DNA from: Escherichia phage BEU50
Direction: 5' to 3' (one strand)
Length of the DNA stretch: 64,000 nt
Sequence record: OM632671.1
Part shown: one piece after another, positions 1 through 64,000 of the stretch
Position numbering within the stretch: the first letter of the stretch is position 1
How the letters are laid out: each line of letters starts with the position of its first letter
Position numbers and translations under genes: made by a program
Notes under the pieces: model-generated
Told to the model about the DNA's origin: nothing
Database searches by the model: none
The model's input: only the letters and a program-made list of their open reading frames with translations

Positions 1-882
1 TCTAAAATTGACTCATATAACAAAGTTATTAAGATGTATCATGATGGTGGTACATGTCCTACTTGTGCATCACAGTTGCACCAGGGTGATCCTATTGTCT
101 CTAAGATTACCGATAAGCTTCACGAATGTAATCACTCATTCGAGCAACTTACATGTCACAGAGATAATCTGAGTGTCCTAGTGGACGAATATAGAGCTAA
201 TGTTAAGACTAAACAGGACCTTGCATCTGATATTCGTACCAAGAAACAAGCAATGATTGCCACTATTGATAAAGCTAAGAAAGTTAAAGCTGCAATAGAA
301 CAAGCCTCGGCGGAATTTATCGACCATGCCGATGAGATAGCTTTGCTTCAAAAAGAACTTGATAAAATCATTAAAACAAAATCGGATATCGTTCTTGAAA
401 AATACCATCGCGGTATTATCACAGATATGTTAAAAGATTCTGGTATTAAAGGTGCTATCATTAAAAAATATGTGCCTCTGTTCAACAAGCAGATTAACCA
501 TTATCTTAAAATCATGGAAGCTGATTATGTGTTTTCTATTGACGAAGAATTCAATGAATCTATAAAATCACGTGGACGTGAAGAATTCAGTTATGCTTCG
601 TTTAGTCAAGGTGAAAAGGCACGTATCGATATCGCATTGTTGTTTACATGGCGAGATATCGCTGAAAAGGTCTCTGGCGTTAGAATCAATACATTAATTA
701 TGGACGAAGTCATGGATTCCGCGACTGATTCTGAAGGTATTAAAGCTATTTCAACAATTCTTAACTCTCTAACCGATGCAAACGTGTTTATAATTAGTCA
801 CAGAGACCATGACCCACAAGCTTATGGACAACATCTTCAAATGAGCAAAGTTGGACGATTTACTGTAATGAAAGCCTCTTAA
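1..882 (+). CDS. 46: Recombination endonuclease subunit gp46 (SbcC/Rad50-like), C-terminal part; 5' end lies outside the window
   Basis: Frame open from position 1; translation has the Rad50/SbcC-type signature region (FSQGEKARIDIALL ... LIMDEV); synteny directly upstream of 45.2/rpbA/45. Confidence 0.8.
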   Translation, partial: SKIDSYNKVIKMYHDGGTCPTCASQLHQGDPIVSKITDKLHECNHSFEQLTCHRDNLSVLVDEYRANVKTKQDLASDIRTKKQAMIATIDKAKKVKAAIEQASAEFIDHADEIALLQKELDKIIKTKSDIVLEKYHRGIITDMLKDSGIKGAIIKKYVPLFNKQINHYLKIMEADYVFSIDEEFNESIKSRGREEFSYASFSQGEKARIDIALLFTWRDIAEKVSGVRINTLIMDEVMDSATDSEGIKAISTILNSLTDANVFIISHRDHDPQAYGQHLQMSKVGRFTVMKAS

Positions 883-1595
883 TGAGGCTTATATTTACAA
901 TTATCGAAATGCCAACGATGCATATTAGCAGGGATCCCTATTTTATCGCAATGAGGACATTTAATTTTCTTGTCCTCTTTTTTCTTTCTGTTAGGATTTG
1001 ATTTACAGAATTTTATATGTGGCTTTAACGCCGATAACTTAGTAGTTAAGCCACAAAACGGGCAAGAATCTTCTTTCCAAATTTTCGTGGCCATGGTTTT
1101 AATTATTTTATCTTTTGTTTCTTGATCAAGTTTTACTATTTTAGGCGTTGGACCTTGTTTACAATTATCAAAATGCCAACGTCGCATGTTTCCTTCAGTT
1201 CCAGTTAAACCACAATGTGGACAGGTAATCTTTGGTTTATTTTTTGCAGACTCGGACATTTTCTTACGGGTTTCAGCAGTGAATTCTTTATTCTTTTGAA
1301 CTTCTTGATTCTTACGTCGAAGCCATCCAAATAATTTGTTTTTGCTTCTATCTGCTTTAGGAGATGATATGGTCATCATACGAGCGGCATATATTAAAGA
1401 GGCATTATCTGGATGGATTTTTACCAACAGTTGATGTGCCAAATAATGTTCTTCCGGTGTTAAGTCTACTAAGTTTAAAGCATCATCACTTCCACCTAAA
1501 CATTGTGGTATAATGTGATGACGTTCTGTATAACCATCTAAACTTCTTGATTTAGCATTGGTGATAAGCTTTTCGTATATTGAGTTATAATTCAT
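879..1595 (-). CDS. HNH homing endonuclease with three C-terminal zinc-ribbon repeats (Mob/I-TevIII-like)
   Basis: N-terminal HNH motif (TERHHIIPQCLGGSDDALNLVDLTPEEHYLAH); three CPHCG...RWHFDNCK repeats; opposite orientation to flanking early genes; paralogue of 35065..35862 and 61264..62073. Confidence 0.75.
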   Translation of the reverse strand: MNYNSIYEKLITNAKSRSLDGYTERHHIIPQCLGGSDDALNLVDLTPEEHYLAHQLLVKIHPDNASLIYAARMMTISSPKADRSKNKLFGWLRRKNQEVQKNKEFTAETRKKMSESAKNKPKITCPHCGLTGTEGNMRRWHFDNCKQGPTPKIVKLDQETKDKIIKTMATKIWKEDSCPFCGLTTKLSALKPHIKFCKSNPNRKKKEDKKIKCPHCDKIGIPANMHRWHFDNCKYKPH

Positions 1596-1640
1596 TTACT
1601 AAATCCTTATTTGATACAGCAACAGATAAATTGATAAACC

Positions 1641-1648
1641 TATTTATA
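1641..1648 (-). promoter_or_regulatory. T4-type late promoter TATAAATA (minus strand) about 45 nt upstream of the HNH gene
   Basis: Plus-strand TATTTATA is the reverse complement of the late-promoter octamer. Confidence 0.4.
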
Positions 1649-1672
1649 TTGCTTTAATCACGGAGATTTATA

Positions 1673-1864
1673 ATGGCGGAGTATTCAACCGGACAACATC
1701 TTCTCGTTGTCCCTGAAATTAAAAGATATGTTTTGACCAATACGTTTTCAGGTGAAGAACATATTGTTACTGAACAAATGCTCAAATCTGCTTTTAAAGA
1801 TGAGTATAATAAAATAATGTCTAATCGCAATTCCGCATGGACAGTTACCGACTTCTACGAATAA
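1673..1864 (+). CDS. Small early protein at the 45.2 position
   Basis: 63-aa ORF with ATG; position between 46 and rpbA as in T4. Confidence 0.4.
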   Translation: MAEYSTGQHLLVVPEIKRYVLTNTFSGEEHIVTEQMLKSAFKDEYNKIMSNRNSAWTVTDFYE

Positions 1865-1876
1865 GAGAGAAATAAT

Positions 1877-2293
1877 ATGTTTACTACTGCTAAAGGTTTC
1901 ACTGCTGCTGATCTGAAAGTTACTTCTATCCGTACTGACGCTAACCCACATAACCATAATCGTGTTCGTAAAGCATGGGTCCTGCATTGTGATGACGCAA
2001 GTGCTAAAAAACTCCAATCTTTGCCACAAGAAACTCGTTTTATGATTTATGGTTTTATTGATAACGATGTATCTGATATGTGGATTCATCTGATGCGTAA
2101 GCACTATAAAGATTCTATTGAAGCTGGCGGAAAAATCGTTCTTGATAAAGACGGTTCTGAGCGTCTGGAAGATTTCTATTGTGTTGATGCCGACGAACAA
2201 CTAATTGCAGCTGGCGAAATTGTTGCTTCTAAAATTCCAGAATATATTGAATCACTGCCTGAAGCTATTAAAAAGCAGATGGTTGCTGCATAA
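1877..2293 (+). CDS. rpbA: RpbA-like RNA polymerase-binding protein
   Basis: 138-aa ORF immediately upstream of gene 45 (T4 rpbA position); Shine-Dalgarno GAGAGAAA before ATG. Confidence 0.45.
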   Translation: MFTTAKGFTAADLKVTSIRTDANPHNHNRVRKAWVLHCDDASAKKLQSLPQETRFMIYGFIDNDVSDMWIHLMRKHYKDSIEAGGKIVLDKDGSERLEDFYCVDADEQLIAAGEIVASKIPEYIESLPEAIKKQMVAA

Positions 2294-2335
2294 TAAATTT
2301 GTTATAAACTTTGAATTGTCTTGAAAGGAAATAAA

Positions 2336-3022
2336 ATGAAACTGTCTAAAGATACTATCGCTATTCTGAAAAACTTTGCCTCTATTAACTCCGGCATTCT
2401 GCTTAGTCAAGGTAAATTTATTATGACTCGTGCAGTTAATGGCACCACTTATGCGGAAGCAAATATCTCCGATGAAATTGATTTTGACGTAGCACTTTAT
2501 GATTTGAATAGCTTCTTAAGCATTTTGAGTCTAGTGTCTGATGATGCTGAAATTTCAATGCACACTGATGGCAATATTAAAATTGCAGACACACGTTCCA
2601 CAGTTTATTGGCCTGCCGCTGACAAGAGCACCATTGTTTTTCCTAATAAGCCAATTCAATTCCCAGTGGCTTCTGTGATTACTGAAATTAAAGCCGAAGA
2701 CCTTCAACAATTGCTTCGAGTTTCACGTGGTCTTCAGATTGATACAATTGCTATTACAAATAAAGATGGTAAAATTGTTATCAACGGCTATAATAAAGTT
2801 GAAGATTCTGGACTAACTCGTCCTAAGTATTCTTTGACTCTTACCGATTATGATGGTTCTAACAACTTTAACTTCGTAATCAATATGGCTAATATGAAAA
2901 TCCAGCCAGGTAACTATAAAGTAATGTTGTGGGGAGCTGGTGATAAAGTTGCAGCTAAGTTTGAAAGCTCTCAAGTAAGTTATGTTATTGCGATGGAAGC
3001 CGATTCTACCCACGACTTCTAA
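2336..3022 (+). CDS. 45: Sliding clamp gp45
   Basis: Translation MKLSKDT...TRAVNGTTYAEANISD...STHDF matches T4-family gp45 from memory; the ORF track start at 2321 is an upstream TTG, ATG at 2336 follows the RBS AAAGGAA. Confidence 0.9.
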   Translation: MKLSKDTIAILKNFASINSGILLSQGKFIMTRAVNGTTYAEANISDEIDFDVALYDLNSFLSILSLVSDDAEISMHTDGNIKIADTRSTVYWPAADKSTIVFPNKPIQFPVASVITEIKAEDLQQLLRVSRGLQIDTIAITNKDGKIVINGYNKVEDSGLTRPKYSLTLTDYDGSNNFNFVINMANMKIQPGNYKVMLWGAGDKVAAKFESSQVSYVIAMEADSTHDF

Positions 3023-3097
3023 GTCAAAGCTTTACGTTTATTGTGATACGTTTATGGAGGAGAAATCCTCCAGTTTAATGATAATGAGGAAAATTAC

Positions 3098-4060
3098 ATG
3101 ATTACTATCAATTCCAAAGAACACATTCTAGAACAGAAATATCGTCCTTCTTCCATTGACGAATGTATTCTGCCTGCGTATGACCATGAAACATTCAAGT
3201 CTTTAGTATCTAAAGGAAAACTTCCTCATATTATTTTGCACTCTCCTTCTCCTGGTACAGGTAAAACAACCGTAGCAAAAGCATTATGTAACGATATCAA
3301 CGCTGAAATGATGTTCGTCAACGGTTCTGATTGTAAGATTGATTTTGTGCGTGGTCCGTTAACTGCATTCGCTCGTTCAGTCTCAATGGAAGGCAAGCCG
3401 AAAGTTATCGTTATCGATGAATTTGACCGTAGTGGCCTTGCTGAATCACAACGGCACCTTCGTACATTCATGGAAGAATTCTCTAGTAACTGTTCTATTA
3501 TTATTACTGCTAACAACATCGATGGAATTATTGAACCATTACGTAGTCGTTGTCGAGTTATCGAATTCGGACGTCCAACCGAAGAAGATAAAATCTCGAT
3601 GATGAAGAAAATGATTCATCGTATGGTTGAAATCTGTAAGAACGAAAATATCGAAATCGCTGATATGAAAGTTGTTGCAGCTCTGGTTAAAAAGAACTTC
3701 CCGGACTTTCGTCGTACAATTGGACAATTAGACCAGTACTCGTCTAAAGGTGTTCTCGATGCAGGTATTCTGTCTATCGTAACTAATGACCGTGGCACAG
3801 TCTCTGATGTTATCGAAGCAATGAAGAACAAAGATATCAAACAACTTCGTGCATTAGCTCCAAAATATGCTGCAGATTATTCATGGTTCATCGATAAATT
3901 AGTTTCAGAATGTTATGACCAAGTTGCACCTGGTAAAAGTATTATTTCGCTTTACGAAATTGCAGGCGAAAATAATAAGTTTCATGGACTAGCTAGTAAT
4001 ATTGAATTACATGTTATGTATATGCTTCTTCAATTGACTTGTGAACTGACTTGGAAATAA
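3098..4060 (+). CDS. 44: Clamp loader large subunit gp44 (AAA+)
   Basis: Walker [15 protein letters not shown] Walker B, SRC motif ([10 protein letters not shown]); synteny 45-44-62. Confidence 0.9.
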
Positions 4061-4061
4061 T

Positions 4062-4625
4062 ATGAACTTATTCGATGATGACGTCCGGCTTAACGAGCAC
4101 CAAATTGCATGGAAGTCTAATGACGCTGATGCGATTCAAAAATGTGCTGACATGTTTAAAGAAAAACCTGAGAATGAATTCTTTAAAATCATTAATGCTA
4201 TTAATGAAAAGAAATCTATGTCAATTGCTCAGGTCGACTACTCAAAATTTATGGTTGAGAACTCATTATCCCAGTTCCCGGAATGTATGCCAGCTGTTTA
4301 CATGATGAACTTAGTCGGTTCTGAATTAAGTGATGAAGCACACTTCAACTATATGATGGCGGCAATTCCGCGTGGTCGTCGATTCTCTAAATGGGCTAAA
4401 CTAGTTGAAGACACTTCAGAGTTACTAGTTATCAAACTGTTGATGAAACATTACACAATCAACATGAATGATGCTACCGAGTATAAGCGGCTCCTTGAAA
4501 AAAATAACAAGTTGCCAATAGTCCTTAAAGAACTGAAGGCCATGGTCACTGATGAGTTTCTCAAAGAAGTTACAAAAAATGTGAAAGAACAAAAACAATT
4601 TAAAAAATTAGCATTGGAATGGTAA
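4062..4625 (+). CDS. 62: Clamp loader small subunit gp62
   Basis: 187-aa ORF starting 1 nt after gp44 stop; T4 synteny. Confidence 0.75.
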
Positions 4626-4627
4626 AA

Positions 4628-4996
4628 ATGATCGAAATTAAATTGAAGAACCCTGAAGATTTTCTGAAAGTCAAAGAGACTTTGACCCGTATGGGCATCG
4701 CTAATAACAAGGATAAAGTCCTTTATCAGTCCTGTCATATACTCCAAAAGCAAGGTAAATATTACATCGTCCACTTTAAAGAAATGTTGCGTATGGATGG
4801 ACGACAAGTTGATATCGATGGTGAAGACTACCAACGACGTGATTCGATTGCTCAGTTGCTTGAAGACTGGGGCTTGATTGTTATTGAAGACTCTGCTCGT
4901 GAAGATCTGTTTGGCCTGACTAATAACTTCCGTGTTATCTCTTTTAAACAGAAAGATGACTGGACTTTGAAAGCAAAATATACAATTGGTAATTAA
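4628..4996 (+). CDS. regA: Translational repressor RegA
   Basis: MIEIKLKNPEDFLKVKETLTRMGIANNKDKVLYQSCHILQK... closely matches T4 RegA from memory; ATG at 4628 preferred over 4619. Confidence 0.85.
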   Translation: MIEIKLKNPEDFLKVKETLTRMGIANNKDKVLYQSCHILQKQGKYYIVHFKEMLRMDGRQVDIDGEDYQRRDSIAQLLEDWGLIVIEDSAREDLFGLTNNFRVISFKQKDDWTLKAKYTIGN

Positions 4997-5000
4997 AGCA

Positions 5001-5018
5001 ATGGGACTTCGGTCCCAT
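5001..5018 (+). other. Perfect RNA stem-loop ATGGGAC-UUCG-GUCCCAT between regA and gene 43 (no U tract)
   Basis: 7-bp stem with UUCG tetraloop; no downstream T run, so more likely a stability/processing or regulatory hairpin than a terminator. Confidence 0.35.
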
Positions 5019-5077
5019 TTGGAGTATAATAAGTTCATCAACAAACAAAAGACAATAACTCGTCTAAAGGAAATTAA

Positions 5078-7789
5078 ATGAAAGAATTTTACTTAACGGT
5101 TGAACAGATTGGTGATTCAATTTTTGAACGTTACATCGATTCTAATGGCCGTGAACGTACTCGTGAAGTAGAATATAAACCATCACTGTTTGCTCATTGT
5201 CCAGAAAGTCAGGCTACGAAATATTTCGATATCTACGGTAAACCGTGTACTCGTAAGTTGTTCGCTAATATGCGTGATGCCTCCCAATGGATTAAACGCA
5301 TGGAAGATATCGGACTTGAAGCACTTGGCATGGACGATTTCAAATTGGCGTATTTGTCTGACACTTATAACTATGAAATCAAATACGACCATACAAAAAT
5401 TCGTGTGGCTAACTTCGACATCGAAGTAACATCTCCGGATGGGTTCCCTGAGCCGTCACAAGCAAAACATCCTATTGATGCTATCACCCATTATGACTCA
5501 ATTGACGACAGGTTCTACGTATTTGATCTATTGAATTCTCCATATGGTAATGTGGAAGAATGGTCTATCGAAATTGCGGCTAAGCTTCAAGAACAAGGCG
5601 GTGATGAAGTTCCATCCGAAATTATCGACAAAATCGTTTATATGCCGTTCGATAACGAAAAAGAATTGTTGATGGAATATCTCAACTTCTGGCAACAGAA
5701 AACTCCTGTCATTTTGACTGGATGGAACGTTGAGTCATTTGATATTCCATATGTGTATAACCGAATCAAGAATATTTTTGGCGAATCTACTGCGAAACGT
5801 TTATCACCACATCGTAAAACTCGTGTTAAAGTTATCGAAAACATGTATGGTTCTCGTGAAATCATTACATTGTTCGGTATCTCTGTTCTTGATTACATTG
5901 ACCTTTACAAAAAATTCTCTTTTACCAATCAACCGTCGTATTCTCTGGATTACATTTCAGAATTTGAATTGAACGTTGGTAAACTGAAATATGACGGCCC
6001 TATTTCTAAGCTTCGTGAAAGCAATCACCAACGATATATTTCTTATAACATTATCGACGTGTATCGTGTATTGCAAATTGATGCTAAGCGTCAGTTCATC
6101 AACTTGAGCTTGGACATGGGTTATTATGCTAAGATACAGATTCAATCTGTGTTTAGCCCAATTAAAACATGGGATGCTATTATTTTTAATAGCCTTAAAG
6201 AGCAGAACAAGGTGATTCCACAAGGTCGTTCTCACCCAGTTCAACCTTACCCTGGTGCTTTTGTTAAGGAACCTATTCCAAATCGATACAAATATGTAAT
6301 GAGTTTCGACCTTACATCTCTGTATCCAAGTATTATTCGCCAAGTGAATATTAGCCCGGAAACAATAGCAGGAACGTTTAAAGTAGCTCCACTGCATGAT
6401 TATATTAACGCAATCGCTGAACGTCCTTCAGATGTGTACAGTTGCTCTCCTAACGGCATGATGTATTATAAAGACCGTGATGGTGTAGTTCCAACTGAAA
6501 TCACTAAGGTCTTTAATCAACGTAAAGAACATAAAGGTTACATGCTTGCAGCTCAACGTAATGGTGAAATAATTAAAGAGGCATTGCATAATCCTAATCT
6601 TTCTGTTGACGAACCATTAGATGTTGATTATCGTTTCGACTTCAGTGATGAGATTAAAGAAAAGATTAAAAAGTTGTCTGCTAAATCTCTTAATGAAATG
6701 TTGTTTAGAGCTCAACGTACTGAAGTTGCAGGTATGACTGCACAGATTAACCGTAAATTGCTCATCAACTCACTTTATGGTGCACTTGGCAACGTTTGGT
6801 TCCGTTATTATGATTTGCGTAATGCTACTGCAATCACAACATTTGGTCAAATGGCTTTACAGTGGATTGAACGTAAAGTTAATGAATATCTGAATGAAGT
6901 TTGTGGTACAGAAGGTGAAGCTTTCGTTCTATATGGTGATACAGACTCCATTTACGTATCTGCAGATAAAATTATTGATAAGGTTGGTGAATCTAAATTC
7001 CGTGATACCAACCATTGGGTAGACTTCTTAGATAAGTTCGCTCGTGAACGTATGGAACCTGCTATTGATAGAGGTTTCCGTGAAATGTGCGAATACATGA
7101 ACAATAAACAACACTTAATGTTCATGGACCGAGAAGCTATCGCTGGTCCTCCGCTCGGTTCTAAAGGTATTGGTGGATTTTGGACTGGTAAGAAACGTTA
7201 TGCATTAAACGTGTGGGATATGGAAGGAACCAGATACGCTGAACCTAAGCTTAAAATCATGGGTCTCGAAACACAGAAATCTTCGACTCCTAAAGCAGTA
7301 CAGAAAGCTCTTAAAGAATGTATTCGTCGTATGCTTCAAGAAGGTGAAGAATCATTACAAGAATATTTTAAAGAGTTTGAAAAAGAATTCCGTCAATTGA
7401 ATTATATTAGCATCGCGTCGGTATCTTCTGCGAATAACATTGCTAAATATGATGTAGGTGGATATCCAGGACCTAAATGCCCGTTCCATATTCGTGGAAT
7501 TCTGACGTATAACCGGGCTATCAAAGGTAATACCGATGCACCGCAAGTTGTAGAAGGTGAAAAAGTATATGTTCTGCCTTTACGTGAAGGAAACCCATTC
7601 GGTGATAAATGTATCGCATGGCCTTCTGGTACTGAAATCACAGATTTAATTAAAGACGATGTACTTCATTGGATGGACTACACTGTTCTCCTTGAGAAGA
7701 CATTTATTAAACCACTTGAAGGATTCACATCAGCAGCGAAACTCGATTACGAGAAGAAAGCATCTCTGTTCGATATGTTCGATTTTTGA
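5078..7789 (+). CDS. 43: DNA polymerase gp43 (family B), RB69-type, 903 aa
   Basis: Translation matches the RB69 polymerase sequence as I remember it (MKEFYLTVEQIGDSIFERYIDSNGRERTREVEYKPSLFAHC...), exonuclease motifs FDIE and YNIIDV, polymerase motifs SLYPS, YGDTDS. Confidence 0.95.
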   Translation: MKEFYLTVEQIGDSIFERYIDSNGRERTREVEYKPSLFAHCPESQATKYFDIYGKPCTRKLFANMRDASQWIKRMEDIGLEALGMDDFKLAYLSDTYNYEIKYDHTKIRVANFDIEVTSPDGFPEPSQAKHPIDAITHYDSIDDRFYVFDLLNSPYGNVEEWSIEIAAKLQEQGGDEVPSEIIDKIVYMPFDNEKELLMEYLNFWQQKTPVILTGWNVESFDIPYVYNRIKNIFGESTAKRLSPHRKTRVKVIENMYGSREIITLFGISVLDYIDLYKKFSFTNQPSYSLDYISEFELNVGKLKYDGPISKLRESNHQRYISYNIIDVYRVLQIDAKRQFINLSLDMGYYAKIQIQSVFSPIKTWDAIIFNSLKEQNKVIPQGRSHPVQPYPGAFVKEPIPNRYKYVMSFDLTSLYPSIIRQVNISPETIAGTFKVAPLHDYINAIAERPSDVYSCSPNGMMYYKDRDGVVPTEITKVFNQRKEHKGYMLAAQRNGEIIKEALHNPNLSVDEPLDVDYRFDFSDEIKEKIKKLSAKSLNEMLFRAQRTEVAGMTAQINRKLLINSLYGALGNVWFRYYDLRNATAITTFGQMALQWIERKVNEYLNEVCGTEGEAFVLYGDTDSIYVSADKIIDKVGESKFRDTNHWVDFLDKFARERMEPAIDRGFREMCEYMNNKQHLMFMDREAIAGPPLGSKGIGGFWTGKKRYALNVWDMEGTRYAEPKLKIMGLETQKSSTPKAVQKALKECIRRMLQEGEESLQEYFKEFEKEFRQLNYISIASVSSANNIAKYDVGGYPGPKCPFHIRGILTYNRAIKGNTDAPQVVEGEKVYVLPLREGNPFGDKCIAWPSGTEITDLIKDDVLHWMDYTVLLEKTFIKPLEGFTSAAKLDYEKKASLFDMFDF

Positions 7790-7829
7790 TATAATGTCAT
7801 GGACGGTAAACTAATTAAATGAGAGAAAT

Positions 7830-8465
7830 ATGAAAACTACTCCTATTACTATCGCTATTGACGCAATCATAAAACAAGCTTCTTCTTTGGCCGCTATGGC
7901 CAAAGTAATTAGTCAAAACCCTGCTCGTTATAATGCTATTCTAGAAACTCTTCGACGCCCGGGACTTAGTAATTATGAAAGCCGAGTAATTATTACAGGT
8001 GTTGGTAAGAATGCTAATATTGCAACTAAAGCTTCTGAGACATTTGCTTCACTCGGTATCCCGAGTATGTACTTGAACACTGGGCATTATTCTCACGGTG
8101 ATGCAGGATTCATTGCGCCTAATGATGTGTTGATTCATATTAGTCGTTCTGGTAAAACTGAAGAAATGATAGGCGTGGCTAAGCATCTTAAAATGATTCG
8201 ACCGAACGTCAAACAGATTCTGTTGCATTGTAACCCAGACATTCCACAAGAAAATGAAGCCCTTTTTGATTACTCTTTCTGTACAGGCATCGCAGTAGAG
8301 GTTGATGAGAATTCTCTGGCTCCGACTATGTCCACTACATTGTTGTTAGCGCTTATCGATACGTTTGCTATCAACCTTTCGTCTGAACGTGGATTTACCT
8401 CTAATGACTTCCTTAAGTTCCACCCTGGTGGTGCACTAGGTGCCATGTTACGAGGCGAACAATGA
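7830..8465 (+). CDS. SIS-domain sugar-phosphate isomerase, KdsD/GutQ-type arabinose-5-phosphate isomerase catalytic domain without CBS domains
   Basis: Motifs GVGKNANIATKASETFASLG, HGDAG, ISRSGKT, LAPTMSTT, HPGGALG align with the KdsD SIS domain (ATFASTG, HGDLG, ISNSGES, LAPTSSTT, HPGGALG) from memory. Confidence 0.7.
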   Translation: MKTTPITIAIDAIIKQASSLAAMAKVISQNPARYNAILETLRRPGLSNYESRVIITGVGKNANIATKASETFASLGIPSMYLNTGHYSHGDAGFIAPNDVLIHISRSGKTEEMIGVAKHLKMIRPNVKQILLHCNPDIPQENEALFDYSFCTGIAVEVDENSLAPTMSTTLLLALIDTFAINLSSERGFTSNDFLKFHPGGALGAMLRGEQ

Positions 8466-8605
8466 AAGCAATAACAATAGGACTTTTACTATTGATGCTT
8501 GTCATGACTATCTACTGGAGCTTAACGGCTCCAGTAATGATTCCAACACTTGTAATTGGATGGATTATGATTGGACTACAAGCAAAGTATGAATGCTTTA
8601 ACTAG
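8462..8605 (+). CDS. Small hydrophobic membrane protein (47 aa), start overlaps the isomerase stop (ATGA)
   Basis: MKAITIGLLLLMLVMTIYWSLTAPVMIPTLVIGWIMIGLQAKYECFN; below the ORF-track size cutoff. Confidence 0.3.
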   Translation: MKAITIGLLLLMLVMTIYWSLTAPVMIPTLVIGWIMIGLQAKYECFN

Positions 8606-8618
8606 AATAGTGTACAAT
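8594..8618 (+). promoter_or_regulatory. Possible MotA-dependent middle promoter (MotA box TGCTTTA, 12 nt, TACAAT)
   Basis: aTGCTTTAactagaatagtgTACAAT about 30 nt upstream of the 8647 start. Confidence 0.35.
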
Positions 8619-8646
8619 ACTCCTACTTACCAATGAGGACCACAAC

Positions 8647-10332
8647 ATGAAAAAAGCTGTTATTCTTGGTGCTGGACTGGCAACTCGTTTATATCCAATT
8701 ACTCACCATATTCCTAAGGTGCTTGTTAACTATAAACAAGACACTATTCTGAGCAATTTGTATACAATTTATTCTGACCTAGGCGCAGATGAAATTATTG
8801 TAGTAGTTCATTCAAAATTTGCTGAAACTGTTCGAGCTTATTGTGAGCAAGAAGGGTTCAATGTGACTATTCGTACAGTTGATGAAGCGTATGGTTCTGC
8901 TTATGCTCTTGCTAAATTACACAAAGATTTAGACGGCCATAATGTAATTGTTAACTGGTGTGATATTATTCCGGATTTTGGTTCATGGTCTTGGAATGTT
9001 AACGCAATCTATGTTAAGGGTGACGAATGTCGATATAATTTCGACGGTGAAAATATCACTAACGTAGGTTCAACAGGTGGTAATGTTGTAGGAATTTATC
9101 AGTTCAAAGACTGGGAATTCTATATGGGTTCTACTGATGAGGAAATTCATGAATACTGCAAAGGACGTGATTTCGTAGAATTCCTTTACGGCAGCGCATT
9201 CAATAAATCAGAGCTTATGAATCTAATTGATTTAGGTGATATGCCTAAACTTGAAAAAGCTCATGAAGTTCGTGAACTTAATCGTAGTTTTAATGCAGTT
9301 GAAATTGGTGAAGAAACTGTAACTAAATTCGCATTAACCGAACAGGGCCGAGCTCTTCAGAAAGATGAGATTTCGTGGTATTTGAAAGTGAAATCAGATT
9401 CAGTCCCTCAGTTAGTTTCTGTTAATGAAAATAACTTTGAAATGGAACGCATTAAAGGTAAGCCGGCATTTGAATATATTAAATCCAAATCAAGTCTTGC
9501 TCGTCCACAAATTGTTGATGCAATTTTAGATGCACTGAAATTCAGCACAGACACTTATTTTGTAAGTCCTGAAACTGTTCGTCGTGATTTCACTAAAGAA
9601 TTCTATACGAAAGTTATTGATCGTTGTGAAAGCATTCAACCATTGATTGATTCATTTGGTAAAATCACACATGTGAACTACACTAAGATTGGACGTCTGA
9701 AGCCAATGCTGAAACAAGCTTTAGAACACCTTATTCGTTATCATAACCGTTCTCAGGGACAGTACTCTGTTATTCATGGTGACCCGAACTTCAGTAATAC
9801 TATGATTACTGATAACGGCGAAGTCAAATTTATCGACCCTCGTGGATATTTTGGCGAAACCAAGATTTACGGGCCAAAATTGTACGATGAAGCTAAAGTG
9901 CTTTACGCTGTTTCAGGTTATGATGAATTCAATGCTAATCCGACCTGGGGACAGTTTACTATTGATGAAACAACTTGTAATGTGACTATTAACATCAATC
10001 CATTAGTTTACAAATATGGAAAGATGAGTTCGTTTAACGAGTATCATCATTTGGCAGTGGCAATTATCTGGATTGCATTAGGTGGTTATTTCAAGAATAA
10101 TCCACTTAAAGCGGTAGCCGCATATTATAAAGGTATGGAACTTCTGACTAAGCAATTACGTAACATGGGCCGTGTACTTCAGGACGGCTCTATTAGTTAT
10201 GACGTAGCAGAACCTGTAACGGCTACTCTGATTACAAAAAATCCTGGTAAATGGGTACTAACTGATAAAGAAACTGGTGTTTCCTATCGTCCAATCGGTG
10301 GCGATATCACTCATCAATGGGAACGAATTTGA
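8647..10332 (+). CDS. Bifunctional sugar-1-phosphate nucleotidyltransferase (N-terminal) / APH-fold anomeric sugar kinase (C-terminal)
   Basis: N-terminal MKKAVILGAGLATRLYPIT (RmlA/GlmU-type G-x-G-T-R-L motif); C-terminal HGDPNFSNTMITDNGEVKFIDPRGYFG (APH/choline-kinase Brenner motif HGDxxxxN and DxxG). Confidence 0.65.
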   Translation: MKKAVILGAGLATRLYPITHHIPKVLVNYKQDTILSNLYTIYSDLGADEIIVVVHSKFAETVRAYCEQEGFNVTIRTVDEAYGSAYALAKLHKDLDGHNVIVNWCDIIPDFGSWSWNVNAIYVKGDECRYNFDGENITNVGSTGGNVVGIYQFKDWEFYMGSTDEEIHEYCKGRDFVEFLYGSAFNKSELMNLIDLGDMPKLEKAHEVRELNRSFNAVEIGEETVTKFALTEQGRALQKDEISWYLKVKSDSVPQLVSVNENNFEMERIKGKPAFEYIKSKSSLARPQIVDAILDALKFSTDTYFVSPETVRRDFTKEFYTKVIDRCESIQPLIDSFGKITHVNYTKIGRLKPMLKQALEHLIRYHNRSQGQYSVIHGDPNFSNTMITDNGEVKFIDPRGYFGETKIYGPKLYDEAKVLYAVSGYDEFNANPTWGQFTIDETTCNVTININPLVYKYGKMSSFNEYHHLAVAIIWIALGGYFKNNPLKAVAAYYKGMELLTKQLRNMGRVLQDGSISYDVAEPVTATLITKNPGKWVLTDKETGVSYRPIGGDITHQWERI

Positions 10333-11078
10333 TACATTATCTCTACAAAACTACTAATCTTATAAACGGTAAAGTTTATTTAGGAATGCACTCGGCTGAA
10401 GAAGCCGAGCCTTTAGATTTATATAAAGGTTCTGGTAAATTATATAAAAAGGCTGAAAGGAAATACGGTAAGGAAAATTTTCTTAAAGAAATCATTTCCT
10501 ACCATAGCTCAAGAGAAGAATTAAAAATAGCTGAAAAGGCTCTAATAACATTAGACATAGTTAAAGACCCGAATTATTACAATCTTAAAACTGGTGGCGA
10601 AGGTGGTTCTGACGGGTTATCCCAAAGGTCCAAGGATAAAATTTCTAAGGCAAATAAAGGACGTTTAGTTGGTGATAAAAACCCAAGATGGGGTAAAACT
10701 TTGTCAGCTGAATCTATAGCTAGGGGTAAAGAAAAGCACAGGAGGTATGGTAAACCTGCATTACATGGTCTAAAGATTAATGTAGATGGCAAATATTATG
10801 AATCCTGTCGGGAAGCGGCTAAAGATTTGGGTATATCTTCTGCCACGATTCAAAAGAGAGTAAAATCGCCTAAATATCTTAATTATCGATATCAGGACGA
10901 AAGCAAAAATGCTCACAAGTCTCAAAAATTTGTTAAAATAAACGAAAATTACTATGAATCTCTTAGGATAGCTGAAAAGAAAACGGGTATTCCTAGAAAG
11001 CGTATAGCTGATAATATTAAAAATTCTATTGAAGGATATTGCTATGAAACCATTACATCTTTGCGTGGACGTCGATGA
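10317..11078 (+). CDS. GIY-YIG homing endonuclease (seg-like) with NUMOD-type DNA-binding repeats
   Basis: N-terminal YLYKTTNLINGKVYLGMH (GIY-YIG core); repeated KISKANKGR / GK-x-x-S-x-E motifs; overlaps neighbours at both ends as typical of free-standing HEGs. Confidence 0.65.
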   Translation: MGTNLIHYLYKTTNLINGKVYLGMHSAEEAEPLDLYKGSGKLYKKAERKYGKENFLKEIISYHSSREELKIAEKALITLDIVKDPNYYNLKTGGEGGSDGLSQRSKDKISKANKGRLVGDKNPRWGKTLSAESIARGKEKHRRYGKPALHGLKINVDGKYYESCREAAKDLGISSATIQKRVKSPKYLNYRYQDESKNAHKSQKFVKINENYYESLRIAEKKTGIPRKRIADNIKNSIEGYCYETITSLRGRR

Positions 11079-11418
11079 TTGTATAACAGAGTGGAATAAC
11101 AATCGTGATTACGTGAACTTCAAACCAGACGTCGAAATGGTGTCTGCCATTAATGCCCTGTATGAGGCAGGGCATACCATAACGCTTTACACTGCTCGCG
11201 GTATGAAGTCAGTAGGTCCTGGTCGTATAGCAATTGACATTCTCCCAAGTCTGATTCAGAACTTGGCAAACATTGGCTTGAAGTACCATAATTTGCTAAC
11301 ACATAAACCAGTATATGATTGGATTATCGACGACAAAGCTATGCGTCCTGACGAATTCAAAGCTCTTATGAATAAAGGCGAATTCGAAACATTTAAATCA
11401 TATAAACCGAATCTATAA
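11044..11418 (+). CDS. HAD-superfamily phosphatase (small, KdsC/GmhB-like)
   Basis: Motif I LCVDVDDCIT (DxDx[T/V]); about 125 aa; ATG at 11044 preferred over 11029. Confidence 0.55.
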   Translation: MKPLHLCVDVDDCITEWNNNRDYVNFKPDVEMVSAINALYEAGHTITLYTARGMKSVGPGRIAIDILPSLIQNLANIGLKYHNLLTHKPVYDWIIDDKAMRPDEFKALMNKGEFETFKSYKPNL

Positions 11419-11464
11419 TAATTTAAGTAAGACCTGCAAAAACCATCGCATCAATTAACGTGAG

Positions 11465-12637
11465 ATGCAAAAAAAAATGAATACTTTTAAAATCGGAACG
11501 AATTTTGATTTAGCTCTTCTTGATAAAATCGTAGAGCTCAATAAAACTTATCCTAATAGCTTGATAAACGAAGTATACGGCTCTACAAGAGAAATGGCTT
11601 TTGTAGCAGCCAGACCTGATTTTAGGCTTCCTGACGTTGACAAAAAGATGTTAGAAGATTACGTTAAACGTTGTAACGAATTAGGTATTTGCTTTAACTA
11701 TACACTCAACACGATAAATCCTGGTTCAAAAAGAGAACTAGTTGAGTGGAAGAAGAAAGCTATTCAGGATTATGTTCAGTATCTTTGGTCAATAGGCGTA
11801 TGGCGTATTACTATCGCTAACCCTGTTGTTATGGAAATTGTTCGTGAAGTCAATAAAGACATTGAGATTGAAGTTTCAACAATTCTACATGTCGATGCTG
11901 TAACTCAAATCAAATACTTGCATGACCAATATAATATCAAAAAGGTCTGCTGTGGAATTCATAAGAACCGTTCAGTTTCTTTCCTGAAGCGTGCAGCAGA
12001 GTTTTGCAATAAGAACAATATAATATTTGAAGTTCTTGTAAATGAGTTCTGTTCTAATGCTGGTAAAGGGTATACAACACATTGTAGCTATCGTGACTCT
12101 TGCTATATTTTCCATAGTACTGATGTTACAGCTGATGATGCTAAATCCTTAAACGGATATCCAATGCAGCACTGTATTAAAGCTCGTGATACAGACCCAT
12201 TTAACTGGTTGAGAACTCGTTTTGTTCGTCCTCAAGATTTGAAACTTTATAATGATATTGGTATCACTCAATTCAAAGTTTCAGGACGTACAGGTAGCAC
12301 AGACTACATTTTGAAAGTTCTTGAAGCATACGCTTCTGAAAAGTTTGAAGGTAATTTGTTAGAACTGTGGAAGCCTTTAGAGACTATTTTCACTCTTGAA
12401 AACGAAACTGAGTTTTCACATACGGTAAATATTGAAACCTCTTTGTTAGATGGCTTTTTAGAAAAAAGGTGGTTCAGACATCCAGATTTCGATTGTGCTA
12501 ATGAAATCTGCGGGACGACGTGTACATATTGTGAAAGATATTATAAACGTCAGTTATCTAAAAATGGGTTATCAGAAAATTCTATATCTATTATTGATAT
12601 AACTAACTCTGACGACGCTTTGAGGTACCCGGAATGA
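11465..12637 (+). CDS. Cys-rich protein with U32-family-like features (function unknown)
   Basis: EVLVNEFCSNAGKGYTTHCSYRDSC and FKVSGRTGSTDY resemble U32 family signatures (E-x-F...C...C and K-I-E-G-R-x-x-S-x-x-Y); C-terminal CANEICGTTCTYCERYY cysteine cluster; weak, from memory. Confidence 0.3.
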   Translation: MQKKMNTFKIGTNFDLALLDKIVELNKTYPNSLINEVYGSTREMAFVAARPDFRLPDVDKKMLEDYVKRCNELGICFNYTLNTINPGSKRELVEWKKKAIQDYVQYLWSIGVWRITIANPVVMEIVREVNKDIEIEVSTILHVDAVTQIKYLHDQYNIKKVCCGIHKNRSVSFLKRAAEFCNKNNIIFEVLVNEFCSNAGKGYTTHCSYRDSCYIFHSTDVTADDAKSLNGYPMQHCIKARDTDPFNWLRTRFVRPQDLKLYNDIGITQFKVSGRTGSTDYILKVLEAYASEKFEGNLLELWKPLETIFTLENETEFSHTVNIETSLLDGFLEKRWFRHPDFDCANEICGTTCTYCERYYKRQLSKNGLSENSISIIDITNSDDALRYPE

Positions 12638-12873
12638 TTTCTAGAAAAACTTTTAATTATAAACTTAATGAAGAGATTTTGACTATGAAACTGAACACCA
12701 ACGAACAAATTCTTAAAAAGGCCCTTATGGGCCTGTTTGAAACCAAAGCGGCTAAAGTGATTAAAGAACCTATTCAATTGGAATACTATGCTGATGCATT
12801 TCTTCATAGTGTTCTTGGAAGTATCGATGCTGAAGCTTTACGTTATATCAACATTGCCAAGAAATTCAAATAA
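12634..12873 (+). CDS. Hypothetical protein (79 aa)
   Basis: ORF with ATG overlapping upstream stop. Confidence 0.3.
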   Translation: MISRKTFNYKLNEEILTMKLNTNEQILKKALMGLFETKAAKVIKEPIQLEYYADAFLHSVLGSIDAEALRYINIAKKFK

Positions 12874-12896
12874 GCTTTACGAATTGAGTATATAAT
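12874..12896 (+). promoter_or_regulatory. Possible middle promoter for gene 42 (GCTTTA MotA-box-like, 11 nt, TATAAT)
   Basis: aaGCTTTAcgaattgagtaTATAAT 20 nt upstream of the gene 42 ATG. Confidence 0.35.
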
Positions 12897-12915
12897 AAAT
12901 TGTATTGAGGTAAAC

Positions 12916-13632
12916 ATGGGAAAACATAACACAATGAAATATATCAAAGCCGCAGATTTTCAAGCCGCATTTAAAGCAGTCAATCGTGAAATTTTAGAAA
13001 ACCCGGAATTCGTAACTGATTCTCGTATTGGGCGTTGTAATGAAATTGGGTCTATGACAGTAGTTGTTGACACTCCATCATCATTCAAAATGACCGACCC
13101 ACGTATTAACCGCATCTCTTATGAATATGCCGAAGACTTCTGGAAGTTTATGATTTCTGGTGGTACCAACGCAGAAGAAGCGTTTAAGGCATATCCTAAT
13201 GTCGCTAAATTTATTTCTAAACCAAAATCAGATGTTTTGCCGGCGAACTTCAACACTTTCTATGGTCCTCGCATTGCGGCCCAATTACCAGCTCTTCTAA
13301 AAGAACTTAAAGAGAAGCCTAACTCTCGAAGAGTTGTGTTCCAAATTCTAGAAAGTTCTGATCAGGCTTTGCTTGATTCAGACGAAACGCTTGAATATCC
13401 ATGTACTGACTCAGTGACTTATTATATTCGTGATGGTAAGCTTTATACCCACTGTCATATGCGTTCTCAGAACTGTGCTGTTGTTATGCAGTTGGATTTT
13501 TATCTCCAAGGAAAATTACTTCATTATATCGCTAACGAATGTGGTGTAGAAGTTGGTGATTATACTCATACCATGGTAAGTGCCCATGTGTTTGAACGTG
13601 ATTTTGATTATGTTAAAGGATTCCTTGACTAA
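12916..13632 (+). CDS. 42: dCMP hydroxymethylase gp42-like (thymidylate synthase fold)
   Basis: TS-fold motifs (RRVVFQILESSD, EYPCTDSVTYYIRDGKLYTHCHMRSQN, H..VFERD); T4 position between 43 and uvsX. Confidence 0.7.
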   Translation: MGKHNTMKYIKAADFQAAFKAVNREILENPEFVTDSRIGRCNEIGSMTVVVDTPSSFKMTDPRINRISYEYAEDFWKFMISGGTNAEEAFKAYPNVAKFISKPKSDVLPANFNTFYGPRIAAQLPALLKELKEKPNSRRVVFQILESSDQALLDSDETLEYPCTDSVTYYIRDGKLYTHCHMRSQNCAVVMQLDFYLQGKLLHYIANECGVEVGDYTHTMVSAHVFERDFDYVKGFLD

Positions 13633-14531
13633 TGGCTATTTTCCGCGTACCTATTTTGAGTATGCGGTCTTATGAAACTGGACAGTATGCCATCCTTAAG
13701 GATGGCAACTTCCAACTTCATTTGCACCGTGCTAATCCAGGTGATGTGATTACATATCCACGTAATGCATCCGATATTAAAGAATGTGAACGTCTTTTCC
13801 CAGAATTTAAGTTTGTTCCATTATGGTATAAAGATAACGCGTATAACACTCGTAAATATTTCTGGTCTGAAAATGAATTTGTGGTTGATTCATTAATCGC
13901 TTATTATGATTGTGATTTTCTAATCACAGATATCACTGGATACGACGGCGCTTTTGATGTAGAATTCAATTTCAATATCACTGCAGACCCTAATAAACCA
14001 CGTTTTTATATTGACGAATTCTTAAAAACCGACATGTTGTCGGTTAATCGTTCAATCCAAACAACTGTGTTGAATAAACGTCAAAAGGAAGTGCTGGTTA
14101 ACGCAGGTGCAGATGGTAATAAGATTATCATAACCCAGAAAGTTATACGTCCTTCCATCATGCAGCGTCTTGTAGGTGATTTAGCTCCTATTCATCTAGA
14201 TGGTATTTTTCATCCATTTCGAATTAGTGACCCGTGCTATCGGTTTGAACAAGTGGTTGAATGTGCAATTCAATTAGGCCAACCGCTTTATATAACCGAT
14301 CCAAATAATAGCTTCGACAGAAATAAGTATCCTGAAGAAGCGCTGATTCGAATTTTTAAACCAACTAAAACTGAGTACTATCAAATTCTTAAAGGACGTC
14401 CGAAGATTCAATATTTCGAAAATCCTGAAGAAGTATTCCATCCAGGTCTTGGTGAGTTCATCTACTTTAATGCTTTAATTTCTTCACCGTATAATATACC
14501 TAAATACGAAGATGTCGTAATCGAGGAATAA
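13632..14531 (+). CDS. Hypothetical protein (299 aa) at the locus where T4 encodes beta-glucosyltransferase
   Basis: ORF with ATG overlapping gene 42 stop; no confident family assignment; position-based suspicion of a DNA-modification role. Confidence 0.4.
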   Translation: MAIFRVPILSMRSYETGQYAILKDGNFQLHLHRANPGDVITYPRNASDIKECERLFPEFKFVPLWYKDNAYNTRKYFWSENEFVVDSLIAYYDCDFLITDITGYDGAFDVEFNFNITADPNKPRFYIDEFLKTDMLSVNRSIQTTVLNKRQKEVLVNAGADGNKIIITQKVIRPSIMQRLVGDLAPIHLDGIFHPFRISDPCYRFEQVVECAIQLGQPLYITDPNNSFDRNKYPEEALIRIFKPTKTEYYQILKGRPKIQYFENPEEVFHPGLGEFIYFNALISSPYNIPKYEDVVIEE

Positions 14532-14532
14532 A

Positions 14533-15081
14533 ATGGCTAAAATTATTTTAGTAGATGGCCCGGATAATGCTGGTAAAACAACTTTCATTAATGACATAAT
14601 GGAAATTAGTGAAAGATATGTAAAGATTGATTTCCCTAAACGAACAGTTGATGGACGTTTCGATGTTAAGTCTCGAAATGAAGTTGGCTGTTTCGAAACG
14701 ATGTTGAATTATTTAGACCCTACTAAGATTTATCTGTTAGACCGTGGATATATTAGTAACTGGGTTTACGGACGTATTCGACAAGATGCGGACTCTGTTC
14801 TTGACGTTTATGAACAGGATTATGTTCGTCTTTGCCAAAACCATGATGTGTTCACAATTATTTTAACACGTAACGAAATGACTGAAAGTTTTGAAGACGA
14901 CCTTATTACTTTGTCTTCATTCGGTTTTAATACAGTCATTTCACATTTTGAAGAGTTTGCAATTCATAACAAAATCCAAACGTATCAATTACTTAATCAT
15001 GATGGTGCTAACAAAGTTATAGGATTTAATGCAAGCGAACGTAATGTTTTGATTACAGAAATCATCAAATGGGCTCGTTAA
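14533..15081 (+). CDS. P-loop nucleotide/nucleoside kinase-like protein
   Basis: Walker A VDGPDNAGKTTF (thymidylate/dNMP kinase-like), 182 aa. Confidence 0.5.
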   Translation: MAKIILVDGPDNAGKTTFINDIMEISERYVKIDFPKRTVDGRFDVKSRNEVGCFETMLNYLDPTKIYLLDRGYISNWVYGRIRQDADSVLDVYEQDYVRLCQNHDVFTIILTRNEMTESFEDDLITLSSFGFNTVISHFEEFAIHNKIQTYQLLNHDGANKVIGFNASERNVLITEIIKWAR

Positions 15082-15179
15082 GAGCCATTTAAAGTTTTAA
15101 ATGCTGTATAACCCTTAGTATATAATCATCTTATCTTTTAAACATGAGTAAAATATAATGATGCCTATGGAAAAATACA

Positions 15180-16352
15180 ATGTCTGATTTAAAATCTCGT
15201 CTGATTAAAGCTTCTACTTCTAAAATGACTGCAGACTTGACTAAGTCTAAGCTGTTTAATAATCGTGATGAAGTCCCTACTCGTATTCCGATGTTGAATA
15301 TTGCATTAGGTGGTGCACTGAATGCAGGGTTGCAATCAGGCTTAACTATTTTTGCTGCTCCTTCTAAACACTTTAAAACGTTGTTTGGGCTGACTATGGT
15401 TGCAGCGTATATGAAGAAATATAAAGATGCAATCTGTTTGTTTTATGACTCAGAATTCGGTGCTTCAGAATCTTATTTTCGTTCAATGGGTGTTGATTTA
15501 GACCGTGTAGTTCATACTCCGATTCAATCTGTCGAACAACTTAAAGTCGATATGACTAATCAGCTTGACGCTATTGAACGCGGTGATAAAGTTATTATCT
15601 TTATTGACTCGATTGGTAATACTGCATCTAAGAAAGAAACCGAAGATGCATTGAACGAGAAAGTTGTAGGTGATATGTCTCGTGCTAAGGCACTTAAATC
15701 TCTGTTCCGCATTGTGACTCCTTATCTGACTATTAAAGATATTCCATGTGTTGCAATTAACCATACAGCAATGGAAATCGGCGGATTGTATCCTAAAGAG
15801 ATTATGGGCGGTGGTACAGGTATTCTTTATTCTGCCAACACGGTATTTTTTATCTCTAAACGTCAGGTTAAAGAAGGTACAGAATTGACCGGTTATGACT
15901 TCACGTTGAAAGCAGAAAAATCTCGCACAGTTAAAGAGAAATCTACTTTCCCGATCACGGTTAATTTTGATGGCGGTATTGACCCATTCAGTGGCTTGTT
16001 AGAAATGGCAACTGAAATTGGTTTTGTAGTTAAGCCTAAAGCCGGTTGGTATGCTCGCGAATTCCTTGACGAAGAAACAGGTGAAATGATTCGTGAAGAA
16101 AAATCATGGCGTGCTAAAGCTACTGATTGTGTAGAATTCTGGGGACCTTTGTTTAAACACAAACCTTTCCGAGATGCAATTGAAACTAAATATAAACTAG
16201 GTGCTATCTCTTCTATTAAAGAAGTTGATGACGCTGTTAATGACCTTATTAATTGCAAAGCAACAACTAAAGTTCCGGTTAAAACTTCTGATGCTCCGTC
16301 TGCAGCAGATATAGAAAACGACCTTGACGAAATGGAAGATTTCGATGAATAA
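15180..16352 (+). CDS. uvsX: RecA-like recombinase UvsX
   Basis: 390 aa; RecA core (FAAPSKHFKT P-loop, IFIDSIGN); T4 synteny. Confidence 0.9.
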   Translation: MSDLKSRLIKASTSKMTADLTKSKLFNNRDEVPTRIPMLNIALGGALNAGLQSGLTIFAAPSKHFKTLFGLTMVAAYMKKYKDAICLFYDSEFGASESYFRSMGVDLDRVVHTPIQSVEQLKVDMTNQLDAIERGDKVIIFIDSIGNTASKKETEDALNEKVVGDMSRAKALKSLFRIVTPYLTIKDIPCVAINHTAMEIGGLYPKEIMGGGTGILYSANTVFFISKRQVKEGTELTGYDFTLKAEKSRTVKEKSTFPITVNFDGGIDPFSGLLEMATEIGFVVKPKAGWYAREFLDEETGEMIREEKSWRAKATDCVEFWGPLFKHKPFRDAIETKYKLGAISSIKEVDDAVNDLINCKATTKVPVKTSDAPSAADIENDLDEMEDFDE

Positions 16353-16686
16353 TCTCGATGATTTAAATCTAGAAATCGTTGATGAATCCCCTTCTTCGGA
16401 AGGGGAAGACATTCGCAAAGAACGAGTGTTTAATGAATCTCTTAAAATTATCCGTTCAGCAATGGAAAATGTCATTCAAGAGATTCTGATTACACTTGAA
16501 GACGGTTCCCATCATATAGTCTATATTACAAAACTAGACTGGGTTGATGGTAAAATCGTAATGGACTTTGCAGTTCTTGACCAGGACAGAAAAGCAGAAC
16601 TTGCACCACATGTTGAAAAATGTGTTACAATGCAAGTACAACAAGCTTTTAATGAACGAACCAAGAAAAAATTTAAATTCTTTTAA
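16345..16686 (+). CDS. 40: gp40-like head vertex assembly protein
   Basis: ATG at 16345 overlaps uvsX stop; about 113 aa; T4 position between uvsX and 41. Confidence 0.4.
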   Translation: MNNLDDLNLEIVDESPSSEGEDIRKERVFNESLKIIRSAMENVIQEILITLEDGSHHIVYITKLDWVDGKIVMDFAVLDQDRKAELAPHVEKCVTMQVQQAFNERTKKKFKFF

Positions 16687-16695
16687 GGAGTTATC

Positions 16696-18138
16696 GTGGT
16701 AGAAATTATTTTGTCTCATCTAGTATACGACCAGGCTTATTTTTCTAAGGTCTGGCCTTATATGGATTCTGAGTATTTTGAGCGTGGACCGGCAAAAAAC
16801 GTCTTTAAAATTATAAAGAGCCACGTTAACGAATATAATGCAATGCCATCTATCAATGCATTAAAGGTGGCTTTAGATAACAGTTCTTTAACTGAAGCCG
16901 AATATAAAGGAACTTCAGACCTAATTGAAAAATTGGCTGATACTCCTGAAGACCACGAATGGTTGGTTAAAGAAACTGAGAAATATGTCCAGCAAAAAGC
17001 GATGTATAATGCTACATCCAAAATCATTGAGATTCAGTCTAATGCTGAACTACCTCCAGAACAACGTAACAAGAAAATGCCTGATGTAGGAGCTATTCCT
17101 GATATTATGCGTCAAGCACTTTCAATTTCGTTTGATAGTTATGTTGGACATGACTGGATGGAAGACTACGAAGCACGCTGGCTTTCTTATCTAAATAAAG
17201 CACGTAAGGTCCCGTTCAAATTAAACATTCTGAATAAAATCACTAAAGGTGGTGCTGAAACAGGTACACTAAACGTTTTAATGGCTGGTGTTAACGTTGG
17301 TAAATCTTTAGGCCTTTGTTCACTTGCTGCAGATTATCTTCAAACAGGTCATAATGTTCTTTATATTTCCATGGAAATGGCTGAAGAAGTTTGCGCTAAG
17401 CGTATAGATGCAAACATGCTTGACGTATCACTTGATGATATCGATGATGGTAACGTATCTTATGCTGAATATAAAGCCAAGATGGAAAAATGGCGTTCAA
17501 AATCCACATTAGGACGTTTAGTAGTTAAACAGTATCCTACTGGTGGAGCTAATGCTAATACATTTCGTGCATTGCTTAATGAGTTAAAACTTAAGAAGAA
17601 CTTTGTGCCATCTGTAATCATGGTTGATTACTTAGGTATTTGTGGGTCTTGTCGTATCAGAGTTTACACTGAAAATAGCTACACATTAGTTAAAGCTATC
17701 GCAGAAGAACTTCGTGCATTAGCAGTAGAATCTGAAACAGTTCTATGGACTGCAGCTCAAGTAGGACGTGCAGCATGGGATGCTTCGGATATGAACATGA
17801 GTGATATTGCAGAATCAGCAGGTTTACCAGCAACGGCAGATTTCATGTTGGCCGTAATTGAAACCGAAGAACTTGCACAAGCTGAACAACAACTTATCAA
17901 ACAAATCAAATCACGATATGGTGATAAGAATAAGTGGAATAAATTCCTGATGGGTGTACGTAAAGGCAACCAGAAATGGATTGAGATTGAGCAAGAAGGC
18001 ATGAACACACCTAACACAGTAAATGAAAACGCAGGTGCTCAGATGCGTCAGGCAGAGGTGAATCGTACGGAACGCGTAGGTAAAGCCAAAGCAACACGGG
18101 CTGACCTAGATAGCTTAGCCAATGAGTTAAAATTTTAA
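16696..18138 (+). CDS. 41: Replicative DnaB-like helicase gp41 (GTG start)
   Basis: Walker A GVNVGKS, DnaB-family core; RBS AAGGAG 6 nt upstream of GTG. Confidence 0.9.
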   Translation: MVEIILSHLVYDQAYFSKVWPYMDSEYFERGPAKNVFKIIKSHVNEYNAMPSINALKVALDNSSLTEAEYKGTSDLIEKLADTPEDHEWLVKETEKYVQQKAMYNATSKIIEIQSNAELPPEQRNKKMPDVGAIPDIMRQALSISFDSYVGHDWMEDYEARWLSYLNKARKVPFKLNILNKITKGGAETGTLNVLMAGVNVGKSLGLCSLAADYLQTGHNVLYISMEMAEEVCAKRIDANMLDVSLDDIDDGNVSYAEYKAKMEKWRSKSTLGRLVVKQYPTGGANANTFRALLNELKLKKNFVPSVIMVDYLGICGSCRIRVYTENSYTLVKAIAEELRALAVESETVLWTAAQVGRAAWDASDMNMSDIAESAGLPATADFMLAVIETEELAQAEQQLIKQIKSRYGDKNKWNKFLMGVRKGNQKWIEIEQEGMNTPNTVNENAGAQMRQAEVNRTERVGKAKATRADLDSLANELKF

Positions 18139-18144
18139 TAAAAA

Positions 18145-18163
18145 GGAGACTTCGGTCTCCTTT
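18145..18163 (+). terminator. Stem-loop GGAGAC-UUCG-GUCUCC followed by UUU after gene 41
   Basis: 6-bp GC-rich stem, UUCG tetraloop, short U run. Confidence 0.5.
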
Positions 18164-18167
18164 CGGG

Positions 18168-18197
18168 GTTTACATCTTCCTCTAGGCATGATATGAT
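18168..18197 (+). promoter_or_regulatory. Early promoter (GTTTACA, 18 nt, TATGAT)
   Basis: Matches the recurrent GTTTAC-N18-TAnnnT pattern seen before many early genes here. Confidence 0.4.
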
Positions 18198-18226
18198 GTA
18201 CTTACACCAACCAAGAGGAAAACATT

Positions 18227-18601
18227 ATGAATATGTCTCAAGCAATTTTTACTGCAATCACCGAAAACACAACTGTTGAAGTAGTTTCTCCACTGGCAAC
18301 CTACGTTATTCTTGCTCCTAAAACTATTGTATCTCGTATGGAAAACATGGGCAAACGTATCGTACAAATAGTTGGAGCCGGAAATCAAAAACTTGATTAT
18401 CTACGAACCATCAAAGCTTATGAACATTTCCAACTCGAAAAAGGTTCTCCTATCCAGGTAGAACTCGTAAATGGTGATATCGTTCGAGCAATGTTCCATC
18501 ATTTCTATGCATTGAATGACCCATCTAAAGCGGTTCGTTTAATTGCATACGATGCAAACCAAAACGAAATCAACGCAGATATATCTAAATTACGTTTTTA
18601 A
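18227..18601 (+). CDS. Hypothetical protein (124 aa)
   Basis: ORF with RBS AAGAGGA before ATG. Confidence 0.4.
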   Translation: MNMSQAIFTAITENTTVEVVSPLATYVILAPKTIVSRMENMGKRIVQIVGAGNQKLDYLRTIKAYEHFQLEKGSPIQVELVNGDIVRAMFHHFYALNDPSKAVRLIAYDANQNEINADISKLRF

Positions 18602-18656
18602 GTTTACTTCTCCAGTAGTTGTGTTATTATAGATCTATCAACTACTGGAGAACAAA

Positions 18657-18974
18657 ATGAAAACCATCGATTGTAAAGCAGAATTTAAGATTTTTTATCA
18701 CGGTTCAAGTAGTTCAGCTAACATCGAAAACATGCTTTGTCCTCCTGAGGAAACAGGAGTTCTGTCTGAAACTGGACGTAAGAAAAACTTGGATCGTGTA
18801 TTCTTTACTGAAGATATCGGTTTAGCAAAGATTTATGCAGGACGAGCAGCACGCTCTTATGGAGGTGAACCACGTCTCTACCGAGTAATTTCTCCGGTAG
18901 ATGTAGTTCAAATGAATGATACTAAAGGCGCTACAGTTTATCACGCTGAATGGGCATTTTGCGAGGAAATATGA
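18657..18974 (+). CDS. Hypothetical protein (105 aa)
   Basis: ORF with ATG; no confident family. Confidence 0.4.
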   Translation: MKTIDCKAEFKIFYHGSSSSANIENMLCPPEETGVLSETGRKKNLDRVFFTEDIGLAKIYAGRAARSYGGEPRLYRVISPVDVVQMNDTKGATVYHAEWAFCEEI

Positions 18975-19172
18975 GCAAATTAACTAAAGTTACTTTTATC
19001 GGTTGGTTTAAAAGCGGTGAGATGTTCACTAAAGATATGATGTTATCAGGTGATCGCGAAGAAATCGAGTGGGTTACGGTACAACTTGCTGAAGTGAACA
19101 AAGCATTAGTTAAAGCATTTGTTAATGACGAGAAAGTTTTCGAAGCAGATTTTCGATAATTTTAAAATAACT

Positions 19173-19202
19173 GTTTACAAGCCCCACATACTGTGTTACT
19201 AT
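19173..19202 (+). promoter_or_regulatory. Early promoter (GTTTAC, 18 nt, TACTAT)
   Basis: Consensus-like elements about 30 nt upstream of the 19231 start. Confidence 0.4.
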
Positions 19203-19230
19203 CTTTCTATCAACTACAGAGGAAATTGAA

Positions 19231-19599
19231 ATGAAAAAATTAATCGCTTTAGCAATGGTATTCGGATTAACCGGATGTGGTGCCCATGGCTTTATCCCTA
19301 ATAACGTTGGCCAACTGATTTACAATCCGAATGTTAAACAGTACGACCAACCTAAAGTTGAAGTGGAAGACCCGGTTACTGTAGGTAATCGAATGATTCA
19401 AGCTGATGCCCATGCTCAACGTTATCGTGACTCTGATACTGTAGCATTGTCAAAAGAACAACGCGTTAAAGAACATTGCTTACAGGCTACTGAAATCGCA
19501 TTCATTCGCTATGTTGAAACAACTGGTAAAGAGCCTACCCAGAAACAAATAGCGAATAACTACGTCCAGTGTATTGAACGTTTAAACAAATTTAATTAA
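19231..19599 (+). CDS. Putative lipoprotein (122 aa)
   Basis: Signal peptide with lipobox MKKLIALAMVFGLTGCG. Confidence 0.45.
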   Translation: MKKLIALAMVFGLTGCGAHGFIPNNVGQLIYNPNVKQYDQPKVEVEDPVTVGNRMIQADAHAQRYRDSDTVALSKEQRVKEHCLQATEIAFIRYVETTGKEPTQKQIANNYVQCIERLNKFN

Positions 19600-19602
19600 T
19601 TG

Positions 19603-19632
19603 GTTTACACCAAAGTTAAAACAAGATACTAT
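19603..19632 (+). promoter_or_regulatory. Early promoter (GTTTAC, 18 nt, TACTAT)
   Basis: Upstream of the 19661 start. Confidence 0.4.
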
Positions 19633-19660
19633 AAACATAACAAATCAAGAGGAAATTAAC

Positions 19661-19909
19661 ATGGAATTATTCGTAGCTAGTTCAGTAGCAGTTTTAATCG
19701 CAGGTATTGGTTCAATCATCATTTACATGTTGCCTTGGGTAATCGCACTTATTCGTGGCACAAAAGGCACAACAGCAATCTTCTTTGTATCTTTACTCTT
19801 TAACTGGACGATGGTTGGTTGGATTGGAACTTTAATTTGGTCTATCGTTGCCGAAAAGAAATCTGCTCAGCAGCCTCAACAAGTAATTATTATTCGCGAA
19901 AAAGAATAA
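19661..19909 (+). CDS. Superinfection immunity (Imm)-family small membrane protein
   Basis: Two TM segments and motif YMLPWVIALIRG...NWTMVGWIGTLIWSIV resembling the Imm family pattern (LPxxIA..R ... GWT.IGW..A.IW). Confidence 0.45.
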   Translation: MELFVASSVAVLIAGIGSIIIYMLPWVIALIRGTKGTTAIFFVSLLFNWTMVGWIGTLIWSIVAEKKSAQQPQQVIIIREKE

Positions 19910-19913
19910 ACTT

Positions 19914-19943
19914 GTTTACATTATAGATGGACTATAGTATAGT
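19914..19943 (+). promoter_or_regulatory. Early promoter (GTTTACA, 18 nt, TATAGT)
   Basis: Upstream of the 19973 start. Confidence 0.4.
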
Positions 19944-19972
19944 AGTCCTATCAAATCAACTAAGGAGTTAAA

Positions 19973-20266
19973 ATGAAAAAGTTATCATTGGCAGCAATCT
20001 TACTTGCAGTATCATGTGCACCGGCTCCAGTTACGGCAGGTTATGATAAAGACCTCTGTGAGTGGTCAATGACTGCAAATCAAGAAGATGTTGAACAACA
20101 AATCTTCTCTGATATCATGAACATCACTAAACGAGACCGTCCTAATATGGTTAATAAAGTTGTTGAACAACTTAAGTCTGGCGGTATCATGCAGTACAAC
20201 TATGTTTTGTATTGTGACCCTAATTTCGATAACAAAGATATCGTAACCGAAATCACAGGTGAATAA
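19973..20266 (+). CDS. Periplasmic Sp (spackle)-like protein, 97 aa with signal peptide
   Basis: Signal peptide MKKLSLAAILLAVSCAPAPVTA; size and GYDKDLCEW...YNYVLYCD content fit what I recall of T4 Sp. Confidence 0.45.
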   Translation: MKKLSLAAILLAVSCAPAPVTAGYDKDLCEWSMTANQEDVEQQIFSDIMNITKRDRPNMVNKVVEQLKSGGIMQYNYVLYCDPNFDNKDIVTEITGE

Positions 20267-20918
20267 TATGATTTATTATATGCACAAAAATGCGCCATTT
20301 AAATATGGTAAATTTCCTAATGCACAATGTTATAATATAACGCCGAATGAAAATAATAACGGATACCATCTCGGTGTAATTTTTGTAATTGTTAAAGATA
20401 ACGAAATCGTTGCCTGGGCAGATTTTAAAGGTACAACATATGACGTTAATCCTGTGCCTTTCACATATTACAATATAATGGATTTGGCATATGATTATAA
20501 TTGGTTTAATCATGACACGTTGGCTCATATTGAAGGTGTAGGATTTGACATCTCTTATTCTAGTTATTCATTATGTCCTATGAGCCGAGCTCACGGTAAA
20601 GATGCATCATATCTTTCAATTCGGAAACGTGTAAACTTCAAACGTAGTACAGAGTATGTTGGTGGACTCTTTGTTAAAGATAATAAAATAACCCGTATTA
20701 GTTATCCTCTAAGTGTAGGCCAAAAAGATGTTGATGTTGATTTGGACTTAACTGAAAATAACATTAATCGTATTGCTTCTGTATATTTTGATATCGATGA
20801 AAAAATTGTAGTGTGTGGATATGAATTACCACCTGAAGAAAAGGCTGAAGCAATTGAAGTCGAATTAGAAATTTCTGTTGATGACCAAATATTTAATGCA
20901 TTTATGAATCGAGGTTAA
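20259..20918 (+). CDS. Hypothetical protein (about 215 aa)
   Basis: ORF; true start may be an internal ATG shortly after 20259. Confidence 0.4.
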   Translation: MNNMIYYMHKNAPFKYGKFPNAQCYNITPNENNNGYHLGVIFVIVKDNEIVAWADFKGTTYDVNPVPFTYYNIMDLAYDYNWFNHDTLAHIEGVGFDISYSSYSLCPMSRAHGKDASYLSIRKRVNFKRSTEYVGGLFVKDNKITRISYPLSVGQKDVDVDLDLTENNINRIASVYFDIDEKIVVCGYELPPEEKAEAIEVELEISVDDQIFNAFMNRG

Positions 20919-20919
20919 A

Positions 20920-21117
20920 ATGACTACTGCAATTTGCACTGGTTCTAAAATTAGTGTTTTTACAAGTTTTGAAGATTATGAAGTTGTTTCAAAACACCAA
21001 TGCCATATTAGCGTAAAAGCTAATGACGGTGTAATTTGGAATATTCCACAGTATGAAGGCACTACATATGAAGTCACAGATATAAATGGTGACAAAGCGA
21101 TCTTTGTAATTGATTAA
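20920..21117 (+). CDS. Hypothetical protein (65 aa)
   Basis: ORF starting 2 nt after the previous stop. Confidence 0.3.
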   Translation: MTTAICTGSKISVFTSFEDYEVVSKHQCHISVKANDGVIWNIPQYEGTTYEVTDINGDKAIFVID

Positions 21118-21604
21118 ATATACTCAGGAGGTACCTATGGGTATTATTAACACTGCAATAGATTCTGTTTATGCATATAAGTTTATTCGACTAATGCAAA
21201 AACCTTTTACCGAATGGAAAGCATACGAAGCCAAAATCATCGATGAACGTGGAAGTGTTCTTAAACGTCCTTCTACTCCCGAAGAAAAAGCGGCGTATAC
21301 ACCTTTTCATGCTTCAGTTCGTTCAATGAAGCGAATGATGAGCACTGTTCCGGGTCTTAATGGAATGGCCTCAATGATGTCTGCCTGGAGTGCTGTAGCT
21401 TCACGCTATAACATTACGGAAGAACAACAGAAAGAAATATTTAAAGAACTCCCTTTATTTGAGGATATGGTTGCTGGTGATTCAGGCGGCAGTCCTCAAG
21501 CTATTGCATCAGGAACAACTACAGGTGCAGTCGTAAATAAAGGTCCAGACCAAATTCCTTCCAAGAAAAGAAAGCGAATTAAAGTAAATATTAATAAGTT
21601 GTGA
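21110..21604 (+). CDS. Hypothetical protein (about 155-164 aa)
   Basis: ORF; RBS AGGAGG precedes the internal ATG at 21137. Confidence 0.35.
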   Translation: MIKYTQEVPMGIINTAIDSVYAYKFIRLMQKPFTEWKAYEAKIIDERGSVLKRPSTPEEKAAYTPFHASVRSMKRMMSTVPGLNGMASMMSAWSAVASRYNITEEQQKEIFKELPLFEDMVAGDSGGSPQAIASGTTTGAVVNKGPDQIPSKKRKRIKVNINKL

Positions 21605-21645
21605 TATGATGGCCTTAAATTAATTTAAGGCCTCTGGAGAATACT

Positions 21646-22668
21646 ATGGCTGAATGGATAGATAATGAATTTGCTTATCGTGCGTTTTCTCACCTCCCTC
21701 GTTTTAGACAAATCAATAATTCAAGCACATTTAAATTAACGTTTCGTTGTCCAGTTTGTGGCGACTCTCAGACAGATGCAATGAAAGCTCGCGGTTGGTA
21801 TTATGGCGGTACTCCTGGTAATGTACATTGCTATAACTGTCAATACCACAATACAATTTCCGGATACTTAAAAGAGTATGATGAAGAGCTTTATCGCGAA
21901 TATCTAATGGAAGTTCGTAAAGAAAAAGCTAGAATGGAACCAAAGATTGAAAAGGTTCCTGAAGCTAAGCCAGAGCCAGAGAAAAAGACTATAAATTCTT
22001 TGCCGTCTTGTTCTCGTCTGGACAAGTTGCCTGAAGAGCATCCTATTGTGAAATATGTTAAGTCTCGGTGTATTCCTAAAGAATCATGGAACAGATTATG
22101 GTTCACATTAGAATGGCCCAAATTGGTCAACAAGATTCAACCTGGTACGTATAAGAAAGAGATTCCAGAACCACGTTTAGTGATTCCTATTTTTAATAAA
22201 GATGGGAAGGCCGAGTCATTCCAAGGACGTGCACTTCGTAAAGATGCTCCTCAGAAATATATCACTATTAAAGCGTTTGAGTCTGCAACAAAAATTTATG
22301 GTGTTGAACGTGTTAAGGAAGGAGACGTCTGGGTAATGGAAGGCCCTATTGATAGTTTATTCATACCCAATGCAATCGCTATTACAGGCGGCTCAATAGA
22401 TTTAGATGTGGTACCATTTAAAGAACGTCGGGTATGGGTAATGGATAATGAACCTAGGCATCCGGATACTATAGCTCGCATGAAGCGATTAGTTGATGCA
22501 GGCGAACGTGTCATGTTCTGGGATCGAGCTCCATGGAGATCAAAGGATGTGAATGATATGGTAATGAAAGAAAATGCAACACCACAAGAAATTTTAGAAT
22601 ATATGAAACAGAATATTTCAAGTGGGTTGCATGCTAAAATGAGATTATCTCGTTATTCGAAGATTTAA
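21646..22668 (+). CDS. 61: DNA primase gp61
   Basis: Zinc ribbon FRCPVCGDSQTDAMKARGWYYGG...CYNCQYH, TOPRIM-like EGPIDSL, matches T4 gp61 from memory. Confidence 0.9.
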   Translation: MAEWIDNEFAYRAFSHLPRFRQINNSSTFKLTFRCPVCGDSQTDAMKARGWYYGGTPGNVHCYNCQYHNTISGYLKEYDEELYREYLMEVRKEKARMEPKIEKVPEAKPEPEKKTINSLPSCSRLDKLPEEHPIVKYVKSRCIPKESWNRLWFTLEWPKLVNKIQPGTYKKEIPEPRLVIPIFNKDGKAESFQGRALRKDAPQKYITIKAFESATKIYGVERVKEGDVWVMEGPIDSLFIPNAIAITGGSIDLDVVPFKERRVWVMDNEPRHPDTIARMKRLVDAGERVMFWDRAPWRSKDVNDMVMKENATPQEILEYMKQNISSGLHAKMRLSRYSKI

Positions 22669-22853
22669 ACAAGCCCTATAATAGCAAAGGCCAAATCAAC
22701 TACAGTATCCAATGGAACAGAAGGAACTATAATACCATGGGCAACTAACAATGGTGCAATCCCGAAGTTCCATGAAATAATGCCACCTACAACTATTGCA
22801 GTTTTCTTTTTATTGCCTTTAATAGCGTTGATTAACGATGGAAGTTTAAACAT
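22665..22853 (-). CDS. Small membrane protein (62 aa) encoded antisense to the early-gene direction
   Basis: Minus-strand ORF with strong RBS (TAAGGAG, 6 nt, ATG); hydrophobic; occupies the intergenic space between 61 and 56. Confidence 0.35.
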   Translation of the reverse strand: MFKLPSLINAIKGNKKKTAIVVGGIISWNFGIAPLLVAHGIIVPSVPLDTVVDLAFAIIGLV

Positions 22854-22941
22854 AATATCTCCTTAGTTACCTATTATTTATTACGCTTTATAAAATTAAT
22901 GTTAGAATTAACTCTCTTATACTGAATTGAAAGGAAAAATA

Positions 22942-23463
22942 ATGGCACACTTTAACGAATGTTCACAACTTATTTCTGGTGTTGATAAAGCAGAAGAAGC
23001 TTATTTTAATGCTCTGATTCACGAAGATAAAGACCCACTGCAGGTAATGCTTGATATGCAGAAATCTTTACAGGTTCGTCTGGCAAATGACAAGCCTGAA
23101 CATAACAAACATCCTGATGAATTGGCCACTGCTGGTGATGTTGTTGATTGGCTGCGTAATCAGAAAGATTATATTGATGATGAATTCCGTGAACTGCTGA
23201 CTTCACTTGGTGGTATGAGCAATGGTGAGAAAACCGCTAGCTCTGTATGGAAGCCATGGAAAGCACAACATGCTGAATATCGAAATCGTCGTATCGATGA
23301 ACTGTCTCCTGAAGACCAGCTTGAAATTAAATTCGAGATGATTGATATCCTCCACTTTGTTCTGAATATGTTCCAAGGTCTGGGTCTTTCCGCTGAAGAA
23401 ATCTTTAAACTTTACTACTTGAAAAACCAACACAACTTTGAACGTCAGGATAATGGTTACTGA
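22942..23463 (+). CDS. 56: dCTP pyrophosphatase gp56-like (MazG-like)
   Basis: About 173 aa; T4 position near 61; motif content DELATAGDVVDWLRN...EFRELL...DILHFVLNMF. Confidence 0.6.
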   Translation: MAHFNECSQLISGVDKAEEAYFNALIHEDKDPLQVMLDMQKSLQVRLANDKPEHNKHPDELATAGDVVDWLRNQKDYIDDEFRELLTSLGGMSNGEKTASSVWKPWKAQHAEYRNRRIDELSPEDQLEIKFEMIDILHFVLNMFQGLGLSAEEIFKLYYLKNQHNFERQDNGY

Positions 23464-23469
23464 TTAAGT

Positions 23470-23477
23470 TATAAATA
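23470..23477 (+). promoter_or_regulatory. Late promoter TATAAATA for soc
   Basis: Exact octamer 32 nt upstream of the soc ATG. Confidence 0.55.
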
Positions 23478-23508
23478 CACCTGTAATTAAACAACAAAGG
23501 AGTTAATT

Positions 23509-23745
23509 ATGGGTGGTTACGTTAATATCAAAACCTTTACACATCCGGCTGGTGAAGGCAAAGAAGTTAAAGGTATGGAAGTTTCTGTACCGTTTGAGAT
23601 TTATTCAAACGAACATCGGATTGCAGATTCTCATTACCAAATCTTTCCATCAGAAAAGGCAGCTTATTCTGATGTCGTTTCTGATGCAGCAACTTGGAAA
23701 ACTAAGAACGCTGCAATGTTTACCCCTACACCAGTAAGTGGTTAA
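23509..23745 (+). CDS. soc: Small outer capsid protein Soc
   Basis: 78 aa; GYVNIKTF...HYQIFPSEKAAYS matches T4 Soc from memory; late promoter and terminator flank it. Confidence 0.65.
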   Translation: MGGYVNIKTFTHPAGEGKEVKGMEVSVPFEIYSNEHRIADSHYQIFPSEKAAYSDVVSDAATWKTKNAAMFTPTPVSG

Positions 23746-23753
23746 ATAATTTA

Positions 23754-23781
23754 AGGAATCCTTCGGGATTCCTTTTTTTTT
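23754..23781 (+). terminator. Intrinsic terminator (AAGGAAUCC-UUCG-GGAUUCCUU followed by U9)
   Basis: 9-bp stem, UUCG loop, long T run immediately after soc. Confidence 0.7.
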
Positions 23782-23790
23782 GTTTCTACA

Positions 23791-23820
23791 GTTTACATCC
23801 ACTAAAAACTGTGTTAAGAT
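23791..23820 (+). promoter_or_regulatory. Early promoter (GTTTACA, 18 nt, TAAGAT)
   Basis: Lies inside the ORF-track start at 23780, so the downstream gene more likely starts at ATG 23849. Confidence 0.35.
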
Positions 23821-23848
23821 ATTCTTACTTACTCAAGAGGAGAACAAT

Positions 23849-24076
23849 ATGTTAAATCGTTGGATTAAACCTAATAACACATTAGGTGCTTTGATTGCTC
23901 AAGAAGTTTCATTGAAATACGGTCTTGGATATTACGATGATGTAGTCGTACACTCATTCATGATGGATGGTGAAGACGTCAAATTTAATGCCGAAATCCG
24001 TTGGGATGATGGTGGTGTTCGTTTTGTTCGAGGAACAATTAATGCTTACGATACTGAAGAAGTTGTTTGCTGTTAA
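23849..24076 (+). CDS. Hypothetical protein (75 aa)
   Basis: ATG preceded by AAGAGGAG; shortened relative to ORF-track 23780. Confidence 0.35.
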   Translation: MLNRWIKPNNTLGALIAQEVSLKYGLGYYDDVVVHSFMMDGEDVKFNAEIRWDDGGVRFVRGTINAYDTEEVVCC

Positions 24077-24465
24077 ACCAGGCGAAGGTATGATGCCTAT
24101 TCCTGATACACATGAAAAGGCTTGGGAATACATTGGTGACGGCATGATAGAAGAAGTTGTTCGTCCAAAAACAAAACATGTTAATGCTTCAAGCTCTTCA
24201 AGTTATAATCATTCATACGTATCGTCTTGGCCTGGTGATTCTGGGTCAAGTTATTCTGATTGTGGTTCAAGCTCAGGGAGCTGCGAATGAACAAGATAGT
24301 TAAATGGTTTAAAAGCTGGGACGATGGTGTCGGTCCAGAAGATTGGCTGGATGTTCTTGAAGAGAATATGGCTAAAGAATTCCAGAAACATGAAGAAAAG
24401 CTCGTCGAAGATGAAGGCGAACGTATTGTAAAACTTTATATGGGTGAACCATCGAGGAAATTATA

Positions 24466-24930
24466 ATGGATGCTATGTTATTTAAAATGTATTTGCTTGA
24501 AGCCAAGTCATTTAAACATATACCAGTGGAAGATAAGACTCCACTAGAAATAGCTATTCTCATTAACAAAAGTCTAAATAATCCGCAATATATCGTAGAA
24601 GAATTCTGCAAATTGCAGATTCCTAAAGGTTACAAAATTCGTGTAGAGCGAGTTGGAGCTATTACTCATTCTAAAAATTCTCCGTTTAGTCTTGAAGAAG
24701 GCATAAAGGACTTAGGTTATGAATCTACGGAAAATGCCGTTTATGTGAATCCTGAAAAGCGTTTAGACTTGTTTGAAAAGCGAGACCATAAGTATTTTGC
24801 CAAAAAATACTTTATTACATCATTAGCAGATTTAATCCATTTGCAACGAGCTATTTGGAAATTTTTTAAGACAAAAGGTGTAGCGCTAGAAACATTCTCC
24901 GAGCAGCCTAGTTTTTATTTAGGTGAATAA
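24466..24930 (+). CDS. Hypothetical protein (154 aa)
   Basis: ORF with ATG overlapping upstream stop. Confidence 0.4.
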   Translation: MDAMLFKMYLLEAKSFKHIPVEDKTPLEIAILINKSLNNPQYIVEEFCKLQIPKGYKIRVERVGAITHSKNSPFSLEEGIKDLGYESTENAVYVNPEKRLDLFEKRDHKYFAKKYFITSLADLIHLQRAIWKFFKTKGVALETFSEQPSFYLGE

Positions 24931-25271
24931 TATGGACCTTATGAGTATGTTTGACGAGCCTGAAGTTGAGGCTCCTAAAGTGCATCGTAGTGAACTTGTT
25001 GATGAACTAGATAGTATTATACAACGACACGGCTTTAGTTTACCTGTTGAAGCCCTGAAAGACCTTGCCTCTTATTATGACGACCCTCCGCCATGGAGTC
25101 CTTGGAAATGAAAGAGAAATTTAAAGAGAAATTCTTACTAGAAATCAAGGAAAAAGACTTTGAGACATGGTATCGAATGGTGAAAGGGTTGACATTGCTT
25201 TTTAAAGCATCCTTATTCATGTTAGAACAACCTGGTCCTGATGGTCCTTTAGTAGGAAAGCTTAAAAAGTA

Positions 25272-25300
25272 GTTTACATTCCCTCCTCTCGTGTTATGAT
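25272..25300 (+). promoter_or_regulatory. Early promoter (GTTTACA, 17 nt, TATGAT)
   Basis: Upstream of the 25328 start. Confidence 0.4.
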
Positions 25301-25327
25301 AGGCTTATCTTTAAATGGAGGTCTATC

Positions 25328-25909
25328 ATGACATGTCAATCTGAACTTCAAGAACGTGAATACCTAACAAATCTGATTGATAGCAAATTCACCCGCCAAG
25401 AACAAAACATTCTCTGGGCTTGCACCGATTCTAAGGAAGACCCGGATTTCCACTATGAATTAGACCATCTTGTTCGTAAGCATATGACTTCTACAGTACC
25501 AGTAGAACTCTACCGTGGTGTAACTCCAGAAGAAGTAGAACGTCTTTCCCTTCTTTCTGTTGGATGCCATTGGTCTCCTGGACGAGTAACATCGTTCACA
25601 ACTGATTTCAGTACAGCTCGTCAATTCTCCGGGAGTTGGGAATATCAGACGTACACTATTCTTAGTCTCAGGAATGCTCCATTCATTTTTGATTACTACC
25701 AAAACATGATTAACATTGTACTTGCCGGAAAGAACCCTAAGCATGTTATGGAAGAAACTCGTATCGATGTCCTAGATATGATTGAATCTGAACAAGAGTA
25801 CATGGTCTCAGGCATCTCTCGATTTGAGATTGTGGAAATTGAAGACTTAGAATATGACCCTTTATCTCGATTATACAAAATCATTCATTTGAAAATGTTG
25901 AATTTTTAG
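25328..25909 (+). CDS. ADP-ribosyltransferase-like protein (ModB/ModA family paralogue 1)
   Basis: R-S-E type spacing: LYRG (Arg), TTDFSTARQFS, EQE; T4 position of modA/modB between soc and dda. Confidence 0.5.
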   Translation: MTCQSELQEREYLTNLIDSKFTRQEQNILWACTDSKEDPDFHYELDHLVRKHMTSTVPVELYRGVTPEEVERLSLLSVGCHWSPGRVTSFTTDFSTARQFSGSWEYQTYTILSLRNAPFIFDYYQNMINIVLAGKNPKHVMEETRIDVLDMIESEQEYMVSGISRFEIVEIEDLEYDPLSRLYKIIHLKMLNF

Positions 25910-25966
25910 TGTACAAACTCTTCCGATGATGATATTATACCTTTATCAACCACAGGAGAAACCTAA

Positions 25967-26575
25967 ATGTTTATGCCGTATAACGAGTGTGAAATTGAAG
26001 AAATGGTTCGTCGTGCTCAAAACCCCGAATATCAAGATGTATTGCAGTACGAAATTGATAGTCAATTCAACGATAATGAACAAAGCATCCTTTGGCAGTG
26101 TATGGAAAACAAGCCAGACTGTATTCAACAGGAGTTAAGTTCAATCGTTCGTAGAAATTGGACGTCTTCTGTTCCTGAGACAATGTATCGTGGAATCTCT
26201 AAGAAAACTATGGCCACACTTGATGATAAAGGCATTGGTAGTATTATTAAATTTGACAGAGTAATGAGCTTCAGCCCAGTGTTCGGTGTAGCACGTAACT
26301 TTGCTTCGTATAATTTTTACGGAACATTTAATATGTTCTGCATCAAAGATGCACCATTTGCTTTCAACTTCCGTGAACATATGCTTAACATGATTCTGGC
26401 CGCGCCATCTTGCGAGTTCAATGGAGCTTTCCCTGAAGCGACAAGACGGTCTAATGCTAGACTTATATCTGACGAATGTGAATTTATGCTCCCTATAGGG
26501 ACTACACTGCGTGTAGATTCTATTATTCAAGATGGACGTTATACAATCTGGAATCTATCTATTGTCAGTTACTGA
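25967..26575 (+). CDS. ADP-ribosyltransferase-like protein (ModB/ModA family paralogue 2)
   Basis: Paralogue of 25328..25909 (ILWxC, SxVP..xYRG, FxF/STS-like, ECE motif). Confidence 0.5.
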   Translation: MFMPYNECEIEEMVRRAQNPEYQDVLQYEIDSQFNDNEQSILWQCMENKPDCIQQELSSIVRRNWTSSVPETMYRGISKKTMATLDDKGIGSIIKFDRVMSFSPVFGVARNFASYNFYGTFNMFCIKDAPFAFNFREHMLNMILAAPSCEFNGAFPEATRRSNARLISDECEFMLPIGTTLRVDSIIQDGRYTIWNLSIVSY

Positions 26576-26650
26576 CTGAATTGGAATAACCGGATGGAAC
26601 TCAGAACCATTATAACACATAAAAAATTAAAGCATTTTACGAAAAAAGAG

Positions 26651-26678
26651 TGTACACTACCTGAGGGCATGATATTAT
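26651..26678 (+). promoter_or_regulatory. Early promoter-like element (TGTACA, 16 nt, TATTAT)
   Basis: Upstream of the 26728 start. Confidence 0.3.
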
Positions 26679-26727
26679 AAGCTTATCAGCTAAATGACCT
26701 AACGTCCGTAAGACAGAGGAAAATATT

Positions 26728-27474
26728 ATGTTATCAAATAATAAAATTAACAAAATCAATCGTCGTCTTGACCACACCAGAGCTTCTGCGAAGAGACGCT
26801 CTAAGGATTTTAACTTAGACTTTAATTACCTTAAAAACATTCTTGATCAAAAGGTCTGCGCTTACTCAGGTGAATCTTTTAATAACTCTGTTGAAGGTGA
26901 GAAATTATCCTTAGAACGTTTTAATAATGATATAGGCTACATTAAAGGTAATGTTATCCCAGTTAAGAAAAAATATAACACGGCTCGTTCTGATTTAACA
27001 TTAGAAGAACTTATTGGGAAACGTGATGCCATTGCAAGACGTATCGCTAATCCTTCTGTCAGTAAAGTAGAGAAACTTAATCTTGACGAGAAGAAATGGG
27101 CCCAAATTAAAAAGGTTTATGATACTATTTTAAAAATCCGAGCAAAACGTGAAAATCGTGTTAAGCATATGGCGAACATGATGAAAAATCAACCTTTATC
27201 TAACGAATCTAAACTTAGAATTGTTGCTTTGAAAGCACGCATTAATGGCTCACATCAAGCACTAGGCCATGAACTTACTAAACTCAACGTTCTTCTTAAA
27301 GGCTCTGACTGGAAAACTAAAACTAAATTAACTGACGCTGAATCGCTTTTCGATACATATGATAAAGTTATCCAAGGTCTGCAACGTTTTGAAAAGATTG
27401 GTTTCATTGGTAAATTAAAATTGAAACGTGGCTTACCACTTAGCGCATCATTATTCCAACTGATTAAAGGTTAA
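26728..27474 (+). CDS. Hypothetical protein (248 aa), possibly HNH-like nuclease-related
   Basis: Weak HNH-like segment CAYSGESF...ERFNNDIGYIKGNVIP; position of T4 srd. Confidence 0.35.
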   Translation: MLSNNKINKINRRLDHTRASAKRRSKDFNLDFNYLKNILDQKVCAYSGESFNNSVEGEKLSLERFNNDIGYIKGNVIPVKKKYNTARSDLTLEELIGKRDAIARRIANPSVSKVEKLNLDEKKWAQIKKVYDTILKIRAKRENRVKHMANMMKNQPLSNESKLRIVALKARINGSHQALGHELTKLNVLLKGSDWKTKTKLTDAESLFDTYDKVIQGLQRFEKIGFIGKLKLKRGLPLSASLFQLIKG

Positions 27475-27476
27475 TT

Positions 27477-27788
27477 ATGGTTTATGTATATGCAATAGTT
27501 TATCGAGATATGGAAGGATTTACTGTCCCGGTTCCACTTGATGAGCATCGTCCTGCAGTATTTTTTAGAAAGGATATTGCAGATAAAGTTTTCGATACTT
27601 TGAAAACACAGTATAAAACAGATTTAAAAATGGGAGTTCTAAGAATGGTCGAAACTCCGCGTAAGTTCTGGTTTAATAAGCTTGAAATGAAACACGTTAA
27701 ACTAGATGCGGAGACGCAAAGATTGTATCAACGAATCCTGGACACAGGCCGTATTGTTAGTATTCCAATTGCAGGGACTTTACGATGA
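27477..27788 (+). CDS. Hypothetical protein (103 aa) upstream of dda
   Basis: ORF; overlapping stop/start with dda. Confidence 0.35.
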   Translation: MVYVYAIVYRDMEGFTVPVPLDEHRPAVFFRKDIADKVFDTLKTQYKTDLKMGVLRMVETPRKFWFNKLEMKHVKLDAETQRLYQRILDTGRIVSIPIAGTLR

Positions 27789-29098
27789 CATTTGATGATT
27801 TGACTGAAGGTCAGAAAAACGCCTTCAACGTTGTTATGAACGCTATTAAAGAAAAGAAACATCACGTAACTATTAATGGGCCTGCTGGTACAGGTAAAAC
27901 AACCCTTACTAGATTCATCGTTGAAGCCCTTATTTCTTCTGGAGAATCAGGTATTATTTTAGCAGCCCCTACACATGCTGCTAAAAAGGTTCTAAGCAAA
28001 CTTGCTGGTCAAGAAGCATCGACTATTCATAGCATTCTTAAAATCAACCCAACTACATACGAAGAAAACGTATTGTTTGAACAGAAAAAGGTTCCCGACT
28101 TAGCCTTGTGCCGTGTACTGTTATTTGATGAAGCGTCAATGTGCGACCGTTCTCTGTTTAAAATAATGTTAGCTAGTATCCCTAAATGGTGTACAGTAAT
28201 TGGAATCGGCGACCGATGCCAGATTCGACCGGTAGACCCAGGCGAATCAACTGCGTATCTAAGTCCTTTCTTCACTCACAAAGACTTCGTGCAATGCAAC
28301 CTTACAGAAGTTAAACGTAGCAATGCACCAATTATTGATGTTGCGACTGATATTCGTAATGGCAAATGGATTTACGATAAAGTAGTTGATGGGCACGGTG
28401 TTCATGGATATACAGACCTTAAATCGTATATGATGAACTATTTTAACGTTGTTAAAACTCCTGAAGACCTTTTCGAAAATCGAATGATGGCATTCACAAA
28501 TAAGTCAGTGGACAAGTTAAATTCAATTATTCGCCGAAAACTTCTTGAAACAGAAAAACCATTTATTAAAGACGAAGTCATTGTTCTACAAGAGCCATTT
28601 ACTAAGACATATAAGCTAGATGGTAAAAATATGACCGAAATGCTTTTCAATAACGGGCAATTCGTTCGTATTCGAGATGCTGTAGAAACGTCTACATTCG
28701 TTAAAGCACGTGGTGTTTCAGGCGAATATATGATACGATACTGGAATCTTACAGTAGAAACATATGGGGATGATGAAGAATATATCCGCGAAGATATAAA
28801 GGTTATTTCTTCTGAAGAAGAGCTTTATAAATTCAATTTGTTTTTGGCTAAGACTGCAGAAACATACAAATTCTGGAATAAAGGTGGTAAAGCTCCATGG
28901 AGCGAATTCTGGGATGCTAAACGTATGTTCACTAAGGTGAAGGCACTACCTGTATCAACCTTCCATAAGGCCCAGGGTATGTCTGTTGACACGGCCTTTG
29001 TTTATACACCGTGTATCCATTATGCTGATTCAGAATTAGCTAAACAGTTATTGTATGTCGGCACGACTCGTGGTCGTTTTGACGTCCATTTTATTTGA
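27785..29098 (+). CDS. dda: SF1 DNA helicase Dda
   Basis: Walker A NGPAGTGKTT; 437 aa; RecD-like motifs; T4 synteny with dexA. Confidence 0.9.
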   Translation: MTFDDLTEGQKNAFNVVMNAIKEKKHHVTINGPAGTGKTTLTRFIVEALISSGESGIILAAPTHAAKKVLSKLAGQEASTIHSILKINPTTYEENVLFEQKKVPDLALCRVLLFDEASMCDRSLFKIMLASIPKWCTVIGIGDRCQIRPVDPGESTAYLSPFFTHKDFVQCNLTEVKRSNAPIIDVATDIRNGKWIYDKVVDGHGVHGYTDLKSYMMNYFNVVKTPEDLFENRMMAFTNKSVDKLNSIIRRKLLETEKPFIKDEVIVLQEPFTKTYKLDGKNMTEMLFNNGQFVRIRDAVETSTFVKARGVSGEYMIRYWNLTVETYGDDEEYIREDIKVISSEEELYKFNLFLAKTAETYKFWNKGGKAPWSEFWDAKRMFTKVKALPVSTFHKAQGMSVDTAFVYTPCIHYADSELAKQLLYVGTTRGRFDVHFI

Positions 29099-29107
29099 GA
29101 GAAAATT

Positions 29108-29785
29108 ATGAGCACTGATGTTATTATAGATTTTGAAACATTCGGCAATACATCAAAAGCGGCTGTTATTGACCTTGCGGTTATTGCATATAATTCCGAC
29201 CCTGAAGTTGTTGAATCATTTGAAGAACTTGTTCAACGAGGTAAGCGAATTAAATTTAATTTAGCTTCTCAGAAAGGGAAGCGAGTTTTCGCTAAATCCA
29301 CTATGAAATGGTGGAAAGAACAATCGGCTGAAGCGCGTAAAAACTTGGCTCCGTCTGAAGACGATGTCACTACGCTTGAAGGCATTAAAATCTTTTTAGA
29401 CTATTGCCGAGCTAATAAAGTTGACCAATGGAAATCACAGATGTGGTGCCGTGGTATGAGCTTTGACTTCCCGATCTTGGTCGATTTGATTCGTGACCTC
29501 TATCGTGATGAAGGTGTTCTTGAACCAGATATTGATACTGATAAATTAGAACCGGTTAAATTCTGGGCTCAACGCGATATTCGTACGGCAATCGAAGCTT
29601 ACTCTTTGACACGAGGATTAAGTATGTGTCCATTACCGATGGGTACGCTAAAAGGATTCGTTGCCCATGATAGTATTCATGATTGTGCTAAAGATATTTT
29701 GATGTTAAAATATGCTCAGCGTTATGCGCTTGGCCTTGAAGATGTACCTGAGAATCCTGACCCGTTAAGTGTAAAACAGCGATAA
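29108..29785 (+). CDS. dexA: 3'-5' exonuclease DexA
   Basis: DEDD-type N-terminus VIIDFETFG; 225 aa. Confidence 0.8.
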   Translation: MSTDVIIDFETFGNTSKAAVIDLAVIAYNSDPEVVESFEELVQRGKRIKFNLASQKGKRVFAKSTMKWWKEQSAEARKNLAPSEDDVTTLEGIKIFLDYCRANKVDQWKSQMWCRGMSFDFPILVDLIRDLYRDEGVLEPDIDTDKLEPVKFWAQRDIRTAIEAYSLTRGLSMCPLPMGTLKGFVAHDSIHDCAKDILMLKYAQRYALGLEDVPENPDPLSVKQR

Positions 29786-29789
29786 AACA

Positions 29790-29819
29790 GTTTACAACCA
29801 AGGACGGTTGGAGTATAAT
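29790..29819 (+). promoter_or_regulatory. Early promoter (GTTTACA, 18 nt, TATAAT)
   Basis: Upstream of paralogue 1 (29851). Confidence 0.4.
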
Positions 29820-29850
29820 CTTTCTATCTTAACCAAACAGGAAAAACATT

Positions 29851-30345
29851 ATGAATATCAATACTACGGCTACTTACATCCTGAAAGACGAAAAACAAAT
29901 CAACTGGTACGGTGCTTCAGTGAGAGCTTATGAAAAGTTTTGTGAAATTTTAGGTGCCACTCAAGGTAATAGTTTCACTATTGTTAACTTCATCAAACAA
30001 GCTGAAGGCCCTTGGTTATTCTTAGAAATTAAAAATTCATACGGTACAATTTCTACTACCGCCCTTCCAAGCACCGACTTTGAACTGTTGATTGAAGAAG
30101 TAGAACCCGGTAAAGACATCTGTATTGATATGGATATCGCTTGTATGTACGGTACTCTGATTAAGCCTATTGAGCCTACTGATTTGTTGTGTAAAGCTGT
30201 TTCAATTCGACGTCCGTTCGCAGGTCCAGTGAGTGGATGGGTAACTGATCAATGGATTGAAGACGGTGTTGAACTTCTGAACGTTGTTCATGCAGGTGAT
30301 TTTAGTGTAGTTCCACGTAGTGCTGTGGTTAATATCCTTAATTAA
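29851..30345 (+). CDS. Tandem paralogue 1 of a three-gene family (function unknown)
   Basis: Shares C-terminal block ...WV(T/S)DQWIEDGVELLNVVHAGDFSVVP... with the next two ORFs. Confidence 0.45.
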   Translation: MNINTTATYILKDEKQINWYGASVRAYEKFCEILGATQGNSFTIVNFIKQAEGPWLFLEIKNSYGTISTTALPSTDFELLIEEVEPGKDICIDMDIACMYGTLIKPIEPTDLLCKAVSIRRPFAGPVSGWVTDQWIEDGVELLNVVHAGDFSVVPRSAVVNILN

Positions 30346-30347
30346 TG

Positions 30348-30377
30348 TTGTACATCCAAGGATGGATGGAGTATAGT
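30348..30377 (+). promoter_or_regulatory. Early promoter-like element (TTGTACA, 18 nt, TATAGT)
   Basis: Upstream of paralogue 2. Confidence 0.35.
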
Positions 30378-30407
30378 GAATTCAATTTAAACAAAGAGAG
30401 AAAAATT

Positions 30408-30863
30408 ATGATTACTATTGGTGAAATTAAGCGTGTATCGTCTGCATCTCGTTCTAAAGCTGCAGGTCGTCTAGTTGAAGTGGTAGGACTTCGTACTAAT
30501 GGTACTGGTCGTGTTAAAGAAGTTAAAGTTCGAATCATTCCTAGTTCTGGAAAAACTGAAACTCAGTACGCTTACGTAAGTCCTAAATTTTTGGAAACTC
30601 CTGTGAGCGCTCATTTTGCTTCTACTGAACCTAATGCACAGTTCAAATGGGCCCTTTGCAAAGGTGTTGAATTCCAGACGGATAAAGAATTTGACTTCAT
30701 CGATGAATACGGTTATCCAAGCAAAACTGATACTATGTGTGGCTTCATTAGTGACCAATGGGTTGAAGATGGTGAAAAGTTATACAATATCGTATTCTTA
30801 GGTGACTTCCGAGTTGTTAAAGAATCTGAAATCACTCGCTATGTGTCTCCTCGTAAAGCTTAA
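30408..30863 (+). CDS. Tandem paralogue 2 of the three-gene family
   Basis: ISDQWVEDGEKLYNIVFLGDFRVV; ATG at 30408 preceded by AAAGAGAG. Confidence 0.45.
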   Translation: MITIGEIKRVSSASRSKAAGRLVEVVGLRTNGTGRVKEVKVRIIPSSGKTETQYAYVSPKFLETPVSAHFASTEPNAQFKWALCKGVEFQTDKEFDFIDEYGYPSKTDTMCGFISDQWVEDGEKLYNIVFLGDFRVVKESEITRYVSPRKA

Positions 30864-30872
30864 GGAATTATT

Positions 30873-31292
30873 ATGAATATTGTAAATCTCTCTACAGGTG
30901 ATTATGTATATGTATCCGTTGCTTCTCGCTCTAAAGTTGCCGGGAAGTTGGTTGAAGTTCTTTCTGTGAGTGATCCGGTTTTTGGACGTAACGAAGTTAA
31001 AGTTCGTGACGCTGATGGTAACATTGGTTATGTCTCAAGCCAATTCATTGAACCAGAAGAAAAAGCGTTCAAATGGGGACTATGCAGATCAGTTTCTGTT
31101 GAAAAAGACCATGAATTCACTATTGCTGCGGCAACTGATGGAACACCGTGGAAAACTAAGCAAATCGCTGGATTTATTAGCGACCGTTGGGTAGAAGATG
31201 GTGTTAAGCTTTATAACATCGTTTTCGCTGGACAGTTCATGGTAGTTCCTGAATTCCAAATTAAAAAATATAGCCCAGCTGCTTTCGCATAA
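30873..31292 (+). CDS. Tandem paralogue 3 of the three-gene family
   Basis: ISDRWVEDGVKLYNIVFAGQFMVV; N-terminal ...SRSKVAGKLVEV... shared with paralogue 2. Confidence 0.45.
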   Translation: MNIVNLSTGDYVYVSVASRSKVAGKLVEVLSVSDPVFGRNEVKVRDADGNIGYVSSQFIEPEEKAFKWGLCRSVSVEKDHEFTIAAATDGTPWKTKQIAGFISDRWVEDGVKLYNIVFAGQFMVVPEFQIKKYSPAAFA

Positions 31293-31296
31293 AGTT

Positions 31297-31325
31297 GTTT
31301 ACTTCTCCTCTGGTTTTGGTATTAT
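31297..31325 (+). promoter_or_regulatory. Early promoter (GTTTAC, 17 nt, TATTAT)
   Basis: Upstream of the 31352 start. Confidence 0.35.
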
Positions 31326-31351
31326 AACCATATCAACCAGAGGAGAATAAT

Positions 31352-31876
31352 ATGTTAGTTTACCGCGTAGAACGTAGTTTTTGTACTCAACGTGAATCAT
31401 TACCAGGAATTGCTATCGAAGACGGTAAAGCCGTCAGAATTTGGGAAACCTCTTGGAATAAAGAACCTCGCTCACCATACGGTTGGTCGGGCACCGACAA
31501 CTCTGAAGAAACATGGGAGTTCCTTGATAAACATGGAATAATCTCAGGTAATTTCTACCATCACGGCGACAACTATAACGTCCCTAATCGTCCTACAGTA
31601 AATGAAGACAAACTCCTTGAACAAAATATCTTAAGATACTATAGAATTGAGCACACATTTGAATTGAGTGAAGATTGGGCTCAAGGGTTCTATTTTGGAT
31701 TTGAAAGTGTTGACGCGGTTTATGCATGGTTTGATGACCAGGTGGATGTTGAACTCTTGAAAGCTAAAGGATACTACATCGCGGTCTATGAAGCACCTGA
31801 TTTCATCCTCGGAAGTTGTCAATTAATGTTCAGACGTTCATTGGCAGAACAAGTTGATTTTATTTTGCTAAAATGA
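31352..31876 (+). CDS. Hypothetical protein (174 aa)
   Basis: ORF with RBS AGAGGAGAA. Confidence 0.4.
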   Translation: MLVYRVERSFCTQRESLPGIAIEDGKAVRIWETSWNKEPRSPYGWSGTDNSEETWEFLDKHGIISGNFYHHGDNYNVPNRPTVNEDKLLEQNILRYYRIEHTFELSEDWAQGFYFGFESVDAVYAWFDDQVDVELLKAKGYYIAVYEAPDFILGSCQLMFRRSLAEQVDFILLK

Positions 31877-31933
31877 TGTACAACAACTATGGTCTATGAT
31901 ACTATAGACCTATCAAAACAAGAGGAGAATATT

Positions 31934-32161
31934 ATGAAACGTCAAATCATTAAAAACGTAACTACTGATTCAAACATCGATGAGTTTGAAGATGTTCTGT
32001 TTAATCCTGATTTAGTTGTTGTACAGAAAAACTGGACCGAATTTTTATGCTACACTGAAGTGGTTTACGTTTACGAAAAACTCGGCGATGAAATGCCTAT
32101 CTATGGTATCTTCCGTGAAATCACTGAAAACGGTACAACTTATTGGAAGGAAACTTACTAA
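31934..32161 (+). CDS. Hypothetical protein (75 aa)
   Basis: ATG at 31934 preceded by AAGAGGAGAA and a promoter-like element at 31877..31905. Confidence 0.3.
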
Positions 32162-32574
32162 TGGCTAATAAATTCCGCGTTAACTCATGGTACCAATTTA
32201 AAGATAAACGTGCCCAAGAAGAGTTTATTAAAGACCACACTGATAATGGGATTTATGCACGACGTCTTGGCATGGAACCATTTAAAGTATTAGATGTTGA
32301 CCATCTTGGTCGTCCTACTAAAATTGTGACATCTACTGGCATGGTTGGATACGCAACAGGCGGTGATATCCTTGATGAAAACTTTATCTGGCTCTCCACG
32401 AATGAAGCAGAGTTCTTTGACGAAGTTGGAAATCCATATCAAGAGTCTAAAGAGCAAGATTCTGGTGAACTTGACGAATTGTCTGAATTTCCGGTGATGA
32501 CGATTACTATCGAAAATAACGACCAGGCATGGTCTTTGTATCAAATGTTGAAAGCTCACTTTAAGGAACAATAA
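32161..32574 (+). CDS. Hypothetical protein (137 aa)
   Basis: ATG overlapping upstream stop. Confidence 0.35.
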
Positions 32575-32753
32575 TGCCGTTATACGACTATAAATGTCAA
32601 TCTGAAGATTGTGGTCATGAATATGAAAAAATTAAAAGAATTTCTGAACGAGAAAACGATGTTTGCCCTGAATGTCATCGTCTGTCTACTCGTCGGGTTT
32701 CTGCTCCTAAACATGTGAACGGTGGTTTTTACGACTTACTTAAGAAGGGTTAA
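32574..32753 (+). CDS. Small zinc-ribbon protein (59 aa)
   Basis: CQSEDCGH ... CPECH (two CxxC pairs); ATG overlaps upstream stop; below ORF-track cutoff. Confidence 0.35.
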   Translation: MPLYDYKCQSEDCGHEYEKIKRISERENDVCPECHRLSTRRVSAPKHVNGGFYDLLKKG

Positions 32754-32755
32754 TT

Positions 32756-33181
32756 ATGGCTTTTAAAGGTTTTGAAGTTGGTAAGAAATATCGTATTATC
32801 AAAGGACAAGAAGATAATTTCTTGAGAATTCTTAATACGACTGGTAAACGTCTTAATACTAATCTGCATACTACTTTATTGTCCAAAGATTTTATTGTGG
32901 AAGAGATGATTGGTTACGGTGTTTCGATGATTGCTGTAGAAGCCGTAGGCGATTATGGCCGAACTATTCATAGTATGCAAGGTGATATTCTGCTTTATGG
33001 TGCAGAATTTAAATTCTTTGAAGAAGTTCCGGAACCAGATACAGCTGTCGATTTCAAAAAAGGCTCTATAGAATTTGTTGATGGTTCGGTGATCGTATCA
33101 GGCGATGTGGTCATTACAGTTAAAAGTGAACAAGGGCGTTTAGCTGCAATTGATGCACTTCAGAAAATTAAATTTAAATAA
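32756..33181 (+). CDS. Hypothetical protein (141 aa)
   Basis: ORF directly upstream of gene 39; same length as T4 goF, not verified. Confidence 0.35.
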   Translation: MAFKGFEVGKKYRIIKGQEDNFLRILNTTGKRLNTNLHTTLLSKDFIVEEMIGYGVSMIAVEAVGDYGRTIHSMQGDILLYGAEFKFFEEVPEPDTAVDFKKGSIEFVDGSVIVSGDVVITVKSEQGRLAAIDALQKIKFK

Positions 33182-33199
33182 GGGCTTAGGCCCTTTTTG
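33181..33199 (+). terminator. Terminator-like hairpin (AGGGC-UUAG-GCCCU followed by UUUU)
   Basis: Short GC stem plus T run immediately after the 32756..33181 ORF. Confidence 0.4.
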
Positions 33200-33244
33200 C
33201 TTTAGATTTTGGATGATAGAATACCTTCATAACGAGGAGACAAC

Positions 33245-35065
33245 ATGATTAAAAATGAAATTAAGGTATTGTCAGATGTAGAACATATTAAGAAACGTAG
33301 TGGTATGTATATTGGTTCTTCTGCTAAAGAAGCACATGAGCGTTTTTTGTTTGGTAAATATCAACAAGTTGAATATGTTCCTGGTCTGGTTAAATTAATC
33401 GATGAGATTATTGACAACTCGGTTGATGAAGCTATTCGTACATCATTTAAGTTTGCAAATAAAATTGATGTGCAAATTAAAAATAATCAAGTTTCGGTGG
33501 AAGATAACGGACGTGGTATTCCTCAAGGTTTAGTTACCGACCAAACGGGTGAACAAATTCCTGGGCCTGTAGCAGCCTGGACTATTCCAAAGGCTGGTGG
33601 TAACTTTGGTGATGACTCTGAACGCAAGACTGGTGGTATGAACGGTGTAGGGAGTAGTTTAACTAATATCTTCTCTACGTTGTTTACAGGCATCACGTCA
33701 GATGGCGAAAATGAAATCACTGTTAACTGTTCAAACGGAATGGAAAACAAATCATGGTCTTCTAAGAAATCTAAAGGTAAAGGCACTAAAGTAATCTTCA
33801 CTCCTGATTTCTCTTCATTTGAAGAGCATAATTTATCTCAAATTTATTTAGATATTACTTTAGACAGACTTCAAACATTGGCAGTCGTTTATCCTGATAT
33901 CAAGTTCACATTTAATGGTAAAAAGGTTGATGGTAATTTTAAACGATTTGCTAAACAATTTGGTGAAGATAACATCATTCAAGAAAATGATAAAGTCTCT
34001 ATAGCATTCACAACATCACCAGATGGCTTCCGTCATTTAACTTATGTGAATAACATCCATACTAAAAATGGTGGCCATCATGTTGAATGTGTAATGGATG
34101 ATATCTGTGAACATCTTTTGCCGGGTATTAAAAAGAAATATAAGGGTATTGAAGTCACTAAAGCTCGTGTTAAAGAATGCCTCACAATGTTGATGTTTAT
34201 TAGAGACATGAGCAACATGCGTTTTGATTCTCAGACTAAAGAACGTTTAACGTCAACGTATGGTGATATTCGTAATCATATCCAATTAGATGCTAAGAAA
34301 ATTGCTCAGGCACTTCTTAAAAACGAAGCCTTGATTATGCCTATTGTTGAAGCAGCATTAGCTCGTAAATTGGCAGCAGAAAAGGCTGCAGAAACTAAAG
34401 CAGCTAAAAAGGCGACTAAAGCTAAGGTTCATAAGCATATTAAAGCTAACCAATGTGGTAAAGATGCAGATACGACATTGTTTTTAACAGAAGGTGATTC
34501 GGCAATTGGTTATCTCATTGATGTTCGTGACCGTGAACTACACGGCGGATTCCCATTACGTGGTAAGGTGATGAATAGCTGGGGTATGTCATATGCTGAT
34601 ATGATGAAGAACAAAGAGCTCTTTGATATCTGTGCTATCACAGGTCTTATTCTTGGTGAAAAGGCAGAGAATACGAACTATCGTAATATTGCAATTATGA
34701 CCGATGCCGATCATGACGGTCTTGGAAGTATCTATCCAGCTTTGCTTGCTTTCTTTAGTAATTGGCCTGAATTGTTTGAACAAGGACGTATTCGCTTTGT
34801 TAAAACGCCTGTAATTATTGCACAAATTGGCAAAACTCAAAAATGGTTTTATACTGTAGCTGAGTATGAAGAAGCTAAAGATACACTGCCTAAGCATAGT
34901 ATTCGATACATCAAGGGATTGGGCTCACTTCAGCGAGATGAATATAAAGAAATGATTCAAAACCCTGTGTACGACGTAGTTAAACTTCCTGAAAATTGGA
35001 AAGAACTATTTGAAATGCTCATGGGTAACGACCCTGAACTCCGTAAAGATTGGATGCTAGGATAA
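33245..35065 (+). CDS. 39: DNA topoisomerase II ATPase subunit, fused gp60+gp39 form (606 aa)
   Basis: GyrB-like GHKL ATPase N-terminus (LVKLIDEIIDNSVDEA), TOPRIM (LTEGDSA ... DADHDG); continuous ORF of the length of the fused 60+39 form. Confidence 0.9.
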   Translation: MIKNEIKVLSDVEHIKKRSGMYIGSSAKEAHERFLFGKYQQVEYVPGLVKLIDEIIDNSVDEAIRTSFKFANKIDVQIKNNQVSVEDNGRGIPQGLVTDQTGEQIPGPVAAWTIPKAGGNFGDDSERKTGGMNGVGSSLTNIFSTLFTGITSDGENEITVNCSNGMENKSWSSKKSKGKGTKVIFTPDFSSFEEHNLSQIYLDITLDRLQTLAVVYPDIKFTFNGKKVDGNFKRFAKQFGEDNIIQENDKVSIAFTTSPDGFRHLTYVNNIHTKNGGHHVECVMDDICEHLLPGIKKKYKGIEVTKARVKECLTMLMFIRDMSNMRFDSQTKERLTSTYGDIRNHIQLDAKKIAQALLKNEALIMPIVEAALARKLAAEKAAETKAAKKATKAKVHKHIKANQCGKDADTTLFLTEGDSAIGYLIDVRDRELHGGFPLRGKVMNSWGMSYADMMKNKELFDICAITGLILGEKAENTNYRNIAIMTDADHDGLGSIYPALLAFFSNWPELFEQGRIRFVKTPVIIAQIGKTQKWFYTVAEYEEAKDTLPKHSIRYIKGLGSLQRDEYKEMIQNPVYDVVKLPENWKELFEMLMGNDPELRKDWMLG

Positions 35066-35862
35066 TGAATTATCGTAAAATTTATGATAAACTTATCGCT
35101 GCGGCTAAAAACCGCAGCATTATTCCTAATTATACTGAGACACATCATATATTGCCAAAATCTATGGGTGGGAGTAATGATAAATCAAATCTAGTTAAAA
35201 TGACCCCTAGAGAGCATTTTATCGCCCATTTATTGCTTTATAAAATTCATAAGAACCGTTCTATGCTTATGGCTATTAGAGCTTTTTACATGGGAGCTAG
35301 AAATTCTAGAGATTATGATTGGCTTAAACAAGAATTCTCTAAAGAGCACTCTAGATTTATGAAAGAATGGATTGCTAAAAACGGCAACCCATTTAAAGGT
35401 AAAAAACATACTAAAGCAACAAGAGAATTAATGTCACATATTGCTTCACAACGTATAGGCGAATTAAATCCATTTTATGGTAAAACTCATACGCAAGAAG
35501 CAATAGATAAAATAATACAGGCCAACAAGTTATCTTGGGAGAATGGGCGAAAAGCACCTGTAAAAACAAAAGAACACCAGGATAAAATAACTAAATCAAG
35601 AATGGAAACATTTAAAACAAAAGGATTTAAACCATACACTCCTAGGTCGGAAGAAACTAAAGCTAAGACTAGAGAGTTGTATAAATCTAAATATGAAAGA
35701 AGGCCTATAAGAATCACAAGTGTAAAAACAGGTGAAACTATTGATTTTAACTATCTTTATGAATTAAGAGAGTATTTAGATATAGGGTCTTCTAATATAT
35801 TGAAAGCATTAAATAATCCTAACAGAACCTGCAAAGGTTATAAAATGTGTTGGATGTCCTAA
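35065..35862 (+). CDS. HNH homing endonuclease (MobA-like position)
   Basis: ETHHILPKSMGGSNDKSNLVKMTPREHFIAH; N-terminus MNYRKIYDKL parallels the other two HNH paralogues; ATG overlaps gene 39 stop. Confidence 0.7.
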   Translation: MNYRKIYDKLIAAAKNRSIIPNYTETHHILPKSMGGSNDKSNLVKMTPREHFIAHLLLYKIHKNRSMLMAIRAFYMGARNSRDYDWLKQEFSKEHSRFMKEWIAKNGNPFKGKKHTKATRELMSHIASQRIGELNPFYGKTHTQEAIDKIIQANKLSWENGRKAPVKTKEHQDKITKSRMETFKTKGFKPYTPRSEETKAKTRELYKSKYERRPIRITSVKTGETIDFNYLYELREYLDIGSSNILKALNNPNRTCKGYKMCWMS

Positions 35863-35885
35863 GCTCCTTCGGGAGCTTCATTTTA
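35861..35885 (+). terminator. Terminator-like hairpin (AAGCUCC-UUCG-GGAGCUU)
   Basis: 7-bp stem with UUCG loop immediately after the HNH gene; weak U tract. Confidence 0.4.
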
Positions 35886-35904
35886 ATTTTAATAAGGCTT
35901 AATT

Positions 35905-37005
35905 ATGAAAGTTATGTTTATCCCATCTCGTGCAGTCCCATTTAATCCTGACCGTGTACAAGGTGGTCTTGAAGCGGTTCATTTGAACGTGTTGAAATAT
36001 TTAGTTTCTATCGGTGCCGATATTGATTATATCGGCTTTGATAATGACACGTTTGGTGACTGGAAAGTTACACACCATCCTGTTGGTCATCTGACTAAAT
36101 TCAGTCTAGGTATGAGTTATACTATGGCTCGTAAGATTGTTGAACTAGCCGGCATCCATGAATACGATTTTGTTGTTACTATGGAACCGACTAAACTAAC
36201 CGTTCAGGCAATTAAAGACGCAGGTCTCTCTAAAGTTCATAAGAATTTTATGGCAACACCATTTGAACCAGTATCTCGTGGCATTGTTCAAATTTGGGAC
36301 CAGACTATTCAAATTCATAAGAATGGCGGTAAGAGTTATGCTCCTACTAAAGCCTTCCGTGAATTTGAACGCAAATATTGTTATATGACTTCAGGTCTGA
36401 CTGACAAAATCGATTATGATTATTGGCGAGCAAATCCGTTGTTTGAAGCCGAAGATTATCCGGTTATTTGTTTGACTGAAAAGCCAGAAGTTCTCCCGGC
36501 AACTGATTTGATTATTAGTGCTCAACGTTATGACACTAAGATGCGTCGCACTGATGTTGCTCTTGAAGCAATTAAAGCACTAGGCGAAAATGGTGTAGGA
36601 TACTGTCCTAGTAAATGGGCACCACCAGCTAAATATCCTGTTATTATTGATGCTCCACACAGTGAAATCATGGAACGTCTTAAAACAGCTAAAGCACTTA
36701 TTAATACGTGTCCTGACACAGGTACGGTAGAGAATAGTTCTATTGAAGCCATCTCTAAAGGTGTCCCTGTAATCCAGTTAGTTTTTAAGGATTATCCTCA
36801 TGCGACATTTGAATACGACCCAGATACTGTGCGTGTAGAAATTGATTCCTCTACTCCTAAGAAAGAAGTAGTTGCGCTTTACACAAAAGCTGTATTAGAA
36901 TTCACTGACACATACGAAGCTCGAGTTAAACGTGCTGAAGCAGTATGGAAGAAGTATAATCGAGATGCAGTTGTTGCGATGTGGGATAAAATCTTCACAG
37001 CGTAA
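35905..37005 (+). CDS. GT-B fold glycosyltransferase (candidate DNA hydroxymethylcytosine sugar transferase)
   Basis: C-terminal GT-B/GT4-like motif TGTVENSSIEAISKGVPVIQ (compare EGFG..LEAMA.G.PVI); located between topoisomerase and rIIA. Confidence 0.6.
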   Translation: MKVMFIPSRAVPFNPDRVQGGLEAVHLNVLKYLVSIGADIDYIGFDNDTFGDWKVTHHPVGHLTKFSLGMSYTMARKIVELAGIHEYDFVVTMEPTKLTVQAIKDAGLSKVHKNFMATPFEPVSRGIVQIWDQTIQIHKNGGKSYAPTKAFREFERKYCYMTSGLTDKIDYDYWRANPLFEAEDYPVICLTEKPEVLPATDLIISAQRYDTKMRRTDVALEAIKALGENGVGYCPSKWAPPAKYPVIIDAPHSEIMERLKTAKALINTCPDTGTVENSSIEAISKGVPVIQLVFKDYPHATFEYDPDTVRVEIDSSTPKKEVVALYTKAVLEFTDTYEARVKRAEAVWKKYNRDAVVAMWDKIFTA

Positions 37006-37020
37006 ATCCTGAATAGCCTG

Positions 37021-37071
37021 AGGCACTATTACACATAAGATGATAGATTATATGGTCTTTAGTAATAGTGC
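37021..37071. repeat. Inverted repeat GGCACTATTAC / GTAATAGTGCC separated by 29 nt
   Basis: 11-bp perfect inverted repeat in the intergenic region after the glycosyltransferase gene. Confidence 0.5.
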
Positions 37072-37097
37072 CCTAGGAATCTACTGAAGAGAATATT

Positions 37098-37298
37098 ATG
37101 AGAACATATAACGTGGACTTGGAACTTTTTGATAAAGCAGTGCTCCGGGAATTCCGGCTTATCCAAAGATTTTTTGATATCGAATCAGCAGAGTCCTTTA
37201 AAGAACGCTTTAAAGAAATTCGATATAAAATACAAACCGATACAGCTACTAAAGAAGAACTTCTTGAAGTAGCAGAAATTTTTAAACGTAACTTGTGA
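37098..37298 (+). CDS. Small protein (66 aa) at the rIIA.1 position
   Basis: ORF with RBS GAAGAGAA. Confidence 0.3.
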   Translation: MRTYNVDLELFDKAVLREFRLIQRFFDIESAESFKERFKEIRYKIQTDTATKEELLEVAEIFKRNL

Positions 37299-37310
37299 TG
37301 AGAGAAAAAC

Positions 37311-39368
37311 ATGATTATCGAAACGGCTAAAGAAACGATTATTGGTTCTGGTGGTAAGAGCACAGCATTCACTATTCAAGGCAATAGCAAAGTTTATAAG
37401 ATTTTGTCTAATGACCTTTATACAAACAAAGAATTGGCTTGTGTACGTGAATTAATCACAAACTGTATCGATGGACAAATTCTTAATGGTTGCACTGATA
37501 AGTTTATTGTTCAGGCTCCAGGTCGTTTAGACCCACGTTTTGTAGTTCGAGACTTTGGTCCTGGTATGAGTGATTTCACCATTCGAGGTAATGACGAAGA
37601 GCCAGGAATCTATAACTCATATTTTGCTTCAACTAAAACATCGAGTAATGATTTCATTGGTGGATTCGGACTCGGCTCTAAAGCTCCATTAGCATATACT
37701 GATACGTTTAACATTACTTCTTATCATAATGGTGAAGTTCGTGGTTATGTAATTTATCAAGATGACAGTGGTCCACAAATTAAGCCAACCTTTGTAGATA
37801 AGATGGGCCCTGATGACCGTACGGGTGTAGAAGTAGTTGTGCCTGTTAACCCGGAAGATTTTGAAAAGTTCGCATCTGAAATTGCGTATGTTATGCGTCC
37901 TCTCGGCGATATTGCAGAAGTTCGTGGTGTTAAAGATATCAAATACTTCCCGGAATTCGATGATGTTTATTTAGCCAAGGAAGCTCCATGGGGTGAACGT
38001 GGTAATATCATGGCTGTTTATGGTGGTATTGTATATCCAATCGGAAGTGTTATTAAAGAACAAACATGGATGATGACGCGATGCACTACAGCTTATATCA
38101 AATTCCCTATGGGTGAACTAGATGTAGCCCCGTCTCGTGAAGCATTGTCATTTGATAAACGTACAGTAGCAAATATTCATAAACGTGTTGCAGAAATTGA
38201 TGCAAAATTATTTGCTGAAGATTCTAAGAAATGGATTGATTGTGAATATCCACGTCATGTATTCCGTGAAATCGATTCTCTTGGTTACTCTGCTCGTAAA
38301 TACATGGAAAAAGCCGGTTCTAATATTGAATCACTGAAATATTCTAAAGAACAACTAACTTATTCTGAGTTGTACAAACGTTTTAAAATGGGACCTGAAT
38401 GGTGCAACCTTGGCGTTGTATATGATATCGTTTCAGATCCACGACTTCGTCGTATTCGTGAAAGCGGAAGCTCGTCTGCAACTATTTCAATTAATAGCCT
38501 GCTAGGTATTAGTCGTAAGCATATTGATATTGTTATTGACGATGTGAAAGGCCGCGTACCAATGATGCGTGCTCTGAACGATGCTTTGACTTCCACCGAT
38601 GCATCAACACTCGTTGATAAGGTTCCTTCCGGACGGGGTAGTAGCGTATTATTCATTAACCCGGAAGATGAAGTTGCAATGAAACTTCTGGAACGATTAA
38701 AGGTTATTTTCGCTGGTGATAGCCTTAAATTTTATAAGACCTCTGAAATTCTTGCATTAGTTAAACCATGGATTGAAGTTAAAGAACGTTCATCGCAGCC
38801 TCGTCCTAAATCCCCAAGTGCTCATCGGTTCTTTAAGAATGAAAACGATGTTTGGGTATCAGAAGATCTCTTTATTCCGGCCGGTAAAGCTGATGAGATT
38901 CAAGGTTATGTTGTAATTCGTAATCGTTCTAACGCTGAATGTCTTGACGCAGATAAAGGTTGGTTGAACTATGATTCTAATTTCTTGACTCGTATTGCTG
39001 ATTTGTCAGGTATTAAAGAGTTCACTGTAGTCCGTCCACAGATTGCTAAGAAAGTTCGTAAACTTGGTGAAGTAGAATGCTTGTTCGAAAAATCAATTAA
39101 TGACTATATTACGCTAATTGATAAAGTGGATTATGATGAGTATGTATCACCAAGTCGTAGAGCACAGCCTTATTTGAATCATATTACTCGTAACGAAGAG
39201 CTTAACTTCCTTAGTAAGTATTTTAGCTCTAAGAACAAAGAAATCAGTAAAGACTTTGCAAAACTCTCAACAGTAAATAATCGCTGGGGATGGAATCGAT
39301 TCGCAGGTGCTGATAACAGAGACCTGAACAGGAAGTTAGAATTGTGCTTAAAGAGGACTCTTTTGTAG
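37311..39368 (+). CDS. rIIA: rIIA-like protein (GHKL ATPase fold), possibly C-terminally truncated at a breakpoint
   Basis: N-terminal MIIETAKET...[15 protein letters not shown] (GHKL motif I-like), GGFGLGSK (G-loop); 685 aa versus about 725 aa recalled for T4 rIIA; no rIIB follows. Confidence 0.55.
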
Positions 39369-39619
39369 ACCCAGAAATTTTCTACGGTTTGCGTGCCCGT
39401 GAAATTGAAATTGAGCCACAACCTACAGTTAAAATTGAAGGTGGTCAACACCTGAACGTTAACGTTCTGCGTCGTGAAACTCTGGAAGATGCAGTTAAGC
39501 ATCCGGAAAAATATCCGCAATTGACTATCCGTGTATCCGGTTATGCAGTTCGCTTTAACTCTCTGACTCCGGAACAGCAGCGCGACGTTATCGCTCGTAC
39601 CTTTACCGAGAGTTTGTAA
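39344..39619 (+). CDS. GrcA/YfiD-like autonomous glycyl-radical domain (3' portion of gene; N-terminal part not present upstream)
   Basis: C-terminal about 60 aa ...[60 protein letters not shown] is near-identical to E. coli GrcA as I recall it, including the glycyl-radical motif RVSGYAV; host-like GC-rich codons. Confidence 0.6.
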
Positions 39620-39840
39620 TGGCAAAGATAATTATTGAAGGTTCTGAAGATGTGCTAAATGCTTTCGCCGAGTGGTTTAGTAATTCAGGTGAACAACAAT
39701 TTAATGAAGCGTGGAATATGGGTGATATTGATGGAATTTATCCTACGACAGAAATTTCTGTTCAGGGATATGGCATTCATGAACCTATTCGTTTAGTTGA
39801 ATACGATTTATGTACTGGCGAGGAAGTCAAATATGATTGA
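39619..39840 (+). CDS. Hypothetical protein (73 aa)
   Basis: ATG overlapping upstream stop. Confidence 0.3.
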   Translation: MAKIIIEGSEDVLNAFAEWFSNSGEQQFNEAWNMGDIDGIYPTTEISVQGYGIHEPIRLVEYDLCTGEEVKYD

Positions 39841-40099
39841 AGATATTAAGGGTTATAAACCACATACCGACGAAAAAATCGGTAAAGTAAATGCTATTAA
39901 AGACGCTGAAGTTCGTTTAGGACTTATCTTTGATGCTTTATACGATGAATTTTGGGAAGCATTTGATAGCTGTGAAGATGATGAACTCGCGAAGAATTAC
40001 GCCGAAAGCCTCGATCAGTTAACTATTGCTAAAACGAAACTCAAAGAAGCAAGTATGTGGGCTTGCCGTGCTGTGTTCCAACCAGAGGAAAAATACTAA
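39833..40099 (+). CDS. Hypothetical protein (88 aa)
   Basis: ATGA start/stop overlap with previous ORF. Confidence 0.3.
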
Positions 40100-40377
40100 T
40101 GGCTCAATTAAGCGCAGGGTTTGGTTATGAGTATTATACTGCCCCTCGTCGTGTATCTGTTGCTCCTAAGAAAATTCAAAGTCTTGATGATTTCCAGGAA
40201 GTAGTCCGTAACGCTTTCCAGGACTATGCACGCTATCTTAAAGAAGATTCACAGGACTGTCTCGAAGAAGATGAAATTGCTTACTATACGCAGCGTCTTG
40301 AACAGCTCAAAAATCTACATGAGGTTCGTGCCGAAGTTTCAAAGTCTATGAATAAATTGATTAGATTTAAAGAATAA
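40099..40377 (+). CDS. Hypothetical protein (92 aa)
   Basis: ATG overlapping upstream stop. Confidence 0.3.
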
Positions 40378-40379
40378 CT

Positions 40380-40409
40380 GTTTACTTTTCCTCTTGACTG
40401 TGGTATAAT
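40380..40409 (+). promoter_or_regulatory. Early promoter (GTTTAC, 18 nt, TATAAT)
   Basis: Upstream of regB. Confidence 0.4.
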
Positions 40410-40436
40410 TTTTCTATCAGTTAAGAGGAGAATAAC

Positions 40437-40898
40437 ATGACTATCAACACAGAAGTTTTTATCCGTCGAAATAAGCTTCGTCGTCACTTTGAGTCGGAGT
40501 TTCGTCAAATTAACAATGAGATTCGTGAGGCATCAAAAGCAGCAGGGGTCTCATCGTTTCATCTAAAATATTCTCAGCATCTTCTTGATCGTGCAATTCA
40601 ACGGGAGATTGATGAGACATATGTTTTTGAATTATTCCACAAAATAAAAGACCATGTTTTAGAAGTTAATGAATTCCTGAGTATGCCTCCGCGTCCTGAC
40701 ATTGATGAGGATTTTATTGATGGGGTTGAATACCGTCCTGGACGTTTAGAAATCACAGATGGAAATCTTTGGCTTGGATTTACAGTTTGTAAACCTAATG
40801 CGAAGTTCAAAGACCCGTCGCTTCAATGCAGGATGGCAATTATCAATAGTCGTCGTTTACCAGGAAAGGCTTCTAAAGCAGTAATTAAAACTCAATGA
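40437..40898 (+). CDS. regB: Endoribonuclease RegB-like (153 aa)
   Basis: Length and sequence fit T4 RegB as I recall it; position upstream of tk. Confidence 0.6.
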   Translation: MTINTEVFIRRNKLRRHFESEFRQINNEIREASKAAGVSSFHLKYSQHLLDRAIQREIDETYVFELFHKIKDHVLEVNEFLSMPPRPDIDEDFIDGVEYRPGRLEITDGNLWLGFTVCKPNAKFKDPSLQCRMAIINSRRLPGKASKAVIKTQ

Positions 40899-40905
40899 GG
40901 TAAGC

Positions 40906-41451
40906 ATGAGAAAAGCACTACTCGCTGGTCTATTGGCCATTTCAATGATGGCACATAGCTCCGAGCATACTTTCAGTAATGTCCAACTCGATAACATGCG
41001 TTACGCGTATCAATTCGGGGAACAATTTTCTAAGGATGGAAAATATAAAACACACAAAAACATCCACAAGAGCGGATTGGGTCATATAATGGCTGCTATT
41101 TTGTGGCAAGAAAGCTCTGCCGGAGTTAATTTAAAATCTAAACCAAAGCATCACGCCTACGGAATGTTCCAAAATTATTTGCCTACTATGCGAGCGAGAG
41201 TTAAGGAACTTGGTTATAATATGACCGATGCTGAAATAAAAAGAATGTTGAATAAACGATCCAATTCAGCTTCCTGGGCGTACATTGAACTTTCTTATTG
41301 GTTAAATATACATAAGGGCGATATAAGAAAAGCAATATCCTCTTATAATTCGGGATGGAATGTTAAAGCAGGTTCTAAATATGCTTCTGAAGTCCTAGAA
41401 AAGGCTAATTACCTTAAAAATAATAAACTTTTGGAAATAGTAAATGACTAA
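40906..41451 (+). CDS. Secreted lytic transglycosylase-like protein (SLT-like motifs)
   Basis: Signal peptide MRKALLAGLLAISMMAHS; ILWQESSAG ... AYGMFQ ... SYNSGW resemble SLT family E-S / GLMQ / AYNAG motifs. Confidence 0.45.
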   Translation: MRKALLAGLLAISMMAHSSEHTFSNVQLDNMRYAYQFGEQFSKDGKYKTHKNIHKSGLGHIMAAILWQESSAGVNLKSKPKHHAYGMFQNYLPTMRARVKELGYNMTDAEIKRMLNKRSNSASWAYIELSYWLNIHKGDIRKAISSYNSGWNVKAGSKYASEVLEKANYLKNNKLLEIVND

Positions 41452-41785
41452 AATTTTGGTTTTATGTATAGGATTAATTTCATTTTCTGCGTTAGCAGAT
41501 ACATCATATACTGAAATTAGAGAGTATGTAAACCGTACTGCAGCGGATTATTGCGGGAAAAATAAAGCATGCCAAGCTGAATTTGCGCAGAAATTAATAT
41601 ATGCATATAAAGACGGAGAAAGAGATAAATCAAGCAGATACAAAAATGATACATTGTTAAAACGATATGCTAAAAAGTGGAATACCTTAGAATGTTCAGT
41701 TGCGGAGGAGAAAGATAAAGCCGCTTGTCATTCAATGGTTGACCGTTTAGTAGATTCTTATAATCGAGGATTGAGTACTAGATGA
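41444..41785 (+). CDS. Secreted small protein with four Cys (113 aa)
   Basis: Signal peptide MTKILVLCIGLISFSALA. Confidence 0.35.
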   Translation: MTKILVLCIGLISFSALADTSYTEIREYVNRTAADYCGKNKACQAEFAQKLIYAYKDGERDKSSRYKNDTLLKRYAKKWNTLECSVAEEKDKAACHSMVDRLVDSYNRGLSTR

Positions 41786-42261
41786 TTGTAAAATATATCA
41801 AGGGCGATATTGTCGCCCTATTTCTTCAAGGTAATATTATTGCGCACGGGTGCAATTGCTTCCACACAATGGGCTCTGGCGTAGCAGGTCAATTAGCAAG
41901 AGCCTATCCCAAAATTTTAGAAATAGATAAAACCACTACCGAGTACGGTTCTCGTGATAAATTAGGCGATATGTCTATTGTTTTTAAACATAGTCCTACG
42001 GGATTTGGTATATGCTATAACCTGTATACACAATACGAACCGGGTCCTAATCTTGATTATGGTGCTTTAGTAAACTGCATGATAGAATTAAATCTACAGG
42101 CAGAAACCCTTTTGTTTAAACCAGTAATTTACATTCCACGCATAGGTTGCGGTATTGCTGGTGGTGATTGGGATAAGGTTTCTAAATTAATCGACATGTT
42201 TACTCCTGATATTGATTTAATAGTGGTGGATTATGAAAGTACATTACCCGCATCCGTTTGA
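41782..42261 (+). CDS. Macro-domain-like protein (ADP-ribose binding/processing)
   Basis: GDIVALFLQGNIIAHGCNCFHTMGSGVAGQLARAYP resembles the macro-domain N-terminal signature (GDIT...VNAAN..L.GGGV.GAI); later PRIGCGIAGGDWDKV. Confidence 0.5.
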   Translation: MIVKYIKGDIVALFLQGNIIAHGCNCFHTMGSGVAGQLARAYPKILEIDKTTTEYGSRDKLGDMSIVFKHSPTGFGICYNLYTQYEPGPNLDYGALVNCMIELNLQAETLLFKPVIYIPRIGCGIAGGDWDKVSKLIDMFTPDIDLIVVDYESTLPASV

Positions 42262-43009
42262 TCCTAAAAACAAAGTGGAAATTATTCGTCAATGGGAACG
42301 CATTTGCCGTACTAAATGCCCAATTAATAGTCCACATGATGTAGATAAAGACTATATTGGAACATTCGTTGAATATACCTTTATTGATAGGAAAGGTCGT
42401 AAACAACATGTAGAAGAATATTGTTTAAAGGTTACATGGTTATGAGCCAAACTAGTATTCTTAAAAATGCCCATTGTGAAAAGTGTAAGTGGCCGATTGT
42501 TTTTGCTTTATGTAATGATGAAATGGCTTGTGATTTCGATTATTGGTGCTATTGTTCTAATAAAGGATGCATCAATCATAAAGGTGAAGGATTTTATTCA
42601 GGATTTTATCCTTATCCTGATTTCGTTAAAGAAGGTAAACCGAAATGAATAGTTTTGAGTTACAATATGAAGTGTTACGTGAGCTTGATAATTTAATTGA
42701 ACTCGCTGTCAATAAAGGTTTTGCCATTGGAATCGGTCAAAAAGATACTGGTCATTTAACTATGGAAATATTTAAGCAAAAGCGAATTATTTTAAAACTC
42801 CTGGAAATTAATATATGAGTCTGAGTAAAGAATAAAAAGATAAATTGTTTGAGCTTATCCATGAACTTCTAGATGAGCATGCAGAAGCAAACACCTTTTA
42901 TGATGAATACGGCCCGCTATCTCCCGAACAGCAAGAAGAATTTGCTGATCGGTTTGATAAGAAAGAAAACGAATTAATAGCTTATGTGAATATGCTTTAA
43001 GAAGGTGAT

Positions 43010-43591
43010 ATGGCGAGTTTAATTTTTACTTACGCAGCAATGAATGCTGGAAAATCTGCTTCTCTTTTGACTGCTGCACATAATTATAAAGAACGCGGAA
43101 TGAGTGTATTAGTTCTTAAGCCTGCTATTGATACTCGCGATTCTGTCTGTGAAGTCGTTTCTCGCATTGGAATTAAGCAGGAAGCGAATATTATTACAGA
43201 TGATATGGATATTTTCGAGTTCTATAAATGGGCTGAAGCACAAAAAGATATTCATTGCGTATTTGTAGATGAAGCTCAGTTTTTAAAAACTGAACAGGTG
43301 CATCAATTAAGTCGAATTGTTGATACATATAATGTTCCTGTTATGGCTTATGGATTAAGGACTGATTTCGCTGGAAAATTGTTTGAAGGTTCTAAAGAAC
43401 TTTTAGCGATTGCAGATAAACTTATTGAACTAAAGGCAGTTTGTCATTGCGGCAAAAAAGCGATTATGACAGCTCGATTAATGGAAGATGGAACACCAGT
43501 TAAAGAAGGTAATCAAATCTGTATTGGTGATGAAATTTATGTTTCTTTGTGTAGAAAACATTGGAACGAATTAACTAAAAAGCTCGGTTAG
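43010..43591 (+). CDS. tk: Thymidine kinase
   Basis: Walker A AAMNAGKSASLL, DEAQF, C-terminal zinc-binding CHCG...C..H; 193 aa. Confidence 0.9.
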   Translation: MASLIFTYAAMNAGKSASLLTAAHNYKERGMSVLVLKPAIDTRDSVCEVVSRIGIKQEANIITDDMDIFEFYKWAEAQKDIHCVFVDEAQFLKTEQVHQLSRIVDTYNVPVMAYGLRTDFAGKLFEGSKELLAIADKLIELKAVCHCGKKAIMTARLMEDGTPVKEGNQICIGDEIYVSLCRKHWNELTKKLG

Positions 43592-43600
43592 TGCAAAAGT

Positions 43601-43608
43601 TATAAATA
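43601..43608 (+). promoter_or_regulatory. Late promoter TATAAATA
   Basis: Exact octamer 26 nt upstream of the 43634 ATG. Confidence 0.4.
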
Positions 43609-43633
43609 GGTTTATCTAACTAAAGGGGTATAT

Positions 43634-43846
43634 ATGCTACAATTAACTGAAAAGCAACTTCGCAATCTTACTGTTCTTCAATTAGATGAAATTCGTAGGG
43701 AAGTTGGAAATATCATTTCAGCTTTGCGTCGAGAAGTATCACTCAACCAATCTCCGGCAGACTATACTAGATTGCGAAATTTTGAAAAATACCTTGATAA
43801 AGTTAAGGCCGTGCATCGGCATAAAGTAAATACAGGACAAAAATGA
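43634..43846 (+). CDS. Hypothetical protein (70 aa)
   Basis: ORF with RBS AAAGGGG. Confidence 0.3.
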
Positions 43847-43858
43847 TAGGAGGCCTTT

Positions 43859-44152
43859 ATGGCCTTAAAAGCAACGGCACTATTTGCCATGCTAGGATTA
43901 GCGTTTGCTTTATCTCCATCGATTGAAGCGAATGTCGATCCTCATTTTGATAAATTTATGGAATCTGGTATTAGACACGTTTATATGCTTTTTGAAAATA
44001 AAAGCGTAGAATCATCTGAACAGTTCTATAGTTTTATGCGAACGACTTATAAAAATGACCCGTGCTCTTCTGATTTTGAATGTATAGAGCGAGGCGCGGA
44101 GATGGCACAATCATACGCTAGAATTATGAACATTAAATTGGAGACTGAATGA
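43859..44152 (+). CDS. Secreted hypothetical protein (97 aa)
   Basis: Signal peptide MALKATALFAMLGLAFALSPSIEA. Confidence 0.35.
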   Translation: MALKATALFAMLGLAFALSPSIEANVDPHFDKFMESGIRHVYMLFENKSVESSEQFYSFMRTTYKNDPCSSDFECIERGAEMAQSYARIMNIKLETE

Positions 44153-44535
44153 AATTCAGCGACTTTTCACAAAGTGGAAAACCTTCAAAGGCAGATGAAT
44201 ACTTAGGTTTATTAATGGCTGCACAAGCTTATTTTCATTCTGCGCATTTTGAAACTAAAAGTTATGCTAGACACAAAGCATACGATTTTATTTTCTCCGA
44301 GTTGCCAGATTTGATTGATAAATTTGGTGAGCAATATTTGGGGTATTCTGGTAGAAAATACACACCTTCAATTCCAGATGCTAGTAAACTTCCTACCGAC
44401 ACAATTAAAATGATTGATCGCATACTAGACCAATCTAACAGCATTTATAAAGAAATGCCTCCAGCCATTCAAAGCACGATAGATGATATCACTGGGATGT
44501 TTTATCAGAGTAAATATCTTCTTTCCCTCGAATAA
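44149..44535 (+). CDS. Hypothetical protein (128 aa)
   Basis: ORF with ATGA overlap. Confidence 0.35.
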
Positions 44536-44539
44536 CGTT

Positions 44540-44563
44540 AGTCTCCTTCGGGAGACTTTTTTC
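44540..44563 (+). terminator. Intrinsic terminator (AGUCUCC-UUCG-GGAGACU followed by U6)
   Basis: 7-bp stem, UUCG loop, T6. Confidence 0.7.
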
Positions 44564-44572
44564 ATTTTACCG

Positions 44573-44602
44573 GTTTACTTTCCATTTGAGCTGTGATACT
44601 AT
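44573..44602 (+). promoter_or_regulatory. Early promoter (GTTTAC, 18 nt, TACTAT)
   Basis: Immediately after the terminator, upstream of the 44631 ATG. Confidence 0.4.
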
Positions 44603-44630
44603 ACAACCATCGGATAAAGAGGAGAACATC

Positions 44631-44819
44631 ATGAAAATTGAAGCACTTAATCAAGAAGGAAATATCTACGTCATCATTAATGGTGATTTTTTCGTCGACA
44701 TGGATGAAGTTACCAGTGAAGAACTTGTAGAACTTCTTAAGAAACGTTATAATATGTGTGATGAAGTTGCAACTCACATGGCGTGTGCAATATTCTCTCT
44801 TTCATATGTGGTGGAATAA
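44631..44819 (+). CDS. Hypothetical protein (62 aa)
   Basis: ATG preceded by AAGAGGAGAA. Confidence 0.3.
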
Positions 44820-45022
44820 TGAAAACTGAAAAGCAAGCGGATAAAATTAAGGAATTAGTGGCTTCAATTCGTAAAGCAGATGAAGAGCTGATTGACTTTG
44901 CTTGGTATTCATCGGGTATTTCGAATAAAGGCATTAAAGACTTTGAAACTAAAGTTGATAATGCTTTAGAAGCGTTAGATATGTTTCTTGATGAAATTAT
45001 CGATCATAATACGAGAGTTTAA
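44819..45022 (+). CDS. Hypothetical protein (67 aa), starts MKTEKQ within a 26-nt repeat
   Basis: ATG embedded in GGTGGAATAATGAAAACTGAAAAGCA. Confidence 0.3.
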   Translation: MKTEKQADKIKELVASIRKADEELIDFAWYSSGISNKGIKDFETKVDNALEALDMFLDEIIDHNTRV

Positions 45023-45024
45023 GT

Positions 45025-45219
45025 ATGCTAACACGTGAACAGTTTGAAAAAATCATTAAATTAGCACGTGATGTTGAAATAGATTCATATCAATTAGCAG
45101 TTGAGCATTGTGAAGGATATTCATACGATGGTATAGAATCAGCTAAAAGGGATTTGGATAAATCTAAAGCTAAGTTAGTCCAATATCTTGAAATGATTAG
45201 GTGGAATAATGAAAACTGA
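45025..45219 (+). CDS. Hypothetical protein (64 aa)
   Basis: ORF following 44819..45022. Confidence 0.3.
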   Translation: MLTREQFEKIIKLARDVEIDSYQLAVEHCEGYSYDGIESAKRDLDKSKAKLVQYLEMIRWNNEN

Positions 45220-45382
45220 AAAGCAGATGTTTTTAATGAAACTAATTGAAGAATATGCTAATGCAGTTTCTGACTATGAGCGTTCTTCTCGGGAAAGAGG
45301 TACAGCTTTCGCCAAAGAAGAAATGAAAATCATGGTTGATGCTCACACAAAGCTTCAGAATTTTATTGAAAACAACATTTAA
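45209..45382 (+). CDS. Hypothetical protein (57 aa), starts MKTEKQ within the second copy of the 26-nt repeat
   Basis: ATG embedded in second copy of GGTGGAATAATGAAAACTGAAAAGCA. Confidence 0.3.
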   Translation: MKTEKQMFLMKLIEEYANAVSDYERSSRERGTAFAKEEMKIMVDAHTKLQNFIENNI

Positions 45383-45870
45383 CGGTTTACAAGTTGGCAA
45401 GGTTATGGTATAGTAATCTTGTCAACTGTCAAGGAGAAGAGAATGAAAGTTTTGTTTGTTGTGTATGTAATGATTCAATATAATTACCCAATGTTTACTT
45501 ATAATCTGGTGAACAACATTATTGATATTATTCAAAGGAGTATGTAATTGTGAGTGAGTCGAAGAGAATCAATATGAAACGATTAGTATTAGAAGTTAGT
45601 CCGCTTTTTGGTGAATTGGCTATAGAAAAAGTAAATAACATGTATCGTTTGACGCAAGAAGACGATATGCTATATTTTACGCCTAGTGAAATCATTCATT
45701 TAACCCAAATTGAATATCCTTATACTGATAAAATAGTAAGTATCAATGATGAGCACAAAATTCATTGCTCGTTTGATTGAAGTTGAAGCCCAAATTGCAG
45801 AACACACCAAATTGTTAAAAGCTCTTAATGCAAAAGCAAATGGTTTACGTAATGCTATTGAGGTATTGAA

Positions 45871-46185
45871 ATGAAAAAGCGTCTATTAGAAGACATTGCA
45901 GCTTCAAGTAATTCCAGTTTAATTAAAATTATTATGGCCGGTGAAGAAGACGATCTGGAAATGCGTGGAAAGATTTATGGTTGTGATGATTATAGCAGCC
46001 CTATTAATTGGGATTCTGTAATGGTCATGGTTGAACGTCGCGAAAGGGCTTCTAAAAACGTTCCTAATTGCCCTGAATGTGGAACTGAACAGGTGCAATT
46101 AGTCCATTGGCAGACTAATAATCTTCGTTATAAATGTCGCCATTGTAAACACCGATTTGACCGAGAAGAAAATGACAAAGCGTAA
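45871..46185 (+). CDS. Small zinc-ribbon protein (104 aa)
   Basis: CPECG ... CRHCKH. Confidence 0.35.
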
Positions 46186-46415
46186 AGAATATATGGAGAC
46201 CGCCGAAAAGGCAGTCCGTGAATTAGCAATAGCTTATTATAATGAACACGGTAAATTTCCTGATAGATACAGCGTGCTTAAATCTGCTTTAACTCGTTCA
46301 TATAAAAATATGCTATCAGAAGTAAGTGATATTATATACAAACATAAAGAACAAACGGGCCAAAGTCTTGATTACGACGAGACTTTTAAACAAGTACTAG
46401 GAATTAAGGAATAAT

Positions 46416-46679
46416 ATGTTTAAAGTATATGGTTATGATAGCAACATCCATAAATGTGTGTATTGCGATAATGCAAAACGTCTTTTGACCGTGAAGAAAC
46501 AGCCGTTTGAATTTATCAACATTATGCCGGAAAAAGGTGTTTTTGATGATGAGAAAATCGCTGAGCTTCTGACTAAACTAGGTCGTGATACTCAAATCGG
46601 CTTAACAATGCCTCAGGTATTTGCTCCTGATGGAAGTCATATTGGTGGATTTGACCAATTGCGGGAATACTTTAAATGA
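46416..46679 (+). CDS. nrdC: Glutaredoxin/thioredoxin NrdC
   Basis: 87 aa; active-site CVYC; matches T4 NrdC from memory. Confidence 0.8.
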   Translation: MFKVYGYDSNIHKCVYCDNAKRLLTVKKQPFEFINIMPEKGVFDDEKIAELLTKLGRDTQIGLTMPQVFAPDGSHIGGFDQLREYFK

Positions 46680-47168
46680 TTCTCGAAGGAACTGATTATA
46701 TCCATGATTACCGCGGAAGCGCGGTATATGTAGGTGATGAAGTTGCAGTTTACTACGGGTATGGAACTTTGATGACAGCCAAGGTTATTCAAATTAAAAA
46801 TAATCGTGCTAAACTCGAAGTTTATTATTCTAACGGCGAAAAGTCTATTTCTAAGTGGAAATACGGCGATTGTATGGTCAAACTGGGGTAAATATGATTT
46901 ACGATATTAGTGCAGCAAGAGCTCCATCAATGGTTGCTATTCCAGCTGAAGAATTAGATCGTCTTCATAAAATTGAAGAACTTCTGTGGGAAATTGAATC
47001 TGATTTGCCATCAGGATTAGAATCCTGGATTGATTATGAAGAACTTAATAAGCTTCGGGGTTAAACCCTGGTGGGCGGCTAGATGGGAAACTGTAGAGCC
47101 AGAGCCGGAAGAACCGGTTTACACTGATGAAGAAACAGTATATAATGAACCAACGATAAATGACTTAA

Positions 47169-47672
47169 TTGATATGGAGATGGGACATGATTACAGTAGA
47201 TAAGTGGTTTAGAATTAATCGTGTTGATACAGGGCTATGTAATTACTGGCCGGAACTTAGTGCAGGTACTGTCTTTAAAGTTCGTGAACTTGCAAAAGAA
47301 TGTGAAGATGATATAGAACCTGATACTGGAATTATTGAAATTGAACTTTCTGATGGAAAGATTATTAACATCTATGATAAGCCAATTACGTATTGGTGCT
47401 TGTGGAATACTGAATCCGTTGAAAATGGCGAAATTGAAGAAGTTGTAGAGAGAACTAGCCAAGATGCTCAGAAGCCTAAAGCCGCTTTTCAAGGTGAACG
47501 TATTTCATACGCATTAGCTAAATTAGCTGCACAAGAAAATAACGATGGTTATGAAGGAAATTTAATGCAAGCTGCCGCAGAGTACATTGAATGGCTTGAA
47601 ACTCAAATTTCTTTTTCTGACCAAATGATTCGGCAATATAAGCGATTGCATCAAATGTTTTACAATACTTGA
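47169..47672 (+). CDS. Hypothetical protein (about 160 aa)
   Basis: ORF; its C-terminus (MIRQYKRLHQMFYNT) is repeated downstream. Confidence 0.35.
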   Translation: MIWRWDMITVDKWFRINRVDTGLCNYWPELSAGTVFKVRELAKECEDDIEPDTGIIEIELSDGKIINIYDKPITYWCLWNTESVENGEIEEVVERTSQDAQKPKAAFQGERISYALAKLAAQENNDGYEGNLMQAAAEYIEWLETQISFSDQMIRQYKRLHQMFYNT

Positions 47673-47925
47673 AAAAACTCAAAATTCTTTTTCTGACAAG
47701 GCATTTTAATGAAAACCGAATTGGTTTATACTGAAAAGTTAAATGGCGGTAAGGTTTGGAAACTTTTTATTAAAGGACATTCTACGGACCCTCATATGAC
47801 CACTTGCGTAGGAACCTATTCTCGTCCTACTAAAAAGATGATTCGACAGTATAAACGATTGCATCGAATGTTTTACAATACTTAAATAATAAATACCCTT
47901 ATCTATTTAAGGTAAGGGTTTTATT

Positions 47926-48399
47926 ATGTTATTGACTGGCAAATTATACAAAGAAGAAAAACAAAAATTTTATAATGTACAAAACGGTAAATGCTTAATT
48001 TGCCAACGAGAACTAAATCCTGATGTTCAAGCTAATCACCTTGACCATGACCATGAATTAAATGGACCAAAAGCAGGAAAGGTACGTGGATTGCTTTGTA
48101 ATCTCTGCAATGCTGCAGAAGGTCAAATGAAGCACAAATTTAATCGTTCTGGCTTAAAGGGTCAAGGTGTTGATTATCTTGAATGGTTAGAAAATTTACT
48201 TACTTATTTAAAATCCGATTACACCCAAAATAATATTCACCCTAACTTTGTTGGAGATAAATCAAAGGAATTTTCTCGTTTAGGAAAAGAGGAAATGATG
48301 GCCGAGATGCTTCAAAGTGGATTTGAATATAATGAATCTGACACCAAAACACAATTAATAGCTTCATTTAAGAAGCAGCTTAGAAAGAGTTTAAAATGA
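47926..48399 (+). CDS. 49: Endonuclease VII (gp49) Holliday junction resolvase
   Basis: 157 aa; GKCLICQREL...HLDHDHELNGPKAGKVRGLLCNLCN matches T4 endo VII from memory. Confidence 0.9.
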   Translation: MLLTGKLYKEEKQKFYNVQNGKCLICQRELNPDVQANHLDHDHELNGPKAGKVRGLLCNLCNAAEGQMKHKFNRSGLKGQGVDYLEWLENLLTYLKSDYTQNNIHPNFVGDKSKEFSRLGKEEMMAEMLQSGFEYNESDTKTQLIASFKKQLRKSLK

Positions 48400-49217
48400 A
48401 TGTAGTATATAAACTATCATTTATTAATAGAATTAATGCTAAAACCCCACCATATTATTACATTGGAAGTAAAACCAATTGCACTTTTGATGGAACGAAT
48501 ATTATTGATAAAAATGGTAAATTTTATTATTCGTCTTCGTCATCTTCTGAATTTCAAAAAGCCTTATTGAAAGAAACGCCGAAAGTTGAAATATTATATT
48601 TTCAATTAGTCGGAGATGAACAAATAACTAGCATTGAAGCTGAATTTCAAAAGAATATAGAAAAAGATGTATGGAATAAAGAGTATTTTAATTTAGCATA
48701 TGCTGATGGCAAATTTACGACATATGGTATTTCTCCTTCTAAAGAAACTAGAGAAAAGCAATCAATAACCATGATTAAAAGAAATCGTAATAAAGGCAAA
48801 AATCATGGATTTTATGGAAAGCATCATACTAATTTAGCTAGAAAGAAAATATCAGAAGCTTCTAAAAAATACTGGAAAGAAAATCCACATCGTGGATTTT
48901 CGCATACAAAGGAAGCTAAAATTAAAATTGGAATTTCATCTTCTATCAGGCATAAAGGAAGTGGAAATCCGATGTATGGTGTAAAACCTTGGAAAACTCC
49001 GAGCGCAATTAAATCTGGTACTTGTATATTATGGTTAAAATACGCAGAAATTTTATATGATTATTTAAGTCCAGATTTTAAAAGTAAATCATCTATTTTT
49101 GCGGATTTAAACTTACCGAAATTTAGAATTGATAATTTCATCAAAAGGTTTAAAATGGGTTGGAACCCATATTTAGACGAAGAATTTCAAAAGGATAAAT
49201 TAGAATTATGTCTTTAG
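48396..49217 (+). CDS. GIY-YIG homing endonuclease with NUMOD repeats, free-standing between 49 and nrdD
   Basis: N-terminal YKLSFINRINAKTPPYYYIGSK (GIY-YIG-like), repeated G..HTxxAxxKIS motifs. Confidence 0.6.
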   Translation: MNVVYKLSFINRINAKTPPYYYIGSKTNCTFDGTNIIDKNGKFYYSSSSSSEFQKALLKETPKVEILYFQLVGDEQITSIEAEFQKNIEKDVWNKEYFNLAYADGKFTTYGISPSKETREKQSITMIKRNRNKGKNHGFYGKHHTNLARKKISEASKKYWKENPHRGFSHTKEAKIKIGISSSIRHKGSGNPMYGVKPWKTPSAIKSGTCILWLKYAEILYDYLSPDFKSKSSIFADLNLPKFRIDNFIKRFKMGWNPYLDEEFQKDKLELCL

Positions 49218-50200
49218 AAAAAGATGTTTTAAATTTTATTTCAAATAAAGATAAAGAATTAAATACAGAAAACGCCAACAAAGATTCTCGCGTCTTTCCA
49301 ACAAAAAGAGATTTAATGGCCGGTATTGTTTCTAAACATATCGCTTGTCGTATTCTTCCAAGTCATATTGTAAATGCCCATAATGTTGGATTAATTCATT
49401 TTCATGATTTAGATTACAGTATATCATTGCCTTTTACTAATTGCTGTTTAGTAGATTTAAAAGGAATGCTTGAGAACGGGTTTAAGCTCGGTAATGCACA
49501 GATTGAAACTCCTAAATCAATCGGTGTTGCTACTGCAATTATGGCACAAATTACTGCACAGGTTGCTTCTCACCAATATGGCGGAACTACATTTGCTAAT
49601 GTCGATAAAGTACTTTCTCCTTATGTTAAACGCACCTATGCAAAACATATCGAAGACGCAGAAAAATGGCAAATCGCCGATGCGTTAAATTATGCTCAAT
49701 CTAAAACAGAAAAAGACGTATACGATGCATTCCAAGCTTATGAATATGAAGTAAATACTCTCTTTAGTTCAAACGGACAGACTCCTTTTGTAACAATTAC
49801 ATTTGGTACAGGAACTGACTGGACTGAACGAATGATTCAGAAAGCAATTCTGAAAAATCGTATTAAAGGTCTTGGTCGTGATGGGATAACTCCTATTTTC
49901 CCTAAGCTTGTTATGTTTGTTGAAGAAGGTGTTAATCTTTATAAAGACGATCCGAACTATGATATTAAGCAGCTTGCTCTAGAGTGTGCAAGCAAAAGAA
50001 TGTATCCTGATATTATTTCAGCTAAGAACAATAAAGCTATCACTGGTTCATCTGTTCCTGTTTCTCCAATGGGTTGCCGTAGTTTCTTGGGCGTATGGAA
50101 AGATTCGACTGGTAATGAAATTCTTGATGGACGTAATAATCTTGGCGTTGTAACACTGAATCTTCCTCGCATCGCGTTAGATTCTTATATTGGAACACAG
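49208..50200 (+). CDS. nrdD: Anaerobic ribonucleotide reductase NrdD, N-terminal about 330 codons only (truncated at a breakpoint)
   Basis: [72 protein letters not shown] match class III RNR; the glycyl-radical C-terminal half is absent and the ORF tail runs antisense into gene 37. Confidence 0.7.
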
Positions 50201-50205
50201 TTCAA

Positions 50206-50340
50206 TCCTGAGTCATCTTTTGTGAAAATTGTTTTATCTTTTAAGTTTATAGCCAATTCACCTTCGGCTAATACTGAAGCAGCAGGACGTTGACCTGCAG
50301 TTTTGCTTCTTTTAAATTGTATTTGTTTTAAAGTAGCCAT
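50206..50340 (-). other. 37: 5' fragment of long tail fibre distal subunit gene 37 (first 45 codons only)
   Basis: Minus-strand [45 protein letters not shown] matches the gp37 N-terminus, then diverges and stops after 6 more codons. Confidence 0.6.
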
Positions 50341-50348
50341 AAGTCCTC

Positions 50349-50999
50349 TTAATAATAGCCGAAATCTTGAACAGAATCCTTAATTACGATTTGGTCAAAT
50401 CGTGGAACGTGTGAAGGTTGAGATGCAGGATTCTGTGAAAAAAGGTTTGGCGCAGTTAAATTTCCTGTCATAGTGTCTCCAGAGCGTAATACCCTAGAGT
50501 TTGCATTTGCTGTAACAGTATTTATTGCTCCATCAACATAATCTTTACGAGTAGCATCTGATGCTGCGGAAGGAGTAGATGTAACAGTTACAGATGGAGC
50601 CGTTACAGCTTTGGTAAATGTTGTCAAACCTTCTGGCGTAATAGTAATTTGTCCAGTAGTGATTTCACTACCTGCTGGTCTAAAACTAATACCGCCAGAA
50701 GAGCCACCAACTACAAGAGTATTACCAGTGCCGCCACCAGAACGAATTCGGATGGGGGTTTCATTATTACTTAATTGAAGATAACTATTTACACCATAAT
50801 TAATAGTAACTGGGCCTGTGTAAGTACCACCAGTAGATTTAGAAACGAAATCATTATCAGCTGCCTGTGGTTTATTATATTCTGAATATATTTTAAATGA
50901 TTTGTAGAGTACATCGTCACCGGCTGAATTCAACGGAAAATTTCCTTGATGCCAAATGACAGATCCACCTACAGTTGAACCTCCTTTTAAATCAGCCAT
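50349..50999 (-). CDS. 36: Long tail fibre hinge protein gp36
   Basis: 216 aa; synteny 34-35-36-37 on the minus strand. Confidence 0.8.
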
Positions 51000-51022
51000 A
51001 GTATGCCCATTTATTTTAATAT

Positions 51023-51030
51023 TATTTATA
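51023..51030 (-). promoter_or_regulatory. Late promoter TATAAATA (minus strand) for gene 36
   Basis: Plus-strand TATTTATA about 24 nt upstream of the gp36 start. Confidence 0.5.
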
Positions 51031-51039
51031 AAGAAAAAA

Positions 51040-51055
51040 GGAGCCCGGCGGCTCC
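51040..51055 (-). terminator. Minus-strand terminator hairpin (GGAGCC-GCCG-GGCUCC followed by U6) between genes 35 and 36
   Basis: Reverse complement reads GGGAGCCGCCGGGCTCCTTTTTT. Confidence 0.5.
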
Positions 51056-51061
51056 CTCAGT

Positions 51062-52177
51062 TTAAACTTCTCTAAATTCCTGTCCAAACACTTTACCAGT
51101 TTTAGACGATGCCTGTGTAGGAAGTACCATTATATCTGGAGGTGAAGCCGATTCACAGACATAATTAACGCGAATACCATTGACGCCAAATTCGGCAGGT
51201 TTTGAAATGCCGCCATTTCTTGATACTTCAGAAAAGCTTAAATTTCTCATACCGCCTTGACCCGCTTGGGCGGTTCTCTGTGTGTATATCGTAAATCCTA
51301 CTGCATTTTCAGGAACAACTACATAATCTTCTTTTAATTCCCAAGACCCAGCTTGCCCAGTAAACTCAGCTTGGGTCGAGGAAATATATCCATTTGATGC
51401 ATCATAAAAACGAATAGATATATTTGCAGTTCCAAGATCAAGTAAATCAGCATCAGCATATAGTTGTGCTTTAAGATAAAGAACATCACCAGGAATTAAA
51501 TTGTAGTCAGAAAGTTTACTTATAGCAGCTGAAGTTGGTAAACGCGCAATTTCATTATTAGTTCCACCAACCGCAGACATAAATTGCTCAACGCTTTCGT
51601 ATGTTCTTTTAGGAAATCCTGTAGCTCCGACGTCTTCTAAACTATCAAATACAACATCTAAAATAGTTTGATAATCATCTGTGCTTTTTCTATTACTTAG
51701 TTTAACATGCTCTAATGCAATAGCTCTTTTAGAAGAAGTATAAAAAGCAGCATATGACACGTCAAATCTTGACAATACTGAATCTGATGGAAAAACTGAA
51801 GTTCCTGCTCCCCTTAACCAAGATACCACTTCAGGAGGAAAATTAACCTTTCCGCTAGTTAATATAGCAACAAGTCTATTGTTTGACAAAGAATTCATGA
51901 AACTGACAAAAGTGGTAGATGTTGTATTGTTTGAAGCAGAAAAAGCATATGACTTACTATCAACTAATGCTCCCGTAGAAGGGTCAAAAACTCTTAAATG
52001 AAGACCTGCACTAAATGTTTGATTTCCAACGGGATTATCCTGAAATTTAACATATGGTCCCGCAGTAGAAAGCGGGCAAGAACCCGCTATGCTTATTTTA
52101 TATCTTACTGAATTGCTTTCCGATAAAAATGGCGTTTGGACATATCCTTGTCCAAACTCTGCCATAAATTTTTCCAT
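51062..52177 (-). CDS. 35: Long tail fibre protein gp35
   Basis: 371 aa; synteny. Confidence 0.8.
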   Translation of the reverse strand: MEKFMAEFGQGYVQTPFLSESNSVRYKISIAGSCPLSTAGPYVKFQDNPVGNQTFSAGLHLRVFDPSTGALVDSKSYAFSASNNTTSTTFVSFMNSLSNNRLVAILTSGKVNFPPEVVSWLRGAGTSVFPSDSVLSRFDVSYAAFYTSSKRAIALEHVKLSNRKSTDDYQTILDVVFDSLEDVGATGFPKRTYESVEQFMSAVGGTNNEIARLPTSAAISKLSDYNLIPGDVLYLKAQLYADADLLDLGTANISIRFYDASNGYISSTQAEFTGQAGSWELKEDYVVVPENAVGFTIYTQRTAQAGQGGMRNLSFSEVSRNGGISKPAEFGVNGIRVNYVCESASPPDIMVLPTQASSKTGKVFGQEFREV

Positions 52178-52185
52178 AATACCTC

Positions 52186-55100
52186 TTATTCAACCCATTC
52201 AAATTTAACAGTTTTATTCACTGGGTCAGGAATAATGCGAACATTACCAATTCGTAAGAAATCACGAATAGTAAGATTACCTATTATTCCATTATCAGAT
52301 GGGATTGCTCCTATATCCGAAGGTTGAGGAGGATTACCTCCATCGAATACCTGAACAAAACTTGACCAAGAGTTTTTGGTTTTCTGCCATGTACGTGTCC
52401 AGCGAGTGGTACGTGCTTCTGGGGTCGTTGGATAAGTAATCCAATCTTGGTAAAGTGAATCAAGTGTGTTACCAAACTGAGTCAATGTACCAGGAGATTT
52501 AACTTCTTCACCGCGTTCTAAATATGGAAGTCCAGTCACTTCATTAGTTTTTTCAACCATTTTAAAATAACCCGGGAACTGGTTATAAGTGGCTGAATCA
52601 TTAATATCGATTGACCAGAATCCTACAGTATCAGATGTTGGCGCACGGGTATATAAATCAGATGTTTTAACACCTTGAGAACGAATTCTCGAGTTAACAG
52701 TTAAACCGCCTGAACTTATAGTAGCACCTTTTGCAATGATTAAGCTTTCACCAATCGTTACTTGGCCAGATGCATTATTAATAGATAAAGGACGTAATCC
52801 ATTAAATCCGCCAGTTTGATCACCCGATGCAGTAAGCATAAAATTCGTTACTGACCCATCATTGCGAACAATGAAACCATAATTTCCGTTAATAGCACGG
52901 AAAGCATTTGCGCTTCGAGAAATAATTTCACCAGTTGCAGTGACTGAATTACCAAATGTTGCTACACCATTTGCATTCAATGTTCCTGAAGCATTAACAT
53001 TTATCGGTGTTACTGTACCGTTGATATTAAATGTTATATTTCCAGCTTTATTACGCTGAGAATAAAAATGACTAGACGTTTCATCACTAACTTCAAATAC
53101 GGTAGAACGTGTTGTGTCTGATTCCCCACTAAATTGATTTCCCCACACTCTGACTGTCATCGTTTGAGCCGGGTTTGTTCCAGTTTGAGGTCCTTTCTCA
53201 AAAATCAATCGAGTTGCCGTTCCAGTATTAGAAATAGTTAATGTACTATTTGCTGAAACTGATCCACCGAATGTAGCAGTACTAGATGATACAAGAGGGG
53301 CACTCAGATTCGTTTGTTGGGTTAAGGTTAGTGAACCATTAACTGTTTGTGCAATGTCCCTACGAATGAACTGGAGCGAATCTAGACCATCTAATAAATT
53401 ACTATCTACAGCTTTTGCTTTTAATGGCAAATAATTTGCTAATACGCGATTTAATTCATATGGTGATACTGCATAACCATTTTTCTCATATGATTCTAAT
53501 GGTTGTGTTGAACCTACCGTATCATTACCAACGAATGTAATTGAACCAGATGAAGTTTTAACAAACCCTCTTATCAGAGTAGTTGCTGCCCAAGTTGGTT
53601 CACTCTGCACAATCCATTTTAAATTTTTTGGAGATACAGCAGTATTTGCTGATGTTCCAGTCACAGTTTCAGACTGAGTTGCAACTTTAATAACACCTTC
53701 CTGTGCTTCAGTAGATTTAGTACCTAAAAGCTTTTTAGGAGTTATTAAAACATTATCTAATGTTCCTGCAGCAGCTTCAACTTGTGTAGCTACACGAAGT
53801 GTACCACGCTGTGTCTCATTTGCTTCAAGAATATTAAGTGTATAATGGTCCCAGAGAGTTCCTGATTCAACTAATCCAGATAGAGCAACAACAGAAGTAC
53901 GATCAGTACTATTAAATCTAGTTTTAATTTTTAATGGTGTAGAGATGCGAGTATCGTCGACGCCTGCGTCGAATTCAACTTGCGTAGCAATTTCAGCTAT
54001 ACCACTTAAACTTTCAGTTGCTCTACGGTCATTTAAAGTTTTAGGAGTGACTGCACGAGTATAGTCAGTTCCTGTGTTAACTTCACTTTGCGTAGCAATT
54101 TCAATTAAACCAATTCTTCCATCAGTTGATGTCTTTTTATGTAACGTTTCTGGCGTTACAACCGCATTTGCCCATCCTTCTTGGCTTTGTCCAGCAATTA
54201 CTTCACTTTCAACTGCTAAAATTACTGCGCCTTGTTGCGTTGGAGTAGCTTTATACTGATCCAAAGCTTTAGGTGAAACAACTAAATTATTAGTGTTTTT
54301 ATTATAAACATTCGTACCATTTAATTCACGGCTAGAAGCTGGAGTAGCTCCTGCAGTAGATACATAAGTTACAATACCAGATAATGATTCAGAACCTTGG
54401 CGAGCTTGAAGCTTTTTAGGAGTGATGATTGTAGTATCATCAGTACCTGTATTAGTTTCCTGCTGCGTAGCAATTTCAGCGACACCTCTACGAGTTTCTG
54501 TAGCAGTTCTTTCATTCAGCTTTTTAGGAGTGATGATAAGGTCATCTGCAAAAGAGAATGTGGTGTTCTGATTCACTTGAGCAGTAGTTGCTATTCTTGC
54601 AATACCTCTGCGAGTTTCTGTAGCAGTACGATTAGCTAACGTTTCTGGAGTAATTGCTAATTCTTTTTGTGGAGAATTTTCTAAATCAGCATTTGCTTGA
54701 GCTTGCGTAGCTAAAGCAATTACGCCTAATCTTGCTCTAGTAGAAGCATTTAAAGAGTCTACTCTTTCTACAGTTGGAACGTTTTGCTGTACAACCCAGC
54801 ATTTTCCATCAGAATCTTCTATATAAGCAAGTTGTAAAACTGGAACATAATTAGTTTCACCGTTAAAAACTAATTCTTGAACTGTTACCCATTCAGCTTC
54901 AGGCGGATATTCTGAACGTTTTGGGAATTGCAGCAATTGAACTGAGGAAGCAATTTTATCTTCACCTGCAGCTTTGATTTTAACTGTTTGTCCTTTTCTC
55001 ATGTAATTCATGGAAATTTTAACAGTATCACCAACAGAAATATCAGTCGGAAGCTGAAGTTCAATTGTTTGGGTTGTTCCATTATTCGCGCCAAATACCA

Positions 55101-56055
55101 TGACTTCTTCATTTGGACGAATATTAGAATTAGTTGTTATAATGCGTAAACGTGCTTTACTATCCCCGTCAAACAATCTCCACAATTTCTCATTATCATC
55201 AAACATCAAGAAACCGTCAATCGATGTACGGCCTTCAATGGAATGAGTTCCAACTTCTTGCACTGACGTTGTTTCATCATATGTCGTAACAATTGTATGA
55301 TAAAGTGGATTTAATTTATCTAAATCAACGAAATTAATGATATCTCCATGATTGGCAAATCTTGGAAGCTTAACATTAATCGGCGCGGCAGAAGTAAATC
55401 TACGTACGATAAAATCATTAGATTGTGCTTGATATGCAGTCGATGGAGTAACAATCGCAGCTTCTCTGCTATAATCAGCAATATACATTTGCCACAAACG
55501 ATTATTAAAAATGAATACCATCTGTGACTTTGGATGAGTCATTAAAACTGAACGTACCTGTTCACCTCTAAAATTGACAATACTCTGATTTGAAGAATTT
55601 ATTTTAACCTGATTTATGCCAGGTTTTCCACCGATATCTTGAATTATTACGGTTTCTCCATCAAGCGGAGAAGGTGGTAAAGTAAACTCAATGTCATTGC
55701 CAACTGATGTATCTACTGAAATTGCTTCTCCGGATTTTAATTGATATGGTCCAGATGATACGGTTGTATATACAGCATCAGTACGTAATGCTTTCCAACG
55801 AATTCTATTAAAATTTCCAGCAGGTTTTGGAATATTATCCGTTGCTGCCCAAAAACGATTATTATAAATGATTACAAAATCTTTTAAATATCCACGAGTT
55901 GGATCATATTGCTGAACTGTGTTTTCTTGAATTAAGTAATCAACGTTAACACCGTCAGTTCCTACGGTACGATCAGCTAAAGCTACGTTGATTATTTTAT
56001 CGCCACCTGCGTCCAGACCATCTTCTGCTCTGAACTTTCTTTTAATCTCGGCCAT
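52186..56055 (-). CDS. 34: Long tail fibre proximal subunit gp34
   Basis: 1289 aa, same length as T4 gp34; fibrous repeat-rich sequence. Confidence 0.9.
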   Translation of the reverse strand: MAEIKRKFRAEDGLDAGGDKIINVALADRTVGTDGVNVDYLIQENTVQQYDPTRGYLKDFVIIYNNRFWAATDNIPKPAGNFNRIRWKALRTDAVYTTVSSGPYQLKSGEAISVDTSVGNDIEFTLPPSPLDGETVIIQDIGGKPGINQVKINSSNQSIVNFRGEQVRSVLMTHPKSQMVFIFNNRLWQMYIADYSREAAIVTPSTAYQAQSNDFIVRRFTSAAPINVKLPRFANHGDIINFVDLDKLNPLYHTIVTTYDETTSVQEVGTHSIEGRTSIDGFLMFDDNEKLWRLFDGDSKARLRIITTNSNIRPNEEVMVFGANNGTTQTIELQLPTDISVGDTVKISMNYMRKGQTVKIKAAGEDKIASSVQLLQFPKRSEYPPEAEWVTVQELVFNGETNYVPVLQLAYIEDSDGKCWVVQQNVPTVERVDSLNASTRARLGVIALATQAQANADLENSPQKELAITPETLANRTATETRRGIARIATTAQVNQNTTFSFADDLIITPKKLNERTATETRRGVAEIATQQETNTGTDDTTIITPKKLQARQGSESLSGIVTYVSTAGATPASSRELNGTNVYNKNTNNLVVSPKALDQYKATPTQQGAVILAVESEVIAGQSQEGWANAVVTPETLHKKTSTDGRIGLIEIATQSEVNTGTDYTRAVTPKTLNDRRATESLSGIAEIATQVEFDAGVDDTRISTPLKIKTRFNSTDRTSVVALSGLVESGTLWDHYTLNILEANETQRGTLRVATQVEAAAGTLDNVLITPKKLLGTKSTEAQEGVIKVATQSETVTGTSANTAVSPKNLKWIVQSEPTWAATTLIRGFVKTSSGSITFVGNDTVGSTQPLESYEKNGYAVSPYELNRVLANYLPLKAKAVDSNLLDGLDSLQFIRRDIAQTVNGSLTLTQQTNLSAPLVSSSTATFGGSVSANSTLTISNTGTATRLIFEKGPQTGTNPAQTMTVRVWGNQFSGESDTTRSTVFEVSDETSSHFYSQRNKAGNITFNINGTVTPINVNASGTLNANGVATFGNSVTATGEIISRSANAFRAINGNYGFIVRNDGSVTNFMLTASGDQTGGFNGLRPLSINNASGQVTIGESLIIAKGATISSGGLTVNSRIRSQGVKTSDLYTRAPTSDTVGFWSIDINDSATYNQFPGYFKMVEKTNEVTGLPYLERGEEVKSPGTLTQFGNTLDSLYQDWITYPTTPEARTTRWTRTWQKTKNSWSSFVQVFDGGNPPQPSDIGAIPSDNGIIGNLTIRDFLRIGNVRIIPDPVNKTVKFEWVE

Positions 56056-56089
56056 TCTCCCGGGCTCCTATTGTGTTTTCAATAATAAG

Positions 56090-56097
56090 TATTTATA
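56090..56097 (-). promoter_or_regulatory. Late promoter TATAAATA (minus strand) for gene 34
   Basis: Plus-strand TATTTATA 35 nt upstream of the gp34 start. Confidence 0.45.
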
Positions 56098-56100
56098 CTT

Positions 56101-56130
56101 GTTTACTTTAAGATTTAGATAGTATATAAT
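56101..56130 (+). promoter_or_regulatory. Early promoter for rnh (GTTTAC, 16-18 nt, TATATAAT), divergent from the gene 34 late promoter
   Basis: Consensus-like elements 30 nt upstream of the rnh ATG. Confidence 0.4.
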
Positions 56131-56159
56131 AGAAATCTCACTAATTGAACGAGGTTCAT

Positions 56160-57077
56160 ATGGATTTAGAAATGATGTTGGATGAAGATTACAAAGAAGG
56201 AATTTGCTTAATTGACTTTAGTCAGATTGCGCTTTCAACTGCTCTGGTAAACTTCCCAGATAAAGAAAAAATTAATTTATCAATGGTTCGTCATTTGATA
56301 TTGAACTCAATTAAGTTTAATGTCAAAAAAGCAAAAACGCTTGGATACACTAAAATTGTGCTGTGTATTGATAACGCGAAATCTGGATACTGGCGTCGTG
56401 ATTTTGCTTATTATTATAAGAAAAACCGTGGAAAAGCACGAGAAGAATCTACTTGGGACTGGGAAGGTTATTTTGAATCCAGCCATAAAGTTATAGATGA
56501 ATTGAAAGCTTATATGCCATACATTGTTATGGATATTGATAAGTATGAAGCAGATGACCACATTGCTGTTCTTGTTAAAAAGTTCTCTTTAGAAGGACAT
56601 AAGATTTTAATCATTTCATCGGATGGTGACTTTACACAGCTTCACAAATATCCAAATGTTAAGCAATGGTCACCGATGCATAAGAAATGGGTTAAAATTA
56701 AAAGCGGTTCTGCTGAAATTGACTGTATGACTAAAATCCTTAAAGGCGACAAAAAGGATAACGTTGCTTCAGTTAAAGTACGATCTGACTTTTGGTTTAC
56801 CAAAGTTGAAGGTGAACGGACTCCTTCAATGAAAACTTCAATCGTTGAAGCTATTGCTAATGATCGTGAGCAAGCTAAGGTGCTTCTCACAGAATCTGAA
56901 TATAATCGTTATAAAGAAAATTTAGTTCTAATTGATTTTGATTATATTCCTGATAATATTGCTTCAAACATTGTGAATTACTATAATTCATATAAATTAC
57001 CACCGCGTGGCAAAATTTATTCATATTTTGTAAAAGCGGGTCTTTCTAAATTAACTAATAGCATTAATGAATTTTGA
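56160..57077 (+). CDS. rnh: RNase H / 5'-3' flap exonuclease (rnh)
   Basis: MDLEMMLDEDYKEGICLIDFSQIA... matches T4 RNase H from memory; ATG at 56160 preferred over 56145. Confidence 0.9.
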   Translation: MDLEMMLDEDYKEGICLIDFSQIALSTALVNFPDKEKINLSMVRHLILNSIKFNVKKAKTLGYTKIVLCIDNAKSGYWRRDFAYYYKKNRGKAREESTWDWEGYFESSHKVIDELKAYMPYIVMDIDKYEADDHIAVLVKKFSLEGHKILIISSDGDFTQLHKYPNVKQWSPMHKKWVKIKSGSAEIDCMTKILKGDKKDNVASVKVRSDFWFTKVEGERTPSMKTSIVEAIANDREQAKVLLTESEYNRYKENLVLIDFDYIPDNIASNIVNYYNSYKLPPRGKIYSYFVKAGLSKLTNSINEF

Positions 57078-57085
57078 GGTGAATA

Positions 57086-57355
57086 ATGGCTAAAAAAGAA
57101 ATGGTTGAATTTGATGAAGCTATCCATGGCGAAGACTTGGCTAAATTTATTAAAGAAGCATCTGATCATAAACTGAAAATTTCCGGTTATAATGAACTGA
57201 TTAAAGATATTCGAATTCGTGCTAAAGATGAACTTGGCGTTGATGGTAAGATGTTTAATCGTCTATTAGCTTTGTATCATAAAGATAACCGTGATGTGTT
57301 TGAAGCTGAAACTGAAGAGGTAGTTGAACTTTATGACACAGTTTTCTCTAAATGA
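57086..57355 (+). CDS. dsbA: DsbA-like late transcription enhancer protein
   Basis: 89 aa; T4 position between rnh and 33. Confidence 0.5.
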   Translation: MAKKEMVEFDEAIHGEDLAKFIKEASDHKLKISGYNELIKDIRIRAKDELGVDGKMFNRLLALYHKDNRDVFEAETEEVVELYDTVFSK

Positions 57356-57671
57356 CATTCGTCCGGTCGATGAGACCGGTCTTTCAGAAAAAGAACTTTC
57401 AATTAAGAAAGAAAAGGATGAAATAGCAAAGCTTCTTGATCGTCAAGAAAATGGATTTATTATTGAAAAAATGGTAGAAGAGTTTGGAATGAGTTATCTT
57501 GAAGCTACAACAGCATTCTTAGAAGAAAATTCTATTCCTGAAACTCAATTTGCTAAATTTATTCCTTCGGGTATAATTGAAAAAATTCAGTCAGAAGCTA
57601 TTGACGAAAATCTTTTACGTCCTTCTGTTGTTCGTTGTGAAAAAACTAATACATTAGATTTTCTACTATGA
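57324..57671 (+). CDS. 33: Late transcription co-activator gp33-like
   Basis: About 112 aa; position immediately upstream of the gene 59 start; start may be ATG 57333. Confidence 0.5.
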   Translation: MNFMTQFSLNDIRPVDETGLSEKELSIKKEKDEIAKLLDRQENGFIIEKMVEEFGMSYLEATTAFLEENSIPETQFAKFIPSGIIEKIQSEAIDENLLRPSVVRCEKTNTLDFLL

Positions 57672-57727
57672 TTAAACTCCGCATGCCTGCTGGTGGTGAA
57701 AGATACATTGATGGTAAATCAGTTTAG
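57668..57727 (+). other. 59: 5' fragment of helicase loader gene 59 (first 19 codons then stop)
   Basis: [19 protein letters not shown] matches the gp59 N-terminus as recalled, followed immediately by TAG TGA. Confidence 0.55.
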
Positions 57728-57810
57728 TGAGTATTTTGATAATAAAATTTCTACAGTTAAAACTTCTTCTGATTGTTACTATGATATTACTGTTTTGACG
57801 GAAAAACAAT

Positions 57811-58137
57811 ATGTTGAATTATCACCGCGCGGGCCGTCTATGCCGGGTAGTGAATAAATATAAATCCGACTTTGATGTTAATATTCACCGTGGTACATTT
57901 TGGGGAAATTACGTCGGTAAAGATGCTGGCAGCCGGGAGGCTGCCATTGAATTATTCAAAAAAGATTTTATACGTCGAATTAAATCCGGAGAAATAACTA
58001 AAGCACATTTAGAGCCTTTACGTGGAATGAGGCTAGGATGCACATGTAAACCAAAGCCGTGTCATGGTGATATAATAGCTCATATAGTTAACCGACTGTT
58101 TAAAGACGATTTTCAAGTTGAGGACTTATGCAATTAA
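57811..58137 (+). CDS. Hypothetical Cys/His-rich protein (108 aa, DUF4326-like pattern)
   Basis: RGTFWGNY ... [18 protein letters not shown] pattern; overlaps nrdA start by 10 nt. Confidence 0.35.
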
Positions 58138-60392
58138 TTAATGTTATCAAAAGTAGTGGTGTTTCTCAGAGCTTTGACCCGCAAAAAATTATTAAAGTTT
58201 TATCTTGGGCAGCTGAAGGAACATCAGTAGATCCTTATGAATTATATGAAAATATTAAATCTTATCTCCGTGATGGAATGACAACTGATGATATTCAGAC
58301 TATTGTCATTAAGGCCGCTGCGAATTCTATTTCGGTTGAAGAGCCTGATTATCAATATGTAGCTGCACGCTGTTTAATGTTCGCTCTTCGTAAGCATGTT
58401 TATGGGCAGTATGAACCACGTTCATTTATTGACCATATTTCTTACTGCGTAAATGAAGGTAAATATGACCCTGAATTATTGTCAAAATATTCAGCAGAAG
58501 AAATTACATTTTTAGAATCAAAAATTAAGCACGAGCGGGATATGGAATTTACTTATTCCGGGGCGATGCAATTAAAAGAAAAATATCTAGTCAAAGATAA
58601 AACCACCGGTCAAATTTATGAAACTCCGCAGTTTGCATTTATGACTATTGGAATGGCATTGCATCAAGATGAACCTGTTGATAGACTAAAACACGTTATC
58701 CGTTTTTATGAAGCAGTATCCACTCGACAGATTTCATTGCCAACTCCTATTATGGCTGGTTGCCGTACTCCGACTCGACAGTTTAGTTCATGTGTTGTTA
58801 TTGAGGCAGGAGATTCATTGAAGTCTATCAATAAGGCTTCTGCTTCAATTGTTGAATATATCTCTAAACGCGCTGGAATTGGTATTAACGTTGGTATGAT
58901 TCGTGCCGAAGGTTCTAAGATTGGCATGGGTGAAGTACGCCATACTGGTGTTATTCCTTTTTGGAAACATTTTCAGACTGCAGTTAAATCATGTTCACAG
59001 GGTGGAATTCGTGGCGGCGCTGCTACTGCTTATTATCCTATTTGGCATTTGGAAGTTGAAAATCTTCTCGTTTTGAAAAATAACAAAGGCGTAGAAGAAA
59101 ACCGCATTCGTCATATGGATTATGGTGTTCAACTGAATGATTTGATGATGGAACGTTTTGGAAAGAACGATTACATTACTTTGTTCAGTCCCCATGAAAT
59201 GGGTGGAGAGCTTTATTATTCTTATTTTAAAGACCAAGACCGTTTCCGTGAATTATACGAAGCAGCAGAAAAAGACCCTAATATTCGTAAAAAGCGTATT
59301 AAAGCCCGTGAACTATTTGAATTGCTCATGACTGAACGTTCAGGAACAGCAAGGATTTATGTACAGTTCATTGATAATACGAATAACTATACTCCGTTTA
59401 TTCGTGAAAAGGCACCTATTCGTCAGAGTAACTTGTGCTGTGAAATTGCTATTCCAACAAATGATGTGAATAGTCCTGATGCTGAAATTGGATTGTGTAC
59501 TCTCTCTGCATTCGTACTAGATAATTTTGACTGGCAAGACCAAGATAAAATTAATGAATTGGCAGAAGTTCAAGTTCGTGCTCTTGATAATCTTTTGGAT
59601 TACCAAGGATATCCAGTTCCTGAAGCAGAAAAAGCTAAAAAGCGTCGTAACCTTGGCGTAGGTGTTACCAACTATGCAGCTTGGCTGGCAAGTAACTTTG
59701 CTTCTTATGAAGATGCTAACGATTTAACACATGAACTATTTGAGAGATTACAGTATGGACTCATTAAAGCATCCATTAAGCTCGCCAAAGAAAAAGGACC
59801 TTGCGAATATTATTCAGACACTCGTTGGTCTCGAGGCGAATTACCTATCGACTGGTACAATAAAAAGATTGACCAAATCGCAGCTCCAAAATACGTTTGT
59901 GACTGGTCGTCGCTGCGGGAAGACCTCAAGCTCTTTGGCATCCGTAATAGCACATTATCAGCACTTATGCCATGTGAGTCATCTTCCCAAGTTTCTAACA
60001 GTACAAACGGTATCGAGCCTCCACGTGGACCGGTAAGTGTTAAAGAATCAAAAGAGGGTTCCTTTAATCAAGTCGTGCCCAATATTGAGCATAACATAGA
60101 CCTCTATGATTATACGTGGAAATTAGCTAAGAAAGGTAATAAACCTTATCTTACGCAGGTAGCTATTATGCTGAAATGGGTATGTCAATCAGCTTCAGCG
60201 AATACATACTATGACCCGCAAATTTTTCCAAAAGGAAAGGTTCCAATGTCAATAATGATTGATGACATGCTATATGGATGGTATTATGGCATTAAAAATT
60301 TCTATTATCATAATACCCGTGATGGTTCTGGTACTGATGATTATGAAATAGAAACTCCAAAAGCTGAAGATTGTTCATCCTGTAAATTATGA
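58128..60392 (+). CDS. nrdA: Aerobic ribonucleotide reductase large subunit NrdA
   Basis: 754 aa; class Ia active-site motifs (SNLCCEIA, catalytic Cys/Glu region, C-terminal CxxC tail ...CSSCKL). Confidence 0.9.
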   Translation: MQLINVIKSSGVSQSFDPQKIIKVLSWAAEGTSVDPYELYENIKSYLRDGMTTDDIQTIVIKAAANSISVEEPDYQYVAARCLMFALRKHVYGQYEPRSFIDHISYCVNEGKYDPELLSKYSAEEITFLESKIKHERDMEFTYSGAMQLKEKYLVKDKTTGQIYETPQFAFMTIGMALHQDEPVDRLKHVIRFYEAVSTRQISLPTPIMAGCRTPTRQFSSCVVIEAGDSLKSINKASASIVEYISKRAGIGINVGMIRAEGSKIGMGEVRHTGVIPFWKHFQTAVKSCSQGGIRGGAATAYYPIWHLEVENLLVLKNNKGVEENRIRHMDYGVQLNDLMMERFGKNDYITLFSPHEMGGELYYSYFKDQDRFRELYEAAEKDPNIRKKRIKARELFELLMTERSGTARIYVQFIDNTNNYTPFIREKAPIRQSNLCCEIAIPTNDVNSPDAEIGLCTLSAFVLDNFDWQDQDKINELAEVQVRALDNLLDYQGYPVPEAEKAKKRRNLGVGVTNYAAWLASNFASYEDANDLTHELFERLQYGLIKASIKLAKEKGPCEYYSDTRWSRGELPIDWYNKKIDQIAAPKYVCDWSSLREDLKLFGIRNSTLSALMPCESSSQVSNSTNGIEPPRGPVSVKESKEGSFNQVVPNIEHNIDLYDYTWKLAKKGNKPYLTQVAIMLKWVCQSASANTYYDPQIFPKGKVPMSIMIDDMLYGWYYGIKNFYYHNTRDGSGTDDYEIETPKAEDCSSCKL

Positions 60393-60443
60393 TATAATTT
60401 GACTCATGGACGAGTCACTATCTATTAACTAAGTGGAAAATTT

Positions 60444-61100
60444 ATGAGCACAGTTTTTAATACAAACCCAGTTGATGTTTTAAAAGAACCTATGTTTTTT
60501 GGTTCAGGTCTTGGTATTGCGCGTTATGATATTCAACGCCATAAAGTTTTTGAAGATTTGACCGAAAAGCAATTGTCATTTTTCTGGCGTCCTGAAGAAG
60601 TAAACTTAATGATGGATGCTGCACAGTTTAATAAGCTTCCTCAGTATCAGCAAAATATTTTTACTAATAACCTGAAGTATCAATCACTTTTGGATAGCAT
60701 TCAGGGTCGTGCGCCATCTGCTGTACTTATGTCATTAATTTCAGACCCGAGTCTTGATACATGGGTTGCTACATGGACTTTTAGTGAAACTATTCACAGC
60801 CGTTCATATACACATATCATGCGAAATCTTTATACTGATCCATCGAAGGTATTTGATGAGATTGTATTAGATGAAGCTATTATGAAACGTGCTGAATCTA
60901 TCGGTCGCTATTATGATGATGTTCTGATTAAAACCCGTGAATGGGAAAATGCTAAAGAATTTGTAGAACTAGCTAAAGAATCTCCTGATGCTGTCTTTCG
61001 TTTAAACCGAGCTATTAAACAAGAAGCCGAAGCTAAACGTGCTTTAATGAAATCTCTTTACCTCTGTTTGCACGTTATTAATGCCTTAGAAGCATTCGTT
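60444..61100 (+). CDS. nrdB: Ribonucleotide reductase small subunit NrdB, exon 1 (3' boundary approximate)
   Basis: R2 di-iron motifs (WATWTFSETIHSRSY, LYLCLHVINALEA); reading frame then enters the intron and stops at 61133. Confidence 0.75.
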
Positions 61101-61228
61101 TTTATGTATCTTTTGCGTAAAATGCGCCTTTAAACGGTAACGTTTATCGAAAACTCCTTTAATTGCTGGAAAGTCCTTTATAGGAAAACTAGCAGCCAAG
61201 GTTTTGCTTGCACCTTTAATTAGTATAA

Positions 61229-61236
61229 TATAAATA
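61229..61236 (+). promoter_or_regulatory. Late promoter TATAAATA inside the intron, upstream of the endonuclease ORF
   Basis: Exact octamer 27 nt upstream of the ORF start. Confidence 0.45.
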
Positions 61237-61263
61237 TGGTTATACTTTTAAGAGGATGCACAA

Positions 61264-62073
61264 TTGAACTATAGAAAAATTTGGATAGATGCTAACGGAC
61301 CTATACCTAAAGATTCTGATGGAAGAACATACGAAATCCATCATAAAGACGGTAACCGTGAAAATAATGATTTAGATAATTTGATGTGCCTTTCTATACA
61401 GGAACATTATGATATACATTTAGCTCAAAAAGATTACCAGGCTTGTCATGCTATAAAGCTTAGAATGAAATATTCTCCTGAAGAAATTTCTGAATTAGCT
61501 TCTAAAGCCGCAAAATCTAGAGAAATCCAGATTTTTAATATCCCTGAAGTACGAGCTAAAAATATTGCCTCTATTAAATCTAAGATAGAAAATGGTACAT
61601 TTCATCTTTTAGATGGTGAAATACAGCGTAAATCTAATTTAAATAGAGTTGCATTAGGTATACATAATTTTCAACAAGCTGAGCATATTGCAAAAGTTAA
61701 AGAACGCAATATTGCAGCTATAAAAGAAGGTACTCATGTATTTTGCGGTGGTAAAATGCAGTCAGAAACTCAATCAAAACGGGTAAATGACGGTTCACAT
61801 CATTTCTTATCAGAAGACCATAAGAAAAGAACATCAGCAAAAACATTAGAAATGGTTAAGAACGGGACCCATCCTGCACAAAAAGAAATCACATGTGATT
61901 TTTGTGGTCACATTGGTAAAGGTCCTGGATTTTATCTAAAACATAATGACAGATGTAAATTAAATCCAAATAGAATTCAATTGAATTGTCCATATTGTGA
62001 TAAGAAAGATTTATCACCATCAACATATAAACGATGGCACGGCGACAATTGCAAAACAAGGTTCAACGACTAG
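61264..62073 (+). CDS. Intron-encoded HNH homing endonuclease (I-TevIII-like), TTG start
   Basis: HNH motif YEIHHKDGNRENNDLDNLMCLSIQEHYDIH; C-terminal zinc ribbons CDFCGH ... CPYCDK ... WHGDNC; no in-frame ATG, start is TTG after RBS AAGAGGA. Confidence 0.75.
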   Translation: MNYRKIWIDANGPIPKDSDGRTYEIHHKDGNRENNDLDNLMCLSIQEHYDIHLAQKDYQACHAIKLRMKYSPEEISELASKAAKSREIQIFNIPEVRAKNIASIKSKIENGTFHLLDGEIQRKSNLNRVALGIHNFQQAEHIAKVKERNIAAIKEGTHVFCGGKMQSETQSKRVNDGSHHFLSEDHKKRTSAKTLEMVKNGTHPAQKEITCDFCGHIGKGPGFYLKHNDRCKLNPNRIQLNCPYCDKKDLSPSTYKRWHGDNCKTRFND

Positions 62074-62192
62074 TCTTCGGACGTAGGGTCAAGCGACTCG
62101 AAATGGGGAGAATCCCTCCGGGATTGTGATATAGTCTGGACTGCATGGTAACATGCAGCAGTTCATAAGAGAACGGGTTGAGAATTAGCGAG

Positions 62193-62711
62193 CTCAATCG
62201 AACATACGGTACCTTTAACTTCCATAAAAATATGGAAATTATGGAAGGTAATGCAAAGATTATGAAGTTCATTGCTCGTGACGAACAACTCCACCTCAAG
62301 GGTACTCAGTACATTATCCGTCAACTTCAATCTGGTACTGATGGTGATGAGTGGGTTCAAATTGCTAAAGAATGTGAACAAGAAGCAGTTGACATTTTTA
62401 TGGAAGTAAATAGTCAAGAGAAGGAATGGGCTGCACACCTCTTTAAAGACGGTACATGTCCAGGTATCAATACGCAGAGTATGTGTGCTTTTGTTGATTA
62501 CTTGACTGTGTCTCGTATGAAACAGTGTGGTTTGCCATGCCCAATCACTGATGCTCCGACCAAGCATCCGTATCCTTGGATTCGTGAATATCTGAACTCT
62601 GATTTAGTTCAAGCCGCTCCTCAGGAAGTTGAAATCAGTTCTTATCTTGTCGCACAAATTGATAATGATGTAGACCAAAATGTAATCAATTCATACAAAA
62701 AATATTTCTAA
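62193..62711 (+). CDS. nrdB: NrdB exon 2 (5' boundary approximate)
   Basis: FNFHKNMEIMEGNAKIMKFIARDEQLHL continues the R2 sequence (compare E. coli [28 protein letters not shown]). Confidence 0.75.
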   Translation, partial: LNRTYGTFNFHKNMEIMEGNAKIMKFIARDEQLHLKGTQYIIRQLQSGTDGDEWVQIAKECEQEAVDIFMEVNSQEKEWAAHLFKDGTCPGINTQSMCAFVDYLTVSRMKQCGLPCPITDAPTKHPYPWIREYLNSDLVQAAPQEVEISSYLVAQIDNDVDQNVINSYKKYF

Positions 62712-62715
62712 GGAC

Positions 62716-62737
62716 GGGACTTCGGTCCCACTTTATT
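62716..62737 (+). terminator. Stem-loop GGGAC-UUCG-GUCCC after nrdB
   Basis: Same hairpin core as at 5001..5018; followed by ACUUUAUU. Confidence 0.4.
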
Positions 62738-63148
62738 ATGAAAGATATTGCCGCCGAATATTCCTTTATTAAATATACAGAATTGGAGCTATTAGAAGAT
62801 GCAACAATTAAAACAGTTGATGTCCCTAATAAGAAAAATGTCATATACGCTATTGCTATAGATGACGAACTTGTGTATATTGGTAAAACCAAGAATTTAA
62901 AGAAACGCATTAACTATTATCGAACAGCCATAAATCGAAAAGACCAGACTTCAGATTCAAGAAAATCACTTATGATTTTGGATGCCTTAATGCAAGGCAA
63001 AAAGGTTGAATTCTGGGCCCGCCAATGTTTTGACCTTTCAGTCACCAACGAACTTGGTTCAATGACCATCGCAACAATGGACCTTGAAGAACCACTTTTT
63101 ATCAAAAAGTTCAACCCGCCTTGGAATATCCAACATAAGAAAAAGTAG
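62738..63148 (+). CDS. denA: Endonuclease II (DenA), GIY-YIG family
   Basis: 136 aa; VIYAIAIDDELVYIGKTKNLKKRINYY; T4 position between nrdB and rnlA. Confidence 0.65.
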   Translation: MKDIAAEYSFIKYTELELLEDATIKTVDVPNKKNVIYAIAIDDELVYIGKTKNLKKRINYYRTAINRKDQTSDSRKSLMILDALMQGKKVEFWARQCFDLSVTNELGSMTIATMDLEEPLFIKKFNPPWNIQHKKK

Positions 63149-63177
63149 TTTACATACCACAAGGATTGTGGTACAAT
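63148..63177 (+). promoter_or_regulatory. Early promoter (GTTTACA, 18 nt, TACAAT) for rnlA
   Basis: Upstream of the rnlA ATG. Confidence 0.4.
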
Positions 63178-63195
63178 TTAAAAAAAACTAACTGA

Positions 63196-64000
<805 letters not shown>

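Follow-up and report, generated by a model that had tools for sequence, protein, structure and literature searches.

The window, i.e., the whole 64-kb stretch of DNA analysed here, passes at position 57726/57727 directly from the beginning of gene 59 into the interior of nrdA.2. Judged from the sequence, this point very probably represents a splice in a composite sequence rather than a deletion carried by a replicating phage. The reading shifts from a deletion in a phage to a composite because the joint has at least three blunt equivalents elsewhere in a window that derives from two genera. The feature is most probably not biological, and no function is expected of the joint.

Upstream of the joint, the window carries gene 34 (52186-56055, minus strand), rnh (56145-57077), dsbA (57086-57355) and an intact gene 33 for the late-transcription coactivator (57333-57671, plus strand; Pfam PF16805, E = 5.3e-27). 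The latter is colinear with the annotated gene 33 of RB3, and its stop codon overlaps the ATG of gene 59 at 57668. The plus strand of the window corresponds to the early-gene direction of T-even phages. Only 19 codons of gene 59 are left (57668-57724), all of which were identical to Tequatrovirus gp59 in tblastn (19/19). Together with two further nucleotides they form a stub (57668-57727, plus strand) that is closed by a TAG at 57725-57727 spanning the joint and followed by a TGA and more in-frame stops. On the right side, the sequence enters nrdA.2 (DUF5496) 133 nt into the gene and retains residues 46-87 of 87 and the stop codon without the native start codon (57727-57857, plus strand), as identified by tblastn and by Pfam PF17600 (profile positions 45-87 of 87). 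Eleven independent reference loci, i.e., RB3, vB_ECOLIGBLB0003 and BCPShso_001 together with NCBI, ENA and Logan contigs, were aligned to locate the breakpoint. In 11/11, the left match ends at 57726 and the right match begins at 57727. When the two parental contexts were compared side by side (CAGTTTA/TAAATT versus ATGACTC/GTGAGT), they had 0 bases in common at the joint, which is accordingly blunt. A previous reading made from the sequence alone (the sequence-only reading) had placed a breakpoint 19 codons into gene 59 with stop codons directly behind it, and both claims agree with the tblastn match, the ends of the reference matches and the stops seen in the sequence. Around the joint, no RNA element scored above the Rfam gathering score in 56000-64000 and no terminator-like site was detected in 57000-58400, while promoter-like matches in the latter range were just modestly above shuffle expectation.

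The nrdA.2 remnant is followed by intact copies of nrdA.1 (57811-58137, plus strand; 108 aa) and nrdA (58128-60392, plus strand; Pfam ATP-cone, Ribonuc_red_lgN and Ribonuc_red_lgC). The ORF in front of nrdA had been regarded as unrelated and Cys/His-rich by the sequence-only reading. This assignment has to be corrected, as the protein belongs to DUF4326 (PF14216, E = 5.5e-22; 78.7 bits at a gathering cut-off of 25), adjoins nrdA upstream and thus represents nrdA.1, the native neighbor of nrdA. An identical nrdA.1 protein occurs on 22 public contigs, and the canonical order 33-59-32-...-td-nrdA.2-nrdA.1-nrdA was present in all of the contigs shown (8/8). Further downstream, nrdA and nrdB are separated by a spacer of 52 nt (60392-60444) without mobE, as is also the case in the Tequatroviruses L005, L006, L007 and L013. 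In RB3 and others, mobE lies between the two genes, which is an ordinary mobile-element polymorphism.

The canonical Tequatrovirus locus reads 33-59-(segG)-32-frd.3-frd.1-frd-td(I-TevI)-nrdA.2-nrdA.1-nrdA. The flanks of the window are 97-100% identical to it, with nrdA.1 and nrdA intact, but the central 5.0-6.9 kb are lacking. In the reference loci, the absent interval comprises 4,964-6,901 bp (6,017 bp in the closest relative, L006) and covers the rest of gene 59, segG where present, 32, frd.3, frd.2, frd.1, frd, td with or without I-TevI, and the 5' part of nrdA.2. Whether mobE, segG and the td intron ORF are present differs naturally from one of these loci to the next. When the missing interval was compared to the whole window by blastn and tblastn, the only matches were the two remnants and a distant SegG-like homing endonuclease at 48396-49217. 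Accordingly, no gp32, frd or td sequence and no gp59 sequence beyond the 19-codon stub is found elsewhere in the 64 kb. The references and contigs also bear out that 59, 32, frd and td are located between 33 and nrdA in T4-like genomes, and the searches of the window confirm that 32, frd and td are missing before nrdA, both as stated earlier. The SegG-like ORF at 48396-49217 encodes 273 aa, is situated between gene 49 and nrdD, and is 39% identical to SegG over 128 residues; its protein has an identical copy at the same position in natural contigs.

We also determined whether this arrangement occurs elsewhere. The junction region was compared with 50,697 phage records, using both a near and a distant search mode. 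Of these records, 682 matched the 200 nt surrounding the joint and none spanned the 57726/57727 adjacency, and in all near-identical phage records (515/515) the two flanks lie apart. Likewise, a 28-mer across the joint had no exact match in IMG/VR, GTDB genomes (one per species) or JGI metagenomes, and 28-mers across the other three joints gave none in IMG/VR. As a control, the 28-mer of an intact gene 59 over the same position was present in four IMG/VR contigs. In one of these (L022, IMGVR_UViG_3300045988_128797, locus 17-44), the stored locus begins 16 nt before the control pattern; if this start is the contig's own end, its assembly would have stopped close to the 5' end of this gene. The E. 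coli genomes and the plasmid collection did not give any match to the junction region. Three fusion ORFs created by the joints, searched as exact proteins, were absent from 153 billion recorded gene positions, and no record was found for the exact gp35 protein. Native genomes with gene 33 adjacent to the nrdA side, named by the sequence-only reading as the finding that would speak against a breakpoint, therefore did not emerge from the phage records, IMG/VR, GTDB or JGI. These absences are partly uninformative because the exact source of the window lies outside the searched collections: the best matches to the window reach 99-99.6%, but never 100%, and the window's own source record is in none of the collections. 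The absence elsewhere means that the arrangement is not common to relatives; it says nothing about the source record being wrong.

The same data bear on the possibility of a natural gene-order variant, in which full-length 59, 32, frd and td would reside elsewhere in the genome and gene 33 would natively adjoin nrdA.1 and nrdA. As only 64 kb are visible, these genes could be located outside the window. Relocation, however, would not leave a gene 59 stub of 58 nt and a headless nrdA.2, and neither the separated flanks in all of the near-identical records nor the canonical order in every contig shown with the identical nrdA.1 fits this scenario. In addition, T4-like core genes are highly syntenic, with gp59 found in 22/26 genomes (PMC3037559). 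We regard such a variant as barely credible.

The joint in gene 59 is accompanied by three others. All four blunt joints (39346/39347, 45766/45767, 50206/50207 and 57726/57727) lie within 18.4 kb, are positioned exactly to within 1 nt and have 0-1 nt of common sequence. The genes cut are rIIA, the glycyl-radical cofactor gene, a mobD-region ORF, an nrdC.10-like ORF, nrdD, gene 37, gene 59 and nrdA.2. At 39346/39347, a Mosigvirus rIIA breaks off 178 nt short of its stop codon and continues into a Tequatrovirus gene for an autonomous glycyl-radical cofactor without its first 90 nt. Due to this junction, 30 codons are missing from the start of the cofactor remnant (39347-39619; GrcA/YfiD-like, Pfam Gly_radical). 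The joint at 45766/45767 falls into the mobD/nrdC.x region, where 8,745 bp of SHFML-26 are skipped and an ORF is truncated at either side; among the 509 records matching the 2-kb stretch around it, no single colinear match covered 80% or more. At 50206/50207, nrdD is cut after 999 nt and followed by the first 134 nt of gene 37 (minus strand), and then by 36, 35 and 34. The contigs with the identical homing-endonuclease protein of 48396-49217 all run on into full-length nrdD and nrdG.

All four joint coordinates equal 6 modulo 20, and the lengths of the blocks between them (6420, 4440 and 7520) have a greatest common divisor of 20. In a simulation, three random lengths had a greatest common divisor of at least 20 with a chance probability of about 1e-3. 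We know of no biological process with a modulo-20 periodicity. This phase suggests a computational step, although it was noticed post hoc and carries modest weight. The loss of FASTA lines of standard width was considered as a cause of the common divisor and rejected, as 7520 nt, the length of one block, cannot be divided evenly by 60, 70 or 80.

The block lengths of 4.4, 6.4 and 7.5 kb are also typical amplicon sizes, and all blocks have the same orientation, as might be expected for an engineered or cloned construct built from PCR-sized T-even fragments (4.4-7.5 kb). Such a construct would nevertheless be very unlikely: no vector, linker, restriction-site or overlap sequence is present at any joint, genes are cut mid-codon without design logic, and the plasmid collection is without a match.

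The parentage of the blocks provides further evidence. Block A (1-39346), from gene 43 to the truncated rIIA, is one colinear block that is 98-99% identical to the Mosigvirus a20. Blocks B1 (39347-45766; glycyl-radical-cofactor gene through tk and rI) and B2 (45767-50206; nrdC, pin, 49, homing endonuclease and nrdD) are of Tequatrovirus origin. Block C (50207-57726) reaches just 75% identity with a20 but 99.6% with a Tequatrovirus scaffold, and block D (57727 onward) is Tequatrovirus at its left. Block C and the left part of D are 99.56% and 99.50% identical, respectively, to one and the same scaffold (L006) in the same orientation and colinearly. Because both are about 99.5% identical to L006, the joint at 57726/57727 is by itself a colinear skip within one Tequatrovirus type. 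L006 (ENA ERZ28650664, VATT16-1 scaffold_2) is a metagenome scaffold of 215,140 bp and, as this exceeds a T4-type genome of about 170 kb, may itself be redundant or chimeric. Between its sequences resembling block C and the left of block D, L006 contains the canonical 6,017 bp; this and the lack of the essential gene 32 anywhere in the window support a composite. Moreover, rIIA and the grcA-like gene, as well as nrdD and gene 37, are tens of kb apart in a20, Shinka and BCPShso_001. Deletions alone cannot turn the conserved T-even map into the order A-B1-B2-C-D. The window hence displays what is looked for in a composite: several unrelated joints, blocks from different lineages, and an order at odds with the conserved map. 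In summary, the break, the normal gene order and the gene loss had been recognized correctly by the sequence-only reading, whereas the identity of the ORF was mistaken, and the nrdA.2 remnant before it, the other three joints and the mixture of two genera were missed.

Within block D, L006-like Tequatrovirus sequence (about 100%) gives way to sequence like that of the Mosigvirus a20 (100%) somewhere in 60994-61649 of nrdB (60444-62711), as located by a 200-nt identity profile and diagnostic positions. The switch falls into the nrdB intron with I-TevIII, in sequence common to both parents. It resembles the outcome of homologous recombination or a chimera from graph assembly and differs in kind from the blunt joints. 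The intron harbors a full-length HNH homing endonuclease of 269 aa (61264-62073), which is I-TevIII-like according to the RB3 annotation; for a group I intron, no Rfam match reached the gathering score in 56000-64000. In the Mosigvirus block, 35131-35246 has about 76% DNA identity to part of the RB3 mobE region and is probably part of another mob-type homing endonuclease gene.

A true deletion of about 6 kb from gene 59 into the 5' part of nrdA.2 would imply a defective Tequatrovirus in a mixed population, in which a helper T-even phage supplies gp32 and gp59. What counts against a composite here is that the flanks of the joint are of the same Tequatrovirus type, run colinearly in one orientation and match a single natural scaffold at about 99.5% identity, just as in a true deletion. 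Two T-even genera occur in the window, so co-infection is conceivable. T4 packages its DNA by headful, so that deleted genomes could still be packaged. However, the microhomology at the joint is 0 nt, while spontaneous T4 deletions typically form at short direct repeats. A microhomology-mediated deletion is ruled out by these 0 nt. A true deletion also leaves unaccounted for the three further blunt joins nearby, some of them non-colinear, which break rIIA, nrdD and gene 37, and a modulo-20 phase that is common to the joints without a biological explanation. Furthermore, the joint was never found in the phage records, IMG/VR, GTDB or JGI, and the essential gene 32 would be lost. Taken together, a true deletion appears quite unlikely. 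The broader version, a real, multiply rearranged and replication-defective T-even genome of the 'cheater' or defective-interfering type that lacks 32, 59, most of 37 and other genes and persists among mixed Mosigvirus and Tequatrovirus phages thanks to headful packaging and the functions of a helper, is in our view highly improbable.

In the favored reading of a composite sequence, at least five blocks (A, B1, B2, C and D) would have been joined end to end at arbitrary points within genes, in an order found in no T-even genome. Contigs or fragments from a sample containing both Mosigvirus and Tequatrovirus may have been concatenated or mis-scaffolded with loss of the gap markers; alternatively, the sequence may have been spliced deliberately in silico. 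The exact joints, their lack of homology, the mixed origin, the non-synteny and the absence elsewhere are observed, and which process made the joints, be it misassembly, concatenation or in-silico splicing, is inferred. Ordinary short-read de Bruijn misassembly fits the blunt joints poorly because these are without a shared k-mer; the chimeras made by de Bruijn-graph assemblers normally arise where sequence is shared and not at blunt points. As written, the sequence would yield a gp59 stub of 19 residues and a headless fragment of nrdA.2, and gp32 would be lacking. Both nrdA.1 and nrdA are intact and would be promoter-distal and read from upstream transcription.

The main value of these findings lies in quality control: the last 25 kb of the window (39-64 kb) should not be treated as the genome of a native phage, and findings that are based on adjacency in this part are therefore suspect. 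This concerns the fusion ORFs at rIIA, nrdD, gene 37 and gene 59, the 'missing' essential genes, and the unusual neighbors. If the joints were physically real, the sequence would represent a heavily deleted, helper-dependent T-even genome, which would be unusual; nothing in our analysis favors this.

Several known systems can be compared with the window. T4 laboratory deletion mutants reportedly include rII deletions such as r1589 and multi-gene deletions of non-essential regions. Like the window, they have lost a contiguous run of genes, possess a novel joint and otherwise keep the flanking order. Those viable deletions that are known affect non-essential genes, whereas the interval absent from the window includes gene 32, the joint is without a repeat, and non-colinear joins occur besides. 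Homing-endonuclease mosaicism (SegG near gene 32, I-TevI in td, MobE between nrdA and nrdB) resembles the window in that the missing interval holds such elements in relatives. Homing, however, proceeds by gene conversion with co-conversion of the flanks and is precise at element boundaries, while the end points in the window lie elsewhere. A homing-endonuclease event is ruled out, as neither nt 58 of gene 59 nor nt 134 of nrdA.2 coincides with an element boundary. Chimeric or misjoined contigs from mixed related phages likewise contain two T-even lineages in one sequence, genes truncated at the joints and missing essential genes. Graph-based chimeras in particular resemble the switch at 60994-61649, which lies in sequence common to both parents. 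The four joints of the window differ from such contigs in being blunt, in having no k-mer in common and in their modulo-20 phase, and the blunt joints together with this phase speak for concatenation or splicing and not for a mis-traversed graph.

Follow-up and report, generated by a model that had tools for sequence, protein, structure and literature searches.

The window analysed here is the whole 64,000-nucleotide stretch of Escherichia phage BEU50 (OM632671.1), in which the nrdB gene occupies positions 60444-62711 on the plus strand, as do all features given below unless stated otherwise, and is interrupted by a group I intron. Exon 1 runs from 60444, as given by the list of open reading frames, to 61118, the intron from 61119 to 62208 (1090 nt), and exon 2, which begins with GTACCTTTAAC, from 62209 to 62711 (503 nt including the stop codon). 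The inner boundaries were taken from the intronless alleles of RB32 and FJ1, against which the intron appears as an exact gap: T61118 is the final base of exon 1 and G62209 the first of exon 2, with no sliding ambiguity, and the last base of the intron, directly before exon 2, is the terminal G62208. Partial matches to the Rfam model RF00028 fall within the same interval. As a control, the T4 intron measured with the same anchors was 598 nt long, the value implied by its annotation (1765 - 1167). The Ribonuc_red_sm domain of NrdB spans both exons in a Pfam profile search, exon 1 matching profile positions 9-141 (E = 5.7e-20) and exon 2 positions 171-271 (E = 3.6e-13), and the adjoining nrdA gene is intact (754 aa). 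While the original prediction rightly recognised an nrdB gene with a roughly 1.1-kb group I intron and an intact I-TevIII-like HNH reading frame, on which homology to RB3 and T4, the fold and a protein identity of 267/269 agree, its span of 61101-62192 was off by 17-18 nt from that given by the intronless alleles. The splice positions it had put forward (61096, 61100 or 61111 for the end of exon 1; 62189, 62193 or 62201 for the start of exon 2) were all six wrong by 7-22 nt.

All helices from P1 to P9.2 can be drawn, with 72 of 72 pairs canonical over 14 helices, which bears out the earlier impression of group I core-like elements. P1 (61115-61127), read from the sequence, pairs the exon bases GCGU (61115-61118) with the guide GCGC (61124-61127), the end of exon 1 being the U of a U61118.G61124 wobble pair at the 5' splice site. 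It is followed by the P2 hairpin (61131-61146; 6 bp, GUAA loop) and by the 5' strand of P3 (CUCCUU, 61154-61159), whose partner GGGGAG at 62105-62110 is placed at the same bases by the Rfam alignment. P4 (61164-61169 with 61189-61194) encloses P5 (61174-61177 with 61182-61185), and the joining segments J4/5 and J5/4 are A-rich. The 5' strands of P6 (61196-61197) and P6a (61201-61207) meet their 3' strands (62060-62061 and 62051-62057, together 62051-62061) across an 843-nt loop that contains the endonuclease gene. P7 (62068-62072 with 62132-62136, a region of 62068-62136) forms a pseudoknot with P3 and holds P7.1 (62073-62082, UUCG loop), P7.2 (62086-62099) and P8 (62111-62125); the P3-P8 core, including this pseudoknot, J6/7 and J8/7, can be drawn with canonical pairs in every helix. 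Towards the 3' end lie P9 (62141-62158), P9.1 (62161-62174) and P9.2 (62176-62199), and P9, with 7 bp and a GUAA loop, is the GNRA-loop hairpin that had been noticed near the end of the intron.

The minimum free energy (MFE) fold of the core without the reading frame recovers 11 of the 14 helices, among them P1, P7.1 and P7.2. Across six distinct sequences the helices are 100% paired, compared with 33-44% when they are slid, a gap that is partly expected since the structure was drawn from the window sequence. None of the nine variable positions outside the endonuclease reading frame disrupts a helix: three lie in pairs and keep the pairing, and the rest fall in loops, joins or unmodelled sequence. 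Covariation amounts to one compensatory and two wobble changes with no disruptive ones, in six near-identical sequences and with a score that 79 of 500 shuffles reach; it is compatible with the helices but, the sequences being so alike, not significant. In P9 of RB3, a compensatory change turns G-C into A-U at 62147/62152 and a wobble change turns G-C into G.U at 62143/62156, and in P6a U-A becomes U.G at 61202/62056.

A covariance-model search for a group I intron had been named as a check in the original prediction. RF00028 matches J6/7-P7-P3'-P8-P7'-P9 with 35.6 bits and E = 4e-7, which is below the gathering threshold of 50 bits, as is the score of the authentic T4 nrdB intron (35.7 bits), both introns scoring about 35.6-35.7 bits. 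Posterior probabilities are high where Rfam aligns J6/7-P7, P3', P8 and P7' (UCAACGACUA ... GAUAUAGUCU) to the consensus. The separated 5' half of the intron (P4-P6) has a weak match of its own, of 12.3 bits, to model positions 60-139 at 61164-61241. With gathering thresholds applied, Rfam gave no match anywhere in the window, and this null result was rejected as evidence against an intron since the T4 control likewise falls below the gathering score; the shortfall is due to the large reading frame inserted in P6a. Other weak Rfam matches in the region (S15 leader, mir-1 and snoRNAs; E from 0.04 to 9), far below their gathering scores, were dismissed as chance. The Rfam gathering threshold thus misses the nrdB intron class when P6a carries a large reading frame and, since both the T4 and the window introns fall short of it, automated annotation splits nrdB into two 'genes'.

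The gene looped out of P6a (61264-62073 in the list of open reading frames) is that of the I-TevIII homing endonuclease; it has 269 codons and a TTG start, as had been predicted, and matches Pfam HNH_3 at residues 4-48 (E = 6e-13). Its last eight codons and stop codon overlap P6a', P6', J6/7 and P7. Alanine substitutions at I-TevIII H26, H27, N39 and H48 abolish cleavage (PMC1865063); all four residues are present in the window protein, which keeps every residue found to be experimentally important in that work. Two zinc fingers of the form CX2CX12-13HX3C were found by a regular-expression search, starting at residues 211 and 242 (C211/C214 and C242/C245), and at least 30 blocks of public assemblies contain exactly this protein. 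The gene looks functional, and near-identical relatives suggest that its product would be an active endonuclease. Upstream of it, a hairpin at 61209-61260 (-15.3 kcal/mol, z = -3.69, equalled by none of 200 shuffles) is predicted to sequester the I-TevIII ribosome-binding site AAGAGGA at 61250-61256. The T4 late-promoter consensus TATAAATA at 61229-61236 lies inside this hairpin, so that transcripts begun there late in infection would be without its 5' arm; regulation by a hairpin that hides the ribosome-binding site, together with a late promoter, is described in PMC2988022. Projecting the published cleavage mapping (PMC1865063) onto the junction between 61118 and 61119 places the predicted I-TevIII cleavage sites at 61102-61105 (no strand assigned). 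The window allele itself is not expected to be cut, as the intron is already present.

This leads us to the host gene which, read as given, cannot yield full-length NrdB. Exon 1 is 675 nt long in the window compared with 676 nt in all relatives, and alignments place a 1-nt deletion at 61093/61094, where an Ala codon loses its third base; the site precedes the 5' splice site by 25-26 nt, and the loss frameshifts nrdB. The window reads GAAGC-ATTCG, whereas at the gap 15 of the 16 comparators show T and the remaining one shows A. From its start at 60444 the frame runs through NALEA and a further 12 codons (FVFMYLLRKMRL) to a TAA at 61131-61133, and a second reading frame, at 62178-62711 and in the same genomic frame as the nrdB start, reads ...FNFHKNMEIMEGNAK.... 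The original prediction was correct that the R2 frame stops shortly after NALEA, but overlooked the deletion: comparison with the 16 comparators shows that these 12 codons are not NrdB sequence but its product, the true continuation being IRFYVSFA followed, across the junction, by CTFNFHKN, with a conserved Cys codon split as T/GT. Similarly, its observation that R2 resumes in the same frame is true on the genome yet fails after splicing, where exon 2 is out of frame; the two exons share one genomic frame because of the 1-nt deletion combined with an intron length of 1090 nt, which is 1 mod 3, and the coincidence is thus a by-product of the deletion.

In the spliced message as given, an uninterrupted NrdB frame was not found, translation running into a TGA at 62263-62265 after 243 aa. 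Removal of 61119-62208 reproduces the intronless junction exactly, and a 392-aa NrdB is obtained after splicing only when the base at 61093/61094 is put back. The missing base in exon 1, if real, would therefore cause a frameshifted message and a truncated 243-aa protein. A 5' splice site shifted by one nucleotide (after A61119) would restore the downstream frame, but it was rejected as it leaves P1 without its U.G pair and would still replace nine conserved residues (IRFYVSFAC). A link between the deletion and pairing of P1 with the internal guide was likewise rejected, the site being 22 nt outside P1.

How far this deletion can be trusted depends on its distribution and on the source of the sequence. 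The deletion allele had no 100% match among the 123 phage records covering the stretch, and the top phage-record matches listed, 30 of 30, show one gap. The 229-aa frameshifted product was absent from the protein and gene index, and a 29-mer of the deletion allele turned up in none of three contig collections (viral, metagenome and genome), in scans of low power given that a wild-type control 30-mer matched only two viral contigs; it is the phage records, not the contig scans, that are informative here. The window is itself pieced together from T-even genome segments that are not adjacent, and has blunt joins at 39347/8, 50206/7 and 57726/7, which truncate rIIA, nrdD, gp37 and gp59 and leave out gp32, frd and td, so that the source sequence is not a faithful contiguous genome. 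Bases 60992 and 60994 were considered as a further artificial join, and this was rejected because FJ1 and two metagenome contigs have the same bases, which are natural polymorphisms.

We see an even chance that the intron is as described, that the base at 61093/61094 was lost as an artefact of sequencing, assembly or editing, and that the real phage makes a 392-aa NrdB. The base is present in 16 of 16 aligned comparators and the deletion allele was found nowhere else, the three blunt joins expose the window as a patchwork, and the stretch 60995-64000 differs from Mosigvirus a20 by just six substitutions plus the gap. An artefact sits less easily with the site itself, GC[T]ATT, which is not a homopolymer, where most sequencing indel errors fall, or with the high quality of the rest of the sequence, in which the other 1-nt indels relative to the nearest relatives (about 45 kb, segments A and C) are all intergenic or compensated. 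This non-homopolymer position and the lack of coding indels elsewhere in the sequence point the other way, to a genuine deletion, an explanation that we rate at somewhat under an even chance and according to which nrdB has been inactivated (243-aa product), the mobile intron and endonuclease are kept intact, and the phage relies on host NrdAB to reduce ribonucleotides aerobically. T4 nrd mutants are viable, as the host reductase partly substitutes, which supports this explanation, as do the independence of the intron and the I-TevIII gene from the exon reading frame and the fact that the sequence as given carries the deletion. It is weakened by the uniqueness of the allele among all public sequences searched, by the intact neighbouring nrdA (754 aa) and the lack of decay in exon 2, and by the patchwork window, which lowers trust in the source.

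A frameshifted host gene is hard to square with a well-adapted intron, unless the base was lost recently or is missing by error. It is possible, though on balance doubtful, that the deletion is genuine and that the window shows an intact mobile intron with its homing endonuclease persisting in a freshly inactivated host gene of a T-even phage. A genuine deletion would mean a selfish element decoupled from the fitness of its host gene. Its site is roughly 10 bp upstream of where I-TevIII would cut, and the gap could have been left behind when a break was repaired imprecisely. The frameshift and its patchwork context need to be verified before conclusions are drawn from this sequence.

Neither account of the missing base touches the intron itself: we are almost certain that the insert 61119-62208 is a full-length 'RB3-type' T-even nrdB group I intron with a functional-looking I-TevIII gene looped out of P6a. 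The alternative, that the insert is not spliced and nrdB is a split gene producing two polypeptides around a free-standing HNH cassette, strikes us as highly improbable. Some T-even genes are indeed split, for example Aeh1 nrdA/mobE, in several public records each half is given as a 'ribonucleotide reductase beta' CDS of its own, and the two reading frames happen to share a genomic frame in the window. However, the whole group I core is there in the insert and, apart from one P5-loop base, matches the core of the self-splicing T4 intron exactly, exon 2 has neither a start codon nor a ribosome-binding site where NrdB resumes, the conserved Cys codon is divided across the junction (T/GT), and nrdB stands as a joined CDS in the records of both RB3 and T4.

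For the intron as a spliced and mobile element, splicing, promoter use and endonuclease activity can be inferred from its relatives, as its core is near-identical to that of the T4 and RB3 introns. The T4 nrdB intron is described as self-splicing (PMC2988022), and core identity with it suggests that GTP-dependent self-splicing would also occur here. The pre-mRNA would fold into the P1-P9.2 core, and an exogenous guanosine bound in P7 would attack after U61118 of the P1 U.G pair. The freed exon 1 would then attack after G62208, joining ...GCGU to GUACC... and making the Cys codon of ...SFA-C-TFNFHKN..., with a predicted spliced junction of ...TTTTGCGT joined to GTACCTTT.... Late transcripts from the intron-internal promoter TATAAATA, free of the 5' arm that hides the ribosome-binding site, would allow I-TevIII to be made, and during homing, repair of the cut allele would be expected to bring in a copy of the intron along with some of the exon sequence beside it. 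The nrdB intron with I-TevIII was reportedly described between 1986 and 1991. The endonuclease was biochemically characterised in 2007 (Robbins et al. 2007, PMC1865063). The intron and I-TevIII are thus already known and offer little new biology; the practical value of the analysis lies in locating the splice sites of this copy exactly and mapping all its helices, in showing that the Rfam threshold misses such introns, and in flagging the frameshift and the patchwork context.

At least 83 phage records, RB3 included, cover at least 80% of the intron query, which is 97-99% identical to the best-matching phage records. The same full-length element also occurs in many metagenome contigs. The closest described system is the nrdB intron of phage RB3 with its I-TevIII, reported by Eddy and Gold in 1991 (cited as reference 19 of PMC2988022), which shares with the window its host gene, insertion site and architecture (reading frame in P6a, late promoter and hairpin masking the ribosome-binding site). 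It is 1091 nt long compared with 1090 nt in the window; DNA identity is 97.5% over 1.5 kb, and within 61119-62208 there are 13 substitutions and one 1-nt indel. Towards its 3' end the RB3 intron has an additional A, and its differences in the core include the compensatory and wobble changes of P9. The I-TevIII proteins are identical at 267 of 269 residues, the differences being Y23D and T265A, and the RB3 record has a joined nrdB as well as an I-TevIII CDS of equal length (810 nt) at the aligned position. Unlike RB3, the window has no mobE between nrdA and nrdB, and the 1-nt deletion in exon 1 is found in the window only.

The 598-nt T4 nrdB intron has a P1-P9.2 core identical to that of the window apart from one P5-loop base, and its splice sites and the regulatory region upstream of the reading frame are identical save for the window-specific base 61239. 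While the window reading frame is intact, T4 lacks 491 nt of the I-TevIII reading frame (alignment columns 224-714), with the HNH catalytic domain gone, and its intron is not mobile alone, needing MobE in trans (PMC2790892). The same element as in the window, with an identical I-TevIII protein, is present in Mosigvirus a20 (OQ067374), NRG-P0074 (PQ480333) and metagenome contigs, and this commonest variant differs from the window intron by one base, 61239. Exon 2, denA and rnlA of the window are also nearly identical to those of Mosigvirus relatives, whereas upstream of about 60970 nrdB exon 1 and nrdA are of the Tequatrovirus type, not the Mosigvirus type, and the Mosigvirus relatives have the exon 1 base that the window lacks. 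In a20 and NRG-P0074, where nrdB is otherwise divergent, a T4-type tract begins about 150 nt before the intron and stops about 20 nt after it; it resembles a footprint of co-conversion during homing, and may lend homing indirect support.

Finally, the T4 td intron with I-TevI and the nrdD intron with I-TevII are likewise self-splicing group I introns in T-even nucleotide-metabolism genes, with the endonuclease reading frame also looped out of the ribozyme core. Shared traits extend to expression from a late or middle promoter with a hairpin masking the ribosome-binding site, and I-TevI and I-TevII likewise cut some way upstream of where the intron is inserted (PMC2988022). These introns lie in other host genes, and at other insertion sites, than the nrdB intron, and the enzymes differ as well: I-TevI and I-TevII are GIY-YIG monomers, whereas I-TevIII belongs to the HNH family, has two zinc fingers and cuts as a dimer (PMC1865063).

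The nrdB gene of BEU50 is split by an insert that carries an HNH endonuclease ORF, as the original prediction had proposed. Downstream of nrdA (58128-60392, plus strand, 754 aa), a first nrdB ORF starts at 60444 on the plus strand and reads as NrdB up to ...HVINALEA; then come, on the same strand, an ORF of 269 aa that opens with TTG (61264-62073) and one ending at 62711 in which the NrdB sequence resumes (...FNFHKNMEIMEGNAK...). Pfam assigns the two NrdB pieces to positions 9-141 and 171-271 of the Ribonuc_red_sm profile and the ORF between them to HNH_3 (E = 6e-13). Further 3' in the region 58128-64000 lie denA (62738-63148) and the start only of rnlA, both on the plus strand.

The extent of the insert was established by comparison with public phages. 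A megablast search of 60900-62400 against 50,697 phage records matched 604 of them; in 83 the match extends over 80% or more of the query, so these carry the full insert. One of the 83 is RB3, whose record annotates a two-piece joined nrdB together with I-TevIII, the HNH homing endonuclease of the nrdB intron. Intronless alleles were retrieved with a query built from both exon ends, and the window, RB3, NRG-P0074 and T4 were aligned with the intronless RB32 and FJ1. By this alignment the insert is exactly 61119-62208 (1090 nt), exon 1 ending in ...TCTTTTGCGT at T61118 and exon 2 beginning with GTACCTTTAAC at G62209, and because the flanking bases differ the boundary is fixed and cannot slide. 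Identical anchors give an insert of 598 nt in T4, which matches the T4 CDS span minus its coding length (1765 - 1167). The interval first proposed (61101-62192) is therefore wrong, as is each of the six candidate splice sites that came with it, the errors being 7-22 nt. Annotation of the locus varies: in many deposited genomes each nrdB exon appears as its own 'beta subunit' gene (nrdB_1, nrdB_2), some genomes call I-TevIII a 'hypothetical protein', and in SHFML-26 nrdA is also annotated in two pieces.

The insert is a group I intron. Outside the ORF its RNA is identical to the T4 nrdB intron but for two bases, one in the P5 loop and the window-specific 61239, and the T4 td, nrdB and nrdD introns are self-splicing (PMC2988022). 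Rfam at gathering thresholds reported no match; in E-value mode, the group I model RF00028 matched 61918-62158 at 35.6 bits (E = 4e-7), aligning J6/7-P7 (UCAACGACUA), P3', P8, J8/7-P7' (GAUAUAGUCU) and P9 with high posterior probability, and P4-P6 (61164-61241) gave a separate 12.3-bit match. The covariance-model search thus finds the intron below the gathering threshold, level with the authentic T4 intron used as a control (35.7 bits, aligned over the same parts), so that the low score shows how the model falls short where P6a holds a large ORF. A full structure drawn from this sequence contains 72 pairs, 72/72 canonical, in P1, P2, P3, P4, P5, P6, P6a, P7, P7.1, P7.2, P8, P9, P9.1 and P9.2, with U61118.G61124 in P1 and the loops GUAA (P2), UUCG (P7.1) and GUAA (P9). 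The GNRA-loop hairpin noted earlier near the 3' end is P9 of this P1-P9.2 fold.

Across six distinct sequences, pairing is retained in 100% of cells, compared to 33-44% with slid partners. At none of the nine sites that vary beyond the endonuclease ORF is a helix disrupted: pairing is kept at the three that fall in pairs, and the other six are in loops, joins or unmodelled sequence. P9 has a compensatory G-C to A-U change plus a G-C to G.U change, and P6a a U-A to U.G change. Covariation is not significant in these six sequences, which vary little (79/500 shuffles reach the score). An unconstrained MFE fold of the ORF-less core recovers 11/14 helices; the P3/P7 pseudoknot is beyond the reach of such a fold.

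The 269-aa HNH product, correctly predicted to have a TTG start, is identical to RB3 I-TevIII at 267/269 residues (differences Y23D and T265A), and in the RB3 record the aligned position holds a CDS of equal length, 810 nt. It keeps H26, H27, N39 and H48, whose substitution by alanine abolishes cleavage by I-TevIII (PMC1865063), as well as both of the enzyme's zinc-finger motifs, CX2CX12-13HX3C (PMC1865063), at C211/C214 and C242/C245. The earliest Met in this frame, residue 41, comes past both H26 and H27, so translation has to begin at a non-ATG codon if the product is to include the catalytic motif. At least 30 blocks of public assembly sequence encode an identical protein, every time flanked by two nrdB halves. 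The Shine-Dalgarno sequence AAGAGGA in front of the ORF is paired within a hairpin at 61209-61260 (-15.3 kcal/mol, z = -3.69), which also includes the late-promoter consensus, TATAAATA (61229-61236); this is the arrangement described for T4 intron endonucleases (PMC2988022). At the other end, the last eight codons and stop overlap P6a', P6', J6/7 and P7. Base 61239, the sole window-specific intron base (G versus A in all other copies compared), turns a U-A pair of the hairpin masking the ribosome-binding site into U.G, 3 nt 3' of the late-promoter consensus. Directly after the Shine-Dalgarno sequence lies a three-codon mini-ORF, ATG CAC AAT TGA (61256-61267), whose stop overlaps the TTG start (TTGA); translation from this unusual codon could be coupled or re-initiated.

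Exon 1 lacks a base between 61093 and 61094, where the window reads GAAGC-ATTCG and the comparators GCTATT (15) or GCAATT (one). An Ala codon has lost its third base, so the 12 codons following NALEA (FVFMYLLRKMRL) are frameshifted junk; the true NrdB continuation is IRFYVSFA, then a Cys codon divided by the junction, T|GT. The original prediction that the frame resumes unchanged holds for the genomic sequence, but only by accident, since the deletion, with an intron length of 1 mod 3, puts exon 2 in the genomic frame of exon 1. The spliced message as given stops at TGA 62263-62265 after 243 aa, and putting the base back yields an NrdB of 392 aa. A real inactivating mutation of nrdB and an error in the sequence are about equally probable explanations. 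The site is not a homopolymer, and all other 1-nt indels relative to the nearest relatives, over ~45 kb, are intergenic or compensated. Among phage records, 61040-61180 has no exact match (the best are all 99.3% with one gap), and no public record was found of the frameshifted 229-aa product. A 29-mer across the deletion was not found in viral, metagenome or genome contig collections, scans of low power because a wild-type control 30-mer matched only two viral contigs.

The window itself is not one contiguous T-even genome: it joins four segments that do not neighbour each other in natural phages. The first (1-39347) is Mosigvirus-like and ends inside rIIA: 1-37397 is collinear with a20 (OQ067374) at 98.8% identity, and the rIIA gene after it is ~91% identical to NRG-P0074 (PQ480333). 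The second (39348-50206) is a Tequatrovirus tk-to-nrdD region ending within nrdD at profile position 293 of 562; the third (50207-57726) holds the first 134 nt of gene 37, genes 36, 35 and 34, rnh, dsbA, 33 and the start of gene 59, the gene 37 body being absent from its expected place; the fourth (57727 onward) restarts just 5' of nrdA. The stretch skipped at 57726/57727 measures 6,444 bp in SHFML-26, where it contains the bulk of gene 59, a gene for a homing endonuclease, and 32, frd and td. All three joins (39347/39348, 50206/50207, 57726/57727) are blunt, with no shared sequence or microhomology, and the segment order cannot arise by simple deletions from the circular T4 map. Mis-assembly, engineering or a defective recombinant could each account for the patchwork. 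Just 3' of the last join, a 108-aa DUF4326 ORF (57811-58137, E = 5.5e-22) overlaps the nrdA start by 10 nt. Three further ORFs coincide with genes that a20 has annotated as 'homing endonuclease': 879-1595 (minus strand), adjoining an SbcC-like gene; 10317-11078 (plus), 3' of a 561-aa ORF; and 35050-35862 (plus), after the topoisomerase large-subunit gene. Free-standing endonuclease genes are numerous in the region.

By analogy with characterised relatives, guanosine-initiated splicing would join U61118 to G62209, and a cut allele would be repaired by copying in the intron. The nrdB genes of the Mosigvirus phages a20 and NRG-P0074 diverge from the T4 type except in a tract from ~150 nt 5' to ~20 nt 3' of the intron, which is probably a footprint of homing; its asymmetry agrees with a cut site upstream of the insertion site. 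In the window, Tequatrovirus-like sequence (97.7% to SHFML-26 and RB3) makes up nrdA and about 550 nt at the start of nrdB, and 60995-64000 differs from a20 by six substitutions and one gap. The sequence type switches from Tequatrovirus-like to a20-like at 60969-61019, inside nrdB exon 1; the switch looks like ordinary recombination because it falls in sequence common to both types, and is consistent with recombination or with co-conversion tied to intron homing.

The earlier reading thus needs correction in its splice sites, the frameshift and the unreliable assembly around the locus, and such introns are routinely overlooked by automated pipelines. The element is the RB3-type nrdB intron with I-TevIII, already known and experimentally characterised, and the window copy is one base, 61239, from the commonest public variant. 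The 51-nt nrdA-nrdB spacer (60393-60443) has a terminator-like hairpin (60400-60417) and is a hot spot for endonuclease-gene insertion: it contains neither mobE nor any other homing endonuclease gene in the window, whereas RB3 and T4 have mobE there and metagenome relatives have ORFs of 213, 243 or 544 aa. Unlike the T4 nrdB intron, which has a 491-nt deletion inside the ORF, the window copy has an ORF without that deletion.
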